Assembly (NCBI GenBank): GCA_965205015.1
Contig: OZ242029.1
Location: forward strand, 1,504,001-1,568,000
Length of the DNA stretch: 64,000 bases
Source of the DNA: Candidatus Poribacteria bacterium
Lineage (GTDB): Bacteria > Poribacteria > WGA-4E > WGA-3G
Reading direction: 5' to 3'
Shown: positions 1 to 64,000 of the stretch, in pieces
How the letters are laid out: the number at the start of each line of letters is the position of its first letter
Position numbering within the stretch: position 1 is the first letter of the stretch
Translations under genes and position numbers: made by a program
Notes under the pieces: model-generated
Told to the model about the DNA's origin: nothing
Seen by the model: only the letters and a program-made list of their open reading frames with translations
The model's database searches: none

Positions 1-695
1 TCGCACTCGCCGACGGTTGGCGTGAGAAGATTTATCTCGCCACGAAGATAGGAACGCACCCTGAATGGCGTGGCGATTTTAGTGCCTCGGGGACGCGTCG
101 AAGTGTCGAAAATAGCCTGCGTCTACTCGGCACCGAGTGTCTCGATGTCTGCTTAGTGCATGACCCAGACAGCATGGACCCCGTTGTGGCAAAAGATGGC
201 GCATTCGACGAACTCCAACGGATGCGCGAGGAAGGCCTGCTTAAGTTCATCGGGCTTGGGGTTCGACAACACGAATTTCACAAAATCGCCATCGAAACCG
301 GTGTTGTTGATGTAATTCTAACGTATTTGGATTACACGCTTCTGAGCCAAACCGCAAACGATTGGTTGTTACCGCTTGCCGCTGAAAACGACATCGGGGT
401 TATCAACGGCAGTCCCATCGCAATGGGATTGCTTTCAGGGATTGAGCCAGATGTATCCATTGAAAGGATGCACTTAGACACATCTGATGCCGAAAAAGCA
501 CATCGACTCTGGCGGTGGGCAACCGATAACGATCTGAATCTTCTGAATCTCGCCATTCAATTCTGTTTCCGTCAACCTCGCCTCGCGATGAGTCTGACGG
601 GTTCCAAGAATGCGGCAGAAGTAGAGCAGAATTTCGCCGCCGCTACGACCCCAGTTTCCGACGATGTATGGGAACAATTACAGGTACTGTTGTAA
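1..695 (+). CDS. Aldo/keto reductase (5'-truncated by window edge)
   Basis: Frame open from position 3: ...REKIYLATKIG...SVENSLRLLGTECLDVCLVHDPD...EGLLKFIGLG...GVINGSPIAMG...EVEQN, typical AKR motifs. Confidence 0.85.
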   Translation, partial: ALADGWREKIYLATKIGTHPEWRGDFSASGTRRSVENSLRLLGTECLDVCLVHDPDSMDPVVAKDGAFDELQRMREEGLLKFIGLGVRQHEFHKIAIETGVVDVILTYLDYTLLSQTANDWLLPLAAENDIGVINGSPIAMGLLSGIEPDVSIERMHLDTSDAEKAHRLWRWATDNDLNLLNLAIQFCFRQPRLAMSLTGSKNAAEVEQNFAAATTPVSDDVWEQLQVLL

Positions 696-770
696 GTAAC
701 AGAACAGTCAGTTGTCGGTTAAGAAGTGTTCGTCTAACAAAGGGTTACTCTTAAGGTAGCATCAGAACCC

Positions 771-852
771 GTAGCCCGTAATGTAATGGAGGGCGGGTTT
801 AAGCAACGCACGTTAAAGTCCAAACGTCCGTTATTTACCCGCAAGGTATAAT
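771..852 (+). repeat. Dispersed repeat family A (GTAGYCCGTAATG.AATGGAGG...AACGTCC...CCGCAAGG-AT-rich), copy upstream of SDR gene
   Basis: Aligns by eye with 27621-27703 (-), 35073-35123 (+, partial) and 53767-53875 (+). Confidence 0.75.
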
Positions 853-859
853 TAATAAA

Positions 860-1609
860 ATGAAATTTCAGGGAAGGGTTGCATTGGTAACCGGTGCAAG
901 CCGTGGGATAGGACAGGCAACTGCACGCAAACTTGCCGGTGAAGGTGCAACTGTTGCTGTCCACTATTCTCGCGCCGTTGAGAAAGCGGAAGCCGTCTGT
1001 GAGCAGATTCGTGAGTTGGGACAAAAAGCAATACCTGTCCAAGCCGACATTGCTGATAGAGAGGCCGTAAACAGAATGGTCGCGACGGTGACGGAAGAAC
1101 TCGGGACAATCGAACTATTGGTAAACAATGCCGGAGATGTCGGTGATGTGGCGTTTGACGAACTCGCGCCTGAACATTGGGACAGGATTATCGCGATTAA
1201 TCTGACAGGTCCCTTCAACGTGTTATGGGCAGTCAAATCCGGGATGATTGAGAGGCAGTTCGGACGTATCGTCAACGTATCCTCAATCGCTGCATTGGCA
1301 GTCCGCCCGAACCAATTGCCTTATGCAGCAGCGAAAGCCGGCGTCATTGCGCTGACAAAATCGTGCTGCGGACCCCTTGCACCGCACAACATCCGCATCA
1401 ATTCGGTTGCCCCCGGGGCAATCGCGACAGATATGTTAGGGGAAGTCTCATCAGAGATGGTGGAACAACTTCGGTCTACGACCCCGCTCGGCAGACTCGG
1501 TGAACCGGAAGAGATGGCAGATGTGATAGCGTTCCTTTTGAGTGAGGAATCGAGTTATATGACAGGCTCAACTGTTATCGCGAGTGGTGGCAGAATCCTT
1601 ATTCCGTAA
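860..1609 (+). CDS. Short-chain dehydrogenase/reductase (FabG-like)
   Basis: TGASRGIG, LVNNAG, YAAAK, NSVAPG motifs. Confidence 0.92.
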   Translation: MKFQGRVALVTGASRGIGQATARKLAGEGATVAVHYSRAVEKAEAVCEQIRELGQKAIPVQADIADREAVNRMVATVTEELGTIELLVNNAGDVGDVAFDELAPEHWDRIIAINLTGPFNVLWAVKSGMIERQFGRIVNVSSIAALAVRPNQLPYAAAKAGVIALTKSCCGPLAPHNIRINSVAPGAIATDMLGEVSSEMVEQLRSTTPLGRLGEPEEMADVIAFLLSEESSYMTGSTVIASGGRILIP

Positions 1610-1633
1610 GGAAAAGAGACACAGCCTGACAGG

Positions 1634-2914
1634 CTATGCTACAGTCAGCGCAAGTTTTGTCTCACCAACCTCCAAATCGAACGCAACGAAGGTCTGCTTT
1701 CCTTCAATAAGAAACGTATCCCTCTGAAAATCGCGTCGGAAACGAACTTCGCGCAGATCCCACCCGTTAACCTGAACATGGCGGATCGGTGCATCAAGAG
1801 CGAGCGTAAAGTTTGCTGTGGGGAATTGGGTAGAGAGGTTAACTGACGTTACGGCAGAACGGCGTCTGCCTACTACTACTATATCGGTAAGTTCACGCGC
1901 CATCCAGTAGTGCCCAATCTCCGAATTCTTCATCCAGAGCGTCTTCGTGCCATCGGGATCATAACTGTCGAGCCGTGCCTTGACAGTTTTGAGTATATCG
2001 AACCCAGATTTTTCGCCGTTGAAATAGAATCCGGGCCAATGCCCAACGAGGACACACGGCAGTTCCTTTTCGAGAATCGGTGGCAAGCGACCGCCCTGTA
2101 AATCTTCTGTAATGAACCGATCGGCATCCCCCAAATCGTAGCCTGTCCAACCACCGAACCAGTCCCCCGCACATGAGACAATACTGGCAATCGCAATCCC
2201 TGCCTCTTTCTCAGCATACCAGATGGGGACATCCGGCAGTTCATCATGCTTGAGCCAGAGGAAATAGAACGGACGCGGATTGTTATTGACATATTGGGAG
2301 GCGGTTAGCACGGCTTTCGCATACGCCGCCTCCTGACGTTTTCCAAAGGCACCGGGACTCGTCACACCCTCACACGGGATGCCAACATTGTCAAGCATTT
2401 CCATCGCTGTGATGATGTAGTCCGTGAGTCTATTGTCAACCGGCGGATCCACCCATTCCACCTGCTCCCATTCTTCGGTGAGCGCGAATGTGTCCAGATC
2501 AACGACAGCAGTATGCGTGAGCATCTCGGGGGTCAAGTCGAAACTGGGCCAAATCAGTTCCCTGTAGATTCGCAGCCACGCTTGATATTCGTGTGTTGGG
2601 AAGTCCGGAAACCCTTCGTCGACGCGTCCGACGCCTGCTGGATAAGGAATGAGGCTAAATTTGCCTTTCACACCGTTTTCCCAGCACCATTCTGCCCATT
2701 CATAAGCGAAGTCTGAGGGGATTGCGGGGGGTATGCTTTTCAGCTGCGTGGCGTTGCCTTCCCAACGTTCTGGGGGGATATTGGGTTGGTGTCTCGCTTT
2801 CCAGGCGTGCCGTTGATGTATCCAGTAGTAGGTGAGATTGACCACGGGACACGAATCGTCAACAATAAGCGACAGCGGAGTCCTTAACAATGGGTTGCAG
2901 ACGGTCATATTCAT
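1634..2914 (-). CDS. Hypothetical protein, possible polysaccharide-deacetylase/GH57-like barrel
   Basis: 426-aa ORF; SLIVDDS, EMLTH, GVTSPG and VGHW motifs resemble NodB-type folds; function uncertain. Confidence 0.55.
   Translation of the reverse strand: MNMTVCNPLLRTPLSLIVDDSCPVVNLTYYWIHQRHAWKARHQPNIPPERWEGNATQLKSIPPAIPSDFAYEWAEWCWENGVKGKFSLIPYPAGVGRVDEGFPDFPTHEYQAWLRIYRELIWPSFDLTPEMLTHTAVVDLDTFALTEEWEQVEWVDPPVDNRLTDYIITAMEMLDNVGIPCEGVTSPGAFGKRQEAAYAKAVLTASQYVNNNPRPFYFLWLKHDELPDVPIWYAEKEAGIAIASIVSCAGDWFGGWTGYDLGDADRFITEDLQGGRLPPILEKELPCVLVGHWPGFYFNGEKSGFDILKTVKARLDSYDPDGTKTLWMKNSEIGHYWMARELTDIVVVGRRRSAVTSVNLSTQFPTANFTLALDAPIRHVQVNGWDLREVRFRRDFQRDTFLIEGKQTFVAFDLEVGETKLALTVA
1851..1878 (-). 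repeat. GTAG-type REP palindrome lying in-frame inside CDS 1634..2914
   Basis: Reverse strand GTAGTAGGCAGACGCCGTTCTGCCGT closely matches intergenic GTAGTAGGCACGCTCCGTCGTGCCGT at 36010-36035; translates as VVGRRRSAV. Confidence 0.7.
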
Positions 2915-2919
2915 AAAAA

Positions 2920-3145
2920 GTCTGGATTATGATTGATGTGATTCAATGGTTTGCCAGGATTGCCAGAGATCTTATCATTATGGTAATCGTGATAATCATA
3001 AGAATGCTGGTCTAACTTTAGCACACCCCGGGCAAAACAGCAAGGAAAATAAGAAGTCTGAACTATGATTGATGTGATTATCAGATTTACCAAGATTGTC
3101 GGAGGCCTTATTATCATGGAAAATTTTAAAAATCCTGGTTCTGAC
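2920..3145. repeat. Two direct copies (~2920-3016, ~3056-3145) of a ~90-bp element with imperfect terminal inverted repeats (MITE-like)
   Basis: Both start GTCTG(G/A)A(T/C)TATGATTGATGTGATT and end AAT(G/C)CTGGT(CTAAC/TCTGAC). Confidence 0.55.
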
Positions 3146-3149
3146 TTCG

Positions 3150-4634
3150 TTACTTCACCTCACTCATCAGAAACGAGACTTGTGCCATAATAAAGAAGAG
3201 TAGATTAAAGAGCACTAACAAGCTGACTTGGGATAACACACTCCGATAGGAAATCTGCTCCGAAAATACCGGCACAGCATCTGGATCCACAGGTTTCTGG
3301 GACAATCCCTCCTTCACAGGATAGATATGGAGACTCTCTGGATCACTCTGATCTTCCGCCTTGATGAAGTCTATGAACGTTTGACGATAGCGGCGCGCCT
3401 GTTTGACGAAATTCATATAACCCACGATACCCGTATTCGCAAGCCCTTCCATCGCATACTGGAAAGTCGCTATCGGAGAAATCTGGGTGAGATCGCGGGC
3501 AAGCTGCACCTGCCTAAACTGCTGATCAATGTGTTCATCAAGACTTTTTGTTTCTATCCCTTTCTGCGCTGTAAAGTATGTTGCCCACTGTCGCGTCGCT
3601 GATGGATTTTCAGTGGAGGGTGCTTGGTTCAACTTACTCGATGTTTCACCAGACACGCCCCAAGGCCCGTAGGCGCCCCAAGGCTGAAATTGATCCATAA
3701 TTTGCTTCAATTGCGCTTCTCTTCGTAATGAGACCTCGTCAACCGACGGAATTGGATTCAGGTTACCAACAAAGATCCCGAGTAGGTTCGGAAAGACAAA
3801 GGCGAGGAAAACCCAAGTGAGTAAGAGCCATACCAAACTTGTAATAGCGTTTGAGACGCGACTTGAAAAAAACAAACCGACGAAAATAAAAGCAGAAATG
3901 AGTAGCCCAAACAGTCCGACCATCCCCAGAATTCTGAGAGAGGTTCCCGAATCAAAGGAAAGACTCCCAGAAAGTTGGATAACTAATAGATTCATCAGGA
4001 TACCAATTACGAGTGGCACCATGAGCGTCAGAAATGCGCCGATGGACTTTCCCAACAACACTTGGCTGCGCGAGACCGTGTTGGACATCATCATACTGAG
4101 GGTGCCGCTGGATCGTTCCCCAGCGACGGCATCGAAAGTGAACAAGATGGCGAAAAAACTCATCAGTACACCGATGAAAACCCAGTCTATTTTGATACGA
4201 CGGGTTCCCCCCCCTTCATCAAAACTATTCAACGGATACCTTAACGTCCAAGGGCCCTTCCATGCATAAGCTTCAAATTTACCAGGCTTAGCACTGCGAC
4301 TGGCAGTGCCGTACTCCTGCATGATGACATAACGCGGTATCACTTCATCAGCCCCATTGGCGGAGAATTTCAGAGGACTCGGACGTTTCGGCATATCCCC
4401 GGGGCCTATCACCGCCAACTCCCCTAAACCCTGGGCGGCATACGTTTCAACATGAGATAACTTTTTTTCTACTTGCTTATTGTAGGCATTGACCTGTGTT
4501 ATGTATCCATCATCACCATAACCGTATATCAACGCGTTCGCTATCATCAGAAGGGGTAGCAGAATTATCATCAAAGCGAACCGGAGCGTCGTGAGATTGT
4601 GATGAATCTCTTTCTTCGCAATGTGCAAAATCAT
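3150..4634 (-). CDS. ABC-2 type transporter permease (type B, copy 2)
   Basis: IAKKEI N-terminus, FDAVAGERSSGTL..VSRSQVLLGK, multiple TM helices; paralog of 7568..9013. Confidence 0.85.
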   Translation of the reverse strand: MILHIAKKEIHHNLTTLRFALMIILLPLLMIANALIYGYGDDGYITQVNAYNKQVEKKLSHVETYAAQGLGELAVIGPGDMPKRPSPLKFSANGADEVIPRYVIMQEYGTASRSAKPGKFEAYAWKGPWTLRYPLNSFDEGGGTRRIKIDWVFIGVLMSFFAILFTFDAVAGERSSGTLSMMMSNTVSRSQVLLGKSIGAFLTLMVPLVIGILMNLLVIQLSGSLSFDSGTSLRILGMVGLFGLLISAFIFVGLFFSSRVSNAITSLVWLLLTWVFLAFVFPNLLGIFVGNLNPIPSVDEVSLRREAQLKQIMDQFQPWGAYGPWGVSGETSSKLNQAPSTENPSATRQWATYFTAQKGIETKSLDEHIDQQFRQVQLARDLTQISPIATFQYAMEGLANTGIVGYMNFVKQARRYRQTFIDFIKAEDQSDPESLHIYPVKEGLSQKPVDPDAVPVFSEQISYRSVLSQVSLLVLFNLLFFIMAQVSFLMSEVK

Positions 4635-4646
4635 CTGTTCTCCTTT

Positions 4647-6185
4647 TTAACTCATCTCATATCTCAGAAAAGACACATAAGCCAACATAAACAGAACAAT
4701 ATTCCATGCCAACAAGATTAGAATATCCACAGAAGCGCGTGAGAAACTTTCGGAGAGGGAGAACCGCTGATGTCGATAAACCGGCAGATCCGCTAAATCC
4801 GCAGCACCTTGGTCATCGGAAAACCAGGCGCGCGAAGAAAATGCTTTTTTATCTTTCAAATATTCAACAATCTCGCGCTTATGGGTCCTGGAACTCTCAA
4901 GAAAGTCATTATAACTCTGCCGGTCGGTCCCCGCTATTGCCCCAACAGCAAAGCGGTACACATCTGCGAAGGAGATACGGGAGAGAAAATCTGCGAACTT
5001 CGCGTTCCGCTCTCGGTCGTCCGCAGGTTTTCTGAGAATTTCTTCCGCCCTATCCGTATACCCAATTCGAAGTGGTTCCTGATAACTTAAAAATTCTTGG
5101 AGAACAGACACATCGGCATCCTTAAGGTTTCTGATCTGATAACTCTCTGTCAGAAACCACTGTGCAGACATAGAGAAAGTGCCAGCAGACCCACGTTTTC
5201 TACCTTTTTCATCGCGGTGCCAAGAGACCGTCTCCGTTGGACTATCGTACCCCCTCTTTTTCAGGTGATCGCCGCGTTCTTTTCTGAAATCGTTCCAGAG
5301 TTGAATCGTCTGTTGAAAAATTTTCTCCTCCGAGTCCGGTTTATGTGGCGAAAATTTCGTCACCGCAAATGTCGCCACGTTCGCATGAACACTTGTCAGG
5401 ATCACCCAGAGAAACATCGAAAGAATTAATGTTGTCGTTGCTTCCTTCGTCCAAACAGATAAGAGCAGTCCTAAAAGATACCACGCTGACACGTACAACA
5501 GCGAAACAGCGAATATCAGAACAACGTGGGCAATGTCGCTTCCATCAAAGGCAATGTCAGGTGAAGAGAGTGCAAGCAACAGTGCCATAATCAAACTCAC
5601 CACAACAATCGGGAACAGCGACAACATACCGCCAAGGTATTTCCCCAAAACCACCGTGTCCCTCGGTATCGAATTAGATAATACGAGTTTCAGTGTGCCG
5701 TCCTCTCTTTCGCCTGAAATTGTGTTGTAAGCAAACAGAATCGCTAAAGCACTGAGTACGATTTTGAAGATGAAAACCACATCAACGGAGAGAAACATTG
5801 CGAGAAAAGGGTTGTCTGCCCCTATCTTCCGAGTCGTTTCGCCCCAACCGGGGGAACTGCTATCCCGTTTCCAAATCGGCTTGTCAGGCTCAACAACGAC
5901 CGTATTTACACCAGAAGTTTCCATCCCGATGTTAAAAATGCCGAGCGGATTCGGTTTTCTGTGCACCTTTGAACTAATATCAGTGTAGAGTTTCCAATTC
6001 TTTGCTTCTGCTTGGGATTCCCGGATAGCCGTATTATATCCCACTAAACGCTTTTCGTGATCATCCACTTGGACAAAAACAGCGACAGCCGTTGAAAGCA
6101 GACACACGATAAACCCAATCATGAAGCGGGATGTTAGCATATTTGAGACGAATTCGCGTTGGATAACAAGCCAAAGCGTATGCAT
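4647..6185 (-). CDS. ABC-2 type transporter permease (type A, copy 2)
   Basis: VIQREF, ISGEREDGTLKLVLSNSIPRDTVVLGKYLG, C-terminal FLRYE; paralog of 9108..10631. Confidence 0.85.
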   Translation of the reverse strand: MHTLWLVIQREFVSNMLTSRFMIGFIVCLLSTAVAVFVQVDDHEKRLVGYNTAIRESQAEAKNWKLYTDISSKVHRKPNPLGIFNIGMETSGVNTVVVEPDKPIWKRDSSSPGWGETTRKIGADNPFLAMFLSVDVVFIFKIVLSALAILFAYNTISGEREDGTLKLVLSNSIPRDTVVLGKYLGGMLSLFPIVVVSLIMALLLALSSPDIAFDGSDIAHVVLIFAVSLLYVSAWYLLGLLLSVWTKEATTTLILSMFLWVILTSVHANVATFAVTKFSPHKPDSEEKIFQQTIQLWNDFRKERGDHLKKRGYDSPTETVSWHRDEKGRKRGSAGTFSMSAQWFLTESYQIRNLKDADVSVLQEFLSYQEPLRIGYTDRAEEILRKPADDRERNAKFADFLSRISFADVYRFAVGAIAGTDRQSYNDFLESSRTHKREIVEYLKDKKAFSSRAWFSDDQGAADLADLPVYRHQRFSLSESFSRASVDILILLAWNIVLFMLAYVSFLRYEMS

Positions 6186-6291
6186 TTAATACACCTCATT
6201 AGCAGAATGACATCTGCAGCGGTTTCCTAAAGACAGCACATCATGAAATATTGCTATTTTGATGCTTGATCGGCGATAGCTGGAAAGTTAT

Positions 6292-7176
6292 CTACCCGCC
6301 TTTAGAATCAGTAGATTTGACTTCATACCTCTTTAATTGAAGGGTTTTACCCGTGGTTGAAGCCTTCACTTGAGAGTGAGTTATAACTGTCAGAAGGATA
6401 TCCTCCGCTTCTTGGTGAAACTTGACAATTCCGACGTTGGGTGCTACCCACAGCGTCGTAACGGATTCACCGGGTGGATTCGCTTCCCCAGCCCGGTCGC
6501 GTGCGCCCCCATTCGCGCCATGAACGAATATTGCGACTTCTGTTGACGTCCGATACTCAATTTTCAAACAGTCTTCAAAAGTGCCAGCGGGTGTCTCAAC
6601 GTTTTCCGTCCCTAAAACCTTGCCTGTTTCAACAATAGTAAACTCACATATCGTTTCCTCAGGATCTTGCGGCGGATCAGGTGTCATCGTGACTTTGGCT
6701 TTTATCTGTGCTACGTCCCACTTTTCGTCGAAGGTAACAGACGTTGGAAGCACATAAAATGGGTCTTGTGCCTCTACCTCAATGTCGTAGAGGAGATCGA
6801 AATTCGCCTCATGTATTTTGCCGAAGACCTCTACCTCTTTGGCAAGACGCGCCTTGACCGCTTTCTCTACATCATCACCGACCCAGAACGTAACTTGCTC
6901 TTCACCAACTCGATAGAGATGTGGGTGGATATGATAGTCATAATCCGCCCAATCCTCTAAAGCAGGTTCATAACTGAAGGCGTGATACGTCTCTCCGTCG
7001 ATATCTTTGTTCTCAATGACACGACGTGTTAATTCGTTTCCGTCTTGGTCTTCATAAACCCAGTAACTTCCGAGCGTGTGTGGAAAATAGGTATCAGCCC
7101 CTTCTTTCCCCACCAGTGTTGCACTAAAACCCAAAATGAGCGACAAACTAAAAATGACACGAAATCTTTTCAACAT
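6292..7176 (-). CDS. Secreted protein with DUF3108/TapB-like beta domain
   Basis: Signal peptide; YFPHTLGSYWVY, ENVETPAGTFEDCLKIEY, WVAPNVGIVK motifs resembling the shared module of the 12.4-24.5 kb proteins. Confidence 0.65.
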   Translation of the reverse strand: MLKRFRVIFSLSLILGFSATLVGKEGADTYFPHTLGSYWVYEDQDGNELTRRVIENKDIDGETYHAFSYEPALEDWADYDYHIHPHLYRVGEEQVTFWVGDDVEKAVKARLAKEVEVFGKIHEANFDLLYDIEVEAQDPFYVLPTSVTFDEKWDVAQIKAKVTMTPDPPQDPEETICEFTIVETGKVLGTENVETPAGTFEDCLKIEYRTSTEVAIFVHGANGGARDRAGEANPPGESVTTLWVAPNVGIVKFHQEAEDILLTVITHSQVKASTTGKTLQLKRYEVKSTDSKGG

Positions 7177-7239
7177 GATAGATTCCTCGAATTTTTCGTT
7201 TTTTAACCTAATGCTCTGTCAGGATTATTTTGAGAGGTT

Positions 7240-7270
7240 GTAGGTTGGGTTGAACGCAGTGAAACCCAAC
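7240..7270 (+). repeat. GTAG-type REP palindrome
   Basis: GTAG-GTTGGGTT-GAACGCAGTGA-AACCCAAC hairpin. Confidence 0.65.
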
Positions 7271-7567
7271 GTATTCTGCCAATCTAATCTATCAGCGTAG
7301 AGGTGACAGAACACGAACCTATAGGTAGAAGCGATTTTCAAGCGTGCTTCCTGAAATGAATTGCTTCAATTCCCACCGCGCATTTTGAGGTTGTCGTTAC
7401 TACAAACGAGTTTGAAAAAAGTTGCATTTTATTTTAATTTTAAATTTTCAGAATACTTACAATCCCATGAAATTTCACTAACGAAAGTCTCTACATGTTT
7501 TCGGACTTTATGGTAACCTCTATCCAACCGCAACGAGATATACACAAATCTACTGAATCCCGCCGCG

Positions 7568-9013
7568 TTACTTAACTTCGCTCATCAGAAACGAGACCTG
7601 TGCGATAATAAAGAAGAGTAGATTAAAGAGCACCAACAGACCGACTTGGGATAACACACTCCGATAGGAAATCTGCTCCGAAAAGACCGGCACAGCATTC
7701 GGATCCACAGGTTTCTGGGATAACCCTTCTCTCACAGGATAGATATGGAGGCTCTCCGGGTCACTTCGGTCTTCTGTTTTAACGAAGTCTATGAATGTCT
7801 GTCGGTAGCGACGCGCCTGTTTGACGAAATTCATATAACCGACGATACTCGTGTTCGCAAGCCCCTCCATCGCATACTGGAAAGTCGCTATCGGCGAGAT
7901 TTGGGTGAGGTCGCGGGCGAGTTGCACCTGCTGAAGCTGCCGGTCGATGTGTCCATCGGCAATTTGTGTGTCCGTATCGTTGATTGCTGTGAAGTATTCC
8001 GCCCAGAGACGTGTCACGGAAATTCTTTCAACGGAAGGTGATTTTTTTAGCTTCTTTGGGGACCCCCGTTGCCATTCGTCCTCGATCTGGTCTAATTGTG
8101 CCCGTCTTTGCATTGAAATCTCATCAACGGATGGAATCGGATTCAGATTACTGACAAAGGTGCCAAGTAAACTCGGAAAAACAAATGCCAAACAGACCCA
8201 AGTTAACAAGAGCCACACCAAACTTGTAATCGCATTTGAAACGCGACTTGAAAAAAACAGCCCAAGAAAAATAAAGACAGAGATGTGCAACGCAAAGAGT
8301 CCGACCATACCCAAAATTCTCAGCCAATCCGCAGCATCAAATGGAATGCTGCCAATGAGGCGAATGATTAAGAGGTTCATGAGGACACCCATGACCAGTG
8401 GTAGAAAGACTGTCACAAACGCGCCGAGATATTTCCCTAACAATACCTGTCCGCGCGAGATAGCGTTCGACATTATCAGGCTCAACGTGCCGCGCATCCG
8501 TTCCCCAGCGATAGCATCAAACGTGAACAAGATCGCAAAGAAACTCATCAGCACACCGATGAAGACCCAGTTGATTTTGACCCTCCCTGTCGAATTGCTG
8601 TCGGAACCTACGACTTCATACTCCAATCTCAATGGATGTCGCCATGCGTAATCTTCATCCTCAACACCGCTACTTCGACTAATATTGTAATCGCTCTTCA
8701 ATTTAATAGAACGCGATACGACTTCATCAACGCCACCGGCACAGAATATCAGACGACTGGGACGTTTCGGGATATCCCCAGGTCCCCTCAGCGCTAACTC
8801 CGCTAAACTTACGTCCGCTTGCTCTTTAATATGCTTCCTATTTTGTCGCACCCGTTCGTTGTAGCCATTAACCTGCGTCGTATACCCATCATCGCCGAGG
8901 CTATAGATCAGCGCATTCGCTACAAATAAAACAGGCAGCAGGATTATCATCAAAGCGAACCGTAGCGTCGTGAGATTGTGATGAATTTCTTTTTTTGCAA
9001 TGTGTAAAATCAT
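7568..9013 (-). CDS. ABC-2 type transporter permease (type B, copy 1)
   Basis: MILHIAKKEIHHNLTTLRF identical to 3150..4634; FDAIAGERMRGTL; ATG at 9013 preferred over TTG at 9019. Confidence 0.85.
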   Translation of the reverse strand: MILHIAKKEIHHNLTTLRFALMIILLPVLFVANALIYSLGDDGYTTQVNGYNERVRQNRKHIKEQADVSLAELALRGPGDIPKRPSRLIFCAGGVDEVVSRSIKLKSDYNISRSSGVEDEDYAWRHPLRLEYEVVGSDSNSTGRVKINWVFIGVLMSFFAILFTFDAIAGERMRGTLSLIMSNAISRGQVLLGKYLGAFVTVFLPLVMGVLMNLLIIRLIGSIPFDAADWLRILGMVGLFALHISVFIFLGLFFSSRVSNAITSLVWLLLTWVCLAFVFPSLLGTFVSNLNPIPSVDEISMQRRAQLDQIEDEWQRGSPKKLKKSPSVERISVTRLWAEYFTAINDTDTQIADGHIDRQLQQVQLARDLTQISPIATFQYAMEGLANTSIVGYMNFVKQARRYRQTFIDFVKTEDRSDPESLHIYPVREGLSQKPVDPNAVPVFSEQISYRSVLSQVGLLVLFNLLFFIIAQVSFLMSEVK

Positions 9014-9025
9014 TTTCAATAGTCC

Positions 9026-9103
9026 TCAGCAATCAGCAGTCAGCAGTCAGCAAGATAGTAGCCAGCCATTTTTCCGACAACTGACGACTGACAACCGACA
9101 ACC
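9026..9103. repeat. Heptamer-array inverted repeat element (family B: (TCAGCAG/TCGGTTN)n ... (CTGACAA/CCGACAA)n)
   Basis: tcagcaa-tcagcag-tcagcag-tcagcaa ... ccgacaa-ctgacga-ctgacaa-ccgacaa; related copies at 705-753, 47305-47391, 49894-50062, 54878-54946, 56186-56300, 61935-62066. Confidence 0.7.
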
Positions 9104-9107
9104 ATTT

Positions 9108-10631
9108 CTAACTCATATCATATCGTAGGAAGGACACATAAGCCACCATGAATAGGACGATATTCCATGCGAATAAAATCAGAATATCCACGGAAGCGCG
9201 CGCGAAACTTTCTGAGATGGAGAGCCTTTTATGTTTAAAAACAGGCAGATCTGCCAAGTCCGCAACCCCCTTATCTGTGGAAAACCATGCCCGCGAAGAA
9301 AACGCTTCTTTATCCTTCAGATATTCGACAATCTCACGTTTATAGGCTCTGGAATCCTGAATAAAATCGTTATAACTCTGCCGGTCGGTTCCTGCTATTG
9401 TCCCGACAGCGAAGTGATATACGTCTGCGAACGAGATACGGGAGAGCGCGTCTGCGAGTTTAGCATTCCGCTCTCGTTCTTCGGCAGGTTTGTTGAGAAT
9501 TTCCTCCGCTTTACTCGCATATTCACTCCGAAGCCGCTCTTGATACCCTAAAAGTTCTTGGAAGATAGTGGTATCCGCTTTAGTAACATTTGTGACGCTA
9601 TAACGCCTGAGTCTGAAATAGCCTCCCGTATGGGAACTCGAACCTAACCCCGTTGAACTCGTCTCAGGTTCCCAAACAATTGACGCTTGCAAATTGTCAT
9701 AGCCTCTCTGTTGGAAGTAGGCATCCCGCTCTTTTTTGTACTCGTCCCAAACATCAAAGGCAGGTTGAAGAAATGTCCCTTCAGATTGCGACACATACGG
9801 CGAGAATTTGTCCACTGCAAACGTTACAACATTCGCATGCACACTCGTCAGGACCACCCAGATAAACATGGAAAGGATTAAGGTCGTTGCAGCTGTCTTC
9901 GTCCAAACTGACAGGAGCAATCCCAGAAGATACCACGTCGACACGTACAACAATGAGACCCCAAACATCAGGATGATATGCGTAATATCGTTTCCATCAA
10001 ACCCGGTAACTGGAGAAGAAACAGCGATGAGGAGTGCCACGATTAAACTCACCAAAACGATCGGGAACAGCGACAGCATCCCACCGAGATATTTTCCCAA
10101 AACGACTGTATCCCTCGGTATCGAATTGGACAATACAAGCTTCAGCGTGCCGTCTTCCCTCTCTCCCGAAATCGTATTGTAAGCGAACAGAATTGCCAAC
10201 GCGCTCAGCACGATCTTGAAGATGAAAACCACATCAACTGTCAGGAACATCGCAAGGAAGGGGTTGTCTGAGCCTCGTTTCTGTGTCGGTGCCCCCCACA
10301 TAGGGGAGGAGAATTCAAAGATAGGCTTTCCCAATTCAACGGTGACCGTATTTGCCCCCTCATTCTCCGCTCCGACGTTAAAGATACTCAACGGATTCGG
10401 TTTTCGGTGCGCTTTCGGTTTGATGTCGACATAGAGATCCCATTCCCGCGCTTCCACCTCCGCCTCCCGGACAGCGGTATTGTACCCCGACAAACGCTTC
10501 TCATAATCGTCCACTTGGACGAAAACGGCAACAGCGGTTGAAAGCACACATACAATAAACCCAATCATGAAGCGGGATGTCAACACATTCGAGACGAATT
10601 CTCGTTGGATAACCAGCCAAAGTGTCTGCAT
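9108..10631 (-). CDS. ABC-2 type transporter permease (type A, copy 1)
   Basis: Same motifs as 4647..6185; GGAGG RBS upstream of ATG 10631. Confidence 0.85.
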   Translation of the reverse strand: MQTLWLVIQREFVSNVLTSRFMIGFIVCVLSTAVAVFVQVDDYEKRLSGYNTAVREAEVEAREWDLYVDIKPKAHRKPNPLSIFNVGAENEGANTVTVELGKPIFEFSSPMWGAPTQKRGSDNPFLAMFLTVDVVFIFKIVLSALAILFAYNTISGEREDGTLKLVLSNSIPRDTVVLGKYLGGMLSLFPIVLVSLIVALLIAVSSPVTGFDGNDITHIILMFGVSLLYVSTWYLLGLLLSVWTKTAATTLILSMFIWVVLTSVHANVVTFAVDKFSPYVSQSEGTFLQPAFDVWDEYKKERDAYFQQRGYDNLQASIVWEPETSSTGLGSSSHTGGYFRLRRYSVTNVTKADTTIFQELLGYQERLRSEYASKAEEILNKPAEERERNAKLADALSRISFADVYHFAVGTIAGTDRQSYNDFIQDSRAYKREIVEYLKDKEAFSSRAWFSTDKGVADLADLPVFKHKRLSISESFARASVDILILFAWNIVLFMVAYVSFLRYDMS

Positions 10632-10658
10632 CAAGGCACCTCCGATAGTAGGTTTCGG

Positions 10659-10726
10659 TTCGTAGTAGGGCGATTCATCGCCCGTTTGTCCCGCGAAGGA
10701 TGCGCAATGAATTGCGCTACTACAAA
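10659..10726. repeat. REP doublet (REPIN-like)
   Basis: GTAGTAGGGCGATTCATCGCCC ... GCGCAATGAATTGCGCTACTAC in inverted orientation. Confidence 0.75.
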
Positions 10727-10792
10727 CAACGATGAACCACCCTCAACTATTTATTCTCCATTGATCGCTCAGATTGCATATCCTGCAGATGC

Positions 10793-11602
10793 CTATTCAT
10801 AAACGATTGTCCGTCGCTTAATATCCCCCCAAGTGGTGGCAATTTTGTCTCTTGATGAAACCGCGAGAAAGTCTTTCATTGCTTCCGTAATTTCGGCTTC
10901 GGTGAGGGCACGTCGCCAGACACCCACTTCGTCAATAGAACCGTTTCTGAAGATATATCCCGGATGGCCTACCGCGCATCCAATGCGCAGATCTGAGTCA
11001 TTAGTTCCCATGAATTCAAACTCCTGCTCGCCATCAGAACGGATTACGCCATCCAGATAGATTCTCTTGGTCTTACCATCGTAAGTTCCTGCGATGTGAT
11101 GCCAGCTTTTATTTTCCATGGGTCCCGAGGTGATGAATCTCTTCTCCCCCCGACCTTCACCCAAGATCATGCCGATCTTTGGACCCTTGAATTCAATATG
11201 ACTTTCAAAGAACCCCATGCTGTAGGACCGCTTCTGATGAATCGGGTTTTGACTGCCTCTATCAAGCCACGCTCCCCAAGCCTTTTCCCAATCTTCATGA
11301 TATACCCAAGCCATCATTGTTATCTCATCTTCTATTTTTAGAAGGTCGTCCGCCGGGATATTGACGCACTCATCGCCTTCTGCTGCAGCGGCAATATGAA
11401 TCGCATCTCCATACTTGCCTTTAACAAAATCTACATTGGCGACGACATCGGCATGGAGATCATTGCCAGAGGCATCCAGAATCTTCTTGCCCTTCACGTT
11501 GTCAAAGGTAAAATAAAAAACAAGGTCATCCTCCAGTTCAGCAGTCGCTTGGCTTGTTGTGAATAATAGTGCAGCGATGAAAAGAAATGCTATCGATTTC
11601 AT
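10793..11602 (-). CDS. Secreted LamG-like jellyroll protein with C-terminal DKIATTWGDIK motif
   Basis: Signal peptide; LVFYFTFD, WHHIAGTYDG, GSIDEVGVWRRAL. Confidence 0.85.
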   Translation of the reverse strand: MKSIAFLFIAALLFTTSQATAELEDDLVFYFTFDNVKGKKILDASGNDLHADVVANVDFVKGKYGDAIHIAAAAEGDECVNIPADDLLKIEDEITMMAWVYHEDWEKAWGAWLDRGSQNPIHQKRSYSMGFFESHIEFKGPKIGMILGEGRGEKRFITSGPMENKSWHHIAGTYDGKTKRIYLDGVIRSDGEQEFEFMGTNDSDLRIGCAVGHPGYIFRNGSIDEVGVWRRALTEAEITEAMKDFLAVSSRDKIATTWGDIKRRTIVYE

Positions 11603-11634
11603 TGATACTTCCTCCCAGAGATTTCAAAATCCAA

Positions 11635-12438
11635 TTAGTCAGCAACTGCCCTCTGCTTCACATCGCCCCAAGTGGCGGCAACCTTGTCTTCCGGTGAAAC
11701 TACGAGGAAACCTTTCATCGCCTTCTCAATTTCCGCCTGAGAGAGCGCACGTCGCCAGACACCCACTTCGTCAATAGAGCCATTCTTGAAGGTATACTGT
11801 GGATGGTTTTTGGTACATCCGATGCGAAGGTCTATGTCATTGGCCCCACTGAATTCAAATGCTCTGTCAACGTTGGAGAGGATTTCGCCATTCAAATAGA
11901 TCTTTGCGGTCTTACCATCGTAAGTCCCAGCAATGTGGTGCCAGTTTTTATCTACCATTGCCCCCGTGGTGTTGAAGCCATACACGGCTTGGATTCCGCC
12001 TAAACGCATTCCAATATTTGGGCCCTTGAATGCCCCGACATCATTGATGAGTCCCATACTGTAGCCCTTCTTCTCCTCACCCAAAACATAACTACCCTTG
12101 TCAAACCACATTCCTGAATTCTTATCCCAATCTTCATTGAATACCCAAGCCATCATCGTTATCTTGTCTTCGAGTTTTAACAGATCATCCGTGGGGATAT
12201 GGACGCACTCATCGTCTTCCGCTACAGCGGCAATATGAAGCGCATTCCCATATTTGCCTTTGACAAAATCTACATTTGCGATGATTTCAGCATCAAGATC
12301 ATTGCCAGAGGCATCAAGAACCCTCTTACCCTTCACGTTGTCAAAGGAAAAAAACACAACCAGATCTTTATCGAGTCCCGCAAAGACTTGGCTCCCTGCA
12401 AATAGTACAAGAATCAAAGGAAATAGTATCCGTTTCAT
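11635..12438 (-). CDS. Secreted LamG-like jellyroll protein with C-terminal DKVAATWGDVK motif (paralog of 10793..11602)
   Basis: Signal peptide; WHHIAGTYDG, GSIDEVGVWRRAL; 4-bp overlap with upstream gene. Confidence 0.85.
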   Translation of the reverse strand: MKRILFPLILVLFAGSQVFAGLDKDLVVFFSFDNVKGKRVLDASGNDLDAEIIANVDFVKGKYGNALHIAAVAEDDECVHIPTDDLLKLEDKITMMAWVFNEDWDKNSGMWFDKGSYVLGEEKKGYSMGLINDVGAFKGPNIGMRLGGIQAVYGFNTTGAMVDKNWHHIAGTYDGKTAKIYLNGEILSNVDRAFEFSGANDIDLRIGCTKNHPQYTFKNGSIDEVGVWRRALSQAEIEKAMKGFLVVSPEDKVAATWGDVKQRAVAD

Positions 12439-15428
12439 TTTTTCTCCTCCAATGGATATTGATGTGGAACGATTTCAACAATTTTATCTCCAGCGTTCGC
12501 CTCGAAAAAGGCGGCAACATCATCAATCATCTCAGTCTTGATTTCATGTCTGGTATTCTCGTAGGTAACAAATTGCGCAGGAATACCAAGTGCCGTGTAT
12601 ATCGCCTGACTCATGTCCCATCGATCCGGCATCATTTTCGCGCCAATGAGGCTTTTGACCAACTCGGCATCCACCTCATCATAAGCATCCGGATACGGAA
12701 GGGTATCATTGTCATCCAAGGCACCCATGTAGATGTACTGGGAGACTTTTTTATACGCTGCTTCATCAAAGTCAACCCCAGCGATCTCTTTCACGTCCGC
12801 AATTCCAACCGGGTAACGCATCGTCGTACCGTTCCATTGACCCGTTGGGAAGGTCGGAATGCAGTTGATGCCACCCGTTGCGACAGCGCGAACAACCGTT
12901 GGGTGTAAAATGGTAAACCGATTTGTAAATGTCCCGGAAGCTGAAAACCCGTTCATGAAGACCTTCTCATCCACCTTGACATCATTGTGTCGTAGGAGCC
13001 TTTGGGCATGATTTATCATTCTGATGAGTTGCAAGTCGATCCGCCTAAGTCCTCCTTCTTGAATCAGGAGGGTATCTCTATCTAAAGCGTGCGTGTAGAT
13101 ATGTCCCCGATCTCCGCCGGGTCTCGGAAAAACTGGAACGAGCAATGGGACTTTCAGTTTTCTTGCGATTGCAGTCGCATGCGATCCCTCCGCTAATTCC
13201 TTTGTACTCCTATCGTGGATTTTAAAATTGTCACTCAGTGTTCCCGTGTTGCAAGGCTCTATCAGTAGATGAACCGGTTTGCTGGAATCCATTCCTCGTG
13301 GAACGAACAGATAATACGGAAAAGCAAATCCTTCTGTGAGGTCGGCTGAAATGCGATAAAGCAATTCATTCGAGAGATCGAGTTCTTCAATATCTGTTAC
13401 ATGGATAGGTGTCATATCCACAAAAGTAGGCGTAACTGGATCGGGACCTTCCGTTGTAAATGTTAGGATATACTCTTCCAGCGGAACGCCAGTCATATTC
13501 CTGTAACCTTCATTGCGTCCCAATATAAGTCTATAGATTTTTGAAGGTGATAGACGTTGATTAAACGAAATAACGAGGGTTGTATTGTCATCTTCCCACT
13601 GGATATCACCGAGTGGAACCCCGGCAAACCCGACATCCATTCCCTGCATCCTCTCGCTGAAGACGATTCGTATCTCTTTCAGATCCGTAGAAACTTTTTT
13701 AGATACGTCGGGAATAGTTCTTTCTACTTTTGGCGGTGTTGTCCCTTGTTGCGCCAAATCGGCATTTTCGGCGACTTGCCATTTCTCAATAACCGCTTCG
13801 TCCCGGTAACTATTTTGCCATCTATATGTCCACGTGTTATCAATCTGCAAGGGAAGGTATTCTTCTCCTTTGGCTGGAACATTGTATTCAAGCAGCTCCG
13901 CCTCCGTAACGACACCGTTGGCATGTTCATAGCGCATTTTCACGAGTCCAACACCTTTAGCGAACCATAAATAACGCGTGCCGTTGACAAGCGAACTCTT
14001 GCGCTCAGCACCGGCATTAGCACCTGTGAAGACGGTTTTATGCTTCAGGCATATTGTGAAAATGTCCGCGGAGACATCCACGGCTTCATAGCCCTCCAAG
14101 GTTGTCTCCACCTGTGAATCCCAATCCCCTTCCTGGGTCCAAGTATCTCCAACAACCAGGGGAAATCTAAATAGGTCTGTTGGATGGTGCACAAGATAAC
14201 GGACCAACATGTACCTCGGCGATGGATCGTTTTTCCCCATTCCACGAGTTTGATAACTTGCGGAGGTCAAAGCCGTATCGGTTTCCCTGAGCGTAACAGT
14301 GCCATCCGCCAAATGTTGTCCGGTTTCCGTAGCAGCGTTGGCACTTAGAACAATGGTGCGTTCATCTGAATATTGATACGGGTTAATTTCAACTATATCG
14401 GCACCCGAATTCGCCTCAAAAAACGCGACGACATCATCAATCATCTCCCGCCTGATTTCATGTCGAGTATTCTCATAAGTAACAAATTGCGCGGGAATTT
14501 CAAGTGTCTTGTATATCGACTGACTCACGTCCCACCGATCCGGCATCATTTTCGCGCCGATGAGGCTTTTGACTAACTCGGCATCTACTTCATCATAAGC
14601 ATCCCGGTACGGAACGGTATCGTTGTTATCCAACGCACCCATATAAATGTATTGGGAGACACGTTTATATGCCGCTTCGTCAAAGTCAATCCCGGTGATC
14701 TCTTTTACGTCCGCTATGCCGACGGGATAACGCATTGGGGTCCCGTTCCATTGATCTGTTGGGAAGGTCAGAATGCAGTTGACACCCCCCGTCGCGACGG
14801 CTCGGACAATCTTTGGGTGCAAAATCGCAAACCGATTCGTAAACGTCCCAGAAGCTGAAAATCCGTTCATGAAAACTCGCTCATTTATCTTCATGTTGTT
14901 GTGCCGCAGGAGCCCTTGGGCATGATTTATCATTTTGATCAGCTGCAGGTCAATTCTCTTGAGATCTCCGTCCGCAATCAGAAGGGTGTCTCTATCTAAG
15001 GAATGCGTATAGATTCGCCACCGCTCTCCACCCGGTCTCGGGAAAACAGGCACCAGTAGCGGAACTCCTAACTTGCGTGCGATTTTGTTAGCGTGGGAGG
15101 ATTTTTTTAATGCCAAGGACTTTGCTTTGCTATCATGGCGTTCAAAATCGTCACTGGTCGTTCCTGTATTACACGGTTCTACGAATAGATGAACCGGTTT
15201 GCTGGAATCCATCCCTTCTGGGACAAACAGATAATATGGGAAGGAAAATCCGGCTGCAGGGTTTGCTGATACACGTGCAGCTAACCCCTTTGAAAGATCC
15301 AGGTTCCCGGTATCTTCAATGTGAACAAAATCAATGGGTAGTGCTGTATCTTGCTGCGCCAAAAGGGTGGCTGATGCCCCGCACAAAAAGATCATTAACA
15401 CGCCCAACAGGATAAAAGGGGTTGCCAT
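12435..15428 (-). CDS. Secreted multidomain protein: alpha/beta-hydrolase - shared beta module - Ig-like (Big_5-like) - alpha/beta-hydrolase
   Basis: Signal peptide; two near-identical copies of MNGFSASG, GALD(N/D)ND and ENTRHEI; central NGTRYLWFAKGVGLVKMRYEHANG module; TPPKVERTIP..IRIVFSERM..YILTFTT. Confidence 0.75.
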   Translation of the reverse strand: MATPFILLGVLMIFLCGASATLLAQQDTALPIDFVHIEDTGNLDLSKGLAARVSANPAAGFSFPYYLFVPEGMDSSKPVHLFVEPCNTGTTSDDFERHDSKAKSLALKKSSHANKIARKLGVPLLVPVFPRPGGERWRIYTHSLDRDTLLIADGDLKRIDLQLIKMINHAQGLLRHNNMKINERVFMNGFSASGTFTNRFAILHPKIVRAVATGGVNCILTFPTDQWNGTPMRYPVGIADVKEITGIDFDEAAYKRVSQYIYMGALDNNDTVPYRDAYDEVDAELVKSLIGAKMMPDRWDVSQSIYKTLEIPAQFVTYENTRHEIRREMIDDVVAFFEANSGADIVEINPYQYSDERTIVLSANAATETGQHLADGTVTLRETDTALTSASYQTRGMGKNDPSPRYMLVRYLVHHPTDLFRFPLVVGDTWTQEGDWDSQVETTLEGYEAVDVSADIFTICLKHKTVFTGANAGAERKSSLVNGTRYLWFAKGVGLVKMRYEHANGVVTEAELLEYNVPAKGEEYLPLQIDNTWTYRWQNSYRDEAVIEKWQVAENADLAQQGTTPPKVERTIPDVSKKVSTDLKEIRIVFSERMQGMDVGFAGVPLGDIQWEDDNTTLVISFNQRLSPSKIYRLILGRNEGYRNMTGVPLEEYILTFTTEGPDPVTPTFVDMTPIHVTDIEELDLSNELLYRISADLTEGFAFPYYLFVPRGMDSSKPVHLLIEPCNTGTLSDNFKIHDRSTKELAEGSHATAIARKLKVPLLVPVFPRPGGDRGHIYTHALDRDTLLIQEGGLRRIDLQLIRMINHAQRLLRHNDVKVDEKVFMNGFSASGTFTNRFTILHPTVVRAVATGGINCIPTFPTGQWNGTTMRYPVGIADVKEIAGVDFDEAAYKKVSQYIYMGALDDNDTLPYPDAYDEVDAELVKSLIGAKMMPDRWDMSQAIYTALGIPAQFVTYENTRHEIKTEMIDDVAAFFEANAGDKIVEIVPHQYPLEEKK

Positions 15429-15498
15429 TTTTTATCTTCTCCTAATTTCGCTTGAAAACCGATGAAATCTCAAGGGACAATTTGAAAAATATATATTA

Positions 15499-15568
15499 CC
15501 TTGTGACGCTATGTCGTATTTTAAGGGCGGAAAGGTTGCATAAAATGAATTTTATGCCAATTTTTTTG
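15499..15568 (-). promoter_or_regulatory. Putative ECF sigma promoter (TGCAACC-N17-CGACAT) with overlapping palindrome, copy 2
   Basis: ~70-bp block nearly identical to 24612-24683; GCATAAAAT-GA-ATTTTATGC palindrome overlaps the -35. Confidence 0.7.
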
Positions 15569-15638
15569 CTAACTATGGTAAATTTCAGAATGACTTGGAC
15601 ATTGTGACCCGTGAATTTTCGGGTCAAAGGAGGCGTGA

Positions 15639-16778
15639 ATGGATACCTTATCTACGCATAACTGTTCCCCGGAAAACCGTGTGGATGATCTGTTACGACC
15701 GGAAGTGCTTCAGGCGTTTGAGCGTGCTACGTTTGAGCGCGATGGATATTGGGTGTGGGAAGGGATACTGACGGACGCTGCCCGTAAACGGTGGACAGCC
15801 AGCTTGCAGAAGTTACAGCAGATGAACGATGCGATCCTCATGGATACGGAGTGGAGTGCTATCGACTTTGAGGCGCGGGGATTTCCTCCGCCTTCGCCTG
15901 AACAAATCACACCGGAGTTTTTGGCAGCGTGCTGTGGCGGTTCAGAGCAAATGCCGGGTTTCCTCAGAACCGCTGAGTTGCGTCAATATATGCACACCTA
16001 CGGGCTATTCGGGCCGGGAGCGGCGTTGATCACACATGGATTCGAGTCGCAAGGCGTTATGCCGGAATACTTCCCTGCCGGATATGACGAATTTATCATG
16101 GATGTGACCAGTGCTCACCCGCAAATGATGGCACTCTTCACGAAACTTTTCGGGGACCGATTCATACTTGACCACTGTTTTATGCTCAACCGGGCGATCG
16201 GTTCAAAAGGACGTCGATGGCATGCACATCAGTATCGGGATGGGCAGTACGAAGTTGAGGACCCCATTGGGACCGGAAACGCCCTTACCCCTGAATTTCT
16301 AAAACGACAGTGTATTCGGACGCTGTGCTATCCAGAAGGGGCAACCATCGAAGAGGGTGGAGAACTTGCGATTATCCCTGGAGCGCATCTCTATCGCATT
16401 CCGTACAAATGGAGCACAGAACGACCCGATGATGACGCTGCCATGAAAGCAGGGTGGTTGAAGGGTAAAATTCACGCCTTTACAAGGAAACCCTTAGAAA
16501 TTGTACATCTCTCGCTACCGCCCGGAAGCATGGTGTCCTTTGTCCATCATATGCCGCATTATGTTGGTTATCGAAAACCGGGGACGACGACTCGGTGGGG
16601 ACTCCTGATGGCGTATCGAACGCCCGACCCGGATGCAGAACCGGAAAAGTGGACAAATGGTATTCCCACCCATTGGGTGGAACAGGCCGCGGCTCAAGGA
16701 AAGCTGTCTGCTGCGGCGCAGCGTGTGTTTGAGGCTGATAATCCCATCCACAAGCATCTGAGAACGTACCGGTCATAA
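15639..16778 (+). CDS. Phytanoyl-CoA dioxygenase (PhyH)-like Fe(II)/2OG oxygenase
   Basis: FERDGYWVWEGIL, RRWHAH, LAIIPGAHL, LPPGSMVSFVHHMPH; GGAGG RBS. Confidence 0.7.
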   Translation: MDTLSTHNCSPENRVDDLLRPEVLQAFERATFERDGYWVWEGILTDAARKRWTASLQKLQQMNDAILMDTEWSAIDFEARGFPPPSPEQITPEFLAACCGGSEQMPGFLRTAELRQYMHTYGLFGPGAALITHGFESQGVMPEYFPAGYDEFIMDVTSAHPQMMALFTKLFGDRFILDHCFMLNRAIGSKGRRWHAHQYRDGQYEVEDPIGTGNALTPEFLKRQCIRTLCYPEGATIEEGGELAIIPGAHLYRIPYKWSTERPDDDAAMKAGWLKGKIHAFTRKPLEIVHLSLPPGSMVSFVHHMPHYVGYRKPGTTTRWGLLMAYRTPDPDAEPEKWTNGIPTHWVEQAAAQGKLSAAAQRVFEADNPIHKHLRTYRS

Positions 16779-16809
16779 TGTCCAAGTCATGCTAAAATTT
16801 ACCATAAAA

Positions 16810-19182
16810 TTACCGACTGTTGCCCAATATTTCTGACCAGATCGAACGTTGCGATCCTGTACTATCTGCGCTTTTCGTGATGGTAACACCAATAGTATCC
16901 GCTTCCAACGGCGGTTTCTTGGAAGCGTCCCCACCTAATGTAACAGGTAAGATCATTTCTGTACCCTCTCGTCCAAGGGTTAACTCCACCACATCGCCGG
17001 ATTTCCACCGCTTGGCAAGTTTCGCTATGTCGCTAAATGAATTCACGGGTGTACCATTGATGGCAGCCAGATGATCTCCATCTTGATACGCAGGGGATTT
17101 ATCAATAATCACATCCCCCGCCGGCGTTTGTGTAAGGGACCGGATACCGAGCATCTCTTTGAAAACATAACCGAGGTCGGGAAGTTCCTCCTCTATCTGT
17201 ACATCCAGACCCGCCTCTCCGAAATATTCAGCGAGCGGCAATTTTTCCGTTCCCGAAACATACTTTCGGAAGAACGGCTCAAAATTTTTATCCGCAACGT
17301 CAGTAACAATGCGGATGACATCATCTATCGTATACTTTTCACCGGTGGTCCCAAACTCCTGATACATCTGCTTCATTACGTCGTCCAGACTCTTTTGTCC
17401 CGCGTCTATTGAGACGTGTGTGAGTTTGCGGATTTGCACATCTAATGCAGCGGCAACCAGACCGCCACCGCGATAGACTAAACCCGAGTTCGCCATTTTG
17501 GCTTCACCCGCCCTGCGTAGGGAGAGTTTCCCCACCTGACCCAGATACGACTCACAGGAACGCCCAAGGTTTTTGAGGAAATCGCCTTCAGAAAGGAGCC
17601 CAAGCTGAACAGAGATAATCCTTGAATAATAATCGGTGAACCCTTCCATAAACCAGTATTCCTGCTCATCAAAAAAATCAATAGCTGTGCCGATCCAGAT
17701 ATGGCAAATTTCATGTGCGACCAGCGGCACCCAAAAATTCTTACTGGTTTCATCTAAGGATCCACCCATCAGAACGCTGATGCTGTGTCCAGAAACACCG
17801 CCGCACGTTTCACCTTTCCCGCCATAAGGATTTGCGACAAATAGCATCCTGCCCTTCGGGGTACCACCGAATACCCTTGAATACGCGTGTAAAAGTGCTT
17901 CCACTGTGCGTTGCATTTCATCAGCGGCGGCTTTAAAGCGCCCACCGATTGCGACTACAATCTCCGCCTCTTTAGACTTCGCCACCTTCTCAGAATGCGT
18001 GCCAAGCACCATATACGCATACATCAAATCGTCCTGATCTCCAATAGCAAAACGGTGTCCTTTATCGCCAATGCGCTGCCAAGGGGTCGAGACGTGCCAA
18101 TTCTCTGGCACATCAACATAGAGTTCGATATCGCTCGCCTCACCAACGATAAACAAGGCATATCCAGGACAGAAAATACAGTCTTCTTGGAGATATGGAG
18201 CCTCACTCTGACCGGTGGGCCACTCTCGTTCATCATGGTTCAGCAGTACTTTGTAACTCAGCGTCACAGGCGATTTATCCGTTGTTTTAATTGCCCAACG
18301 CGTTTTACCGAGGAGCACCTGTGGCAATTTTTCTCCGTCAGCATTCGTGACTGATATATCCCTGAGGTACCTTTCATATCCATCATGTATATTTTCCGTG
18401 CCAAACTCACTCATGGATAACAAGAGGGTCTCGCCACTGTTCCGTTTTGGGGTTAAGACGCAACTGACGTGCGCCACGCGTCGCTCATCAGCATCTATTT
18501 TGATCTCATACCTCGCTGACGCAAGTTCCATCGGGTTCCCTAAATCTTCAGGTTTTTCAAAATTTCTGACGACGCGACACGTCTCAATAACCGCTTCGTC
18601 ACGATAATCGTTCTGCCACTTATATCGCCACATATTACCGACTTGTAAGGGAAGGTATTCTTGTGCTTCGGTAGGAACTTCATATTCAAGCAACTCAGCT
18701 TCCGTAACAACACCGTTGGCATGCTCATAACGCATCTTTACAACTCCAATGCCTTCGGCGAACCATAGATAGCGCGTGCCGTTCACAAGCGAGTTTCGCT
18801 GTTCAGAACCCGCTTCCGCGTCCGTAAAGACTGTCTTATGCTTTAGGCAATCAGAAAAGATGCCTGCGGAAATTTTTACCGACTCATAGCCTTCCAAGCT
18901 TGTCTTTGTCCGCGTGTTCCAGTGTCCTCCTTCCGTCCAGATATCCCCAATCCTTATAGGAAATCGAAAGAGGTCAGTTTCATGGTGACTGATATAATAC
19001 AGCAACATATACCTCGGCGATGGATCGCTCCCACCGGTCCCACTGGAGCCAAAATCGGTGGATGTCAAAGCCGTATCGGTTCTTTCGAGATCGAAAACGC
19101 CTTCTGCCAAACGCATTCCACTTTCTGTAGCGGCACTGGCACTCAGGACGATGTTACGTTCGGATTTAATCGTTTCTTCCAT
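16810..19182 (-). CDS. M61-like zinc metallopeptidase with PDZ domain and N-terminal shared beta module (predicted active)
   Basis: VAHEICHIW...WFMEGFTDYY gluzincin motif; YRGGGLVAAALDVQIR, SLDDVMK; PDZ-like C-terminus; start MEETIKSERN at 19182 matches paralog start. Confidence 0.8.
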   Translation of the reverse strand: MEETIKSERNIVLSASAATESGMRLAEGVFDLERTDTALTSTDFGSSGTGGSDPSPRYMLLYYISHHETDLFRFPIRIGDIWTEGGHWNTRTKTSLEGYESVKISAGIFSDCLKHKTVFTDAEAGSEQRNSLVNGTRYLWFAEGIGVVKMRYEHANGVVTEAELLEYEVPTEAQEYLPLQVGNMWRYKWQNDYRDEAVIETCRVVRNFEKPEDLGNPMELASARYEIKIDADERRVAHVSCVLTPKRNSGETLLLSMSEFGTENIHDGYERYLRDISVTNADGEKLPQVLLGKTRWAIKTTDKSPVTLSYKVLLNHDEREWPTGQSEAPYLQEDCIFCPGYALFIVGEASDIELYVDVPENWHVSTPWQRIGDKGHRFAIGDQDDLMYAYMVLGTHSEKVAKSKEAEIVVAIGGRFKAAADEMQRTVEALLHAYSRVFGGTPKGRMLFVANPYGGKGETCGGVSGHSISVLMGGSLDETSKNFWVPLVAHEICHIWIGTAIDFFDEQEYWFMEGFTDYYSRIISVQLGLLSEGDFLKNLGRSCESYLGQVGKLSLRRAGEAKMANSGLVYRGGGLVAAALDVQIRKLTHVSIDAGQKSLDDVMKQMYQEFGTTGEKYTIDDVIRIVTDVADKNFEPFFRKYVSGTEKLPLAEYFGEAGLDVQIEEELPDLGYVFKEMLGIRSLTQTPAGDVIIDKSPAYQDGDHLAAINGTPVNSFSDIAKLAKRWKSGDVVELTLGREGTEMILPVTLGGDASKKPPLEADTIGVTITKSADSTGSQRSIWSEILGNSR

Positions 19183-21586
19183 CAGTGCCTTCCTCACAAA
19201 AGTTGCCCTTGCCCAATATTCCTGACCAAATTGCCCGTTGCGCTTGTGTGCTATTTGCGCTTTTGGTGATGGTAACATCAATAGGACCCGCCTCCAACGG
19301 AGGGCTTTTAGACGCGTCCCCGCCTAACGTGACAGGTAGGATAATTTCTTTACCCTCCCTTTCAAGGGTTAACTTTACCATCTCACCCGGTTTCCACGCT
19401 TTGGCAGCCTTTCTGATGTCGTCAAAAAATTTCACCGGTGTGCCGTTGACACCTATCAGATTGTCCTCATCTTGATACTGCTCGGACTGGTGGATAAACA
19501 TACCGCCCCCTGTTGGTCCCCCGATTGAACTGATACCAAGCATCTCATGAACGACATACCCGAAACGCGGCAGCTCTTCGCTAAATTCTACATTTGCATC
19601 CACACCTGCATCTCCGAGATATTCCGTCAGGGGCAACCGATCTGTCCCTGAAACATACTTGCAGAAGAACGGTTCCAAATCTTCACCCGCAATTTGACCG
19701 ACAATTCTGATGACATCCTTCATTGTGTATTTGCTTCCGGTGAGACCGAATTCTTGATACATCTGCTTCATCACATCGTCCAAACTCTTCCGGTTTTGCG
19801 TGAGACTGCGAATCCGTAAATCCAGAGCCGCAGCAATGAGACTTCCTCCCTGATAGACGAGTTCACGGTTGGCGGATTTGTCTTCACCCGCCTCGCGGAT
19901 AGAAAGCTGCCCCTGTCGAGAGAGATACGATTCACACTTGCGTTCCAGATCCCTGAGAAAATCATTTTCAGAGGTTAATCCGAGACGGGTACAGATAATT
20001 CTCGAATAGTATTCGGTGAAACCTTCGCTAAGCCAGTATTCCTGCCATTTAAAATCGATAGTTTTTCCGATCCAGATATGGCAAATCTCATGCGCAACCA
20101 GCGGCACCCAAAAACTTCTATCGGTTTCACTCAAAGACCCACTCGTCAGAACAGTGATACTGCTTCCAGAAACACCGCCTCCGCGGTGTTTCTCATTGGG
20201 ATTTGCCACAAACAGCATACGATCCTGTGGCGTACCATCGAAAACTCCGGAATACGCGTGCAAGAGTGATTTAACAGTTTTTTGAACTTCATCCATAGAC
20301 GCCTTGAAGCGTCCACCCAGTGCAAGCACAATCTCGGGCTCTCCCGTCCCTCTTGACAAACGTGCCAACCTCTCAGAATGCGTTCCAAGTAAGAGATAGG
20401 CAGATATCAAATTGTTCTGGTCGGTGATAGCAAAACGGTGTCCCTGGTTTCCAATACGTTGCCAAGATGTTGAAACATGCCAATTTTCAGGAACATCAAG
20501 ATACAGTTCGATATCCTCCACTTCTGCGGCGATGAACAGAGCATATCCGGGCCAAAAAATACAGTCCTCTTGGATGTAAGGGGTTTCAGGCTTACCCCAC
20601 TGCCATTCCCTCTCATCATGATTTAGTAACACTTTGTAATGCAATGTCACAGGTAAGTCATTCTCGGTTTCAATCATCCACTGTGTTTTGCCAATCTCTG
20701 TGACGGGTATTTTTTCACCATTAGCATCTGTGCCGCTTAGATCTCGCAGATATCTGCCATATCCCTCGTAGAGACCTTCCGTCCCAAAATGGCTCATGGA
20801 TAATAGCAACGGCTTTCGGTCGCCTTTTGTATCATGGGTCGCCTTTGGTGTTAAGACACACGTGACATGTGCGACACGCCGTTCAGCAGCATCTATTTTA
20901 ACTTGATACTGCGCCGACGCGAGTTCCATCGGATTATCAAGATTCTCAGGCTCACTGAAATTTCGGATGACGCGCCACTCCTCAATAGTTGCCTCGTCGC
21001 GAGAGATGTTCTGCCACCTGTATGTCCACTGTGTGCCAATCTGGACAGGGAGGTACTCTTGTGCCTCAACAGGCATCTCGTATTCAAGCAACTCGGCTTC
21101 CGTAACGATACCGTTGGAATGTTCATAACACATTTTCACGAGTCCAACACCCTTAGCGAACCACAAATAACGGGTGCCGTTCACAAACGCATTCCGCAGT
21201 TGAGCGTCGGCATCCTCAGCATCAGCGTTTGTGAAGACAGTTTTATGTTTAAGGCATGACGAAAAAGCCCCCGCGGAAACCTCAACTGTCTCAGACCCTT
21301 CCAAAGTTATCGTTGCTTCTGATTTGCAAGGACCCTCCTGCCGCCAATGATTTCCGATAACCACAGGAAATCTAAAGAGGTCACTCTCACCCCCATAGCT
21401 AACATGGCGTAGCAACATGTACATCGGGGAGCCAAGACTGCGCCCTTCCGTAGAAGAACCATTAGATGTCAAAGCCTCATTGGTCTTCTTGAAATTAAAA
21501 ATTCCTTCTGCCAAATGCACTCCATCTTCCGTAGCGGCACTGTTACTAAAGACAATATTACGTTCGGATTTAATCGTTTCTTTCAT
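19166..21586 (-). CDS. M61-like zinc metallopeptidase with PDZ domain and N-terminal shared beta module (predicted active)
   Basis: VAHEICHIW...WLSEGFTEYY; YQGGSLIAAALDLRIR; start overlaps upstream stop (TGATG). Confidence 0.8.
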   Translation of the reverse strand: MKETIKSERNIVFSNSAATEDGVHLAEGIFNFKKTNEALTSNGSSTEGRSLGSPMYMLLRHVSYGGESDLFRFPVVIGNHWRQEGPCKSEATITLEGSETVEVSAGAFSSCLKHKTVFTNADAEDADAQLRNAFVNGTRYLWFAKGVGLVKMCYEHSNGIVTEAELLEYEMPVEAQEYLPVQIGTQWTYRWQNISRDEATIEEWRVIRNFSEPENLDNPMELASAQYQVKIDAAERRVAHVTCVLTPKATHDTKGDRKPLLLSMSHFGTEGLYEGYGRYLRDLSGTDANGEKIPVTEIGKTQWMIETENDLPVTLHYKVLLNHDEREWQWGKPETPYIQEDCIFWPGYALFIAAEVEDIELYLDVPENWHVSTSWQRIGNQGHRFAITDQNNLISAYLLLGTHSERLARLSRGTGEPEIVLALGGRFKASMDEVQKTVKSLLHAYSGVFDGTPQDRMLFVANPNEKHRGGGVSGSSITVLTSGSLSETDRSFWVPLVAHEICHIWIGKTIDFKWQEYWLSEGFTEYYSRIICTRLGLTSENDFLRDLERKCESYLSRQGQLSIREAGEDKSANRELVYQGGSLIAAALDLRIRSLTQNRKSLDDVMKQMYQEFGLTGSKYTMKDVIRIVGQIAGEDLEPFFCKYVSGTDRLPLTEYLGDAGVDANVEFSEELPRFGYVVHEMLGISSIGGPTGGGMFIHQSEQYQDEDNLIGVNGTPVKFFDDIRKAAKAWKPGEMVKLTLEREGKEIILPVTLGGDASKSPPLEAGPIDVTITKSANSTQAQRAIWSGILGKGNFCEEGTDGRND

Positions 21587-24552
21587 CAGTCAGAATTCTC
21601 CTTGCCTAACATTCCTAACCAGATGGCGCGTTGCGAGTCCGTGGCATCCGCGCTCTTTGTGATGGTAACATCAATAGGTCCAGCTTCAAGGGGAGGTTTT
21701 TCAGATGTGTTACCCGCTAATGCGACCGGTAGGGTAATTTCCTCCCCCTCTCTCTCAAGCGTTAACGCTACGACATCACCGGAACGCCAATCTTTGGCAA
21801 CCTTTCTAATGTCGTCAAACGTCTTCACCGAGGTACCGTTGATGCTTATCAACGCATCGTCATCCTGATATTGCGGTGACTGATGGATGAACATACCGCC
21901 GCCTGTTGGTCCACCAAGTGAATTGATATGAAGCATCTGAAAAAGAATATACCCAAGACTTGGAAGTCTTTCGCCAAAGTCTATCTCAACACTCATACCC
22001 GCGTCCTTAAGATATTTCTCTAACGGCAACCGCTCTGTCCCTGCCACATATTTGTGGAAGAAGGGTTTAAAATCTTCACCCGTCATTTGGCTGACGATCC
22101 GGATGACATCGTTCATTGTATACCTAATATCGGTAAGACCGAATTCTTGATACATCTGCTTCATCACATCGTCCAAGCTGCTTCGGTTCTGTGTAAGTGT
22201 ACGGATCTGTAAATCCAGAGTAGCGGCGACTAAACTGCCACCGTCATAGACGAGTTCGCGGTTGGCGGATTTGTCTTTCCCTGCCTCGCGAATCGAAAGT
22301 TGTCCGTGTCGAGATAGATAAGATTTCCACCTGCGTTCAAACTTCCTGAGAAAATCGCTTTCAGAAATAAGTCCAAGGCGGGCAGAAACAACATCTGAGT
22401 AATATCCTGTGAAACCTGCGCTAAACCAATACTCCTGTTCCCTAAAAGTGATAGCCTGACCCGCAACCCAGAGACAGCAAACCATATATCCCACAAGCGG
22501 CAGCCAAAAACGTCTGCTCGCTTCATCTAATTCACCACCGATCAGCACGCTGATGCTGCGTCCGGACGCGCCTCCACTCATGTGTCCCTTTTCACCATAG
22601 GGGTTTGCAACAAACAACAGTTTACCTTCCGGGGTGCCACCGAATATCCCAGAATATGCGTCCAGAAGTCCCTCAATAGTCCCCTGTATTTCATTCATAG
22701 ACGCTTTGAAGTGTGCCCCAGTCACCAGCACAACCTCGGTATCCCCAACCTTTGCCAGACGCTCAGCGTGTTCACCGAGCACAAGATACGCATACATCAA
22801 GTCGTCGTGATCTTTACAAACGAAACGGTGCCCCTCAGACGCAATCCGTTCCCAAGGTGTTGAAACACGCCAATTCTCTGGCACATCCACACACAGTTCG
22901 ACATCGCTCGTCTCACCGACAACAAACAGCGCATACCCTGGACAGAAAATACAATCCTCTTGGACATAAGGGGCTTCATCTGGACCCGGTGCCCATTCCC
23001 ATTCATCGTGATTCAGCAACACTTTGTAACGCACCGTTATAGGTGATGCGTCCCGTGCTTTAACTAACCATTGCGTTTTGCCGATCTCCTCTACCGGCAA
23101 TGTTTCACCGTTTACATCGGTCACCGTCAAATCTCGAAGATACCGGGCATACCCATCATATACCCATTCAGCCCCAAAACGACTCATGGATAACAGCAAA
23201 GGCTTTTGCTCCCCTTTTGTACTGCCAACTTTCGGCGTTAGTACACACTTGACATGCGCCACGCGTCGTTCATCGGCATCTATTTTAACGTCATATCTCG
23301 CTGACGCAAGTTCCATGAGATTATCAAGATTTTCGGGATGACTGAAATTCCGGAGGACGCGCCACTCTTCAACGATCGCCTCATCGCGATAATCGTTGTG
23401 CCATCTGTATGTCCACTGCGTGCCAATTTGCGAAGGTAGGTATTCTTGTTCTTGGACGGGGATCTCATATTCAAGCAATTCGGCTTCTGTAATGACACCA
23501 TTGGCATGCTCATAGCGCATCTTCACGATCCCAACGCCCTCGGCAAACCACAGATAACGCGTGCCGTTTAGGTATGCGTTTCCCCCTTCAGCGTCGGGGT
23601 CTTCCACGTCAGCATCTGTGAAGACAGTTTTATGCTTCAGGCACGATCGGAAACTCCCAGCGGAGATTTCGACAGTCTCATACCCTTCCAAGGTTATCGT
23701 CGCTTTCGATTTGTAAGGACCTTCCTGCTCCCAACGACTTCCAATAACCAAAGGGAATTTAAAGAGGTTTATCTCATTACGACGGTGGTTAATATAGTGT
23801 AGCAACATGTACATTGGTAGCGGGTAGTCCCCTCTGAGCCCTGTCGTACGAGAACCCATAGATGCGAAAACCTTATCGGTTTGGCTGAGATCAAAACCCC
23901 CTTCCGCCAAATGTTTACCGGTTTCCATTGCCGCAGTTGCTTGAACACCAATGTATCGCTGTTCGTTTTTTAATAAATTCGGACTCAAGTTTTCCCGAAG
24001 CATCGACTCCTCCTGCTCCAATCGCTTCCGTGCACGATATAGTCGACTTTTTACTGTGTTCAAAGATACATCTAAACGCTCACTCACTTCCTCACATGTC
24101 AGACCGTTGAAATAGTGCAATATCATCACCGAACGCTCACTGGGCGTCAGTTTTTGGAGGAGGCGTTCCACGACTTCACGCAGTCCCTCCCTTGACGCTT
24201 GTGTTTGCTCTTTCTCAAGATATTGCGTATAGAACACTCCCTCTAACTCGGCTTTCGGCATCGCATCCAAAGACTGCATCGTCATCGGCTCTCGTCGCAG
24301 CCATTCAATACACTGACGTTTCGCTATGACATGTAACCACCCCGAAAAACGATTGGGGTCTCTCAAGCTTGGAAGCGACTTAAAAGCCTGGATGAAGGTG
24401 TCCTGTGTAATCTCCTGTGCGGCGTGGAAATCACCGATCTCACGCCACGCGAGCGAATGAATCCATTTCCGGTGTCTTTCCACCAGCGCGGTGAACGCAC
24501 CTTCATCGCCCGACAAGATGCGTTGAATCAGATTAACATCTTCGTTTTTCAC
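21586..24552 (-). CDS. ECF sigma-70 factor fused to shared beta module and a catalytically degenerate M61-like peptidase/PDZ
   Basis: Sigma region 2 (AQEITQDTFIQAF..FSGWLHVIA) and region 4 (LTCEEVSERLDVSLNTVKSRLYRARKRL); HEICH..E replaced by YMVCC..A; GTG start at 24552 after GGAGG, matching MKNNDIQLIQR of the sigma at 57671. Confidence 0.85.
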   Translation of the reverse strand: MKNEDVNLIQRILSGDEGAFTALVERHRKWIHSLAWREIGDFHAAQEITQDTFIQAFKSLPSLRDPNRFSGWLHVIAKRQCIEWLRREPMTMQSLDAMPKAELEGVFYTQYLEKEQTQASREGLREVVERLLQKLTPSERSVMILHYFNGLTCEEVSERLDVSLNTVKSRLYRARKRLEQEESMLRENLSPNLLKNEQRYIGVQATAAMETGKHLAEGGFDLSQTDKVFASMGSRTTGLRGDYPLPMYMLLHYINHRRNEINLFKFPLVIGSRWEQEGPYKSKATITLEGYETVEISAGSFRSCLKHKTVFTDADVEDPDAEGGNAYLNGTRYLWFAEGVGIVKMRYEHANGVITEAELLEYEIPVQEQEYLPSQIGTQWTYRWHNDYRDEAIVEEWRVLRNFSHPENLDNLMELASARYDVKIDADERRVAHVKCVLTPKVGSTKGEQKPLLLSMSRFGAEWVYDGYARYLRDLTVTDVNGETLPVEEIGKTQWLVKARDASPITVRYKVLLNHDEWEWAPGPDEAPYVQEDCIFCPGYALFVVGETSDVELCVDVPENWRVSTPWERIASEGHRFVCKDHDDLMYAYLVLGEHAERLAKVGDTEVVLVTGAHFKASMNEIQGTIEGLLDAYSGIFGGTPEGKLLFVANPYGEKGHMSGGASGRSISVLIGGELDEASRRFWLPLVGYMVCCLWVAGQAITFREQEYWFSAGFTGYYSDVVSARLGLISESDFLRKFERRWKSYLSRHGQLSIREAGKDKSANRELVYDGGSLVAATLDLQIRTLTQNRSSLDDVMKQMYQEFGLTDIRYTMNDVIRIVSQMTGEDFKPFFHKYVAGTERLPLEKYLKDAGMSVEIDFGERLPSLGYILFQMLHINSLGGPTGGGMFIHQSPQYQDDDALISINGTSVKTFDDIRKVAKDWRSGDVVALTLEREGEEITLPVALAGNTSEKPPLEAGPIDVTITKSADATDSQRAIWLGMLGKENSD

Positions 24553-24611
24553 GATGACCCTCCAAGTCATTTGATAGCAAGTTTCGGAGACCTGTAAGCT
24601 TCGCCGAAATG

Positions 24612-24683
24612 CCTTGTGACGTTATGTCGTATTTTAACGGGGGTAAGGTTGCATAAAATGCAATTTTATCTAAAATTTTTTTG
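24612..24683 (-). promoter_or_regulatory. Putative autoregulatory ECF sigma promoter (TGCAACC-N17-CGACAT), copy 1
   Basis: AAC-type -35 and CG-type -10 with ECF-like spacing upstream of the sigma gene; duplicated at 15499-15568. Confidence 0.7.
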
Positions 24684-24906
24684 TTGTGGGAAAAAAATAA
24701 AGGAAGATGTCTGTGGACTATCGTATCTTTAATCAATACCACCAACTTTCATGCGCCAGTGGTGCGCGATTGAGCGTATCCCGATATGTCCGCCATTAAG
24801 GAATTGCTGAAGGTGTTCGGTCCCTTTCGCGAGTTGATAGATGTGTTGCAGACGCGCTGTTACGATCTCCCGCTGCGAGGTTCCGCCACCAAATCGCCAA
24901 TATTGT

Positions 24907-24959
24907 CGGGAATCGGAGTTCCCTCCTACAGAAGAGAGGCGAGGTTGGGAAACCTCGCC
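24907..24959. repeat. REP-like hairpin cluster adjacent to IS left end
   Basis: Reverse strand GTAGGAGGGAACTCCGATTCCC and hairpin GGCGAGGTT-GGGA-AACCTCGCC. Confidence 0.55.
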
Positions 24960-25091
24960 AGCGAAGGAGGTGCGTTTATCAAAACCTCCGAGTCTAAAAC
25001 CCCCTGCTTCAGCTGGGGGATACAGACTCGCTTTTGTGGACAGGGCCACGGGGTTATCTGTGAAAATTAATGTGCTTTTGCAGGCAAATCG

Positions 25092-25100
25092 TGGTATAAT
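25092..25100 (+). promoter_or_regulatory. Extended -10 promoter element for tnpB
   Basis: TGGTATAAT about 105 bp upstream of tnpB ATG. Confidence 0.45.
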
Positions 25101-25205
25101 GAAAGTATCGTATGAGGACCGGCATTATCAGCGTTACGGACTTGGGAGCGTGTCGGTTCCACCCACTGAGAAGGGGTAAAAGATGCGATATGCGAGAATC
25201 CAGCA

Positions 25206-26432
25206 ATGCCGAAGTTTCACCGCACCGATATCCTGAAAATAGAACCTCAACCGATATATGCTGAGATCAATGAGGCGTCGGGGTCTGTATGGAACGAGTG
25301 TCTCTCTCAAATGTCAATGTATCAGTGGCACCGTGGGTATCCTCACGCGTGGGACTTTTTCTACTTTGGTCCGGAGTGTGAAGGCTGGATTGATAAAAGG
25401 CTTACCAAATCCCAACCTTTGCATTCACAAAGTATTCAAGCTGTTCGTGAACGTTACTTTAAATCTTGGGAGTCCTATCGTATTCTGAAAAAGGGTAACC
25501 CAACTGCGAGACCCCCACGGAAGCCGAAACGCTTTTTGACGACCCGTTGGAAAAAATCAGCGATTCGCTTTCAAGACGGCTGCGTCTCTCTGTCAATGGG
25601 ACTGGGTAGAGATCGCCTCTGTATCCCTTTGCCTTCCAACTTCAATATGTCCAAAACGGAGCAGATTGCGACGATTGATTTGGTCTACACCTTCGGTCAA
25701 TGGGAACTCCATTTCTCCTATAGATACGAACTGGAAAAGACCGAAACAGGTAAAGGGGTTGTCGGCGTTGATATTGGTGAAATACACCCGATTGTGAGTC
25801 ATGACGGAACAGACACACGGATTTTCAATGGACGGTATATCCGCTCGCTCTATCGCCATAGAAACAAAGTGATTGCCGAGTTCAGTCAAGCCATCAGTCG
25901 GTGTAAACGCCATTCGAAACGCTGGTGGAAACTCACGCGTCGGAAGTGGAAATGTATCAAAAAGATTGACAATCAGCTTAAAGATGCGTTGCATCAACAT
26001 ACCTGTAAGTTTCTAAAGTATTGCAACCTCAAAGGCATCGGCACGATTGTGCTTGGCGACCTCACCGGTATCCGTCATCGCATTCACTACGGAAAACGTG
26101 CCAACCAGAAACTTCACCAGTGGGCTTTTGGTAAAATCACAGCATTGCTAACCTACAAAGCGAAGGTGTTTGGTATCAAGGTTGTGCAGATTGACGAAGC
26201 CTACACCTCACAAACTTGCCCAAGCTGTGGCAATCGGAAGAAACCTACAAATCGGACCTATACCTGCCCCTGCGGGTTCAAATACCATCGCGACGGTGTA
26301 GGTGCTATCAATATCAGAGCAAAGTATCTGGGACACTTTGGTGTCCCCGTAGTGGCGGACATGGACCTGCGAACCATGAAGATGACACCGCCCTTGGGCT
26401 TTCGATTGAAAGTCCCTGTTGCCTCGTCTTAG
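25206..26432 (+). CDS. tnpB: TnpB RNA-guided endonuclease (rearranged RuvC-II type)
   Basis: RuvC-I GVDIG, RuvC-II IVLGDL with downstream DEAYTSQTC, zinc finger CPSC..CPCG, RuvC-III HRDGVGAINI. Confidence 0.92.
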   Translation: MPKFHRTDILKIEPQPIYAEINEASGSVWNECLSQMSMYQWHRGYPHAWDFFYFGPECEGWIDKRLTKSQPLHSQSIQAVRERYFKSWESYRILKKGNPTARPPRKPKRFLTTRWKKSAIRFQDGCVSLSMGLGRDRLCIPLPSNFNMSKTEQIATIDLVYTFGQWELHFSYRYELEKTETGKGVVGVDIGEIHPIVSHDGTDTRIFNGRYIRSLYRHRNKVIAEFSQAISRCKRHSKRWWKLTRRKWKCIKKIDNQLKDALHQHTCKFLKYCNLKGIGTIVLGDLTGIRHRIHYGKRANQKLHQWAFGKITALLTYKAKVFGIKVVQIDEAYTSQTCPSCGNRKKPTNRTYTCPCGFKYHRDGVGAINIRAKYLGHFGVPVVADMDLRTMKMTPPLGFRLKVPVASS

Positions 26433-26503
26433 ACGCGAGGAATGTTCCTACAAGGAACAAAAGAACCCCTGGTTTCCTTTAGGCTTGGGAGTATGTCAGG
26501 CTC

Positions 26504-27601
26504 CTAATAATCGGCAATAGAGCCATCCGCCAATCGACTGTTGGGCCAGGTGAAACGTCTATCCTCTTCCTGTCCGACTTCAATCACTTTTGCCTCATCA
26601 ACGGTAACTCCTAAGCCAGGTCCCTCTGGAAGCGAAACGTAACCCTCTTCGTCCATCTCCCACGCTTTGTGGGCAACGCCATCTGGAAGGACGTTCTCAT
26701 AACCCTCGTGGATCAGGAAAAACGGCACAGCGGCGGATAAGTGCAAACTCGCGGTGAGACCGAGGTAGGACATCGTGCAATGCGGTGCGATCGGGACATG
26801 ATGCGCCTCTGCGAGTGCGGCGACCTTTTTGACCTGTGTGATACCGCCGCCGTGTCCAACATCGGGTTGAAGGATGTCAATGACTTGTGCTTCCAGGATT
26901 TCTCGGACCTCCCAGATTGTTCGGTCGCGCTCTCCTGTGGCGAGCGGCACAGGAACGGATTCCCGGATTTTACGCATCACTTCAATATTGCCCGGGACCC
27001 ATGCCTCCTCTAAAAAGAGGAGGTCGTCTGGCTGGAGATAACTCGCGAATTGTTTGACAATGGGTGGCGGTAGGCAGCTATGCGCATCGAACATCACGGC
27101 ACCATCGGAACCGACCTGATCCCGTGCATCCCGTACGCGTCGAACGAGATCAGCGATTTCATCGGGGGTGCCAGCAAAGGGTTTGGAGCCTCCCGGTCCC
27201 GTCTTAATTGCTTTCGGACTCGGATACTTCCAAATCTTATCGCGGCAGGGACCGCCGAGCAAGCGATAGACGGGTACGCCCCAGAGTTTCCCGGCAATAT
27301 CCCACAGTGCCATATCAATGGCGGAGATGGTATGCACCATCAAGCCACCGCCCCGGATGTTGCGATGTGCGCGGAACAATCGCTGCCAGTGATGCTCAAT
27401 CCGCGTCGGGTTTTCCCCGATAATCAACTCGGACAACGAACGCGCCAACGCACAGGTGACGGTCGTCTCCATATTGTTGATCTCGCCCCACCCCGTAACC
27501 CCCATGTTCGTTTCAATCTTGACGTAGGCTTTCACACCCATCGGAAAAGCCTCAAGGTTGGTCACTCGAATCTGTGAACCTTTATCTTCATAATCTGCCA
27601 T
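26504..27601 (-). CDS. Mandelate racemase/muconate lactonizing enzyme family (galactonate dehydratase-like)
   Basis: SAIDMALWDIAGK, MFDAH, FLEE, LATGER, ILQPDVGHGGGIT, IAPH. Confidence 0.9.
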   Translation of the reverse strand: MADYEDKGSQIRVTNLEAFPMGVKAYVKIETNMGVTGWGEINNMETTVTCALARSLSELIIGENPTRIEHHWQRLFRAHRNIRGGGLMVHTISAIDMALWDIAGKLWGVPVYRLLGGPCRDKIWKYPSPKAIKTGPGGSKPFAGTPDEIADLVRRVRDARDQVGSDGAVMFDAHSCLPPPIVKQFASYLQPDDLLFLEEAWVPGNIEVMRKIRESVPVPLATGERDRTIWEVREILEAQVIDILQPDVGHGGGITQVKKVAALAEAHHVPIAPHCTMSYLGLTASLHLSAAVPFFLIHEGYENVLPDGVAHKAWEMDEEGYVSLPEGPGLGVTVDEAKVIEVGQEEDRRFTWPNSRLADGSIADY

Positions 27602-27620
27602 TTTTAATTTTTCCTTTTTT

Positions 27621-27703
27621 AATTTTTCCTTGCGGAGTAATGAAGGACGTTTGAACCGTTATGTGCGTTCCATCTATCCCTCCTCCATTTCATTACGGAC
27701 TAC
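27621..27703 (-). repeat. Dispersed repeat family A copy
   Basis: Reverse strand GTAGTCCGTAATGAAATGGAGG..AACGCAC..AAACGTCC..CCGCAAGGAAAAATT just upstream of ATG 27601. Confidence 0.75.
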
Positions 27704-28020
27704 TGTTCCGTCAAACTTAAAATGAGAGGTATCTGCTTTGGTATCGGACGAGGGAACCTTTAAGAAACACCCAAGCAAAAACCTTGCGCCGTTGTTGCAG
27801 GCTACCGTTTTGGTCTAATAAAGACACTATATAGCAACCCATAAGAAACCGTACATATCCTTATTTGTGTATCAATTCTATATTGCTTTTTATAGTTTGC
27901 AACGTCTGTGAAAGTTTGTCAAGATTTTAGAGAAATTCCGTTTTTCGATAGGTTTTGCCAACAGGATCTCCACAAACCGTCCTTGGAACACTTCAGTAGA
28001 AGGTACTTCACGGCACGTCC

Positions 28021-28728
28021 TCAAAATCGTTTCAAATTTCCCCACATTGTTGCGAGTTTCGTGTGAGGCGTTATCGACAATCCACCCTTATCTGGAATAC
28101 GGGGTCCTGTGATCTTAAGATTATCAAATCTTGTTGTGTAATTTGCGAGACCTAATCCAATCCTACCGGTTGGAAACTCAGGAAATCCATGGAGGGGTTC
28201 CAAAACTATGGGACCTAAGACTTGCTTCCCATTTATCCAGAAGGTTAAACGCTTTCCATGAACGCTCAATTTGATGGCTATCCATTTCTGCAATTTTAGC
28301 AAAGGGTGGGGTTCCTGATCATAGACCAAAAATGCTCTTCCATGCAAATCGCCACCGAAACATTGCACCTCTGATTTTCCGGGAAAATCTGTGTCACCGA
28401 CTTCACATACTACACCCGATGTTCCCATAATCCGAGCAGCAACTGCAACACCGCCAGGCCCATGTCTTTCGAGCGGTTTAACATCAAATTCAATGTCATA
28501 ATCTTCCCACGTCTCCTCTCCAATTGTAAGCAAACGAGTTATGTCTCCCTCGCTTATTGCCTGAAGCTCGCCATTAACGATTTCCCAAGTCCCGGGAGCA
28601 TCAACACCGAAAAGGACCAATTCTTGCCACCCGACGAGTTTCCCATCATCAAAAGTATATAGAGATGTTCCTGCCGAGGCAGAGAAAATAAGAAAAAGTA
28701 TCCCTAATCCGATAAGTCCCAATTTCAT
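28021..28728 (-). CDS. Secreted DUF1080/concanavalin-like domain protein with C-terminal TKLATMWGNLK motif
   Basis: Signal peptide after GGAGG RBS; WEIVNGEL, WEDYDIEFDVK, GRIGL..RFDNLKI. Confidence 0.7.
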   Translation of the reverse strand: MKLGLIGLGILFLIFSASAGTSLYTFDDGKLVGWQELVLFGVDAPGTWEIVNGELQAISEGDITRLLTIGEETWEDYDIEFDVKPLERHGPGGVAVAARIMGTSGVVCEVGDTDFPGKSEVQCFGGDLHGRAFLVYDQEPHPLLKLQKWIAIKLSVHGKRLTFWINGKQVLGPIVLEPLHGFPEFPTGRIGLGLANYTTRFDNLKITGPRIPDKGGLSITPHTKLATMWGNLKRF

Positions 28729-28921
28729 TACGATTTCCTCCAGAAAGTTTATTAAAGATTGTCTGACCAGTGCCCGGTCGTTTTGCATCTCGTGCGATAC
28801 ACACCCATTTAAAAAAGCCAAAACCACCAAGAGACATCAGAATCCTCTTATAATTAAAGATACTCTGTTGAAATGGAAAGGGTGCATATACGGCTTAACC
28901 GCAAGGAACATTAGAAAATTA

Positions 28922-28950
28922 TTGACTGAAAGGATAAAAATTGATAGAAT
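28922..28950 (+). promoter_or_regulatory. Sigma-70 promoter for the Gfo/Idh/MocA-Rieske-cytochrome b run
   Basis: TTGACT-N17-TAGAAT, followed by GGAGG RBS. Confidence 0.6.
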
Positions 28951-28979
28951 CCTTGCTAATATAGAAGGAGGCTAAAGAG

Positions 28980-30047
28980 ATGGCAAACCAGACATATCGA
29001 GTTGGAATTATTGGCTGCGGCGGAATGGGCAGGTCCCACACCAGAGCATGGACCGCACATCCCAGGGCACAAGTCGTGGCAATAATGGACATCTACGAAG
29101 AGGCAACACACCGCATCACAGACGAGTACGATGTATCCGCTGTCTACACCGATGTTGACGAAATGTTAGCAAAAGAGGATTTGGACATCGTCAGTATCAC
29201 AACATGGCAGGGACCGAGGGCGGAAGCTACGGTCGCGGCGGCGAAGGCAGGTGTGAAAGGCATTATCGGCGAGAAGCCGATGGCAGCCTCACTCGGACAA
29301 GCCGACGCTATGATCGCTGCCTGCGAAGAGAACGATGTCAAGCTTATCATCGGCCACCAAGGCAGATACGCGCCGGCAAATATTGAAACCCGCAGGCTCG
29401 TCGCTGCAGGAGCGATTGGCGAACCAACAACCGTCCACCACAGTGCCAAAAGGCACGCAGGATTGCTGAACACAGGCACACACGCCATCGATGGCTGGCG
29501 TTTCATCCTGTCTGATCCTGAAACACTCTGGGTCATTGGACAGACCGCCCGGACGACGGATCGGTGGGAACGCCGTACGATCTGTGAGGACCTCTGTATG
29601 GGCTTGGTCTGTTTTGAAGGCGGAGCGCGCGGTATCTACGAAGGCGATCTGCCGGAACCGTCAGTCTCCCACCCCAGAATTGCTGGAACAGAGGGACAAA
29701 TCCGCAACGGACCTGACGGCACCCTTCTGCTCCAAAACGGGGACGCGAAGGGCTGGCAAACTATTACGCCACCCCCACAAACTAAAAATCAGTACGATGA
29801 ATTCATTGAATGGATTGAGGGTGAAATTCCTGAGCATCGCGGCAGTGGCGTTCAGGCACGCTATACGCTTGAAATCATGATGGCTATCTATGAATCTTTA
29901 CGGATCAAGGACGTCGTCACTATGCCGATGGAAACCAAAGCGTTACCGTTGGAGCTCATGGTTAACGATGGTACGCTTCCTGTCTTAGTAGAAGGACGAT
30001 ACGATTTGCGCAGGCCCTTTGAAGGGCAGACGTGGAAAAAGCCGTAA
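28980..30047 (+). CDS. Gfo/Idh/MocA family oxidoreductase
   Basis: GIIGCGGMG, GEKPMA, GTHAID. Confidence 0.9.
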   Translation: MANQTYRVGIIGCGGMGRSHTRAWTAHPRAQVVAIMDIYEEATHRITDEYDVSAVYTDVDEMLAKEDLDIVSITTWQGPRAEATVAAAKAGVKGIIGEKPMAASLGQADAMIAACEENDVKLIIGHQGRYAPANIETRRLVAAGAIGEPTTVHHSAKRHAGLLNTGTHAIDGWRFILSDPETLWVIGQTARTTDRWERRTICEDLCMGLVCFEGGARGIYEGDLPEPSVSHPRIAGTEGQIRNGPDGTLLLQNGDAKGWQTITPPPQTKNQYDEFIEWIEGEIPEHRGSGVQARYTLEIMMAIYESLRIKDVVTMPMETKALPLELMVNDGTLPVLVEGRYDLRRPFEGQTWKKP

Positions 30048-30059
30048 AGGAGAAAATGG

Positions 30060-30539
30060 ATGGCAAAGCAGGGTAGACGCTCATTTTTAGTCTTTTCTAT
30101 AGAGTGGGCGACAGCGTTTATGGGTGGGATCCTAAGCCTCGCCGCCGGTATCCCGCTCATCGGCTTTGCGATTTCGCCTGCCTTCAAAAAAGGGGAGTCG
30201 AAATGGGTGGACTTGGGGCTCGCTGACCGACTCAAAAACAGTCGTTTTAAAAAGGTAGATTATACCTTCACTGCAAAAGACGGCTGGGTCAAAGCGACGA
30301 AAAAACGCTCTGTCTATGTAACGGATGCCGGTAACGGGGAATGGAACGTCTTTTCGCGAACGTGTTCACACCTCGGTTGTCTCGTCCGATGGGATGAACA
30401 GAAGGAATCTTTCCTCTGTCCGTGCCACGGTGCGGTGTTCGACAAGAACGGAATCGTTGTTGCCGGACCGCCGCCGCGCCCGTTGCAGAAACTCCAAACG
30501 AAAGTCGAAGCCGGCATTTTATACGTGAAGGAGACGTAG
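30060..30539 (+). CDS. Rieske [2Fe-2S] subunit of a Rieske/cytochrome b complex
   Basis: Tat-like GRRSFL plus TM; CSHLGC and CPCHG motifs; GPPPRPL. Confidence 0.92.
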   Translation: MAKQGRRSFLVFSIEWATAFMGGILSLAAGIPLIGFAISPAFKKGESKWVDLGLADRLKNSRFKKVDYTFTAKDGWVKATKKRSVYVTDAGNGEWNVFSRTCSHLGCLVRWDEQKESFLCPCHGAVFDKNGIVVAGPPPRPLQKLQTKVEAGILYVKET

Positions 30540-31769
30540 ATGCGTCAATTTCTCAACGAACGTCTCCCGTTAGCGGAATTCTCTGCACATTTACGCAAAC
30601 CTTTACCGAAACACATCAATCTGCTTTTTTCACTCGGCAGCTTGGCGATGTTCCTGCTTCTGCTTCAGGCGGCTACGGGGGCATTTCTGGCGTTATACTA
30701 TTCGCCTTCACCGGAACATGCCCATAACGCGGTAACGTATATCAGCGAAGAGGTACCCTTTGGGTCATTCGTGCGCGGGTTGCACCATTGGGGTGCGAGT
30801 GCGATGGTCATCATCGTCTTCCTGCACCTGCTCCGTGTTGTGCTTTATAGTTCATACAAAGCCCCGCGTGAACTCACATGGATATTCGGCGTCCTCCTAC
30901 TGCTGGTCGTCCTCGGCTTCGGATTCACGGGTTATCTCCTTCCATGGGACGAGAAAGCGTATTGGGCAACGGTTGTGGGGGTCGAAATCGCGAGCACTGC
31001 CCCTATATTAGGCGATTTTGTCGCGAAGGTCTTGCGCGGTGGAACGGAGATAGGTGCGGTAACACTGTCTCGGTTTTACGCCCTTCACACGATCTGGTTG
31101 CCGTGGTTGGCTTTCGGTTTGGTCGGTGTACACCTTTTCTTCGTCCGATACTACGGGTCTTCAGGCACGCCACAGAACACCTCAGAAGAGATGAAGACAG
31201 GAAAACCCTTCTATCCGGATCAGGTCTTTGAAGACGTTGTCGGCATGCTAATCCTCTTTGTTGCTTTGGCGGCTGCTGCGTTGTTCATGTCTGTTCCGCT
31301 TGAAGATGTCGCCGACCCAACGAACGCGAACTACGATCCGCGTCCCGAATGGTATTTCCTATTCCTGTTCCAACTGCTGAAGTATTTCCAAGGTCCGCTC
31401 GAAATCGTTGGAACGTTTGTAATTCCGACGGTTGGTATGGTGCTTTTGCTATTCCTCCCGTTCTTAGATAGAAGTGAACGCGCCGTCCTCTGGAAACGTC
31501 CCATTGCGTTGACGGTCACGACTGTCTGTGTTGTGGCGATTGTGGGGTTAACGATTCTCGGTGCAAGTTCTCCTAAACTTGAAACAGAGGAAACACCGCA
31601 ACCCACAGAACAGGCCCAAAGCACTATGCCCGCGGATACAGAGATAGAAGCGGTTGAGGAAGGGGAAGAAGCAGTCTTTGATTTCCAACTCACAGAGGAA
31701 GAAATTGAAGGAACTGGAGAAGGAGAAGAGGTCTTTGATTTTCAGTTAACTGAGGAAGAATTACAGTAA
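30540..31769 (+). CDS. Cytochrome b (unsplit b/subunit IV) with acidic repeated tail
   Basis: RGLHHWGAS, GYLLPWD..AYWA, PEWYFLF; C-terminal VFDFQLTEEE x2; no CxxCH. Confidence 0.9.
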   Translation: MRQFLNERLPLAEFSAHLRKPLPKHINLLFSLGSLAMFLLLLQAATGAFLALYYSPSPEHAHNAVTYISEEVPFGSFVRGLHHWGASAMVIIVFLHLLRVVLYSSYKAPRELTWIFGVLLLLVVLGFGFTGYLLPWDEKAYWATVVGVEIASTAPILGDFVAKVLRGGTEIGAVTLSRFYALHTIWLPWLAFGLVGVHLFFVRYYGSSGTPQNTSEEMKTGKPFYPDQVFEDVVGMLILFVALAAAALFMSVPLEDVADPTNANYDPRPEWYFLFLFQLLKYFQGPLEIVGTFVIPTVGMVLLLFLPFLDRSERAVLWKRPIALTVTTVCVVAIVGLTILGASSPKLETEETPQPTEQAQSTMPADTEIEAVEEGEEAVFDFQLTEEEIEGTGEGEEVFDFQLTEEELQ

Positions 31770-31856
31770 TGTTTTCATGGCATAGCATAACGTTCCTGAA
31801 ACTTTTTATGGACTCCATTCACAAACTGAAGATCAACGCAACAAAGGGAATATCTC

Positions 31857-32987
31857 ATGCCAAACATATATTCTGAGAGAAAATTTTTACATCTGATGGA
31901 CCCCAACGAAGAAGCAATATTGGTAAAAGATATTCTTAAAAGCCCACTTGGTCTCGCTTCAAAGATAATAACATCTCTTTTTGAGGAAAAGTTAACAAAA
32001 TGGAAGGATGACTTAGATGAAATAAAACTTTTTGCGGCTGGAATACAGCGAGCTGAGGAACTTTCAGTTTTCTACTCGCTTGCCTCTTACTACCCATCTA
32101 TGTTTGCCTTTCACCAATACTTTCACAGCTCGTTTCGAGCAAGACAAGGTAAAGTGCTTGAAAAAATACTACAGTATATTCTCCAACAGTATGGCGGATG
32201 TGATAATGTACCAGAGAAGAACGCAGATAGACTTTCGCTCTTGGGTGAAATTTTCCAGTCTGATGAACTTCCAAACCTTGACATTGATGTAATGGCCTCA
32301 GACTCCGAGAACAAAAAGACCCTTGTCATTCAACTCCGCTCAAGAGATGATACCGGTGGCACAACCGCTAAAGGATCACTCGCTGAGTTGCCACAAAAAT
32401 TTTTAAGGCTTAACAAAACCCCACAAAACAATATACTCTATCTCGTTTGTGTGTGGGTTCCTCGGGACTCGCAACAAAAGACTTCAACAGTGAAAAAAAT
32501 GTTTTCATCTTTGGAGGAGGACATTATGGTAAACGAAGACTCTTTTAACGAGATTGTTATAAACAAAGTAAAGTTGCGAGAAAATATTTATTTGAAGATG
32601 GCTTATGGTACCGACGAAATAGCAAATTCTCTCTTTGAATGGATAGACAGTAAAAATGAGAATGTTTTGGAGGCTATATCCACTATTGTTAATTTAGTAA
32701 GCGACTGGGATGACTTGTGGATTGCCTACGCGATAGCAAGTTTAGAACTTGAAGTCGTTTCATTTTCTGGACAATCGAATATAAAACTATTAAATGAGAA
32801 ATACGACCAAATAGGAATCAACTTTAACTACACATCTTATCAAGACTTAACAGATTCAATAGATAGTATCGTCCAAAAGATAATCCCGCTTTGGACAGAA
32901 GATAGTATTCCTGTAAAAACACCAGCGGACCAACTACAATACATCAGAGACTTACTGTTTTTGAAAGCATATTATGAAAAACCATAA
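31857..32987 (+). CDS. Putative type II restriction endonuclease (PD-(D/E)XK-like)
   Basis: AT-rich ORF overlapping an MTase gene; GKVLEK..DIDV..IQLRSRDD resembles a nuclease core; assignment mainly from context. Confidence 0.55.
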   Translation: MPNIYSERKFLHLMDPNEEAILVKDILKSPLGLASKIITSLFEEKLTKWKDDLDEIKLFAAGIQRAEELSVFYSLASYYPSMFAFHQYFHSSFRARQGKVLEKILQYILQQYGGCDNVPEKNADRLSLLGEIFQSDELPNLDIDVMASDSENKKTLVIQLRSRDDTGGTTAKGSLAELPQKFLRLNKTPQNNILYLVCVWVPRDSQQKTSTVKKMFSSLEEDIMVNEDSFNEIVINKVKLRENIYLKMAYGTDEIANSLFEWIDSKNENVLEAISTIVNLVSDWDDLWIAYAIASLELEVVSFSGQSNIKLLNEKYDQIGINFNYTSYQDLTDSIDSIVQKIIPLWTEDSIPVKTPADQLQYIRDLLFLKAYYEKP

Positions 32988-34323
32988 TTTGAAAAAACAA
33001 CTCATGCTTTTCCGCACAGATGCCGGGACTAAGATTCCAAAAGACGACTCTACATCCGATGAGATAGAGTCAGTTTCTTTCCGAGAACTCGTTCCCGAAA
33101 TCAACGATACTGGCTACTTGACACACGCTATTTTCGCGTATCCTGCGAAATTCATTCCGCAAGTCGTCCGATACGCTATTAACACCTACACAAAGGAAGG
33201 GGATTGGATTATCGATCCATTCGCAGGTTCAGGAACCGTAGGTGTTGAGGCGTATCTGTGTAAACGCAACGCCGTTCTTCTAGATCTCAACCTACTCTTA
33301 AACCATATCATGCCACTGAAAATTTACAATGGAAAAGACAGGTTAGATGCAGCGGATTTGTATAAACTGTTAGATGGCATGAGAGAAAGCGAACACCGGT
33401 TCACACCGAATTGGTCAAATGTTGACTACTGGTATGCCCCGGAAATTTTAGATGTGCTATTGCGGTATTGGGGTTTCGTTAACAACACGGACGATGAAAT
33501 CTATTCAACTCTTATCAAATCCGCGTTGTTGAAAGTGAGCAAACGTTTCTCTTACACAGAAGATAGAACACCTAAGCTTGCCAAATCCAAGCGTAAATTG
33601 AACATGATAGCGGAGCTGCTCAAGGAAAATTGGCGAGAACAGTTAGATGAGATGGTATATAGTCTCTCCTTGAAAACATTAAAAAACCTCAATGACTTCG
33701 TGATGCATACACAGCACCAGTGTGAACATCTGGGGACGGTTGAATTTCATGGGGGTGTGGATTCGTCTTATGTCCCCGTGCCGCGAGAATGCGATGCGTT
33801 AATCACATCTCCGCCGTATCTCCAAGCGCAAGAATATATCCGTTCTACAAAGATGGACCTGTTTTGGTTAGGGCATACCGAAGAAGAGATTCGTGAATTA
33901 TCGCGGCTTGAAATTCCGTATCGGAAGGCTGATCGGCTGATTGAGACCGAAACGTTGGACAAAATCAGGCAGATGCTCACTCGGGACGATCTCCAGAAAC
34001 GGCTTGACTCCTACTTCTGCCACACGATTAACGCCCTTGAGAATTCGATGAATCAACTCAAGCCGAAGGCAACTGCTTGCATCTTCGTCGGCAATCCGCG
34101 GATTGACGGTATAACGGTCGAAATATGGCGAATATTGGCGGAGTATTTCACGGAACGTGGATTTGTATTTGAGAAAGTCTATGAGGACAAGATCAAAACT
34201 CGGAAACTTTTTGGTGCTCGGAAAAATAAGAACCCGGATGGAATGAAGTCCGAATTCCTGCTGATTTTGAGGAAGAATGCTATCTATCAAGCATCTGCTC
34301 AGCGGTGCGGATCTGTTCTTTAA
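32974..34323 (+). CDS. DNA methyltransferase (probably N4-cytosine)
   Basis: THAIFAYPAKFIPQ, DPFAGSGT (motif I), ITSPPY (motif IV). Confidence 0.85.
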   Translation: MKNHNLKKQLMLFRTDAGTKIPKDDSTSDEIESVSFRELVPEINDTGYLTHAIFAYPAKFIPQVVRYAINTYTKEGDWIIDPFAGSGTVGVEAYLCKRNAVLLDLNLLLNHIMPLKIYNGKDRLDAADLYKLLDGMRESEHRFTPNWSNVDYWYAPEILDVLLRYWGFVNNTDDEIYSTLIKSALLKVSKRFSYTEDRTPKLAKSKRKLNMIAELLKENWREQLDEMVYSLSLKTLKNLNDFVMHTQHQCEHLGTVEFHGGVDSSYVPVPRECDALITSPPYLQAQEYIRSTKMDLFWLGHTEEEIRELSRLEIPYRKADRLIETETLDKIRQMLTRDDLQKRLDSYFCHTINALENSMNQLKPKATACIFVGNPRIDGITVEIWRILAEYFTERGFVFEKVYEDKIKTRKLFGARKNKNPDGMKSEFLLILRKNAIYQASAQRCGSVL

Positions 34324-35101
34324 GATAAGGGAGCCCCTCAGCACGCTTTAAGAAAATCTCCAGATAGCGACGCATCATGAGTGGATCGTCATTTTTCTGA
34401 TACGCGTGTGCGAGACGATAATAAGCTTCTGCGTCACTGTCATCCAAGGATAAGCCTTTTTCGTAGGATTGGATGGCGCGAAGGAATTCTCCGTTCTCCT
34501 CGTAAGCGAGACCGAGGTTAAAATAGGTATCAGCGTCTCCCTCCTCTATTTCGAGGGCCGCCTCGTAATGTTGAATAGCGTCCTGATACATCTCGCGGTG
34601 GAGGTAGGCGTTCGCCATGTTGTAGTAGGCATCGACAAAGGTGGGTTCTGTCTCAATTGCGTTTTGAAAGGCGGCAAGCGCCTCGTCAAATCGGTCTGTC
34701 ATGTCGTAAGCATAGCCGAGATTGTTATAGAAGGCAGGGTTTCCTGGTGATAACTCAAGTGCAGCGAGGAACATATCAATCGCAAGTGCGAACAAACGGA
34801 TATCGGTGTAAACCAAACCGAGATTGTTATAGGCGTGGTGGTGCTCATCATCAAGTGCGATGGCGTTTTGGAAAGACTCTATCGCCTTATCATACTCACC
34901 CAATTCCTGATAAGTTTTGCCGAGTTGAATATGTCCCTCTGCATCTGTTGGGTTGAGTGCCTGTCCCATTCTGAGCCTTAACACATCGCGTTGCAGTTCC
35001 CGTTGCTGTTGTGTCTGATCAGATGGATTACATCCCAACAGTAAATAGGTTAAGAGCCCTATTACGATAAAAGGAACGCATGTTAAAGTCCTAACGTCCA
35101 T
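34280..35101 (-). CDS. TPR-repeat lipoprotein
   Basis: LLLGC lipobox; repeated AYNNLG/YYNMA/YFNLG TPR units. Confidence 0.8.
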   Translation of the reverse strand: MDVRTLTCVPFIVIGLLTYLLLGCNPSDQTQQQRELQRDVLRLRMGQALNPTDAEGHIQLGKTYQELGEYDKAIESFQNAIALDDEHHHAYNNLGLVYTDIRLFALAIDMFLAALELSPGNPAFYNNLGYAYDMTDRFDEALAAFQNAIETEPTFVDAYYNMANAYLHREMYQDAIQHYEAALEIEEGDADTYFNLGLAYEENGEFLRAIQSYEKGLSLDDSDAEAYYRLAHAYQKNDDPLMMRRYLEIFLKRAEGLPYLKEQIRTAEQMLDR

Positions 35102-35123
35102 TGTTCCACCGCAAGGAAAATTA
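35073..35123 (+). repeat. Dispersed repeat family A, 5'-truncated copy between divergent genes
   Basis: GGAACGCATGTTAAAGTCCTAACGTCC..CCGCAAGGAAAATT matches the 3' half of 771-852. Confidence 0.7.
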
Positions 35124-35127
35124 AAAT

Positions 35128-35964
35128 ATGATTATTGATACACATACACATTTCTACGATCCAACACGCCCTGAAGGCGTACCGTGGCCGAATCCAGATG
35201 ACGATGTGCTTTACCGAAAGGTTATGCCAGAAGACTACAAAGCACTCGCTGTCCCTGAAGGTGCGACCGGTACCGTCGTCGTCGAGGCGAGCAAATGGCT
35301 TGAAGACAACCAGTGGATTCTGGACCTCGCCGCAGATGAACCTTTCATCGTAGGGTTCGTTGGGCATTTAGAACCCGACGACGCGGATTTTGAAGCCTCT
35401 TTGGCAAGGTTTTCTGCGAATCCGCTCTTTCGCGGGATACGCCTCGGTGGGGGACATCTACGCGCCATTGGTGACGATACCTTTTTAGCTAATATTGAGA
35501 AATTAGCAGCGAGAGAACTTGCCTTGGATCTATTGATTAATCCGGAAATGTTATCAACGCTGCCAACCTTGGTTGAACATACACCAGAGATGCACATCAT
35601 CATCAACCACATCGCAGGCGCGCGAATATCGGAACAGCCACCCGATCCAGCTTGGGTTTCCGCAATGCATGAAGTCGCTCGCTACCCAAACATCTATTGT
35701 AAGGTATCTGGACTCGCAGAACACACAGGACACATTCCGGCACCGACGGATGTCGCCTATTACACCCCAACGATAGACGTTTTATGGGATGCATTCGGTG
35801 AGGATAGGCTTATCTACGGGAGCAATTGGCCCGTATCTGAACGCTTCGCGCCGTATAAAGTCGTGCAACAGATTGTGAACGACTACTTTAGTGCGAAAGG
35901 CGATGCAGTCAAGGCGAAGTTTTTCTATCAGAACGCCACGGCAGCGTATCGACTATCGCTTTAA
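35128..35964 (+). CDS. Amidohydrolase_2 family (L-fuconolactonase-like)
   Basis: IIDTHTHF, INHIA, CKVSGL, FGEDRLIYGSNWPV. Confidence 0.88.
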   Translation: MIIDTHTHFYDPTRPEGVPWPNPDDDVLYRKVMPEDYKALAVPEGATGTVVVEASKWLEDNQWILDLAADEPFIVGFVGHLEPDDADFEASLARFSANPLFRGIRLGGGHLRAIGDDTFLANIEKLAARELALDLLINPEMLSTLPTLVEHTPEMHIIINHIAGARISEQPPDPAWVSAMHEVARYPNIYCKVSGLAEHTGHIPAPTDVAYYTPTIDVLWDAFGEDRLIYGSNWPVSERFAPYKVVQQIVNDYFSAKGDAVKAKFFYQNATAAYRLSL

Positions 35965-36037
35965 AGTAGTAGCGTAACCAAAGCGCAGACCCCTTCCTCT
36001 ACAGAGTGAACGGCACGACGGAGCGTGCCTACTACTT
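35964..36037. repeat. REP doublet (REPIN-like) between convergent genes
   Basis: AAGTAGTAG ... GGCACGACGGAGCGTGCC-TACTACTT terminal inverted repeats. Confidence 0.65.
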
Positions 36038-36044
36038 TTCCGTT

Positions 36045-36614
36045 TTATGCTACCCAGCGGATAAACTCGCCTGCGGGTTGTCGTTTCGGTGCGCCGATGT
36101 CGGCGGGATAACCCGTGTAGAAGAAACCGATGATGTACTCTTGTGACGAATCAATTCCGAGCAACTGATACGTCTGTTCTTCGAGCGTGATTCTACCGGT
36201 GCTCCACTGCATCCCGACGCCAGCATCCCATGCGGCGAGCTGGACGTTTTGCACTGCACAACAGGCAGCGGCATAGTCTTCGCGTCGACGTTGCTCATCG
36301 CCCTCCTGTATGCACGAAACGGCGATAATTGTCGGCTTGGACATGAATTTCTCGTAAGCCAGTTCACCAATTTTGGCAAGATTCTCGGCATCAACGTGGT
36401 CGGGTGTATCCTCAATCTTAATGTCTCGGTAGCGGTCTGCAAGGATTAGTTTTGTTTCCTCACCAATCACGGTGAAGCGCCACGGTTCGGTGACATGGTG
36501 ATTGGGTGCCCATATTCCGTAACTGAAAACCTGTTCAATGACATCATTCGGCACTGGTTCCGGTTTGAACTTAAAAATAGTGCGTCGTGAAAGAATCGCG
36601 TCTTTAACATCCAT
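36045..36614 (-). CDS. Nitroreductase family protein (YdjA-like)
   Basis: AILSRRTI, WAPNHHVTEPWRF, AVQNVQLAAW. Confidence 0.88.
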   Translation of the reverse strand: MDVKDAILSRRTIFKFKPEPVPNDVIEQVFSYGIWAPNHHVTEPWRFTVIGEETKLILADRYRDIKIEDTPDHVDAENLAKIGELAYEKFMSKPTIIAVSCIQEGDEQRRREDYAAACCAVQNVQLAAWDAGVGMQWSTGRITLEEQTYQLLGIDSSQEYIIGFFYTGYPADIGAPKRQPAGEFIRWVA

Positions 36615-36684
36615 AAGTTAGGTCCTCCTTATAGGATTTAATTATACTGTATTGGGTAACTAATTGCAAGGTGCGGTTTCTGTC

Positions 36685-38082
36685 CTATTGCAGTGCGATT
36701 TTAAGACGTTCTACAGCCTCAATCGCATCCTCAATCTCTTGCTTGGGTATATTCGTGATGGTAGTATGGCTGAGCGGATTTAGGATGCGGCTTCGATATA
36801 ATTCGATATCTCTAATGAGATTACCACTTAAAACAGAAGTGCTTTTTATCGGATCCCAGAAATCCTGACTCTGCAGTTTATCCCGATTTCGACGGTATCT
36901 AACTGGCAAACGCTTAGCGTCACAAAATTCCTCAATCATTACCTCAAAAGCGGTGCGCAAGTAAATTGCACAGGCTTTGTAGTCGTTCGCATCAAGATAC
37001 TCCCTCGCCTTATCCAAATACGCCTCATTTTCCACATAGACCGGTATCTCGTATTCATCCGTCTGCCGAAAATAGAATTCAACGGCTTTCCACTTTCCTT
37101 CGTGGGCTATGCGCTGTCTGACGATCTCATACCACGTCTTGTCGTAAGTCGTTAAAAAGATTTGGTAGTCTGCGAAATACTCGTCCAGAATGTCAAGTAC
37201 CGGGAGGCGATTTGACATATCCAAACCGATGATCACATCATCCAAGGCGAGGATTTTTAGGGCACTGGTAGGCTGTAGTAGGATTGATGAAAAATAGATG
37301 GCAATCGCGATCGCTGACAACTTTGCCTCGTTTAGGAAACGGTGATGTTCAGGGATGTCTTTGTCGAAGAACTTAACAGTTAGGAGAATTCCCTGATTAT
37401 CAAGCCTTTTGTCGTCAATGTTGTATGTAATGCCCTGAAAATCTAAGTCAAATGCAACATTATATCCAAATTTGCCGAGAATTTCGGAGGCTTTCGTTTG
37501 TAGATCTGTTAATCTATTCGCTAATTCATCGTTGAAATTCGCTATTTGTTCCTCAAGGTACGCAATTTGATCTATCGCGCTTTGATCTGGGGGAGGCTGA
37601 ATACTCGCCCAATCTTCGGCAAGACTCCGATCTGTTTCACGACTAACGGTATTCCCTAAGAGCGTTTTAACCAACAAATCGAACACATTCACAATATCTT
37701 TTTCACGATGCAGATAGTGCGTTCCCAGAAGATCCTTATAATCCAGGAAACCTTTTGCTCTTGATGCCTCAATAAGAAGTTCCTCACTTGTCTCGTCCTT
37801 AACAGTTTCAGACCATTCATAAGTATCTTGTTTCGACTGTGCATCAGCCTGGAGGTGCAGTTTGATATATCCATCATCCGAATTAAAGATGTTTTGGTGG
37901 GGTTTAAATTGGTGGCCTCCCTCGCTGGATTCAAGGAATCTTTTCAACGCCTGATATAACGAAGTTTTTCCACTACCATTTTCGCCGTAAACAAGTAAAT
38001 TCTTTCCTGCCTTGTGCAAGTCTATCTGATATGCCCCATAAAAGGCTCTAAAGTTTTTAAGTTCAATTTTGGTAATTCTCAT
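36685..38082 (-). CDS. ABC-type ATPase with C-terminal HEPN-like domain (RloC/PrrC-like putative defence protein)
   Basis: IELKNFRAF, Walker A GENGSGKTS, signature-like FLNEAK, Walker B LALDDV; C-terminal AIYLRTAFE...RILNPLSH. Confidence 0.7.
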   Translation of the reverse strand: MRITKIELKNFRAFYGAYQIDLHKAGKNLLVYGENGSGKTSLYQALKRFLESSEGGHQFKPHQNIFNSDDGYIKLHLQADAQSKQDTYEWSETVKDETSEELLIEASRAKGFLDYKDLLGTHYLHREKDIVNVFDLLVKTLLGNTVSRETDRSLAEDWASIQPPPDQSAIDQIAYLEEQIANFNDELANRLTDLQTKASEILGKFGYNVAFDLDFQGITYNIDDKRLDNQGILLTVKFFDKDIPEHHRFLNEAKLSAIAIAIYFSSILLQPTSALKILALDDVIIGLDMSNRLPVLDILDEYFADYQIFLTTYDKTWYEIVRQRIAHEGKWKAVEFYFRQTDEYEIPVYVENEAYLDKAREYLDANDYKACAIYLRTAFEVMIEEFCDAKRLPVRYRRNRDKLQSQDFWDPIKSTSVLSGNLIRDIELYRSRILNPLSHTTITNIPKQEIEDAIEAVERLKIALQ

Positions 38083-40574
38083 GCCTTACTTTCAATGATA
38101 CGGATAGGTTGGACACTATCCAAAAAGAATAGATTGACCGCAACCGGATGCGTTTTTTCATATAATCGCTCAAAGAGGTCTCGGCACGCGGACATTTTAT
38201 CGCCTTGAATCTCTTCAAGCCACGGTAACTGTTCATCTAATAACGGTTGGAAAAGGTGTTTGCGGCCTTTATGAAGCTCGTCCGGCAGATAGGCCTCATA
38301 AACCAGTCCATCAATGATTCGATCAAAATATCCGAGCATCACACGGTCGCGGGCGTATTTTAAATCTCTACTGTTTACCGTAGGCTGTTTCTTGAGATAA
38401 AGGATATATTCAACGATTTTGTGGATGAGTGCCCTCTGGTCCGATGTCATATCAGGGATCGGAATTTGCGAGACATACCGCGGCACGAATTTTAAAAACG
38501 GACCCCGAACCTGTGGAGATGTCCGCGCATAAAACCAAGAAACCGCTCTGGTGTTCAACACACCGAGAAGCCACAGTTCACTTGTAAGCAGCAGAGATGC
38601 GGGGCTGCCTACATAGTAGCCTTCATCGTCAAAAGCAAACGCGGTTTCACTTGCCATATCTGCATAGATACACTTCGGTTGCGTAAACCGCGTCGTATCC
38701 GTTGGAGCCGTTTGGAGTTCATACCATTTCTGTTTCCCTGATCTCTTTTCCAGGGCATCACGGTATTTTTCCAAGTGTTTCTTGATGGCTGGATAGGCGT
38801 TGATGTCTATGCCTCGGTGTGCAAAGATTAACCACTTGTCCTGTGTCTCTCTCCGCGACTCATCTATTGGCTTCACTCGCCACCGTTGGATGTCACGCGC
38901 CATCAGAAACGGCTTCAAAACATCAGCAGATGAGGGGTGTTCCGCAATGAGTTCATCTCGCGTCGCACGCTCTACGATAAATGCTCCGTTGCACCCGGTC
39001 GTGATACCCCTTGCAGATTGTCTGTAGAGATATTCGCTCAAGGGTTTGCCGGCGTTGCGAAATTTCTCAAGCAGTTCCAACACTGCATAAGATTCTTGTG
39101 TTTCCCCCTCGGCAGTCAAGACTCTTTGCGTTGTCGTAAAACTGTTCACTGGATATTGCCTCAACATTTCGACGATGTCTTTCGGTAGTTTAACACCGTT
39201 TTTCCGCTCGAACATGGCAACATCTCTGTAAGAATTATGAAACGCGGTGACAATATCCAATCCCAAGTTTTTGGCAACTATTAGGTCAGCTTTGGCTTTA
39301 TCCCATTCTTTCAGGTGTAACCACGTTTCACCACGAGAATAATAAACCAAATCATCGTTAGGATTCATCTGCATTGCCTGGTCCAAGTTAATGATAGCAC
39401 TATCAAAATTCCCTTTTCTGAGGTACACAATACCAAGTCGGTGATAGGCAACCGAATCATCAGAATTTAGACGGATTACCTCATTCAAGTCAGCAATAGC
39501 ATCATCAAAGTTCCCTTTGCGGAAGTAAGCCAAACCTCGGTAGTGATAGGCTTCTGAACACCTTGGTATAAATTCTATCGCTTTGCTAAAATCAGTGATG
39601 GCATTCTCAAGTTCGCCTTTAGCAAAATAAGCACGTCCCCGATTATTATAGGCAGAGGCGTAATCTGATTTGTATTTTATCGCCTTTGTAAAGTCTTCAA
39701 CGGCATCGTCAAACTTGCCGTTAGAACTGTCAAGTTCACCTATAGAGAGATAAGCACTACCTCGCCCATCATACGCGACAGCAAGCCCTTCACCTAATTG
39801 AATCGCATTATCTATCGCATCAGTAAAATGCTCAACTGCCTTTTGATAATTCTTGATTTTTTTTTCACGGATATCTGCTTTTTGCCCACTCTCCAGATGA
39901 TCATTGCCTTTACTAATATCTTCATAGATATTCCAGCGGGTATCTTGACTACTAACAAATCCATGCAGGTCAGGATAGATAATTTCGGCAGATATGCCGT
40001 GATGGTTTTGCAGGTGCTCTAACATCAACTGTTTGAGATTTGCCGGAATAGTGACAATATTGTTCTCGTGTGGTTTAATAAAGCCCTCGGGGGGTTTAAT
40101 GAATATGCTCTTCTGGACTTTGACACGACTTTTTGGAGATGGATCGCAAGGTTTTACAATCCAATTTTTTATTTCTCCATTTTTATTTTGCAAGATAACC
40201 CTGCCATCTTTAAAAGGAAAACTATTACAAGCAAAGAAGAGAGCAATACAATAGTCAGTCGTAAAGTCCAACAGGTTAGTTTTTCCACCAAAATGTTGGA
40301 TTTCGGTCAGAATCTCAAAATCGTCTGTTTCTTGGGTGTATCTGTACGTTTTAGCATACTTCAACTCTTGACGTTGAAAAACCTCTACATTGTGTTCGTT
40401 TAACAACCCAACGTTCTCAAGTGCGCGGTATAGAGTTGAGGAGATTTTGGGATGGCATTGAGACTCACCACGGAAAATGTAATCGCCATCGGCAGATATT
40501 TTCGCGATCTTGCCGATTATTTCCAAAACCTTATTTAACTGGGTTTGACGATCAGATTGGTTTTGTGTGCTCAT
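38079..40574 (-). CDS. FRG domain - TPR repeats - TaqI-C/Eco57I-like target recognition domain fusion
   Basis: YIFRGE, QHFGGKTNLLDFTTD..ALFFAC, SRVKVQKSIF (FRG); TPRs; GITTGCNGAF..LKPFLMARDIQRW..YPAIKKHLEKY..WYEL..LLGVLN (TRD-like). Confidence 0.75.
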   Translation of the reverse strand: MSTQNQSDRQTQLNKVLEIIGKIAKISADGDYIFRGESQCHPKISSTLYRALENVGLLNEHNVEVFQRQELKYAKTYRYTQETDDFEILTEIQHFGGKTNLLDFTTDYCIALFFACNSFPFKDGRVILQNKNGEIKNWIVKPCDPSPKSRVKVQKSIFIKPPEGFIKPHENNIVTIPANLKQLMLEHLQNHHGISAEIIYPDLHGFVSSQDTRWNIYEDISKGNDHLESGQKADIREKKIKNYQKAVEHFTDAIDNAIQLGEGLAVAYDGRGSAYLSIGELDSSNGKFDDAVEDFTKAIKYKSDYASAYNNRGRAYFAKGELENAITDFSKAIEFIPRCSEAYHYRGLAYFRKGNFDDAIADLNEVIRLNSDDSVAYHRLGIVYLRKGNFDSAIINLDQAMQMNPNDDLVYYSRGETWLHLKEWDKAKADLIVAKNLGLDIVTAFHNSYRDVAMFERKNGVKLPKDIVEMLRQYPVNSFTTTQRVLTAEGETQESYAVLELLEKFRNAGKPLSEYLYRQSARGITTGCNGAFIVERATRDELIAEHPSSADVLKPFLMARDIQRWRVKPIDESRRETQDKWLIFAHRGIDINAYPAIKKHLEKYRDALEKRSGKQKWYELQTAPTDTTRFTQPKCIYADMASETAFAFDDEGYYVGSPASLLLTSELWLLGVLNTRAVSWFYARTSPQVRGPFLKFVPRYVSQIPIPDMTSDQRALIHKIVEYILYLKKQPTVNSRDLKYARDRVMLGYFDRIIDGLVYEAYLPDELHKGRKHLFQPLLDEQLPWLEEIQGDKMSACRDLFERLYEKTHPVAVNLFFLDSVQPIRIIESKA

Positions 40575-40659
40575 TTATCTTACTCCCAAAAAACAAGTTT
40601 ACTTTGAAGTTAATGATAACACATTCTATCAAAGAATATTAAGCGAATTTGAGAAAGAT

Positions 40660-43464
40660 TTAAGGTGTTACAGGCTTCACACAACGAAATCCACGAGCTT
40701 TGTTCGTAATTTTTGGAGTGAACCTTGTGCGATCGGAAACTCGTATAAACTTCGCATCACTTACCCAAGATCCACCGCGCAATACACGGACACTTTTAAC
40801 ATTTTCAAAATCAGATAAGATATTATCCACAGTTCCACCAGCAAGCGGATTACGAAACGGGGAGATAGCATAAAAATCTGCATCGTATTCATCCAGACAC
40901 CATTCCCAGACGTTGCCTGTCATATCGTATAAACCGTATCCATTCATATCGTAGGTCCCAACAGGGGTCGTATCGCCGATTTTTCCACCGTAGTTTGCTT
41001 TATTAGCATCAAGTGAATCGCCCCAAGCGTAATTTCCACCAAACCGATCTCCGCGCGCTGCCTTCTCCCATTCAGCTTCTATTGGTAGGCGTTTACCCTC
41101 CCATTGTGCATATGCCATTGCCGCGTACCAACTCACATAAACAATGGGATGGTCGCCTTTGCCATGTGGGTAATTGTTCTCATCCCAATGCTTCAGATAA
41201 TCCCCATCGTGGTATTTCCTAAGAATACGATCTTTTCGCCACTGCGGGTTAGCATCAATAAATTTTTTATATTGTGCATTTGTCACCTCGTACTTGTCTA
41301 TATAGAACGCATCAATATAGACAGTATGCCTAGGTTTTTCGTCGTTTTCCGCATCGTTGTCATTGCCCCCCATCTGAAACTCGCCTGCGGGAATTAGTAC
41401 CATGTCGGCATAAATAGAGTTTGATCGAGTTTTCAACGTAAAAGAATAAGGTATCTCAACTCGAAGGCTGATGGGGTTACTGCCTTTTGTGGCAGGATGA
41501 AAAATTGTTTTCTCCAACGCCGCAATCGATGCTTCCTCAAATCCAAACCCAATATCTGTAATCGCTACAATGTCCTGGGGAATACCATTCTCATCAATGG
41601 TTGTCTGTAAGATGACCTGACCTTCCTTGCCCGCCTTTGCAGCAACTTCCGGATATTTGGGTTCCACCTTGAACTTGTATTGTGGATTAACAACCCCCGG
41701 TTCGGGCACCTCTGATAGCGGCAGGAGAGACTGACGTTGAGCGATGGCGCGGTGAATATCTGGAAGCTCGGGCACTTCTAATAGCGGCAGGAGAGATTCT
41801 CCTTCACGGTTATTCTGGTTAAAGGAACGCGTTGTGTTAGTTAACCTATCAGAACTTACCGTAGAGACTATCCTCCCAAATTGCGATTCCCAGGCATCTC
41901 GTTTGACACTTCCATTTTCAACATCCAACACGAGCAAACCAGCATTCTGTAGTGCGCTATTTTCACGAATCTTTTGGAGGAAATCAGTGGTTTCTAACCC
42001 TACTTCTGCTGCTGCATGAGCGGCGTCAAGTGGTCCCTTAAACTGTTTAACCAATTGCTGTATAGGTTCTCTGCCACCGAAGACTCCACCAGCTGCCTCA
42101 ATCGCCTGCCGATAACGCGCAACATCGGCGCGGACAAGGCTCTCCATCTTTGACTTTTCTGCGTAGAGACGCAATGCCTGTGCCTTGTCATAAGAGGGAT
42201 TCCGACTCTGCCCAATCACCGAACGCATCTGATCTTCAAAGGTCTTCATTCCCTCCGTGTGGCAGCCCATACAGGAAAGACCATTACGGACAACAGGGTC
42301 CCGCGATCCAGCATCTGACACAATGTTAATCGGTGCTTCATCAAGCCGGGCACCCGTCGCCGTGGATAAATAGTATGCCTGCAGTCCGTTCGGGAGATTG
42401 AAGATTATCTCACCGCCATCGTGCGTGAAATTGAGGGGATGTGTGAAGATGTTCTGCGTGCCGACATTCCCAGCGAAGTCATAAGATTTCCAATATGCGC
42501 CATATCGGGATTTGTGGCGTTCCACAATGCGGTTGTTAACGGATACACCAGACTCGTTAAAACCCGCCCGCCAGACACGAACCCCCGGTGCATTTTTTAA
42601 GTTTTCAGCAACGTTCACCTCAAGTTGTGTTTCTAATTCTTTATCTGTTTCTGGTAGACCAAGGATCTCGTGATAGAGCGGCGGGAGAGAGGCAGTAGCG
42701 ATGAACCAATCGGCTCGGACAAACGGCAGTTCACAGTCCGTCTCTTGACAGAGCGTTGTATACATTGATGATTTCAACTGCACACCGTACGAATATGCCT
42801 GCTCAATCTTATACCATTTATCGCTTTTGACGTCCCACTCGTAATGTCGTAAGTCAATGTAGAAGATTGTCTCCTCGCGGTCGATCGGTGTAGGCTTGAT
42901 AACTTCAGAACCCCAAGAGAGGCTGTTAACCAATTTTGATAAGGCGTTCCGATAGGCGCGGAGGTTGTCATCTGTCGCCCCAGCATTGTAGAGATGCGTC
43001 AATGTAAAATAGCGTGCGAAGGTGCGATCAAAGACAGTAAGCGATGTCACGTGGGTATGGATCGTTTTGAGCATCGCCTCGGTAGTAATAAAGCGACGTT
43101 CGGGCTTAGGAATTGCCTCCCAATCTGGTGCCCCTGATTCAATCCAGCGACGAACTGTGGCGATTGTTTCAGCGTCCAAAGGCTCTTGTCCTAACGGCAT
43201 TTGCGAGCCGTTATCTGTATCGCCAAGCAGTCGCAGATAAAATTCGGAGGCATCGGGTTGCCTCGGGATGACAGAGCGGTTTTCGATTAAATCTTTATGC
43301 TTAATGGTAAGCACATCGCTATATGACCCAAATTCGCCGTGGCAGTCGAGGCAATGTTGTTCAAAGATAGTGAACGCCTGTTGTGCGAGTGGCTGTTGTG
43401 CATACACAAACTGCTGGCTCAAGGCTAAGATTAATAGACAGATGACTCTGTAAAAGGTCTTCAT
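40660..43464 (-). CDS. Secreted c-type cytochrome - TonB C-terminal - FGE/SUMF1 domain protein
   Basis: Signal peptide; CLDCH and CMGCH; PKYPEVAAKAGKEGQVIL (TonB_C); MVLIPAGEFQMG..RLPIEAEWEKAARG..GNVWEWC..RGGSW..GFRC. Confidence 0.8.
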   Translation of the reverse strand: MKTFYRVICLLILALSQQFVYAQQPLAQQAFTIFEQHCLDCHGEFGSYSDVLTIKHKDLIENRSVIPRQPDASEFYLRLLGDTDNGSQMPLGQEPLDAETIATVRRWIESGAPDWEAIPKPERRFITTEAMLKTIHTHVTSLTVFDRTFARYFTLTHLYNAGATDDNLRAYRNALSKLVNSLSWGSEVIKPTPIDREETIFYIDLRHYEWDVKSDKWYKIEQAYSYGVQLKSSMYTTLCQETDCELPFVRADWFIATASLPPLYHEILGLPETDKELETQLEVNVAENLKNAPGVRVWRAGFNESGVSVNNRIVERHKSRYGAYWKSYDFAGNVGTQNIFTHPLNFTHDGGEIIFNLPNGLQAYYLSTATGARLDEAPINIVSDAGSRDPVVRNGLSCMGCHTEGMKTFEDQMRSVIGQSRNPSYDKAQALRLYAEKSKMESLVRADVARYRQAIEAAGGVFGGREPIQQLVKQFKGPLDAAHAAAEVGLETTDFLQKIRENSALQNAGLLVLDVENGSVKRDAWESQFGRIVSTVSSDRLTNTTRSFNQNNREGESLLPLLEVPELPDIHRAIAQRQSLLPLSEVPEPGVVNPQYKFKVEPKYPEVAAKAGKEGQVILQTTIDENGIPQDIVAITDIGFGFEEASIAALEKTIFHPATKGSNPISLRVEIPYSFTLKTRSNSIYADMVLIPAGEFQMGGNDNDAENDEKPRHTVYIDAFYIDKYEVTNAQYKKFIDANPQWRKDRILRKYHDGDYLKHWDENNYPHGKGDHPIVYVSWYAAMAYAQWEGKRLPIEAEWEKAARGDRFGGNYAWGDSLDANKANYGGKIGDTTPVGTYDMNGYGLYDMTGNVWEWCLDEYDADFYAISPFRNPLAGGTVDNILSDFENVKSVRVLRGGSWVSDAKFIRVSDRTRFTPKITNKARGFRCVKPVTP

Positions 43465-43514
43465 ATCTTTTCCAAAGGTAGTTATTAATTGTCAGTGTTA
43501 GGCATGTGCTTGTG

Positions 43515-46301
43515 TTACTTTTGAATTGGTGGAGTACGCAGTGGCGATAAGTCGCCGTGTTTCTTTAAATCAGGGGTAACATCCTTCACACATCGGAAAC
43601 CGAAGTCATCGTTTGAAAAATTAGGCGGACCGTAGTCAATATCAGAAATTTTCACGTCTCGAGCAAACCTAATCCAAGAACCACCCCGCAATACACGCCA
43701 CGATTTACGATTAAAAAATCCGTTTATAATGTCTGTGACACTGGCAGTACCAGCAATCGGATTGCGACCCGGTGAAGTTTTGTAAAAATCGCGGTTATGC
43801 TCATCAAGACACCACTCCCAAACATTACCTACCATATCATACAATCCATACCTGTTAGGTGGGTAACTCCCAACAGGAGTTGTACCGCCAACATTCCTTG
43901 CGTGGTTTGCATTACTGAAATCAATCGAATTACCCCACGGGTACCTTTGACCTGTTAATCCACCACGTGCTGCTTTTTCCCATTCTGCTTCTGTTGGAAG
44001 ACGCTTGTCTACCCATTTCGCATAAGCCCTGGCACCATGCCAGCTCACATTGGCAACAGGATGGTCGCCTTTACCAATAGGATAATTATTGCCATCCCAG
44101 TCTTTCAGGTAGTTCCCATCATGATATTTCCAAGGGATATAATCTTTCTGCCACTGTGGGTTGGCATCAACAAACATCTTATACTGTGCATTGGTAATCT
44201 CATATATATCTATGTAAAATGCATCAATGTAGACAGTATGTATCCACTTCTCGTCATCGAATGCCTTATCAGTGCTCCCCATTTGAAACTCGCCTGCGGG
44301 AATCAAAACCATGTTAGGATCGGATGGACTCAGCAGAATTTGAGTCCTATCAGGGACTGCCATTTTTGGATCCTGGGGTAAAACTATATCAGGCTCAGAT
44401 GGAATCAAAAGGTTTTCTACTTCTTGAAGTATACCTCCTATCATCCTAAAATGCTTCTTGATTGCCTTTTTTGGATCATGTAAGGGCTCCCCTTTTTTGA
44501 CCTCCCGCCTAATATAAGTGATAGACACAGTGTCACTATGTGCATCAACCAAAGCAACCTCTTTTATATTCGTACGATCCCCTAAACTGACTTCATCCAC
44601 ACTTTTGAGTGTTTTTTTATCCACTACATTGAGATCAAAAAAGACACCCGATCCGCCCCCCCAGTCGGCTAAAGGCACAAAAATATAGCGATTACTTTCA
44701 ACAGTATCCTGAGGAAGGATGGTGTAACTACTATAAGAAGTGCGCCCATATATTTCATGTTTTTTCCTCAAGACGATTCGATCCGGATAATGGGTTACAC
44801 CTTCACCTTCAAAAATCACTTCACTATTTCCTTCTCCGCTTGACCACGTAACAATGAAAGTAATTTTGGTGAGTGCTTCTTCCAAAGGCATTCCGAGTTC
44901 AATAAAACCTTCGGCAGAAGGTGTTACAGGCTTCACACAACGGAATCCACGGGCTTTGTTGGTGATCCGTGGCGTAAACCTTGTGCGATCGGAAACCCGA
45001 ACGAACTTGGCGTTACTTGCCCAAGAACCGCCGCGTAATACACGGACACTTCTAACATCTGTCCAATTAGTTACAGTTCCACCCGCAAGTGGATTACGAG
45101 AGGGAGAGATAGCATAGAAATCTGCCTCGTATTCATCAAGGCACCATTCCCAGACGTTGCCTGTCATGTCGTATAAACCGTATCCGTTCATATCGTAGGT
45201 GCCAACAGGCGTCGTATCGCCAATATACTCTCCGTAATTTGCCTTGTTGAAATCAAGAGAGTCGCCCCATGCGTATTCTCTGCCAAACCTATTTCCGCGC
45301 GCTGCCTTCTCCCATTCTGCTTCCGTTGGAAGGCGTTTTCCCTGCCACTGTGCATACGCCATTGCCGCGTACCAACTCACATAAACAACAGGGTGGTTCC
45401 CTTTATTGGGTGGGTAATCGTTTCCATCCCAGTGTTTCAGATAATCTCCATCGTGGTATTTTTCAGGAATACGATCTTTTTGCCACTGTCGATTCGCATC
45501 AACAAATTTCTTATATTGCGCATTTGTCACTTCGTATCTGTCAATATAGAACGCATCCACATAGACGGTGTGCCGAGGCTTTTCATCGTCTTCCGCATCG
45601 TTGGCATTGCTTCTGCTTCCCATATCGAAATTACCAGCAGGAATAAACATCATATCAAGAGGTAAAGGTTTCAAAGGATTCTCGACCTTTCGCAGTTTGC
45701 CTTCTATCATCCTAAAATGCTGCTTGATTGCCTTGTTCGGATCATGTGAGACTTTGCCTTTATTAACCTCCCGCCTAATATAGGTGATAGACACAGTGTC
45801 ACTGGCTGGATCAGCCACAATTACGCTCTCAACCCTGGCACGATCTCCTAAGCCAACCTCACCAACAGTTCGGAGCGTTTTTTTATCCACCACATTGAGA
45901 TCCCAAAAGACACCTGAACCTCCACCCGATTGGGCTAAAGGCACAAAAATATATCGATTGCTTTCAGCGGCATACTTAGAGAGAAGTATGTAAAGACTGT
46001 CCAATCTGCGGTACGGAACTCCTTCAAGGCTCCAGGCGTCTCTATATGTTTTAAGTTCTATGTAGTCTTCTTCCCGGGTTACACCTTCACCTTCAAAAAC
46101 CACTTCATCACTTCCATCGCTGCTTAACCACTCAACACTGAAAGTAATTTTGGTGAGTGCTTCTTCCAAAGGCATTCCGAGTTCAATAAAACCTTCGGCA
46201 GATTCTTCCGTTGGTTCCGTCGCAGTCGGTTGTTGTGCCTGCCCAATCTGCTGACTCAAGGTGAATAGAAGGAGGCAGGTGATTATGCAAAAAATCTTCA
46301 T
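43515..46301 (-). CDS. Secreted protein with tandem [unknown domain - FGE/SUMF1] x2
   Basis: Start MKIFCIITCLLL after GGAG; two FGE domains; two copies of SAEGFIELGMPLEEALTKITF..GGGSGVF.DLNVVDKKTL. Confidence 0.8.
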   Translation of the reverse strand: MKIFCIITCLLLFTLSQQIGQAQQPTATEPTEESAEGFIELGMPLEEALTKITFSVEWLSSDGSDEVVFEGEGVTREEDYIELKTYRDAWSLEGVPYRRLDSLYILLSKYAAESNRYIFVPLAQSGGGSGVFWDLNVVDKKTLRTVGEVGLGDRARVESVIVADPASDTVSITYIRREVNKGKVSHDPNKAIKQHFRMIEGKLRKVENPLKPLPLDMMFIPAGNFDMGSRSNANDAEDDEKPRHTVYVDAFYIDRYEVTNAQYKKFVDANRQWQKDRIPEKYHDGDYLKHWDGNDYPPNKGNHPVVYVSWYAAMAYAQWQGKRLPTEAEWEKAARGNRFGREYAWGDSLDFNKANYGEYIGDTTPVGTYDMNGYGLYDMTGNVWEWCLDEYEADFYAISPSRNPLAGGTVTNWTDVRSVRVLRGGSWASNAKFVRVSDRTRFTPRITNKARGFRCVKPVTPSAEGFIELGMPLEEALTKITFIVTWSSGEGNSEVIFEGEGVTHYPDRIVLRKKHEIYGRTSYSSYTILPQDTVESNRYIFVPLADWGGGSGVFFDLNVVDKKTLKSVDEVSLGDRTNIKEVALVDAHSDTVSITYIRREVKKGEPLHDPKKAIKKHFRMIGGILQEVENLLIPSEPDIVLPQDPKMAVPDRTQILLSPSDPNMVLIPAGEFQMGSTDKAFDDEKWIHTVYIDAFYIDIYEITNAQYKMFVDANPQWQKDYIPWKYHDGNYLKDWDGNNYPIGKGDHPVANVSWHGARAYAKWVDKRLPTEAEWEKAARGGLTGQRYPWGNSIDFSNANHARNVGGTTPVGSYPPNRYGLYDMVGNVWEWCLDEHNRDFYKTSPGRNPIAGTASVTDIINGFFNRKSWRVLRGGSWIRFARDVKISDIDYGPPNFSNDDFGFRCVKDVTPDLKKHGDLSPLRTPPIQK

Positions 46302-46318
46302 ATCTTCTCCAAAGATTG

Positions 46319-46345
46319 CTACACACATGTCGCCCCTCCGGGGCT
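46319..46345. repeat. REP-like short palindrome
   Basis: CTACACACATGTC-GCCCC-TCC-GGGGC-T. Confidence 0.4.
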
Positions 46346-46416
46346 GAAGAAACTGGTCAAATACCTCTCTTAACTGAAAATCGATAACTCTCACTGCGAG
46401 GCATACTGAAAACCAT

Positions 46417-47283
46417 TTAATGCCATCCAACGAACCCCAAGTACATGCTCCATAACTCATCTCCCCATAACAGTACAAGCACAGCGGCCCCTGCGAGAAA
46501 GGGACCATACGGGATAGTGCTATGATGCTCCTTTCCTCGAGCGACAATCAAAGATTTCAGGGGGTAACCCAGCCACGTTTCAAGGCTATGACGCTCCTTT
46601 CCTCGAGCGATAATTCGTCGAGCGACAATGATAGTTCCGACAACTGCCCCACTGAGTGAAGAGAAGGCTATTACCATAGCGATTTCTTTCCAAGCCCCCA
46701 GAAACAATCCGTTAAGTGCCATCAGATTAATATCTCCACCACCCATTGCACTTTTACGAAAAACCGTCTCACCGATATAACCGATTAAATATGTAACACC
46801 AATCCCAATTACTGCCCCGGTGAGCCTAGTTAGTAGGTAATCCACATCACCACGCCGATAGGCAATTGCGCAAACTATCGCCAGTCCAAGAATCAACCCG
46901 ATGTCAATTAGAACGTTTGGAATGATATAGTGTTGTGCATCGATTACGGAGATCGGTATAAGCAGTGTAACAAAGATAAGAGCGAGTAGGAATTCGAGGG
47001 ATAACCCGAAGTGGTAGAACATGAGTAGAAACAGTGCCCCTGTCGCTAACTCAACCAACGGGTATATAACGGAAATTTTTGTCTTACACTGCCGACATCT
47101 CCGGCGTAAAAGCAGATAACTTAAAACGGGGATGTTGTCATAAAAGTTTATCGGTGCCTTACATTCAGGGCAAAAAGAGCGACGCGGTGAATGAATCGAC
47201 ACGTCTGGGAGCGGAATGCGATAGATACAGACATTGAGAAAACTACCGACCACCAGACCAAAAAGGAAAATAAAGACCCACAT
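46417..47283 (-). CDS. pilD: Prepilin peptidase A24
   Basis: GSFLNVCIYRIP, CPEC..CRQC, ISVID, MGGGDINL, IPYGPFL. Confidence 0.9.
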   Translation of the reverse strand: MWVFIFLFGLVVGSFLNVCIYRIPLPDVSIHSPRRSFCPECKAPINFYDNIPVLSYLLLRRRCRQCKTKISVIYPLVELATGALFLLMFYHFGLSLEFLLALIFVTLLIPISVIDAQHYIIPNVLIDIGLILGLAIVCAIAYRRGDVDYLLTRLTGAVIGIGVTYLIGYIGETVFRKSAMGGGDINLMALNGLFLGAWKEIAMVIAFSSLSGAVVGTIIVARRIIARGKERHSLETWLGYPLKSLIVARGKEHHSTIPYGPFLAGAAVLVLLWGDELWSMYLGFVGWH

Positions 47284-47304
47284 ATTTTTCTATGGTTTTA
47301 TAAC

Positions 47305-47391
47305 TATCGGTTACAAGAGGCTTCTGTGCAACGAAAACCTCTTACCGAAAACCGACAACTGAAAACCTGCGTAGCAGGCGAACCGATAACT
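47305..47391. repeat. Heptamer-array inverted repeat element (family B)
   Basis: TATCGGTTACAAGAGG...CCTCTTACCGAAAACCGACAACTGA. Confidence 0.6.
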
Positions 47392-47393
47392 AA

Positions 47394-47828
47394 TTACCAC
47401 CAATACTTTTCACCGAGGCGCACGTCCGCATGATAGACTCTGCTGATCTCCGCGACACCGCCGATTCGATATTTCTCGGGGACACGCGAGTGATTTTTGG
47501 CAATTCCTACCTTGTAGGTGTCGTGGTGGAGAACATAGGTCCCACCCCAGGGTGTCTCAGGAATAGATTCCAGATAGTTGCCACGCCATCCCTCAACGCC
47601 AGGATCCTTTACCAAGGCATCTAAATTTGTTGGATATCCACCGGTGTGCTTGAAGTACTTTTGGATAGCAACGGCAATAGTTTCGACATCTATATCCGCC
47701 GTGCTCACTTTTCGATATTCCTGCCAGGGTGGAAAAGAAAGTGCCACAATGATAATGGCGATAATAACAAGGATGAGCAGTTGAAGTCGAGTCATCCCGC
47801 CGTTTTCGTTGATATTTTTCTGTAGCAT
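47394..47828 (-). CDS. GspG-like pseudopilin
   Basis: G|MTRLQLLILVII prepilin-like N-terminus; GGYPTNLDALV..WRGNYL..TPWG resembles the T2SSG domain; next to pilD. Confidence 0.7.
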   Translation of the reverse strand: MLQKNINENGGMTRLQLLILVIIAIIIVALSFPPWQEYRKVSTADIDVETIAVAIQKYFKHTGGYPTNLDALVKDPGVEGWRGNYLESIPETPWGGTYVLHHDTYKVGIAKNHSRVPEKYRIGGVAEISRVYHADVRLGEKYWW

Positions 47829-47863
47829 GGTAACAGTCGGGAATCGGAGTTCCTTCCTACAGT

Positions 47864-49291
47864 TTAAGCCGCAGTACTTGGCCGAGAAATGCCATATCGG
47901 TTCATTTTTTTGTATAAATTGCTCCGCTCCACCTCTAATGCTTCTGCGGTACGTCGGATGTTCCACTTATTTTCTTCCAAAGCCGCAAGGATGCATTGCG
48001 CTTCGGCAGTATCCATCATCTTACTCAGAGCGGTTCCAGATTTGTAGAGTGGTATCCCCAGAGAGGACTGTAAGACCCCTTGATCCAGAGCCGTACTCGT
48101 CGGTGAATATGAGGAAGTGGATTGCGGAATCAATGACAAAGCCTCAGCGACATCGGGTGCCATCACAACATCTCGATTTACCATAATCAGGAGGCGTTCA
48201 ACGATGTTTTTTAATTCCCGGATGTTCCCGGGCCAATTGTAACCTTGAAACACAGTATAAGCCCCTGGATCAATGACTTTCGGAGTGGATGCGATATTGA
48301 GTTGTAAACGCTCGGCAAAGTATTTCACTAACAGCGGAATATCCTCTGTCCGTTCTCGAAGCGGTGGAACAGTAATCGGCACGACATTAAGCCGATAGAA
48401 AAGATCGCGCCGAAACCGCCCCTTCTCAATTTCCTCGGGGAGGTGTTTGTTGGTCGCCGCGATAATTCGAACATCTACCGTCCGGATCTGATTTCCGCCG
48501 AGACGCTCAACTTCGCCGGTTTCAATGACCCGAAGGACCTTTGCCTGTGCCTTTAAACTCATATCCCCAATTTCATCGAGAAAGATAGTTCCACCGTGAG
48601 CGAGTTCAAAGCGTCCCTGTCTTCGGGAGTCAGCACCAGTGAAGGCGCCGCGTTCATGCCCAAAGAGTTCACTCTCAATGAGTTCATCGGGTAAAGCGGC
48701 GCAGTTGAGAGGGATAAAGGTTTTCGCGGCACGCCTGCTCTGTTGGTGGATCGCATTGGCAACAAGTTGCTTACCCGTGCCATTCTCGCCGGAGATGAGG
48801 ACCCCGAGTTTGCTTCCCGCGACCCGTTGAATCTGCGAGCGGAGATGCGAAATAACGGCACTCTCACCTACCATTTCATCGGCGGGCGTAATTTGTGATT
48901 TCAGAATCTCATTCTCTTGCGATAAGCGCGATATATCTAAAAACGGCTGAACACTGGAGAGAATTTTATCAATACTGATCGGTTTTGTGATATATCGCTT
49001 TGCCCCAAGTTCCATTGTTTTAACAGCAATTTCAATATCTTGCTGCGCAGACATCATCACCACATTTAACTCCGGGTAGCGTTCACGCAGTTTTACAAGC
49101 GTCTGAACACCATCCATTCCATTTTCCATGCGGATATCCAACAGTACAAGATCCACATCGGACGTGAGGCACTGTTGCAACGCTTCTTCACCACTTGCAG
49201 CTGTGAGCGCTTGATACCCGCGCATTTTGAGTCCTTGGGACAACATCTTAAGCGTATTTTTTTCATCATCTACAATCAGAATAGTTTCCAT
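47864..49291 (-). CDS. Sigma-54-dependent response regulator (NtrC/NtrX-like)
   Basis: ILIVDDE, LLDIRM, GENGTGK, GAFTGA, FLDEIGDM, Fis-type HTH. Confidence 0.92.
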   Translation of the reverse strand: METILIVDDEKNTLKMLSQGLKMRGYQALTAASGEEALQQCLTSDVDLVLLDIRMENGMDGVQTLVKLRERYPELNVVMMSAQQDIEIAVKTMELGAKRYITKPISIDKILSSVQPFLDISRLSQENEILKSQITPADEMVGESAVISHLRSQIQRVAGSKLGVLISGENGTGKQLVANAIHQQSRRAAKTFIPLNCAALPDELIESELFGHERGAFTGADSRRQGRFELAHGGTIFLDEIGDMSLKAQAKVLRVIETGEVERLGGNQIRTVDVRIIAATNKHLPEEIEKGRFRRDLFYRLNVVPITVPPLRERTEDIPLLVKYFAERLQLNIASTPKVIDPGAYTVFQGYNWPGNIRELKNIVERLLIMVNRDVVMAPDVAEALSLIPQSTSSYSPTSTALDQGVLQSSLGIPLYKSGTALSKMMDTAEAQCILAALEENKWNIRRTAEALEVERSNLYKKMNRYGISRPSTAA

Positions 49292-49400
49292 CTTTTAATT
49301 TTACCTTGCGGATAAGTTTCGTGATAAAAATTTTCGGAGTTTCCGTGTTCGAGTCGCCTGCGTGTTTTTGCTTGGGGTATTTGCAATGTAATACAAGGAA

Positions 49401-49430
49401 CGGATTTAGTCTCTCCCCAGACTAAATCCG
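49401..49430. other. Perfect 12-bp stem hairpin between kinase and regulator genes
   Basis: CGGATTTAGTCT-CTCCCC-AGACTAAATCCG; no U-tract. Confidence 0.5.
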
Positions 49431-49554
49431 GTGTTTCTGCGTATTGTTGCAGGCTGCGTTTTTTGATGCGATGCCGGACATATCCTTATTTCAATCTCGA
49501 CTTCACCAGAAACCTGATCGTAATGAAATAGAGAGCGGCCCAGGAGACTATAAA

Positions 49555-51747
49555 TTAAGAACCTTTAATGTCTATTACCTGATCTTCGGTTTCCAGTTCA
49601 GTAACCAAGTTCGTGTGTGGCATTAACTTTTCAGCCACCGATGTAAGTTCCTCGGCGCGAGTCCCTTGCTTGTGGGGAAAATGGATACGGACGGTTGTGC
49701 CTACGCCTTCAGTGCTCTGAAAGTCTATCTCGGCACCGTGATCTGTGACAATCCTCCTAACAATCGGCACGCCGAGTCCTCTACCATTCGTCTCTGACTT
49801 TGTCGTGTAATAAGGCACAAAGAGATTCGCCTGAGTCTCCTCGGACATACCGTGACCCGTATCTTGGATTTCCAGTGAAACCGTGCCATTAATGACGGTC
49901 GGCTCTCGGTTGTCGGTTTTCGGTGCCTGACGATTGCTATCGCTTTCATCTGCGACAAGATTCTCTTGCTGACTGCTCCTTGGTGTAGTGCGATTCTTAT
50001 CATCTTCTCCCGTTACAACGTGTTCCGACCGACTGCCGACGGAAACCGACGGCTGACGGCCATTTGGTGTGAAATAGGTTTTAACCTGAAGCAATCCGCC
50101 TTCAGGCATAGCCTCAATCGCATTTTTCAGGAGGTTGCCGAGTGCTTGTGTAATCTGTTCCGGATCCACTAAAAGTAGAGGCAGCGGGACTAACTCAGTT
50201 CTCACTTTGATTTTTGAGATGTTTTCAAGCCAGAACTTCTCAGTAGAATCTTGTAGGACTGAGTCCACCTGCTCTGAACTCATCGGTGCGACTTCATTTT
50301 CCTGCTCAAGGTCGGGTATGTGTCTACCGGTGTAAAGTGTCAGAACAGATCTCACAATGTCATTCAACTGGCACCATTTTCGCTGGGGTTTCGGCATTCG
50401 TGCGAATTGATGGAACTCATCTATGAGTTTACCGATCCGATCCACCTCTTCAATGACTGTGTCCGTACATTCACTGAATATTTGCTCAAAAACCTCAGGG
50501 TTAGATTTCGCCTGTTGCAGGTTCTCAACAGAAAGCCGAATCGGAAAGAGTGGGTTTTTAACTTCGTGTGCGACTTGCCGTGCGGCATCTCTCCAAGTCG
50601 CGGCACGCTCTGCCGCCATACGCTCCTCCATGCTCTGCTTCAGGTCCTGTGCCATTTGATTGAACCCTTCAGCAAGCTGCCCGACCTCGTTACGGGATTG
50701 GATTTTAACGCGATGATCAAGATCCCCCGCCGCGATATGGCTCACCCCCTCACGCAGCACCGCGATCGGACGCGTAATCCGACGGCTAATGATATAACTG
50801 ATGAGATAAACTAACGCGAGTCCACCGACGCCACTCAAAAGCAGTGTAATTGTCAGTTGCCGCTGCCACCTCGCTTGACGTTCATGGGAATATGCCACGA
50901 TTAAGCCAACAGAGGGTGTTTCGCGTGTTGTCGCGAAAGGTGAGTTGAAAGGTGTTATTTGAAAAGCAGTAAAAGCGCGTCCGCCCGTCTCCTCTGTCCC
51001 CTGTAAAAAGATTTTTCGCGCTGGAAGCCAACTCGGCTGTGATTTAAACCAACCTTTCCCCTGTGCTATTTGAGAGGCGTAATTTAACGGAAACCAGTTC
51101 TCCGCCGCTGTCGCCATCGATTCAGGATCAAAGGATGCTGGGTCCGACCTTTGGGACCTTCGCACAAGGAAGATCGGATGCTCATCTGATTGGATGCTCG
51201 TTTGTTTTGTCTCCAGCCACGCTTGCAAGAGGTAGCCGCCCGTCACGAATCCCCAATCGCCTGCTTCGGTTACCTGAACGACATATTGTAGCCCCAAATC
51301 GCTCTGTTCAGGAATACTTCTGAGTTGTATATGTCCCTTCTCGTTATCCAGCGGCTTATATATTGGGTTCCTTCGTCCTATCCGTGTGTCGGGATATAGC
51401 AGTCTTCCATCCGGAGCCCCGTATTCTAAGAGATCAAACTCCGGTGCTGGTAGATATGGGAGCAACGACTTCGTTTCTATGACATCGTGCAGTCTCACAT
51501 CATTGGCGGTGGCGTGGACTTCTTTCTGAACTTGGTTGAGCAACTTCTGATAATTGTTTGAAATTTGTGCTTGAACCGTCTCAACATAAGTGTCAATTTC
51601 CCTTCTAAAAGCGAGCCGAATCAGGAAACTGGTACTTCCAAACACAACGCCGAACATGACAAGAAAGACGAAGCCGTAGGCGATAAATATTTTATCATGG
51701 AATCGCAAAGCGGAGAGTTTATTCCTCATTTCTCGCACCACTCGCAA
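49555..51747 (-). CDS. HAMP-domain sensor histidine kinase (NtrY-like); start uncertain (GTG 51747 or ATG 51729)
   Basis: Two TMs, HAMP (EVGQLAEGFNQM), H-box AHEVKNPL, NLLKNAIEAM, DTGHGM, GRGLG. Confidence 0.88.
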   Translation of the reverse strand: MRVVREMRNKLSALRFHDKIFIAYGFVFLVMFGVVFGSTSFLIRLAFRREIDTYVETVQAQISNNYQKLLNQVQKEVHATANDVRLHDVIETKSLLPYLPAPEFDLLEYGAPDGRLLYPDTRIGRRNPIYKPLDNEKGHIQLRSIPEQSDLGLQYVVQVTEAGDWGFVTGGYLLQAWLETKQTSIQSDEHPIFLVRRSQRSDPASFDPESMATAAENWFPLNYASQIAQGKGWFKSQPSWLPARKIFLQGTEETGGRAFTAFQITPFNSPFATTRETPSVGLIVAYSHERQARWQRQLTITLLLSGVGGLALVYLISYIISRRITRPIAVLREGVSHIAAGDLDHRVKIQSRNEVGQLAEGFNQMAQDLKQSMEERMAAERAATWRDAARQVAHEVKNPLFPIRLSVENLQQAKSNPEVFEQIFSECTDTVIEEVDRIGKLIDEFHQFARMPKPQRKWCQLNDIVRSVLTLYTGRHIPDLEQENEVAPMSSEQVDSVLQDSTEKFWLENISKIKVRTELVPLPLLLVDPEQITQALGNLLKNAIEAMPEGGLLQVKTYFTPNGRQPSVSVGSRSEHVVTGEDDKNRTTPRSSQQENLVADESDSNRQAPKTDNREPTVINGTVSLEIQDTGHGMSEETQANLFVPYYTTKSETNGRGLGVPIVRRIVTDHGAEIDFQSTEGVGTTVRIHFPHKQGTRAEELTSVAEKLMPHTNLVTELETEDQVIDIKGS
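49894..50062. repeat. Family B heptamer element lying in-frame in the kinase HATPase domain
   Basis: TCGGCTC-TCGGTTG-TCGGTTT-TCGG left arm and CCGAC..CCGACGG-CTGACGG right arm; ~55-aa insert between N and G1 boxes. Confidence 0.6.
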
Positions 51748-51808
51748 AGTATCTTTGCTTTTAAACTTCGAAAATTTGTAACACGAGAGGAAGTTACTCT
51801 TTTACCAT

Positions 51809-53242
51809 CTATCGGTTATCTGCGTCTGGTGTCAAGGCAAAAGATCGGAATTTCCGTTTATAGCCTTCCACCCCATCTTGCAGGTATGTTAACTCACTCT
51901 CGCCATTATTGTCAAGGTGTAACCGCTGGAGCCTACCCTTTACGGCAATAGTATCCATTAAGAGGCGCATCACCCGGCAAACAGACCGAATATCCCGCTT
52001 CGGAACGGTTAGCGTTGCATTCGGGACCCCGTTCTCACTAAAATCTAAAGCCGTCCCGCGATACGAAGCGGTCTGCATGTGGGTCATGGATAATCCTTCA
52101 AACTCGGTTAATTTGCTGTCCATTCCAGTTTCGCTCGGTAGTACTAAATCGGGACCGAGTTCCTCCCAATGGAGAAATAAAACGACTTTATCCTTAGGAC
52201 CGGCGATAATACCGTTGAGAATAGAGTGATTACTCGTGGGTCCCTTCGCATTTATGACATTAGCCCCACCGCCGCGTTCCTGAATAGATTCTGTATAAAG
52301 TTGGACGAACCATTCCCCGAGACAACTACTATCAGCGTAGTTGTAAAAAACAATGCTTCCTTTTCCATCGACTTCTTCAAAGAGATGAACCCATCGCGCC
52401 AATTGATAGGCAATGTTATCCTGATGATTATAAGCGAGATTAAAGTCTTCATGCGCCTGACTCACCCCTTCGACAGCGGCACGAATTCGAGTATCGGGTG
52501 TTTCGTCCTTTCCTGCCGTCATAGCAAGAAAGAACAACCCGACCGGAGAGAACGCTGAAAACCGTCCCCCAACGCCATCAGGAACAGGAAGCAGTGTGTC
52601 CCCGTAGAAAGGTGATTGCTTATGCATTCGGAAGAGCACACTGTCGGCGGTTAATCCGGTCGTCGCGAGAATTTGTTGATGCCAATTTACATCATCAAGC
52701 GCATCACGGATAATCATCAACGTAGCCATGGTTTCGGTCGTTGTTCCAGATTTGCTAATGACATTAAAAAGCGTTCTATCAAGGAGGTTTCTCGTTTTGA
52801 GCATTTCAAGTAAACCGGCAAGCTTGCGTGGATCGAAAGTATCACCCGTGAAATAAACTTCAGGGGCACCCCCGCGTTCTTCAACCGACAGTAAGTTATG
52901 ATACGGATGGTTGAAGGAATCGTGAAAGACGCGGGCACTCAGGTCAGAACCACCAACGCCAATGGTGACTAACACCGAAAACGCTTCACGTGCGCGTGTA
53001 GCTAATGCCGCCACCTGGGCAATATCTTCTGCTTGGAGATGACTCCGAGTCCACGCACGAAGTCCACACTTCAACTCAGTCAGCGGTGTCCCTGTGTCCT
53101 CCTGAAATAGAAGGTGAATGCTTTGCAAAGCGGTATCAACTTCCTGTTGCGCCGCCTGCGGGAACGAACCGATCCTCCCATTGTCAACTAAAAAATGTAG
53201 CTTACTGTCCAACAAGATATCCTCTTCACTCAATTCTTCCAT
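51809..53242 (-). CDS. pgi: Glucose-6-phosphate isomerase
   Basis: IGVGGSDL, VISKSGTTTET, VGGRFSAFS, QLYTES, QDGVEGYK; start MEELSEE preferred. Confidence 0.85.
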   Translation of the reverse strand: MEELSEEDILLDSKLHFLVDNGRIGSFPQAAQQEVDTALQSIHLLFQEDTGTPLTELKCGLRAWTRSHLQAEDIAQVAALATRAREAFSVLVTIGVGGSDLSARVFHDSFNHPYHNLLSVEERGGAPEVYFTGDTFDPRKLAGLLEMLKTRNLLDRTLFNVISKSGTTTETMATLMIIRDALDDVNWHQQILATTGLTADSVLFRMHKQSPFYGDTLLPVPDGVGGRFSAFSPVGLFFLAMTAGKDETPDTRIRAAVEGVSQAHEDFNLAYNHQDNIAYQLARWVHLFEEVDGKGSIVFYNYADSSCLGEWFVQLYTESIQERGGGANVINAKGPTSNHSILNGIIAGPKDKVVLFLHWEELGPDLVLPSETGMDSKLTEFEGLSMTHMQTASYRGTALDFSENGVPNATLTVPKRDIRSVCRVMRLLMDTIAVKGRLQRLHLDNNGESELTYLQDGVEGYKRKFRSFALTPDADNR

Positions 53243-53594
53243 ACTTGTCCGAAAGACGAACAATATCTTCTTCGTCAAAGTGACCAAACGCAATTTCGAG
53301 TATTCGATAGTCTTTAGATTCACCGATGAGTTGATGTTTGGCACCTTGTGGAATAAATACCGGTTCCATAGGCGCGGGACGTTGAATTGTGCCCTCAAGG
53401 TTTACACAGGCACCCTCATCAAGCGGTATCCACAACTCACTTCGGTGGTGATGATACTGATAACTTACCTGCTCGCCTGCCCGAATTTCCAAAATTTTGA
53501 CGGTAACGGGTTGATTGAGGACATATTGTATGAAACGCCCCCACGGTTTTTCAATTGTTATAATTTCCTGAAGTTCTTTCGGGCATATAGGCAT
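53226..53594 (-). CDS. Mannose-6-phosphate isomerase type II-like cupin
   Basis: EKPWG, SYQYHHHRSELW, EEDIVRLSDKYGR. Confidence 0.85.
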   Translation of the reverse strand: MPICPKELQEIITIEKPWGRFIQYVLNQPVTVKILEIRAGEQVSYQYHHHRSELWIPLDEGACVNLEGTIQRPAPMEPVFIPQGAKHQLIGESKDYRILEIAFGHFDEEDIVRLSDKYGRIE

Positions 53595-53699
53595 GACTAA
53601 ACTCTCCGAATTGTGAAACGGATCCATCGAAAAACGTGGGACCAAGACAGACTTTACCGCCTCCACAGGCGAAAAAATGGTTACCAAAACACAATAGAT

Positions 53700-53728
53700 A
53701 GTGTATCATATCAGTAGCTTGTCGTCAA
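53700..53728 (-). promoter_or_regulatory. Sigma-70 promoter for the cupin-pgi-kinase run
   Basis: Reverse strand TTGACG-N17-TACACT. Confidence 0.55.
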
Positions 53729-53766
53729 CTCAAAAGAAGCACATACTTAAACATAGTCCAAACCGC

Positions 53767-53875
53767 GTAGTCCGTAATGGAATGGAGGGGTTTTTGCCGG
53801 GGTGTTTTCCCCTAGATTTTTAGAAAGAAATGTCAAGTTCCACTCCCACGTCATTTGACCGCAGGATAAATTTAA
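53767..53875 (+). repeat. Dispersed repeat family A copy overlapping the serine hydrolase start
   Basis: GTAGTCCGTAATGGAATGGAGGGGTTTTTGCCGGGGTGTTT...ACGTC..CCGCAGGATAAATT. Confidence 0.65.
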
Positions 53876-54891
53876 AAAACCTTATTGAGAATAGTATTTC
53901 CGAGCAGGTGTTTCCCGGTGCCGTTGCCTGCATCCTTACTCATAAAAAGGTGCTTTACCACGAAGCATTTGGGTATCGATGTGTGAAACCGAAAAGGCTA
54001 TCGATGCTTCGCACGACGCTATTCGATTTGGCATCGCTAACGAAACCGATTGTTGTAGGAACGCTTTGTATGCAGCTCGTTGAGAGAGGCACACTCTGCT
54101 TGGATACACTCGCAGAGAAATACCTACCGGAGTTCCAGCAGAAAGGAGTAACGCTTAAACATCTGCTGACACACACCTCAGGACTCCCTGCATGGTTACC
54201 TGTCTATCTGCGGGCACCCTCCCGAAAGGATGTCATCTCGTATCTCGGAGGGGTGACACTGGAATCTCAACCCGGGAAGAAAGCCGTGTATAGTTGCTTG
54301 GGGTATATCGTGTTAGGTACGCTCCTTGAAAACGTAGCCGGAAAATCTCTGGATACATTGGCACAAGAACGGATTTTTGCCCGGCTCGGTATGGAGTGGA
54401 CGCGGTTCAACCCGCCACACATATGGCGTGAACACTGTGCAGCCACCGAGGATTCCAACAGTTTTGAACGCCGGATGGTGAACTACGAACGCTACGATTG
54501 GCGAGAAGGTGTGATTATTGGGCAGGTCCACGATGAGAACGCGCATTTCCTCGGCGGCGTTTCCGGCAATGCTGGACTTTTTTCTACATCAACAGATCTC
54601 AGTCTGTTCTGCAGAACGTTGATGGACAACGGTGGAGGTCTGTTACGCCCGGAGAGCCTCTCTACGATGCAACAGGTCGCTTCGGCGGAAGGAGAACGCC
54701 GGGGCATCGGTTGGGCCGTGACAGATGATGGGTGTCTCTACCACACAGGGTTCACTGGCACTTCAATACGCATCTGTCTAAAAAGAAAACTTGCAGTGAT
54801 CTTGTTGACAAATCGCGTGCATCCGGATGCCGATCGGCGTGGCATTATCGACTTCAGGAAGATATTCCACTCAATAGTTTTCAGTTGTTAG
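53830..54891 (+). CDS. Serine hydrolase, beta-lactamase class C-like (AmiE/NamA-like, peptidoglycan-recycling context)
   Basis: FDLASLTK (SxxK), LLTHTSGL, VYSCLG, VHDENA, HTGFTG, LTNRVHP. Confidence 0.85.
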   Translation: MSSSTPTSFDRRINLKNLIENSISEQVFPGAVACILTHKKVLYHEAFGYRCVKPKRLSMLRTTLFDLASLTKPIVVGTLCMQLVERGTLCLDTLAEKYLPEFQQKGVTLKHLLTHTSGLPAWLPVYLRAPSRKDVISYLGGVTLESQPGKKAVYSCLGYIVLGTLLENVAGKSLDTLAQERIFARLGMEWTRFNPPHIWREHCAATEDSNSFERRMVNYERYDWREGVIIGQVHDENAHFLGGVSGNAGLFSTSTDLSLFCRTLMDNGGGLLRPESLSTMQQVASAEGERRGIGWAVTDDGCLYHTGFTGTSIRICLKRKLAVILLTNRVHPDADRRGIIDFRKIFHSIVFSC

Positions 54892-54955
54892 TCATCGGTT
54901 TTCAGTTAAGAAGTTTTCGTTTAACGTAGCCCCTTGTAACTGATCGGCAGAAAAA

Positions 54956-56179
54956 ATGTTTTCCACATCTACAGTACAGCAGCAAAAAATTGAATTAGGA
55001 TTGGATGTTCTGCTCACAAAGAAAAATGACTGGATTCGCGGGCGATCAATTGGTCTGATTACAAACCACACGGGGGTTGATACCACCTTGCGGAGCAATT
55101 ACCGATTTTTCGCGGAGATGCCAGAGTGCCGGCTTTCCGCAATCTTTTCTCCAGAGCATGGATTCTGGGGCGCGGTCCAAGATGGCATTGCCGTTGACAG
55201 CCTCAAGGTCTCAGATGAAAACGCATCGCGAAGAAACCCCCAAGCAAAAACACCTTACCCCGCGAGCGTTCCGGTCTATAGTGTATATGGACAATCAATT
55301 CGCCCAACAGCGAGCCAACTTGAAGGTATTGATCTGCTTGTGTACGATATACAAGATGTCGGGGCGCGTTACTATACCTACATTTCGACCCTGCTACATG
55401 CAATGGAGGCTTCCGCCGATCACGGCATAGAGTTCATCGTCGCAGACCGTCCGAATCCGATTACGTGTAATGCTGTGGAGGGACCGATATTGGAACCTGG
55501 GTTTGAATCCTTTGTGGGAGTACATACGGTGCCTGTTCGTTACGGATTGACAATCGGCGAATTAGCAACACTGTTGAAGGCGGAATGTGTGCCATCATGT
55601 CCTCTAAAGGTTGCATGGATGCACGGATACGCACGCGGCATGTGGTATGATGACACAGACTTGCCCTGGGTGCCACCCTCGCCGAATATGCCGACACTCA
55701 CAACGGCAGCCCTCTATCCAGGTTTATGCCTGTTTGAAGGAACCAATATGAGTGAGGGTCGAGGCACGACGAAGCCGTTTGAATATATTGGCGCGCCTTG
55801 GTGCAACGGCGAAAGGTGGGCTGAGATACTGAATGCTTTGTCTCTACCCGGTGTCCTGTTCCGCCCAGTCGTTTTTACGCCTGCTCCAGTTGCTGAAAAC
55901 ACGAAGCACGCGCAACAGACGTGTGGTGGTGTTGCAATTCACATTACGGATAGAGAACGCTTCCGTCCAGTAGAAACGGTTATCCACATGTTATCCACTT
56001 TAATCCCCGAATACAGAGATCATTTTGCGTTCCGAGACGCGCACTTCAATCGGTTAGTAGGAAACAGTTGGCTCCGAGATGCATTGCTGGATAGAGAGTC
56101 ATTCGATAAGATTCAGGCACAGTGGAGCGATGAACTTCAGACGTGGTATGATCGAAGATCACAATTTTTAAACTATTAA
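54956..56179 (+). CDS. namZ: Exo-beta-N-acetylmuramidase NamZ family (DUF1343)
   Basis: GLITNHTG, FSPEHG, YDIQDVGARYYTY, DRPNP, WVPPSPNMPT, SEGRGTTKPFE. Confidence 0.88.
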   Translation: MFSTSTVQQQKIELGLDVLLTKKNDWIRGRSIGLITNHTGVDTTLRSNYRFFAEMPECRLSAIFSPEHGFWGAVQDGIAVDSLKVSDENASRRNPQAKTPYPASVPVYSVYGQSIRPTASQLEGIDLLVYDIQDVGARYYTYISTLLHAMEASADHGIEFIVADRPNPITCNAVEGPILEPGFESFVGVHTVPVRYGLTIGELATLLKAECVPSCPLKVAWMHGYARGMWYDDTDLPWVPPSPNMPTLTTAALYPGLCLFEGTNMSEGRGTTKPFEYIGAPWCNGERWAEILNALSLPGVLFRPVVFTPAPVAENTKHAQQTCGGVAIHITDRERFRPVETVIHMLSTLIPEYRDHFAFRDAHFNRLVGNSWLRDALLDRESFDKIQAQWSDELQTWYDRRSQFLNY

Positions 56180-56185
56180 ATGTAG

Positions 56186-56300
56186 TTTTCGGTGCGGATT
56201 TTTTGAAAAAAATCCTTTCAGTTATCGGTTTTCAGACAAGAGGGATTCGTTTAACAACGCCCTCTTGTAACCGACAACTGACAACTGACAACCGGTAACC
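56186..56300. repeat. Family B element with CGGATTTTTT..AAAAAATCC palindrome module
   Basis: Same palindrome module occurs inverted at ~62026-62053; CAAGAGGG..CCCTCTTG stem; (CTGACAA)n arm. Confidence 0.7.
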
Positions 56301-56310
56301 ATAAAAAGAT

Positions 56311-57510
56311 ATGATAGAATTCTATGAACTCGTAAAAAAACAGAAAAAGTATGTTATCGGCTTGATGTCTGGTACCTCTGTCGATGGCATTGATGCAGCC
56401 GTTGTTGAAATTACGGGATACGGTTTGGAAACGACAGTGAACTTGATCGCTTTTGAGACTTTCCCCTTCCCACCCGATGTGCCACAACGCATCCTCGCTC
56501 TCTGCCAGCCCGATACGAGCCGCGTTGACGATATTTGTGAGATGAACTTTTACATTGGACATCTCTTCGCGGAGGCTGTCAAGCATATTCTACAAAAACA
56601 TGGAATGCACACCAGCACCATTGACCTCATCGGTTCACACGGTCAGACAATTCATCACTTACCCAGAGACTCAAACACCGATTGTAATGATTTCCGCTAT
56701 CCATCAACATTGCAAATTGGTGAGCCTGCGGTCATCGCACACGAAACCGGGATTCCAACGATAGCGGATTTTCGAGTCGCTGATATGGCGGCAGGCGGGC
56801 AAGGCGCACCGTTGGTATCATATCCAGACTATCTGCTGTTCCATAACAGTGTTAAAACAGTGGGACTCCTAAACATTGGAGGGATTGCGAACCTTACTGT
56901 GCTTCCCGCAAATGGATCGTTTGATTCGGTTTCCGCGGCAGATACGGGACCGGGAAATATGTGTATTGATGCAGTCATGAGTGAAATAACGGGTGGAAAA
57001 GAACGTTATGACAAAGCCGGACAGCGTGCCGCGCAGGGGACCCCTTACCAACCTCTCATTGACGAATGGTTAAAGCACCCATTTTTCCAACTGACACCCC
57101 CGAAGACGACTGGACGCGAAACCTTCGGACACACTTTCGCACTGGAATGTTTGGCGGCATGTCGTGAACACAATCTTTCGGATAACGACGCTATTGCAAC
57201 TTTGACCGAGTTGACAGTCCAGACGATTGCTCTTTACATTTCACAATTTGTGTTGGAACAGAACCCAATAGACATACTCTATGTGAGCGGCGGCGGGGTA
57301 CGCAACCAGACGATCATGCGACATCTCGGCGAAGTGTTAGTGAATACGACGGTGGAACCTGTAGATAATTCAGGTATTTCCGCAGATGCAAAGGAAGCGA
57401 TAGCGTTCGCAATTCTCGCGAATGAATCACTCCACGGGCAGGCTGGGAATCTGCCCTCCGCGACAGGCGCGTCTGTGCGAAAAATTTTGGGGAAGTTTGT
57501 GTGTCCGTGA
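56311..57510 (+). CDS. anmK: Anhydro-N-acetylmuramic acid kinase
   Basis: GLMSGTSVDGID, GSHGQT, DFRVADMAAGGQGAPL, NIGGIAN, DTGPGN, PKTTGRETF, KEAIAFA. Confidence 0.95.
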   Translation: MIEFYELVKKQKKYVIGLMSGTSVDGIDAAVVEITGYGLETTVNLIAFETFPFPPDVPQRILALCQPDTSRVDDICEMNFYIGHLFAEAVKHILQKHGMHTSTIDLIGSHGQTIHHLPRDSNTDCNDFRYPSTLQIGEPAVIAHETGIPTIADFRVADMAAGGQGAPLVSYPDYLLFHNSVKTVGLLNIGGIANLTVLPANGSFDSVSAADTGPGNMCIDAVMSEITGGKERYDKAGQRAAQGTPYQPLIDEWLKHPFFQLTPPKTTGRETFGHTFALECLAACREHNLSDNDAIATLTELTVQTIALYISQFVLEQNPIDILYVSGGGVRNQTIMRHLGEVLVNTTVEPVDNSGISADAKEAIAFAILANESLHGQAGNLPSATGASVRKILGKFVCP

Positions 57511-57592
57511 CGCAATAACCTTCAAGTTTCAGCAATCAAAAAATGAAACTTTATCTCCTTTTATTCAAATACACACCTTTTTTTGCGGAATT

Positions 57593-57622
57593 ATGCACCC
57601 GTTTCACTCCTAAGTAGCGTCA
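57593..57622 (+). promoter_or_regulatory. Putative ECF promoter upstream of ECF-WD40 sigma gene
   Basis: TGCACCC-N17-CGTCA, same geometry as the 15.5 and 24.6 kb promoters. Confidence 0.45.
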
Positions 57623-57670
57623 CCAGATACGAATCCACAATGGTAAACTATCTCTTTTTGGAGACGACTC

Positions 57671-60600
57671 ATGAAAAACAACGATATTCAACTCATCCAA
57701 CGCGTCCTTGCTGGCGATGATGATGCCTTCTCCGCGCTTGTGAAAAAATATCAAAAGCAGGTTCACGCCCTCGCATGGCGGAAAATCGGAGATTTCCACA
57801 TCGCGGAGGAGATTACACAGGACACATTCCTGAAGGCATACAAGAGACTTCCAACACTGAAGAAGCCTCAACGCTTTGTGAGTTGGCTTTATGTGATTGC
57901 GGCGAATTGCTGTAGTTCATGGCTCCGAAAAAAACGGTTGTGGACCCAGCCGTTGGAGCAGTTGGAGGAAACGGACAACGAACAGCAACAAAAAGCGACA
58001 TATTCTGGGTATGTCGTTGAAGAAAACGAGCGTATCGCCGTCGCTGCACAACGCGATGTCGTCAAAAAGTTGCTGGCGAAACTTCAAGAAAGTGAACGCA
58101 CAGTTATCACGCTTCACTACTTCGGCGAGATGTCGTGTACAGAGATTGGCGCGTTTTTAGGGGTATCCGCAAATACGATCAAGAGTCGCCTCCGTCGTGC
58201 ACAGCAGCGTTTAAAAAAGGAGGAACCGATGATCAGAGAAGCCTTAGATAACTTCCACATCACGCCGAATCTCACGGAAAACGTTATGCGGGAAATCGCA
58301 CGTATCAAACCTATGACACCTTCCAATAGCAAACCGATCATGCCGTGGGCAATTGCGGCTTCCACGATTGCAGTGGTCTTGTTGATGTTAGGCATCGGAA
58401 CCCATCAATACTTAGGACGTTTCCAAAAACCGTACAGTTTCGATGCAACTTCAGAAATGACGATCGAACTCATTGAGGCACCGATTGTGCTGAACCTCGC
58501 GTCTAAAACGGATAAGCGAACACACCTCGGAAATCCAGAGGCACTCAATCAGAACAGGACCCCTGAACGGAAACCTAACGATACCGCAGCGTTATATGCC
58601 GAAGCACAAACGGATGAAACAACCGAAGATTACGCAAAGTGGGAACTCCCGAAAGCGGCGAAAGCGCGTTTGGGAAAGGGTGGAATCAATGTGATTCAAT
58701 TCTCACCAGATGGTTCGCAACTTGCAATAGGTAGCAATATCGGTGTGTGGCTTTATGATGTGGAGACAGGTAAAGAAATATCCCTGTTCGCAGGCATGTG
58801 TCAATCCCTCACATTTTCGCCCGATGGCCGTTACCTTGCTAATGGTGGTGGTCTGTATAGAACAACCGAAATCCAAGTGTGGGAAACAGCGACCGGGCGC
58901 AGAGTCCCATCCGTTAGGGGACTCTCTCCTGCCTCAGCGTTGCGGTTTTCCGTAGATGGCAAAATGCTGATTAGCTTGAGCAGTTGGGGGAATACAATCC
59001 ACCGGTTGGACATTGAAACTGGGCAAGAAAATGGAAAACATCTTGAAGAACGACAATCTGACTCGGAGGAACGTTATTCTGAAGCCCATGCGATCACGCA
59101 CGATAAGGTTGCAATTGGAGGCTGGAATGGGGAGATTCAGTTATGGGACATAACAACAGGGAAAAAATTATTCACCCTCAGGGGACATGCAGATTTATCC
59201 GATCAATCCTTAGGCGCGCCTTCACGCTTACCCCTACCACCGCGGCCTTTTCAGAATCAAAAATATGTCTTAGCGTTGGCATTTTCACCCGATGGCACCC
59301 GGCTCGCTAGCGGAAGTAAGGATACAACCGTTCGATTATGGAGTACCATCAGCGAGAAATCGATTCTCCTCCAAAAACATACAGGTTGGACAAACGTGTT
59401 GGCATTCTCTCCAGACGGAACAATGCTTGCCAGCGGGAGTACCGATAAAACGGTGCAGTTATGGGACACGGCTACGGGGGGTCCGCTCGCAACACTGACT
59501 GGGCATCTCAACGGTATTACTGCTTTGGCGTTCTCATCAGATGGTACTATACTCGCAAGTGGGAGTACTGATGGCACAGTCCGATTTTGGAAGACAGAAA
59601 ATGGGGATCCGCTATCCACCCCTATCACTGGACATACAGCGTGGGTAAAAGCAGTTGCTTTCTCTAAAGAGAGTTCCACACTTGCGAGTGTGGCATTTAA
59701 CGGTGCAATTACTTTTTGGGATGTGAAGACCTCGCAAAAAACCTCTCACCAAATTAGAGGACATCGCGATTGGTTATCAACCTTAGCGTTTTCACCTGAT
59801 GGCACAAAACTCGCCAGCATTGGTGCTGAAAGTACTATGGTCATAGGATTTAGTAGGACGGTAAACCCAGATTCTCTCGTTCGTTTGACGGATGTCCACA
59901 CGGGAAACGAAGTCGCAACTTTGAAAGACAAGAAGGGGGTCTCAAATCTCACATTTTCGCCCGATGGCAAAACCGTAGCCTTCAGCAATCACGGCAACAT
60001 CCGCTTATGGAACACGGAAACAGGTAACCATCTTGATATTTCTCTCTTAGATCAGAACGATGTTCACAAGACATCCCTCAGGGAGCGTGTGAACATCGAG
60101 ATACATGCTAATGATGATTCCGTAATACCACAAGGGATCGCAATACCACCAGGAATGAGACCCCACCAACTGCCACGAATCAGTGCTTTGGTATTCTCAC
60201 CTGACGGGACAAGACTTGTCAGTGCAACGATGGCGGGAAGTGTGCAGATGTGGGATCCAGAGACTGGGATTGAACTGACCTCCTTCGTAGCGCAGGATTC
60301 AGACGGGGCAAAACATGAAGTGAAAGACGGGGGGATGGTAGTGACAACCACATATAAAGATCCCATTTCCGTGTTGGCATTCTCTCCAAATGGTAAACTG
60401 CTTGCTGCAGGCAGTCACCAACAGATTCGCTTGTGGAACATGGAAACTGGCAATTGGGGAAAAGGCATTATTTCAATTGACGCGCATAAAGACGGCAGGG
60501 AAGTTTTTCACGGTTGTGAAGCGCTGGTGTTTTCGCCAGATGATACGATGCTTGTGAATGGTGACGGAAACGGCAGAATCCAGCTATGGGATATAGCAAC

Positions 60601-60760
60601 GGGAAATGAACTTGTCCCCCTCAATGGACACATGAAAGGAGTAGGGACGTTGAAATTTTCGCCCGATGGCAAAACACTCGTCAGCGCAGGACAGGACGGC
60701 ACAATTCTTCTGTGGGATTGGGATGAAATCCTTCAAGGATCCTCTACGTTGAAGGAATGA
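57671..60760 (+). CDS. ECF sigma-70 factor fused to TM segment and WD40 beta-propeller repeats
   Basis: Sigma regions 2 and 4; hydrophobic WAIAASTIAVVLLMLGIG; many LAFSPDG..LASGS.D.TVRLW repeats. Confidence 0.9.
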   Translation: MKNNDIQLIQRVLAGDDDAFSALVKKYQKQVHALAWRKIGDFHIAEEITQDTFLKAYKRLPTLKKPQRFVSWLYVIAANCCSSWLRKKRLWTQPLEQLEETDNEQQQKATYSGYVVEENERIAVAAQRDVVKKLLAKLQESERTVITLHYFGEMSCTEIGAFLGVSANTIKSRLRRAQQRLKKEEPMIREALDNFHITPNLTENVMREIARIKPMTPSNSKPIMPWAIAASTIAVVLLMLGIGTHQYLGRFQKPYSFDATSEMTIELIEAPIVLNLASKTDKRTHLGNPEALNQNRTPERKPNDTAALYAEAQTDETTEDYAKWELPKAAKARLGKGGINVIQFSPDGSQLAIGSNIGVWLYDVETGKEISLFAGMCQSLTFSPDGRYLANGGGLYRTTEIQVWETATGRRVPSVRGLSPASALRFSVDGKMLISLSSWGNTIHRLDIETGQENGKHLEERQSDSEERYSEAHAITHDKVAIGGWNGEIQLWDITTGKKLFTLRGHADLSDQSLGAPSRLPLPPRPFQNQKYVLALAFSPDGTRLASGSKDTTVRLWSTISEKSILLQKHTGWTNVLAFSPDGTMLASGSTDKTVQLWDTATGGPLATLTGHLNGITALAFSSDGTILASGSTDGTVRFWKTENGDPLSTPITGHTAWVKAVAFSKESSTLASVAFNGAITFWDVKTSQKTSHQIRGHRDWLSTLAFSPDGTKLASIGAESTMVIGFSRTVNPDSLVRLTDVHTGNEVATLKDKKGVSNLTFSPDGKTVAFSNHGNIRLWNTETGNHLDISLLDQNDVHKTSLRERVNIEIHANDDSVIPQGIAIPPGMRPHQLPRISALVFSPDGTRLVSATMAGSVQMWDPETGIELTSFVAQDSDGAKHEVKDGGMVVTTTYKDPISVLAFSPNGKLLAAGSHQQIRLWNMETGNWGKGIISIDAHKDGREVFHGCEALVFSPDDTMLVNGDGNGRIQLWDIATGNELVPLNGHMKGVGTLKFSPDGKTLVSAGQDGTILLWDWDEILQGSSTLKE

Positions 60761-60825
60761 TATCCATCTACCGTCAGTTGCCAAACCAATGAAACGGAAA
60801 CTTCTTTCTGACTGCTGATGGCCAC

Positions 60826-61926
60826 TTAAAACCTGATTCTGAGGGAGATGCGATGGCTGCCGCCTAACGCCGGGTGATTGGCAAACGCATAGTCTAACCC
60901 CGCACCTGCCCCTGTAACGAATCGGAGGTTCAATCCAACTCCTGCTGTCAGTTGGCGGACACTTTCAAGACTTCCACTCCGTTCCGCTACTCCAATCCGT
61001 AAGGCAAGCAAGTCGAAAAGTGTCCACTCGGCACCCGCATGTAACTCAACAGGACTCCCCTGTGGTGTCTCAGATTTGGTCCCTGAGCCCCCCCGATTTT
61101 GGATGTAGGTATCCAGTGCAAAGATAAGCGTGCTTCGGAAGATAGGGAGTGCATGTATTGTGGCGATCCCAACTTTCAGCTGCGGCAGTATCGTTTCGGT
61201 GTGAGACGTAAGATCCGTCGATGGGGGTGGTGTATTCCAATAGAGTTTCGTCGTGAAGGCATCACTCGCCTGAAGTCCGAGCATGAGTTGATGCGATTTT
61301 TCGGGATTTGTCATTGCGATGATACCGAGGTCTGCCCCGCCACCGATGGCATTTGTGCTTCGATACCCACTCATATAGAGGAGCTTGAGCGTCCCACCAA
61401 GCCGTAAATTAATACCACGGAAAGCTGGCAGTCTCCAACCATAAGCGAAGAGGAAGGCGTTATCAGTGTTGTTAAAAGACCCGACGACCTCTGGGCGGTT
61501 TGTGGGTCCAACGGGACGGCTGACCACGGGTAGGCTGGTAATAGGGATGTCGTCAACGCCAACGCGGAGCCAGCTGACCCCGATTGCACCACGCTTTTTG
61601 AGTGGATGACTTTTGTCTTGCAAGTTTCGGTTTGCAAGCGGCACCACAAACCCGACAAAATCGTAAGCATCCTCCCCATTGAGCGTGGAGTGCATGAAAC
61701 TGACTTCATATCGAGTGAGCTGTCCCAATCCAGCAGGATTCCAATAGGGTGCGTAAGCATTGTCGCTCAAGGCAGTCCCTGCACCGCCCATAGCAAGTGC
61801 ACGGGCTCCAACCCCAAGTGTTAGGAAATCAGCTGTGTATCTTGCCTCAACAGATTGGAGAGCGACCACGCAGAACGTAGTTACACATACAAGAAAATAG
61901 AAGATAGTTTTTTTAAGATATTTCAT
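60826..61926 (-). CDS. PorV/FadL-like outer-membrane beta-barrel
   Basis: Signal peptide; FLTLGVGARALAMGGA..YWNPAGL; terminal HRISLRIRF. Confidence 0.8.
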   Translation of the reverse strand: MKYLKKTIFYFLVCVTTFCVVALQSVEARYTADFLTLGVGARALAMGGAGTALSDNAYAPYWNPAGLGQLTRYEVSFMHSTLNGEDAYDFVGFVVPLANRNLQDKSHPLKKRGAIGVSWLRVGVDDIPITSLPVVSRPVGPTNRPEVVGSFNNTDNAFLFAYGWRLPAFRGINLRLGGTLKLLYMSGYRSTNAIGGGADLGIIAMTNPEKSHQLMLGLQASDAFTTKLYWNTPPPSTDLTSHTETILPQLKVGIATIHALPIFRSTLIFALDTYIQNRGGSGTKSETPQGSPVELHAGAEWTLFDLLALRIGVAERSGSLESVRQLTAGVGLNLRFVTGAGAGLDYAFANHPALGGSHRISLRIRF

Positions 61927-61934
61927 TTTTGGGG

Positions 61935-62066
61935 TTATCCGTTATCGGTTTTCAGTTAAAGAGGTATGTTGTGTCAGCAAAGTTTCCTGTGATGACTACA
62001 AGGAATCTCTTACCGACGACTGACAACTGAAAGGATTTTTTTCGAAAAAATCCGAACTGACAACCA
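61935..62066. repeat. Family B heptamer element
   Basis: TTATCGGTTTTCAGTTAAAGAGG...CTCTTACCGACGACTGACAACTGA-AAGGATTTT..AAAAAATCCG. Confidence 0.7.
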
Positions 62067-64000
62067 TTAACGCAATTTCATCATTTTGAGTATTTCGGTT
62101 ATATCTTTTTCACCCTCGCGCTGGATTCGGAGTTTAGCATAGTAAACGCCATTTGCAACCTCAACGCCATCCGCATCTCTGCCATCCCATTCCACCATGA
62201 GAAACCCAGGCGTTGCTGGCAGGGAAAGTTCCCGGATCAGCCTTCCACTCAGCGTATAGATTTTCACAACAAGTGAGTCAGCAGGGGCTGTGAGTTCGCA
62301 AGTGAGCGTTGTTTTGCGCGGAAAAGGATTTGGATAGTTAAGAAACGATAGCAGTTGCAAAGCGTCGTGGACTCGAAATGTGATCTGTTTTGTATCCATA
62401 TTTCCATGGACATCGCTTGCAGTGAGGCGAACCTCATATTCTCGCGGTTCAAGCTCCGGAGACGGATATGTCACAACGAGTTGATTTGAGCCGGGATGAT
62501 GTGTCACTTGATACGCCTCTGGATCAATACGTTCATACTCACCGAACGCATCGCCGATTTCCAGCAACAGTGGACGGGTGAGGTAATCAAGCCCACTCAA
62601 GTCAGTCAATGTTGCCCCGATGAGCGGTTCCGAATCGGTTGCGTCCCCTGGCACAAAGTGTTGTTGATTGGCAATAGTGAGTTGTATATCTGGTGGCACG
62701 GTATCGTCAGTATACAACAGCGTAATCGGTCCGAGTCGATCCGTTGTCGCTCGAATCGTGCCGACAGATCGGGTTTGAAAGCGAAATCTATCACCCGGGG
62801 TAAAGGAACGTTCGCCTTGTGTGAGTTGAAACCGCAAGCCGTAGGGCTTATATGAGAAGGGTTCTCCGACTGTTCCACGCAACGGTTGGTTTCCATCAGT
62901 TTGGGAACGCAAAATGCCGGTTCTCTCACCTTCCACCTGGAAAAGACGATCCGTCAGGAAGAAGATAATCCATCTATCCTCCGGCATCGTAGTGTCCGGC
63001 GGAAGTTCAATGTAACTGATGGTACCCGTGCCTCGGTTGGTGTCCCTGAATCCAGACGCATACCAACGCTGCTGTTGTTGCGGGGTATCGAGATCAGGCT
63101 CAACATCCGGGGGTTGTATCAGAGAAGTTATGTTGAATGTTAGGATATCCCCGAATGCAAAAGGTTTTTCAAAATTGAGTTCTACATTAAGCGAGAAGCC
63201 GTGTCTGAAGCTTGGCAAGTCTGTCGTAAAGTTTCCAAGCTGCTCTGCGGATGCGATAACTTCCAATGGCTCGAGTGCCTGCGTATCATCTATTGAAGGC
63301 GCAAGGAAAAGCCGATAGGTTTGAGGACCTGTAAAGAAGAGGACGTATTTACCGGTCCGAGTGCCTTCGGACTGGATACGGACATCGCGAAGTGTACTTT
63401 CCCCAAAGTTTTCCTCACTCACATTTGTTATGTGTATCTGCTGCTGTAACGCGCCTGTAGTATCAACAAGTTGTTGAGAAGGAAGCCTCGTCCAATTTCC
63501 GAGCGTTGAGTTAAACATATAGATGCCCAACTCACGTGCGCGGGATGCGAGGGCGGTGTTAATTGTATCTGCAACCCCAAATTCATCGGGCATTTCTTCT
63601 AAAGGTGTCTCTTCGGATTCGATACCGCCCAAGAGTTCTCGCGTGAGTTGTGTTCTGAGTGCACCGAGATCGAAACTTAAGTCGATCGCCACCGGTGCGG
63701 TAAGTTTAAGGGGTGTCGGATCTCGGAAACCGTTGGATGCTGTGCTGAGAGTTGACTGCTGCCCACTGATGGTTACTATTTCATAGCCGTAAGCAGAAAT
63801 CCCAGGGAGCGGTGCCCGCTTGGACATTTCCTCAGATTCATTGGGCGCTGAGGGTTTCGACGTTGTGGTAAGAGAACCCATCCCTATCGCCGCGAACTCT
63901 CGTTCATCTAAGGCACGGGCTGCCAGTACTGCTGTTTCTTGGAAACCACCAGGCGGAACAGTGATAATGCAGTTCCGATCCAAACTGGTAATCTGACTCG
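62067..64000 (-). CDS. Large protein with C-terminal T9SS type A/FlgD-like sorting domain (5'-truncated by window edge)
   Basis: DTVPPDI..Ig-like; NYPNPF..VKIYTLSGRLIREL..WDGRDADG..ANGVYY; frame appears open to window end. Confidence 0.75.
   Translation of the reverse strand, partial: SQITSLDRNCIITVPPGGFQETAVLAARALDEREFAAIGMGSLTTTSKPSAPNESEEMSKRAPLPGISAYGYEIVTISGQQSTLSTASNGFRDPTPLKLTAPVAIDLSFDLGALRTQLTRELLGGIESEETPLEEMPDEFGVADTINTALASRARELGIYMFNSTLGNWTRLPSQQLVDTTGALQQQIHITNVSEENFGESTLRDVRIQSEGTRTGKYVLFFTGPQTYRLFLAPSIDDTQALEPLEVIASAEQLGNFTTDLPSFRHGFSLNVELNFEKPFAFGDILTFNITSLIQPPDVEPDLDTPQQQQRWYASGFRDTNRGTGTISYIELPPDTTMPEDRWIIFFLTDRLFQVEGERTGILRSQTDGNQPLRGTVGEPFSYKPYGLRFQLTQGERSFTPGDRFRFQTRSVGTIRATTDRLGPITLLYTDDTVPPDIQLTIANQQHFVPGDATDSEPLIGATLTDLSGLDYLTRPLLLEIGDAFGEYERIDPEAYQVTHHPGSNQLVVTYPSPELEPREYEVRLTASDVHGNMDTKQITFRVHDALQLLSFLNYPNPFPRKTTLTCELTAPADSLVVKIYTLSGRLIRELSLPATPGFLMVEWDGRDADGVEVANGVYYAKLRIQREGEKDITEILKMMKLR

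Follow-up and report, generated by a model that had tools for sequence, protein, structure and literature searches.

A block of about 62–70 bp occurs twice in the window (the whole 64,000-nt stretch of Candidatus Poribacteria DNA analyzed here), both times on the minus strand (copies A and B in Table 1). From comparison with related loci, we consider it probable that this block serves as an ECF-type promoter recognized by the sigma-M61 pseudopeptidase fusion encoded next to copy B, and that it drives the fusion's own gene and a neighboring operon.

Table 1. Positions of the putative promoters and surrounding features in the window.
Feature	Position	Strand	Remarks
Operon 2, probable last gene (426 aa, unknown) and hairpin	1619..2914	-	gene 1634-2914, then terminator-like hairpin 1639-1619
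Operon 2, four ABC-2 type permease genes and an exported DUF3108-like gene	3150..10634	-	permeases of 508, 483, 512 and 494 aa
Exported DUF3108-like gene, 294 aa	6292-7176	-	within the ABC-2 run
Operon 2, two exported LamG paralogs	10793..12438	-	267 and 269 aa; Laminin_G_3 (Pfam)
Operon 2, first gene (exported protein, 997 aa)	12435..15428	-	AGGAG precedes ATG
Putative promoter copy A	15499..15568	-	-35 TGCAACC 15540-15534; -10 CGAC 15516-15513 (CGACAT to 15511)
Inverted repeat over copy A	15538..15557	.	perfect 9+9, GCATAAAAT-GA-ATTTTATGC; overlaps the -35 by 3 nt
Unknown gene, 379 aa, between the operons	15639..16778	+	no Pfam or NCBIfam match
M61 peptidase paralog, 823 aa as listed	16810..19281	-	HEICH intact; last gene of operon 1
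M61 peptidase paralog, 806 aa	19166..21586	-	HEICH intact; Pfam; start overlaps sigma gene stop
Sigma-M61 pseudopeptidase fusion gene	21586..24570	-	ECF sigma domain and extension; Pfam, TIGR02937
Putative promoter copy B	24612..24683	-	-35 TGCAACC 24653-24647; 17-nt spacer; -10 CGAC 24629-24626 (CGACAT to 24624)
Lineage-specific insertion, ~1.7 kb	24797..26500	+	upstream of copy B; TnpB-like gene 25206-26432
Paralogous ECF sigma fused to WD40 propellers	57595..60760	+	gene 57671-60760; 48% identical; in-window contrast

The duplicated block and the genes behind it

The sequence-only reading had proposed that the differences between the two copies fall in the spacer and leave the -35 and -10 unchanged, and the copies are found exactly where it placed them. 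Both read TGCAACC-N17-CGACAT exactly on the minus strand, and they align from ...ATAAAATT to CACAAGG over about 62 nt with four substitutions and one indel, the flanks outside being unrelated. Three of the four core substitutions are in the 5' half of the spacer, and its 3' half, TTAAAA, is conserved between the copies as well. Neither pattern scans nor extended-match scans found a third copy within the window. The bare bipartite pattern is not rare per se (three occurrences with ≤2 mismatches versus 1.74 expected in the window), so the statistical support comes from the extended block: its 26-nt downstream part (TTAAAATACGACATANCGTCACAAGG, ≤3 mismatches) has two matches in the window versus 0.00 expected from 100 shuffles.

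If an ECF-type promoter is taken to have a -35 with AAC and a -10 with CGT or CGA, about 16–18 nt apart on the strand of the downstream gene, then both copies have the sequence of one. The predicted promoter would consist of an extended -35 (ATTTTATGCAACCTTT), a 17-nt spacer with TTAAAA as its 3' half and a -10 of the form CGAC(A/T)TAA. Transcription would start at ~15505-15507 from copy A and at ~24618-24620 from copy B, upstream of which lies an A/T-rich region.

The sigma-M61 gene probably starts at a GTG at 24552, behind GGAGG; the database copy of the protein has 988 aa, and its alignment to paralogs starts at residue 7. The protein is a member of the ECF (group 4) sigma-70 family. Its sigma domain exceeds the cut-offs of Pfam Sigma70_r2, Sigma70_r4_2 and Sigma70_ECF with no region-3 family listed, scores 94.9 bits against the TIGR02937 cut-off of 42.9, and has B. 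subtilis SigW as its nearest solved structure (E 2e-20). Scores of the protein against the NCBIfam equivalog models are all under cut-off. The remaining ~800 aa are composed of a DUF3108-like module, M61_N, a degenerate M61 domain and PDZ. HExxH is absent in 74 of the 75 orthologs matched by regular expression, and no TM-like stretch was found in the fusion. This is not a classical ECF/anti-sigma pair, in which sigma and anti-sigma genes share a transcript, as there are no anti-sigma families among the Pfam matches of any ORF of ≥240 aa from 1634 to 24570. The start of the 806-aa M61 gene overlaps the sigma stop, and we therefore presume that it is co-transcribed with the sigma gene.

Operon 2 begins with a protein in which two esterase/PHB-depolymerase-like halves surround a DUF3108-like module and an Ig-like domain. 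Genes of this operon recur behind the motif in relatives. Orthologs of the 997-aa hydrolase lie immediately behind a motif copy in four loci (L013, L040, L035 and L039), ABC-2 permease genes do so in another four (L019, L029, L053 and L080), in L014 and L024 a LamG gene comes first after a copy, and the ortholog of the 426-aa gene comes after the ABC-2 genes in L019 and L028. Copy A itself has orthologous copies with the same flanks in L019, L023 and L025. The run of ABC-2 genes has gaps of 392 nt (7176-7568) and 106 nt (6185-6292), and the hairpin region is probably the end of the operon. The full ~14 kb would presumably be transcribed as one unit. The 379-aa gene on the plus strand adjoins a motif copy at just 6 of the 52 loci, and we do not count it as a presumptive member of the regulon.

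Conservation of the motif across Poribacteria

Comparison with orthologous loci, which the sequence-only reading had suggested as a check, supports the promoter reading. Among 41 orthologous Poribacteria loci, defined by a sigma at ≥70% identity, 40 keep TGCAACC...CGAC no more than 110 nt upstream of the sigma-M61 gene; in L031 the motif is missing before the sigma gene. When the 41 upstream regions are aligned without selecting for the motif, conservation peaks exactly on the -35 and -10, as GCATTTTATGCAACCTT and AAAA..CGAC.TAA. Every one of the 64 pattern matches, counted over 52 loci plus the window, has the orientation of the sigma gene. The first ORF begins 8–263 nt downstream of the motif copies, and the same families recur in that position: sigma-M61, proteins like the 997-aa hydrolase, LamG, ABC-2, M61 and exported unknowns. 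If TGCAAC is taken as the -35, the spacer measures 18 nt, near the upper limit for ECF promoters, with 17 nt in 8 of 63 sites.

Five complete genomes have one to four consensus-type sites each. Across the phylum, 99 sites were found in 60 of 175 genomes, again with one to four copies each, and a reversed-pattern control found none in any of the 175. The motif is present in 56 of the 57 genomes with a sigma ortholog (called at E ≤ 1e-88) and in 4 of the 118 without one, although the motif-bearing genomes form one clade, so these co-occurrence counts are not independent events. The exceptions are of two kinds: G126 carries the ortholog and has no site of the strict pattern, and G115, G131 and G169 have consensus-like sites with no ortholog found in the search. 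Incomplete MAGs could be behind both.

An autoregulated ECF regulon should have its motif before the sigma gene and before a small number of other operons, without genome-wide repetition, and these sequences fit that description. The earlier proposal of an autoregulated target promoter is thus supported by the orthologous loci, the strand and the genome co-occurrence, and one case that would have told against it, a genome-wide repeat, is not what the copy numbers give. Its idea of a regulon of two operons holds in that both operons here are headed by the motif, but two, counted in the window, is a lower bound, since relatives have up to four sites, some of them distal at 160–250 kb.

The same comparisons bear on two readings in which the block is not an ECF promoter. 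It could be a sigma-54 promoter (GG-N10-GC with TTGCA) on the plus strand, driving the genes at 15639 and beyond 24700, and the plus strand of both copies does read GG-N10-TTGCA with the correct spacing. A sigma-54 promoter has an invariant GG at -24 and GC at -12 at fixed spacing. Of 63 unique sites, only 36 retain the GG, which is no more than the C/T-rich spacer gives. The gene upstream of copy B in relatives is co-oriented with the sigma gene, leaving nothing to drive on the plus strand there, and the 379-aa gene seldom accompanies the motif. Conservation also continues for about 25 nt on the upstream side of the supposed -24 element. This reading is largely refuted and we regard it as highly improbable.

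Alternatively, the block could be a remnant of a mobile element or repeat, such as an IS200/IS605 end tied to TnpB, duplicated by chance. In favor are a TnpB-like gene (Pfam OrfB_IS605 and Cas12f1-like_TNB) some 520 nt away from copy B and the palindrome within the block. Against this, the one to four copies per genome are all before genes of one functional set. A TnpB relative is present at none of the 52 loci that keep the block, and homology to relatives breaks off at 24797 and returns at ~26500, which puts the 1.7-kb insertion outside the block. The insertion is unrelated to the block, and an IS200/IS605 end is refuted; we give a mobile origin virtually no credence.

The palindrome and the paralogous sigma fusions

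The conserved flanks of the motif, with a palindrome upstream and ATAACGTCAyrAGG downstream, exceed what a minimal promoter needs. The palindrome overlapping the -35 had been noticed as perfect in one copy and imperfect in the other, and this is correct, with two mismatches in copy B. In relatives, it has at most one arm mismatch in 20 of 61 unique sites and at most two in 40 of 61, versus about 0.9% and 6.6% in random A/T-rich background. It is therefore enriched and may be an operator or a UP-like element. That enrichment, together with the extent of the flanks, would also suit a block whose main role is to bind a separate regulator that recognizes the A/T-rich palindrome, with the promoter proper elsewhere. 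However, 12 of the 22 sites not associated with sigma have three or four arm mismatches, as random sequence would, and still keep TGCAACC and CGAC, and the left arm is far less conserved than the right arm, the -35 and the -10. Nor does a scan for sigma-70-type promoters offer a substitute: it gives one weak match (9/12) near copy A on the minus strand (15517-15488), and its 25 matches compared with 21.6 expected from shuffles are no excess. We find the separate regulator very unlikely as the main explanation.

The more serious competitor to the sigma-M61 fusion is another sigma of the same kind. A close relative has about 57 sigma-fusion paralogs with 41–55% identity in the sigma domain, and the promoter might be read mainly by one of these, or by several, in which case the regulon would not be that of the adjacent sigma. 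Many paralogs have nearly the same -35 (TGCAAC or TGCACC) and spacing, which leaves room for cross-talk, and five more distant homologs have TGCAACC-N17-CGTC. Related ECFs of B. subtilis overlap in promoter recognition (PMC5758882). What separates the sigma-M61 orthogroup is the -10. In G003, GCA[AC]C-N18-CG[TA]C is upstream of 12 of 30 paralogous sigma genes on the coding strand, with none on the opposite strand and 0.04 from shuffles, and among those 12 strict matches CGAC is upstream of the ortholog only. Paralogs are preceded by ATGCA(A/C)C, about 18 nt, then CGTCAC, and CGAC is confined to the sigma-M61 orthogroup. The WD40 paralog in the window conforms, with GCACC-N18-CGTC upstream of it (57595-57621). 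Motif and ortholog also go together across genomes, and the motif is directly upstream of the sigma-M61 gene itself. Assignment to the sigma-M61 fusion rather than a paralog is made by this association, and we judge a paralog to be the unlikely reader.

Known ECF systems and the proposed wiring

The block resembles the sigma-X, -W, -M and -V promoters of B. subtilis in having a -35 ending in AAC, a -10 of CGxC and a T-tract just after the -35 (PMC5758882). In that species CGAC is specific to the autoregulatory sigma-X promoter and CGTC is common to several ECFs, with the T-tract modulating selectivity (PMC5758882). As in B. subtilis, the promoter immediately precedes the sigma gene and recurs in front of a small number of envelope operons. 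The differences are that sigma-M61 has its long extension and no adjacent anti-sigma gene, that a conserved ATTTTA precedes the TGCAACC -35, that the spacer from AAC is one base longer with its 3' half TTAAAA conserved, and that the host belongs to an uncultured sponge-symbiont phylum. The sigma-E of Streptomyces coelicolor stands alone, under two-component control. Its listed target promoters include TGCAACC...CGTCT forms at comparable spacing (PMC6767563); the -10 there is CGTC, unlike the CGAC of the Poribacteria block. The C-terminally extended ECFs of PMC8999054, as far as the available text goes, likewise have no anti-sigma gene and a long extension presumed to handle both sensing and regulation, but a DUF3108-like/M61_N/degenerate M61/PDZ extension is not named in that portion. 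Other Poribacteria sigma fusions have a propeller as sensor, where sigma-M61 has a pseudopeptidase and no membrane helix.

In the proposed wiring, copy B would drive the sigma gene and the two M61 peptidase paralogs with intact HEICH, amounting to positive autoregulation, and copy A would drive the exported double esterase-like hydrolase, the two LamG proteins, the DUF3108-like protein, the four ABC-2 permeases and the unknown gene. Active sigma would thus raise its own level and switch on an envelope and export set, and the CGAC -10, as opposed to the CGTC of dozens of paralogous sigma-fusion genes, would keep the regulon apart. Sigma dependence, operon extent and the sensing of a signal by the soluble pseudopeptidase/PDZ extension are what we infer from the arrangement. 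It is conceivable, though doubtful, that the system is a soluble one-protein ECF switch without an anti-sigma. In it, the dead M61/PDZ extension would mimic the co-transcribed active M61 peptidases and sense their substrate or product, and one -10 base (CGAC versus CGTC) would separate the regulon from those of at least 50 paralogous sigma fusions. The 62-bp block would be a portable cassette recruited repeatedly before exported-protein and ABC-2 operons across the phylum, with the palindrome as a second layer of control.

Activation by an ECF sigma of its own promoter together with a small regulon is a textbook principle, and the system's value would be for annotation and as a natural case of promoter orthogonality, with no new mechanism. 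The proposal would connect a dead-peptidase sensor domain with what it switches on: an exported hydrolase, lectin-like proteins and ABC-2 transporters. For a single sigma fusion out of a very large family in an uncultured sponge-symbiont phylum, it provides a testable wiring diagram of promoter, genes and the one -10 base that possibly keeps the fusion distinct from its many paralogs.

The duplicated block and its elements

The two blocks that a sequence-only reading placed at 15499–15568 (copy A) and 24612–24683 (copy B) are both present in the sequence. Their minus-strand alignment runs for ~62 nt, ATAAAATT to CACAAGG, and contains four substitutions and a single indel; outside it the flanks are unrelated. 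As had been claimed, TGCAACC-N17-CGACAT is exact in each, and three of the four core substitutions fall in the 5' half of the spacer, in keeping with the spacer differences described. On its own, the bipartite pattern is no rarity: at up to two mismatches the window has three occurrences, with 1.74 expected. The 26-nt extended −10 side occurs twice, with 0.00 expected from 100 shuffles. The window has no third copy, and no degenerate one was found in its intergenic gaps at up to 2–3 mismatches. The block is a real element. It has the sequence features of an ECF-type promoter, and very probably it serves the sigma as its own promoter and marks out a small regulon.

Conservation also extends well past the −10, where CGAC is followed by ATAACGTCAyrAGG (15511–15499 and 24624–24612, minus strand). 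The AGG, ~12–14 nt past CGAC, is an especially conserved part of this stretch and would fall among the first transcribed bases. Neither operon's predicted leader is more stably folded than shuffled sequence (z −0.37 and −0.42).

The palindrome GCATAAAAT-GA-ATTTTATGC at 15538–15557 is there too and is imperfect in copy B, again as described. One could then take the block to be an operator only, with the palindrome as its main element. The inverted repeat is certainly enriched, with 9-bp arms carrying at most one mismatch in 20 of 61 unique sites and at most two in 40 of 61, where an A/T-rich random model gives backgrounds of ~0.9% and ~6.6%. However, in 12 of the 22 non-sigma sites, the arms are random-like while the −35 and −10 are still kept. 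The palindrome is no substitute for the promoter reading; it may serve as an additional operator or as an UP-like element.

Features of the two predicted operons and of the in-window paralog
Feature	Position	Strand	Remarks
Copy A motif	−35 15540–15534; CGACAT 15516–15511	minus	
Copy B motif	−35 24653–24647; CGACAT 24629–24624	minus	
Sigma fusion	21586–24570	minus	994 aa
hyd_997	12435–15428	minus	exported, double esterase-like, 997 aa
Exported LamG proteins		minus	two
ABC-2 permeases	within 3150–10634	minus	four
Exported DUF3108-like protein	6292–7176	minus	294 aa
Gene of no assigned family		minus	426 aa
Terminator-like hairpin	1639–1619		after last stop behind copy A
Sigma-WD40 fusion (paralog)	57671–60760		48% identical; own GCACC-N18-CGTC at 57595–57621

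The genes behind the two copies

The sigma domain of the fusion belongs to the ECF family by Pfam and by the family model TIGR02937, against which it scores 94.9 bits (cut-off 42.9). The true start of the gene is probably the GTG at 24552, judging from the GGAGG ahead of it, the length of the database copy (988 aa) and an alignment to paralogs that begins at residue 7. In the M61 domain, the zinc motif reads GYMVC in place of HExxH. HEICH is intact in the next two genes, M61 paralogs of 806 and 823 aa within 16810–21586. An HExxH-like motif appears in just one of the 75 homologs that matched a motif-context regular expression, these being drawn from 114 of at least 900 aa among 120 listed, with the other 39 uncounted. 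The fusion has no membrane-helix-like stretch; its Kyte–Doolittle 19-residue mean peaks at 1.59, inside the M61 domain. Since no anti-sigma family is among the Pfam hits of the ORFs of at least 240 aa at 1634–24570, we place this sigma with the ECFs bearing regulatory C-terminal extensions. The available portions of a review (PMC8999054) name no M61-type extension like the present one.

A DUF3108-like module of ~190 aa is found in four places: the sigma extension, the N-termini of both M61 paralogs, the middle of hyd_997 (the exported hydrolase directly behind copy A) and the 294-aa exported protein. The presumed sensor domain of the sigma thus recurs in the products of its putative regulon.

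There are duplications among the genes behind copy A. The esterase/PHB-depolymerase-like halves of hyd_997 arose within one gene by internal duplication and are 83% identical in DNA (repeat D10); half-size versions of ~440 aa occur in some relatives. The four permease genes form two paralogous pairs, whose repeat segments (D9, D11, D13, D14 and D16) have 72–88% DNA identity. No ABC ATPase gene of the usual size was found among ORFs of at least 240 aa in positions 1–28000 of the window. Elsewhere, at 40660–46547, two large proteins with FGE-sulfatase (formylglycine-generating-enzyme-like) domains, of 934 and 1010 aa, have repeated segments in common, and one of them carries a TonB_C domain.

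Conservation in orthologous loci and distribution across the phylum

A sigma-domain search of species-representative genomes returned 52 loci, two of them without a gene start. TGCAAC-N16-19-CGAC lies within 110 nt upstream of the sigma gene in 40 of the 41 other loci with at least 70% identity; the sole exception, L031, has coding-like sequence upstream of its sigma gene. When the 41 upstream regions were aligned without reference to the motif, conservation peaked at GCATTTTATGCAACCTT and AAAA..CGAC.TAA and was weaker in the 5' spacer and the flanks. All 64 pattern matches in the loci and the window are on the strand of the sigma gene, and 63 have the extended consensus; the remaining one (L011:2084) resembles chance.

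Many of these loci have a second or third motif copy 4–11 kb downstream. The distance from a copy to the first ORF is 8–263 nt, and that ORF encodes a sigma fusion, a full- or half-size hydrolase like hyd_997, a LamG protein, an ABC-2 permease, an M61 paralog or an exported protein of 428–525 aa, one of which has a weak DUF4097 match. The gene order varies among species, but the families behind the motif recur.

Two other readings of the block were weighed against these loci. GG-N10-TTGCA is present on the plus strand of both window copies, as a sigma-54 promoter facing that way would have it. We rejected this because the GG is at the required position in just 36 of 63 unique sites. Moreover, in the relatives the sigma gene and the gene ahead of copy B point the same way, and a 379-aa plus-strand gene lies beside a motif copy in just 6 of the 52 loci. 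The end of an IS/TnpB element was rejected as well: the 52 related loci lack a TnpB relative, and the window's TnpB segment came in as a 1.7-kb insertion at 24797–26500, outside the block. This lineage-specific insertion sits between the sigma promoter and an enolase-superfamily-like gene (26504–27601), and the TnpB-like gene in it (25206–26432) matches OrfB_IS605 and a Cas12f1-like TNB.

Five complete relatives have one to four full-consensus sites per genome, among them distal sites upstream of an ABC-2-like permease; their other matches to TGCAACC-N16/17-CGAC are background, level with a reversed control. A stricter pattern gave 99 sites in 60 of the 175 genomes of the phylum, and the reversed control gave none. 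A genome-wide repeat unrelated to the sigma, the outcome that would have told against the promoter, is not what these numbers describe. A protein search placed an ortholog of the sigma in 57 of the 175 genomes (best E at most 1e-88, the next-best genomes being at 5e-71 or worse). The motif is present in 56 of these 57, the exception being genome G126, and in 4 of the other 118 genomes (G037 chance-like; G115, G131 and G169 genuine-looking), although the genomes with motif and ortholog form one clade and the counts are not independent events. From the site counts and this co-occurrence, we conclude that the block is no genome-wide repeat and travels with the sigma.

Paralogous sigma fusions and the third base of the −10

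The closest complete relative, G003, whose sigma is 89–90% identical, has 75 sigma-domain matches. Fifty-seven are at 41–55% identity, most in open frames of ~900–1,000 aa, and 18 are ordinary stand-alone ECFs at 25–35%. For one genome, this makes a very large sigma-fusion regulator family. Several paralogous sigma-fusion frames, in G003, G001, G002 and others, have one TGA or TAA codon in frame inside the part that matches the sigma domain, in some cases at orthologous positions across genomes; such frames could be pseudogenes, split genes or cases of recoding.

Within 250 nt upstream of the 30 best G003 matches, GCA[AC]C-N18-CG[TA]C is found on the coding strand in 12, with none on the other strand and 0.04 in shuffles; a looser pattern is found in 16, where shuffles give 1.24. 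This family-wide motif design is our strongest argument that the block would be a promoter read by such sigmas. The −10 is CGTC in 11 of the 12 strict matches and CGAC in the ortholog only, and TGCAACC-N17-CGTC, equally spaced, precedes 5 of the 9 more distant homologs (~50–60% identity). The sigma-WD40 paralog in the window fits this design, with CGTC in its own motif. What marks specificity is likely the third base of the −10. A sigma-2 Glu (WRE, versus WRK or WRR in 30 paralogs) was considered as the CGAC determinant and rejected, since it is combined with a CGTC promoter in five loci (L044, L045, L046, L050 and L052), which were chosen partly through a WREIGDFH search pattern. It may also be that a paralogous sigma reads the CGAC sites.

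There are parallels in other bacteria. In B. subtilis, according to excerpts of PMC5758882, the autoregulatory promoter specific to sigma-X is marked by CGAC, several ECFs read CGTC, and selectivity is modulated by a T-tract that follows the −35; in the accessible part of PMC6767563, sigma-E targets of S. coelicolor include TGCAACC...CGTCT forms. By analogy, the Poribacteria system would operate as autoregulated ECF promoters do in B. subtilis and Streptomyces. The literature searched held no paper joining Poribacteria with 'extracytoplasmic function' and none joining ECF, sigma, M61 and peptidase; the papers listed for 'Poribacteria' and 'sigma factor' were off topic by their titles and the start of their abstracts. 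The general kind, an autoregulated ECF promoter, is well known. The present system stands out by its CGAC variant, by a soluble extension made of a pseudopeptidase and by how large the paralog family is from which it has to be kept apart.

Follow-up and report, generated by a model that had tools for sequence, protein, structure and literature searches.

Why would an ECF sigma factor carry, as its C-terminal extension, a peptidase without a zinc site, and why would two further copies of this peptidase, with their zinc sites intact, follow it in the same gene cluster? This question is raised by a 64,000-nt stretch of DNA from a Candidatus Poribacteria bacterium, referred to here as the window. 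Poribacteria are uncultured sponge symbionts. To our knowledge, no branch of bacterial signal transduction is less well understood than the ECF sigmas that carry a fused regulatory extension, and we know of only a few extension types (SnoaL, TPR, Cys-rich, and anti-sigma-like) to which a mechanism has been attached.

Architecture of the locus and affiliation of the sigma core

Translation of the open reading frames (ORFs) of the window yields three overlapping minus-strand genes encoding the succession [LolA-like beta module]-[M61_N]-[M61]-[PDZ], the first of which has an additional ECF sigma at its N-terminus. Together with Pfam analysis, this bears out, coordinates included, the tandem overlapping three-gene architecture proposed in a first-pass annotation of this DNA. 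The main features are as follows:

21586-24570, minus strand: fused sigma-M61 ORF, 994 aa as called
24553-24625, minus strand: 5' leader of the fused gene, with a GGAGG ribosome-binding site and a conserved but optional hairpin-like stretch
23986-24552, minus strand: ECF sigma core (sigma2 + sigma4), residues 7-195 (Pfam, NCBIfam)
23311-23985, minus strand: beta module, residues 196-420, behind a short low-confidence linker
22771-23310, minus strand: Peptidase_M61_N beta-sandwich (PF17899), residues 421-600
21976-22770, minus strand: M61 catalytic-fold domain without a zinc site (YMVCC, SAGF), residues 601-865
22474-22488, minus strand: YMVCC replacing HEXXH in the fused copy
22411-22422, minus strand: SAGF replacing xEGF in the fused copy
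21586-21975, minus strand: PDZ-like domain and C-terminal tail, residues 866-994 plus stop
19166-21586, minus strand: unfused paralog 1, 806 aa, beta module-M61_N-M61-PDZ without signal peptide
20078-20092, minus strand: HEICH of paralog 1
20018-20035, minus strand: WLSEGF of paralog 1
16810-19281, minus strand: unfused paralog 2 ORF, 823 aa as called
17701-17715, minus strand: HEICH of paralog 2
17638-17655, minus strand: WFMEGF of paralog 2

The fused gene most likely begins at GTG 24552 (gene span 21586-24552), judging by the GGAGG located 7 nt upstream and by the start kept as M/V-KNEDV in 27 of the 27 loci where a pattern located the start motif (the 10 further fused ORFs missed by this pattern are outside the count). 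For paralog 2, the most likely start is ATG 19182 (MEETIKSERN), giving a gene at 16810-19182 of about 790 aa with a 17-nt overlap with the end of the paralog 1 gene, whose own start overlaps the stop of the fused gene (ATGA). Over the shared part, the two unfused paralogs are 65% and 59% identical to the fused protein. The hairpin-like stretch of the leader is deleted in four loci of the upstream alignment; a regulatory RNA was dropped as a candidate, since its fold is no better than that of shuffles (z -0.72).

The N-terminal part of the fused protein contains only sigma2 and sigma4 regions (Sigma70_r2, PF04542, 55.9 bits; Sigma70_r4_2, PF08281, 61.6 bits; both above cut-off) and matches the ECF superfamily model (TIGR02937 sigma70-ECF, 94.9 bits, cut-off 42.9), as is characteristic of an ECF (group 4) sigma-70; PF07638 is matched as well (40.3 bits). 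The absence of an obvious signal peptide or transmembrane (TM) segment, as claimed in the first-pass annotation, is borne out by maximum 19-residue Kyte-Doolittle means of 1.59, 1.00, and 1.30 for the three window proteins, and none of 112 fused homologs has a TM-like segment (none reaches 1.8). The accompanying claim that no anti-sigma gene is adjacent also holds as far as Pfam and reading by eye extend: the neighbors are TnpB, an enolase-superfamily enzyme, and M61 genes by Pfam, and no anti-sigma-like ORF is evident among the small ORFs in 24571-25205, which were judged by eye rather than by profile.

This sigma core is no orphan: sigma-TM-WD40 fusions match it at 47-54% identity, one of them encoded in the window itself (57671-60760; 47% identical in the core), and it resembles ECF57, a group with one conserved cysteine in sigma2 and one in sigma4 according to the main text of a review of non-canonical ECFs (PMC8999054). 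The corresponding pair, C87 and C159, is invariant among the 112 fused proteins, aligns with cysteines of the WD40 paralog of the window, and is present in sigma-beta paralogs. A very long C-terminal extension, the absence of a separate anti-sigma, and many paralogs per genome are further shared traits. Unlike the WD40 repeats of ECF57 from Planctomycetes, the Poribacteria extension consists of a beta module, a pseudo-M61 domain, and a PDZ domain, with no Pfam match to WD40 repeats in the fused protein and no TM segment between sigma and extension. A second likeness is to ECF41 and ECF42 (SnoaL-like and TPR extensions), described in the main texts of PMC8999054 and of the ECF re-classification (PMC7826278) as soluble, presumably regulated in cis by a fused C-terminal domain, free of an anti-sigma, and autoregulated. 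However, neither a SnoaL nor a TPR domain is matched by Pfam in the fused protein, the Poribacteria extension is four to eight times longer, and it derives from an enzyme family that is also encoded, in active form, in the operon of the sigma.

The main texts of PMC7826278 and PMC8999054 do not mention an M61, peptidase, or PDZ extension, and to that extent the claim that no described ECF group has this architecture stands; the main text of PMC7826278, whose supplement (Text S2, Table S2) may bear on novelty, does not once use the words "peptidase," "PDZ," or "WD40." Likewise, "M61" and "sigma" have 0 occurrences in a review of pseudopeptidases (PMC11266112), and a literature search returned no title or abstract joining M61 or any pseudopeptidase to a sigma factor.

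Loss of the active site in a conserved protein family

The 800-residue extension appears to be a complete copy of the phylum's own beta module-M61_N-M61-PDZ peptidase. PF17899 and Peptidase_M61 (PF05299) are above cut-off in all three window proteins (46.8 and 26.6 bits, respectively, in the fused one), with Peptidase_M1 in addition in the unfused copies. The fold is that of M61 peptidases, as Foldseek with the full model matches 4fgm (E 8.2e-28), 8j9c, and 7xyo, and phmmer retrieves 4fgm at 1.8e-13. The M61_N + M61 + PDZ-like architecture is shared with these proteins (PDB 4fgm, 8j9c/8j9d, 7xyo), whereas the N-terminal LolA-like beta module is an extra feature of all window copies. The AF2 model of the full-length fused protein is of moderate quality (pLDDT 72.6, pTM 0.56), with a linker at about residues 189-204 below pLDDT 50, and the predicted complex of sigma (1-195) with extension (196-994) weighs neither way (score 0.01, mark 0.32).

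For the beta module, the AF2 domain model (13 strands, pLDDT 85.3, pTM 0.84) suggests a LolA-superfamily-like or DUF3108-like fold. The top Foldseek matches are LolA3 (9tp6), LolA-superfamily proteins 3buu and 3bk5, and YmcC-like 3fzx (prob 1.0), at TM 0.35-0.39 and an rmsd of around 11 A to 9tp6, 3buu, and 3bk5; the ESM Atlas gave no usable match for this module. DUF3108_like (PF21347) scores 17 bits in the window proteins, under the cut-off, and 40.4 bits, over it, in the relative P0127. A similar pattern is observed for PDZ_2, with 17.3 bits in the fused protein (P0001) and 18.5 in P0003 (cut-off 27) and clear matches in relatives (P0125, 78 bits; P0132, 37.7 bits); the PDZ block of the fused protein is modeled at pLDDT 82-92.

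The zinc site, HEXXH with a downstream Glu, is missing in the fused protein and intact in both unfused genes of the window. Re-translation returned YMVCC, SAGF, and both HEICH sites, along with WLSEGF and WFMEGF, at the positions listed above, in agreement with the first-pass annotation, and the loss of key catalytic residues that it described is complete with respect to zinc: all ligands are gone from the fused copy, a difference from M61 peptidases and from paralogs 1 and 2, which keep theirs. In the stretch aligned to the GxMEN/GGLEH region there is no Glu, so the active paralogs may not be classical aminopeptidases.

The fusion is a conserved Candidatus Poribacteria family and not a one-off. 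The same fusion in about 46 genomes, closed chromosomes included, rules out an assembly chimera. In a test set in advance, the HEXXH motif proved to be almost always lost from orthologous fusions (absent from 118 of 120 database homologs, with a deletion there in one and HEIGH + SEGF kept in one, P0105) and retained in the neighboring unfused copies (18 of the 18 complete ones). As for the proposed targeted loss with conserved flanks, only three of ~580 aligned columns tell the dead fused copies (50 sequences) apart from active relatives (48), where a separating column is at least 90% conserved in the active proteins and at most 15% kept in the dead ones. These three are the catalytic Glu of HEXXH, the second His, and the third-ligand Glu of EGF. 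The mean majority fraction is 0.795 in dead vs. 0.769 in active proteins, and six columns (W469, E574, V584, C585, E600, D776) are conserved in the dead clade only.

Relaxed selection on the dead domain is not seen either. Over 123/153 genome pairs, the dN of the dead catalytic domain is 0.160 vs. 0.166 in adjacent unfused genes, a set that mixes clades (14 P0002-type; 3 P0003-type, L011, L019, and L025, the last by inference only and in neither tree; and 1 exported type, L017). The corresponding dN/dS values are 0.169 and 0.171; with dS of about 0.9-1.0, near saturation, such ratios are rough, and the dN comparison is the robust part. The sigma core has a dN/dS of 0.074. A decaying pseudogene is ruled out by frames intact in 31 complete loci and by constraint equal to that on the active paralog. 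Overall, the extension appears to be a maintained pseudo-peptidase, with replacement confined to the residues for zinc binding and catalysis.

The unfused copies are less constant companions. An adjacent unfused M61 gene is absent in 11 of the 31 complete loci, and in three of five related genomes checked (G003, G004, and G005) no full-length paralog outside the fusion is present at E<=1e-20. The negative feedback in the scheme originally suggested, with active peptidases induced together with the sigma, is therefore not general and cannot be the core mechanism. Where adjacent unfused copies occur, 17 of 18 lack an N-terminal hydrophobic segment. Widespread 419-aa proteins consist of sigma and beta module without M61, and the recurrent partner of this sigma lineage is the sigma-proximal beta module and not M61. 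Since beta-less sigma-M61 variants (L030, P0291, P0292) exist as well, neither sub-domain is indispensable across the lineage.

Ancestry of the fusion and its predicted regulon

In the trees, a single clade (SH-aLRT 100) unites P0105 with the fused-dead and adjacent-active clades, and paralog 1 falls in the sister clade of the fused-dead clade; monophyly of the latter has an SH-aLRT of 84-88 only. Paralog 2 groups with exported and membrane-anchored M61 clades. P0105 (genome G081) is fused and TM-less, with HEIGH/SEGF intact and no separate paralog at E<=1e-250; to judge from this lineage, the fusion predates catalytic loss, and inactivity is not required for fusion as such. Below the crown clade that holds the genes of the window branch Poribacteria proteins of the form sigma-TM-beta-M61(active)-PDZ (P0274, P0275, P0277; L059, L060). 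They share the sigma lineage (49-50% identity) and the beta-M61-PDZ module of the window fusion, but keep HEIFH/HEVVH + E, and their TM segment at about 219-241 places the peptidase part, by prediction, outside the cytoplasm. P0129 (sigma-TM-Big_5-M61, RELFH) was rejected as an independent case of fusion and loss and carries little weight, being a single cluster from one contig in which only the first His is gone.

A likely four-step history would thus lead from a tethered active fusion to a soluble dead one: (i) sigma-TM-beta-M61(active)-PDZ with its peptidase outside the cytoplasm; (ii) loss of TM segment and linker, which leaves a fused form that is cytoplasmic and still active, as seen in G081; (iii) tandem duplication; and (iv) loss of catalysis in the fused copy.

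The first-pass annotation had placed a promoter within 24612-24683, and a conserved 28-nt motif, TGCAACCTT-N7-TTAAAA-N2-CGAC, was indeed found in this interval. The features related to it are:

24626-24653, minus strand: ECF-type promoter-like motif, exact match upstream of the sigma fusion gene
15513-15540, minus strand: second exact motif copy, 84 nt upstream of the next minus-strand gene
12435-15428, minus strand: predicted regulon member, a 997-aa exported protein with an N-terminal signal-like segment
3150-12438, minus strand: downstream same-strand cluster (Pfam)

Two exact copies in the window compare with 0.01 expected by chance, and, of 28 upstream regions aligned, 26 keep the motif block; the genomes they come from share only 67-86% protein identity. 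With up to two mismatches allowed, 57 matches occur in 50 loci plus the window: 38 precede sigma-fusion genes, 17 precede other same-strand genes, and 2 lie near locus ends. We infer that this motif is the promoter of the fused sigma, pointing to putative autoregulation. It was not found upstream of the sigma-TM-beta-M61(active)-PDZ genes, and scans of 12000-25300 for sigma-70-type promoters and terminators returned background (14 vs. 16.8 and 13 vs. 12.6 expected, respectively).

The motif also precedes neighboring genes for exported beta-module, M61, ABC-2, and other proteins. In the 997-aa protein, residues 354-555 form the same beta module, at 54% identity to the fused copy, and a homolog of this protein lies downstream of the fusion in L013. 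The 3150-12438 cluster comprises two Laminin_G_3 proteins, two ABC-2 permease pairs (each ABC2_membrane_2 + DUF3526), and a 294-aa DUF3108-like protein. Only its position and a parallel with other loci link it to the sigma: ABC-2 pairs likewise come after the fusion in G081 and after the sigma-beta paralogs, and the motif stands before an ABC-2 gene in L015 and before a Laminin_G_3 gene in L027. Because the predicted regulon includes exported proteins, the purely cytoplasmic peptide signal of the original proposal is not implied.

Possible roles of the extension

Our leaning, slightly stronger than even, is that this protein is a soluble autoregulated ECF57-like sigma whose pseudo-peptidase extension acts as a non-catalytic binding module gating sigma-RNA polymerase engagement. 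As a sensor or autoinhibitory domain, the pseudo-peptidase would limit the amount of sigma that engages RNA polymerase. Released sigma would transcribe its own operon, in many genomes with one or two intact signal-peptide-less paralogs, as well as motif-bearing neighbors for exported beta-module proteins, M61 peptidases, ABC-2 permeases, and lectin-like proteins. The extension may thus control the sigma and may bind a peptide-like or hydrophobic ligand, or a paralog; a feedback loop of some kind may operate. The sensor reading of the fused dead domain, as first suggested, is plausible.

A bolder version, which we hold tentatively and at clearly less than even confidence, is an as yet undescribed one-component ECF class in which a pseudoenzyme version of the peptidases under its own control serves as the sensor, having arisen by TM loss, tandem duplication, and subfunctionalization of a membrane-tethered sigma-peptidase. 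The dead M61-PDZ part and the LolA-like module would bind substrate, product, or the peptidases themselves without turnover, and occupancy would drive transcription of active cytoplasmic and exported family members. A lead, rather than a result, comes from the sigma-E pathway, where RseB is a LolA-like ligand sensor in envelope-stress signaling to an ECF sigma, the PDZ domains of DegS and RseP read protein C-termini, and RseP is a zinc metalloprotease. The same three domain kinds are strung behind the Poribacteria sigma, but there is no homology (M61 here, M50 in RseP), and a single soluble chain carries all the domains, the protease-like one in inactive form.

Rather unlikely, in our estimate, is an enzyme-pseudoenzyme pairing in which the dead M61-PDZ part or the beta module binds active paralogs or beta-module proteins of the regulon, so that these products titrate the sigma or the pseudoenzyme regulates the peptidases. 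Regulation of active cousins is presented as a common pseudoenzyme role in the pseudopeptidase review (PMC11266112), the fused gene and paralog 1 are sister-clade members that are translationally coupled through the ATGA overlap, as in most paralog-bearing loci, and the beta module recurs in the products of several predicted regulon genes. Nevertheless, the loci and genomes without an unfused M61 copy, noted above, speak against a mechanism that depends on a paralog, and several regulon proteins are exported and could meet the sigma only transiently.

We find it doubtful that the peptidase is a passenger, made cytoplasmic by TM loss, useless or harmful there as a catalyst, and kept for folding or stability, with the sigma controlled by transcription, the cysteine pair, or the beta module alone. 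Such a view accommodates the active site kept in TM-containing relatives and lost in TM-less ones, the widespread sigma-beta-only proteins, and the invariant cysteine pair common to ECF57. It does not readily account for about 580 residues constrained like an active enzyme, at divergence down to 66% identity, or for the six positions conserved in the dead clade only; moreover, active paralogs are tolerated in the cytoplasm, which means that peptidase activity there is not in itself harmful.

Proteolytic activation, with the linker (about 189-204) cut by active paralogs or housekeeping proteases to free the sigma, as proposed for sigma fusions with an anti-sigma-like extension, is improbable. 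The low-confidence linker, the co-transcribed peptidases, and the existence of an extension class "activated by proteolysis," e.g., IutY, in the main text of PMC8999054 would fit it, but class-I anti-sigma-like helices were not detected in the extension by Pfam, paralogs are absent in many genomes, and M61 enzymes are titled aminopeptidases in the retrieved PDB entries, which makes them poor candidates for an internal cut. That the fused domain is not dead after all, working through other residues or another metal site, is hardly credible: the first His is retained in 20 of 118 dead homologs, the third-ligand Glu in 14 of 118, and former ligand positions are often Cys, Tyr, or Arg, but these residues vary by sub-clade (YMVSS, RLVCY, NVVGY, GVVCY, HxVGY), so no single alternative site is conserved, and the catalytic Glu is missing in 50 of 50 tallied dead sequences (V, L, M, or I).

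ECF sigmas fused to a regulatory extension are a known kind; a pseudo-M61-PDZ in that place appears to be new, and with it the family adds a recognizable enzyme that has probably become a binding module. The family comes with a natural control series: fused-active (G081), fused-dead, unfused-active, sigma-beta only, and membrane-tethered active. A well-delimited promoter motif makes the regulon predictable, and there is only a soluble sigma to consider, not a separate anti-sigma as well. Taken together, these properties would make possible a heterologous test of a pseudoenzyme gating a transcription factor, and the fused sigma family offers a first handle on regulation in Poribacteria.

Tandem M61 genes and loss of the zinc motif

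ORF reading and translation resolve the region into three overlapping minus-strand genes, and every motif coordinate of the first-pass annotation proved exact on re-check.

The three M61 genes
21586-24570 (-): fused gene (ORF), ECF sigma core with an 800-residue extension
19166-21586 (-): second gene, extension architecture without sigma, 65% identical to the first gene's product
16810-19281 (-): third gene (ORF), extension architecture without sigma, 59% identical to the first gene's product

The sigma core of the fused protein comprises Sigma70_r2 and Sigma70_r4_2 (TIGR02937, 94.9 bits vs. a cut-off of 42.9), and its extension comprises Peptidase_M61_N and Peptidase_M61 followed by a PDZ match below threshold; a hydrophobic segment was found in none of the three proteins. 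The most likely start of the fused gene is GTG 24552, which has GGAGG ahead of it and is kept as M/V-KNEDV in all 27 loci located by this start pattern (10 other fused ORFs are unmatched by it), and that of the third gene is ATG 19182.

A search of 5.8 billion proteins yielded 389 matches, the best 120 of which were examined. Sigma domains are present in 119 of these 120, all about 985-1005 aa in length, and the few named homologs among them are assigned to 'Candidatus Poribacteria'. The HEXXH motif is absent from 118 of the best 120, one carries a deletion, and one (P0105) retains HEIGH and SEGF. The substitutes vary by sub-clade (YMVSS, RLVCY, NVVGY, GVVCY, HxVGY), with the first His retained in 20 and the third-ligand Glu in 14 dead copies of this set. 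The proposed targeted loss of catalytic residues amid conserved sequence was borne out by an alignment of ~580 columns in which 50 dead fused sequences were set against 48 active ones (35 unfused from the loci, 13 from more distant relatives): just three columns combine >=90% conservation in the active with <=15% retention in the dead sequences, namely the HEXXH Glu, the second His and the EGF Glu. Overall conservation is 0.795 in the dead vs. 0.769 in the active set, and six columns (W469, E574, V584, C585, E600 and D776) are conserved in the dead clade only.

Selection was estimated by the pairwise Nei-Gojobori method in the 18 genomes where an unfused gene adjoins the fused one; of the 153 pairs, 123 had a whole-gene dS of 0.05-1.2.

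Substitution rates
Dead catalytic domain: dN 0.160, dN/dS 0.169
Adjacent unfused gene, same region: dN 0.166, dN/dS 0.171
Sigma core: dN 0.076, dN/dS 0.074

The dead domain is thus level with its unfused neighbour, equal dN being the safer statement since the dN/dS ratios are only rough at dS near 0.9-1.0. The adjacent set is of mixed clades, the neighbour in L017 being of the exported type and those in L011 and L019 of the third-gene type.

Genomic context and history of the fusion

A locus scan using one genome per species recovered 50 loci, every one from Poribacteria. Among the 31 with a complete fusion, an unfused M61 gene starts -130 to +60 nt from the fusion's stop in 18, is cut by a contig end in two more and is absent in 11. 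All 18 adjacent genes retain HExxH, consistent with the anticipated loss of this motif in fused copies and its retention in unfused neighbours, and 17 of the 18 have no N-terminal hydrophobic segment. In three of the five genomes searched whole (G003, G004, G005), the unfused paralog at E<=1e-20 matches the fused gene and nothing else over its full length. Matches to P0105 at E<=1e-250 occur in 55 of 175 genomes of the phylum, with a full-length fusion in about 46 as counted from the matches listed. In the genome G081, P0105 is encoded behind the same promoter motif as the fused genes, with two ABC-2 permease genes next downstream; a second M61 gene was not found there at E<=1e-250.

In M61_N-to-PDZ trees (100 rows, and 84 rows with additions in a second tree), the fused-dead sequences cluster together (SH-aLRT 88 and 84), and their group joins the adjacent-active clade of the second gene and P0105 in a single clade with support 100. 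The third gene groups with a signal-peptide-bearing M61 clade (HEVVH, ~1230 aa, Big_5 N-terminus) and a membrane-anchored clade (HEVFH, ~870 aa). Immediately below the crown holding the window genes branch P0274, P0275 and P0277 (1096-1102 aa), which have the architecture sigma-TM(219-241)-beta-M61-PDZ and retain HEIFH/HEVVH and the Glu. Two of them (P0275, L059 6223-9546; P0274, L060 5480-8791; ~1100 aa, intact HEIFH) lie within arrays of other sigma-TM fusions, and by their predicted architecture each would amount to a sigma anchored in the membrane whose peptidase part, apparently active, lies on the extracytoplasmic side. Where the TM forms have the membrane segment and a ~100-residue linker, the TM-less fusion passes directly from '...SPNLLKNE' into the beta module. 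The simplest history would lead from a membrane-tethered sigma-peptidase through TM loss and tandem duplication to a fused copy that no longer has catalysis; we infer this order of events, since the trees come from quick searches and are rooted by distant outgroups.

Two further variants were observed. A dead fusion of about 790-800 aa (L030 9440-11842, P0291, P0292) is wholly without the beta module. P0129 (1018 aa, one contig) is a separate fusion, sigma-TM-Big_5-M61, reading RELFH...SEGF; its sigma is 31% identical to that of the window's fused protein (P0001), and identity with sigma-DUF4159 (PF13709) proteins reaches 76% across the N-terminal third that matches. Of the zinc-site residues, it has lost only the first His, which is an Arg here as in the RLVCY sub-clade.

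Promoter-like motif and predicted regulon

An almost invariant block, AAAATGCATTTTATGCAACCTT-N7-TTAAAATACGACATAACG, lies upstream of the fusion in 26 of 28 aligned loci whose proteins are only ~70-85% identical. The window has two copies of its core pattern, TGCAACCTT-N7-TTAAAA-N2-CGAC, vs. 0.01 expected.

Promoter-like motif copies
24626-24653: copy 1, upstream of the fused gene
15513-15540: copy 2, 84 nt ahead of a 997-aa gene (12435-15428)

Because of its position, conservation and ECF-like two-block form, we infer that this motif is the promoter of the fused sigma. Scanning the 50 loci and the window with <=2 mismatches gave 57 matches: 38 ahead of sigma-fusion genes, 17 ahead of other same-strand genes and two at locus ends. 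The 17 other genes, which make up a predicted regulon, include genes for membrane-anchored HEVFH M61 proteins (L021, L023, L026), an exported HEVVH M61 (L020) and an HEVVH M61 fragment (L014), an ABC-2 permease (L015), a Laminin_G_3 protein (L027), TonB-receptor-like (L021) and DUF4097-like (L001) genes, several family-less proteins of 220-525 aa (all except one, in L016, with an N-terminal hydrophobic segment), and the 997-aa protein, which has a signal-like N-terminus and, at residues 354-555, a beta module 54% identical to the fused copy.

The leader (24553-24625, -) contains a conserved stretch, TTTCGGCGAAGCTTGCAGGTTTCCGAAAC, absent in four aligned loci, that forms a hairpin of stability not above that of shuffled sequence. 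Upstream of the sigma promoter lies a divergent TnpB-like gene (25206-26432, +; OrfB_IS605 and Cas12f1-like TNB domains), and the interval 24700-25200, with short, odd ORFs only, may be the end of this element. Between motif copy 2 and the third M61 gene, the plus strand carries a 379-aa ORF (15639-16778) that matches no Pfam family and lacks a hydrophobic segment. At 3150-10634 (-), a 294-aa DUF3108-like protein is encoded between two ABC-2 permease gene pairs (ABC2_membrane_2 and DUF3526), and the ORFs scanned include no ATPase gene; such pairs recur beside sigma-beta and sigma-M61 genes in other loci. Of three giant genes at 38079-46547 (-), two encode FGE-sulfatase-domain proteins of 1010 and 934 aa, with TonB_C present in the latter, and the third encodes an 831-aa protein with FRG, TPR and TaqI_C.

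Sigma relatives, beta module and proposed mechanism

A second sigma fusion in the window (57671-60760, +; 1029 aa) has one TM segment (residues 221-246), WD40 propellers and a core 47% identical to that of the fused protein; its upstream region contains a related two-block element (ATGCACCC ... GCGTC), and fusions of this kind form tandem arrays in related genomes. As described in a review (PMC8999054), ECF57 combines WD40-like extensions with two conserved cysteines possibly linking sigma2 and sigma4. The WD40 protein is thus an ECF57-like membrane-tethered fusion, and the core of the fused protein likewise has two conserved cysteines (C87 and C159, invariant in 112 of 112 aligned fusions); this pair and the 47% identity are the grounds on which we call the core ECF57-like.

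The beta module alone gives a confident fold (pLDDT 85.3, pTM 0.84; 71-sequence alignment), with best structural matches to LolA-superfamily and YmcC-like proteins at probability 1.0 but TM of only 0.35-0.39. Within the phylum it is a mobile unit: exported M61 domains have one or two copies ahead of them, other sigma fusions (P0141) carry it behind a TM segment, and two copies are found in TM-less sigma proteins of ~950 aa (P0174, P0256, P0272). It also forms the entire extension of a TM-less 419-aa sigma-beta protein (L055 7932-9191; L058 7445-8704), 43-47% identical to the fusion and present in many Poribacteria genomes with the fusion. In all four loci inspected (L055, L056, L057, L058) the genes that come after it are a pair of ABC-2 permeases, and L055 has TGCAACCTT...CGTC upstream of the sigma-beta gene. 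Given this recurrence, including as sole sigma extension, the sigma-proximal beta module is a candidate for the regulatory contact at least as good as the dead peptidase.

Overall, the evidence supports an extension that is soluble, lacks catalysis and has been maintained, on a sigma that would be autoregulated. This extension most likely serves in binding, and its occupancy would be coupled to how much sigma is available. The feedback loop proposed in the first-pass annotation, with a peptide activating the sigma and the induced active peptidases then clearing that peptide, is weakened on three counts: the unfused paralogs are absent in many genomes, a fused form with an intact catalytic motif exists (P0105), and exported proteins are among the predicted regulon products. 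Less likely alternatives are that the extension pairs with modules of paralogs, that it is kept as a structural passenger, or that sigma is released by proteolysis.

The terms 'peptidase', 'PDZ' and 'WD40' have 0 occurrences in the main text of the ECF re-classification paper (PMC7826278); in the main text of a non-canonical ECF review, peptidases appear solely as sigma-degrading enzymes and PDZ is absent; and a 2024 pseudo-metallopeptidase review (PMC11266112) names neither M61 nor sigma. The fusion is real and conserved, a variant on the theme of ECF sigmas with extensions that seems not to have been described before, and its relatives constitute an unusually informative natural series.
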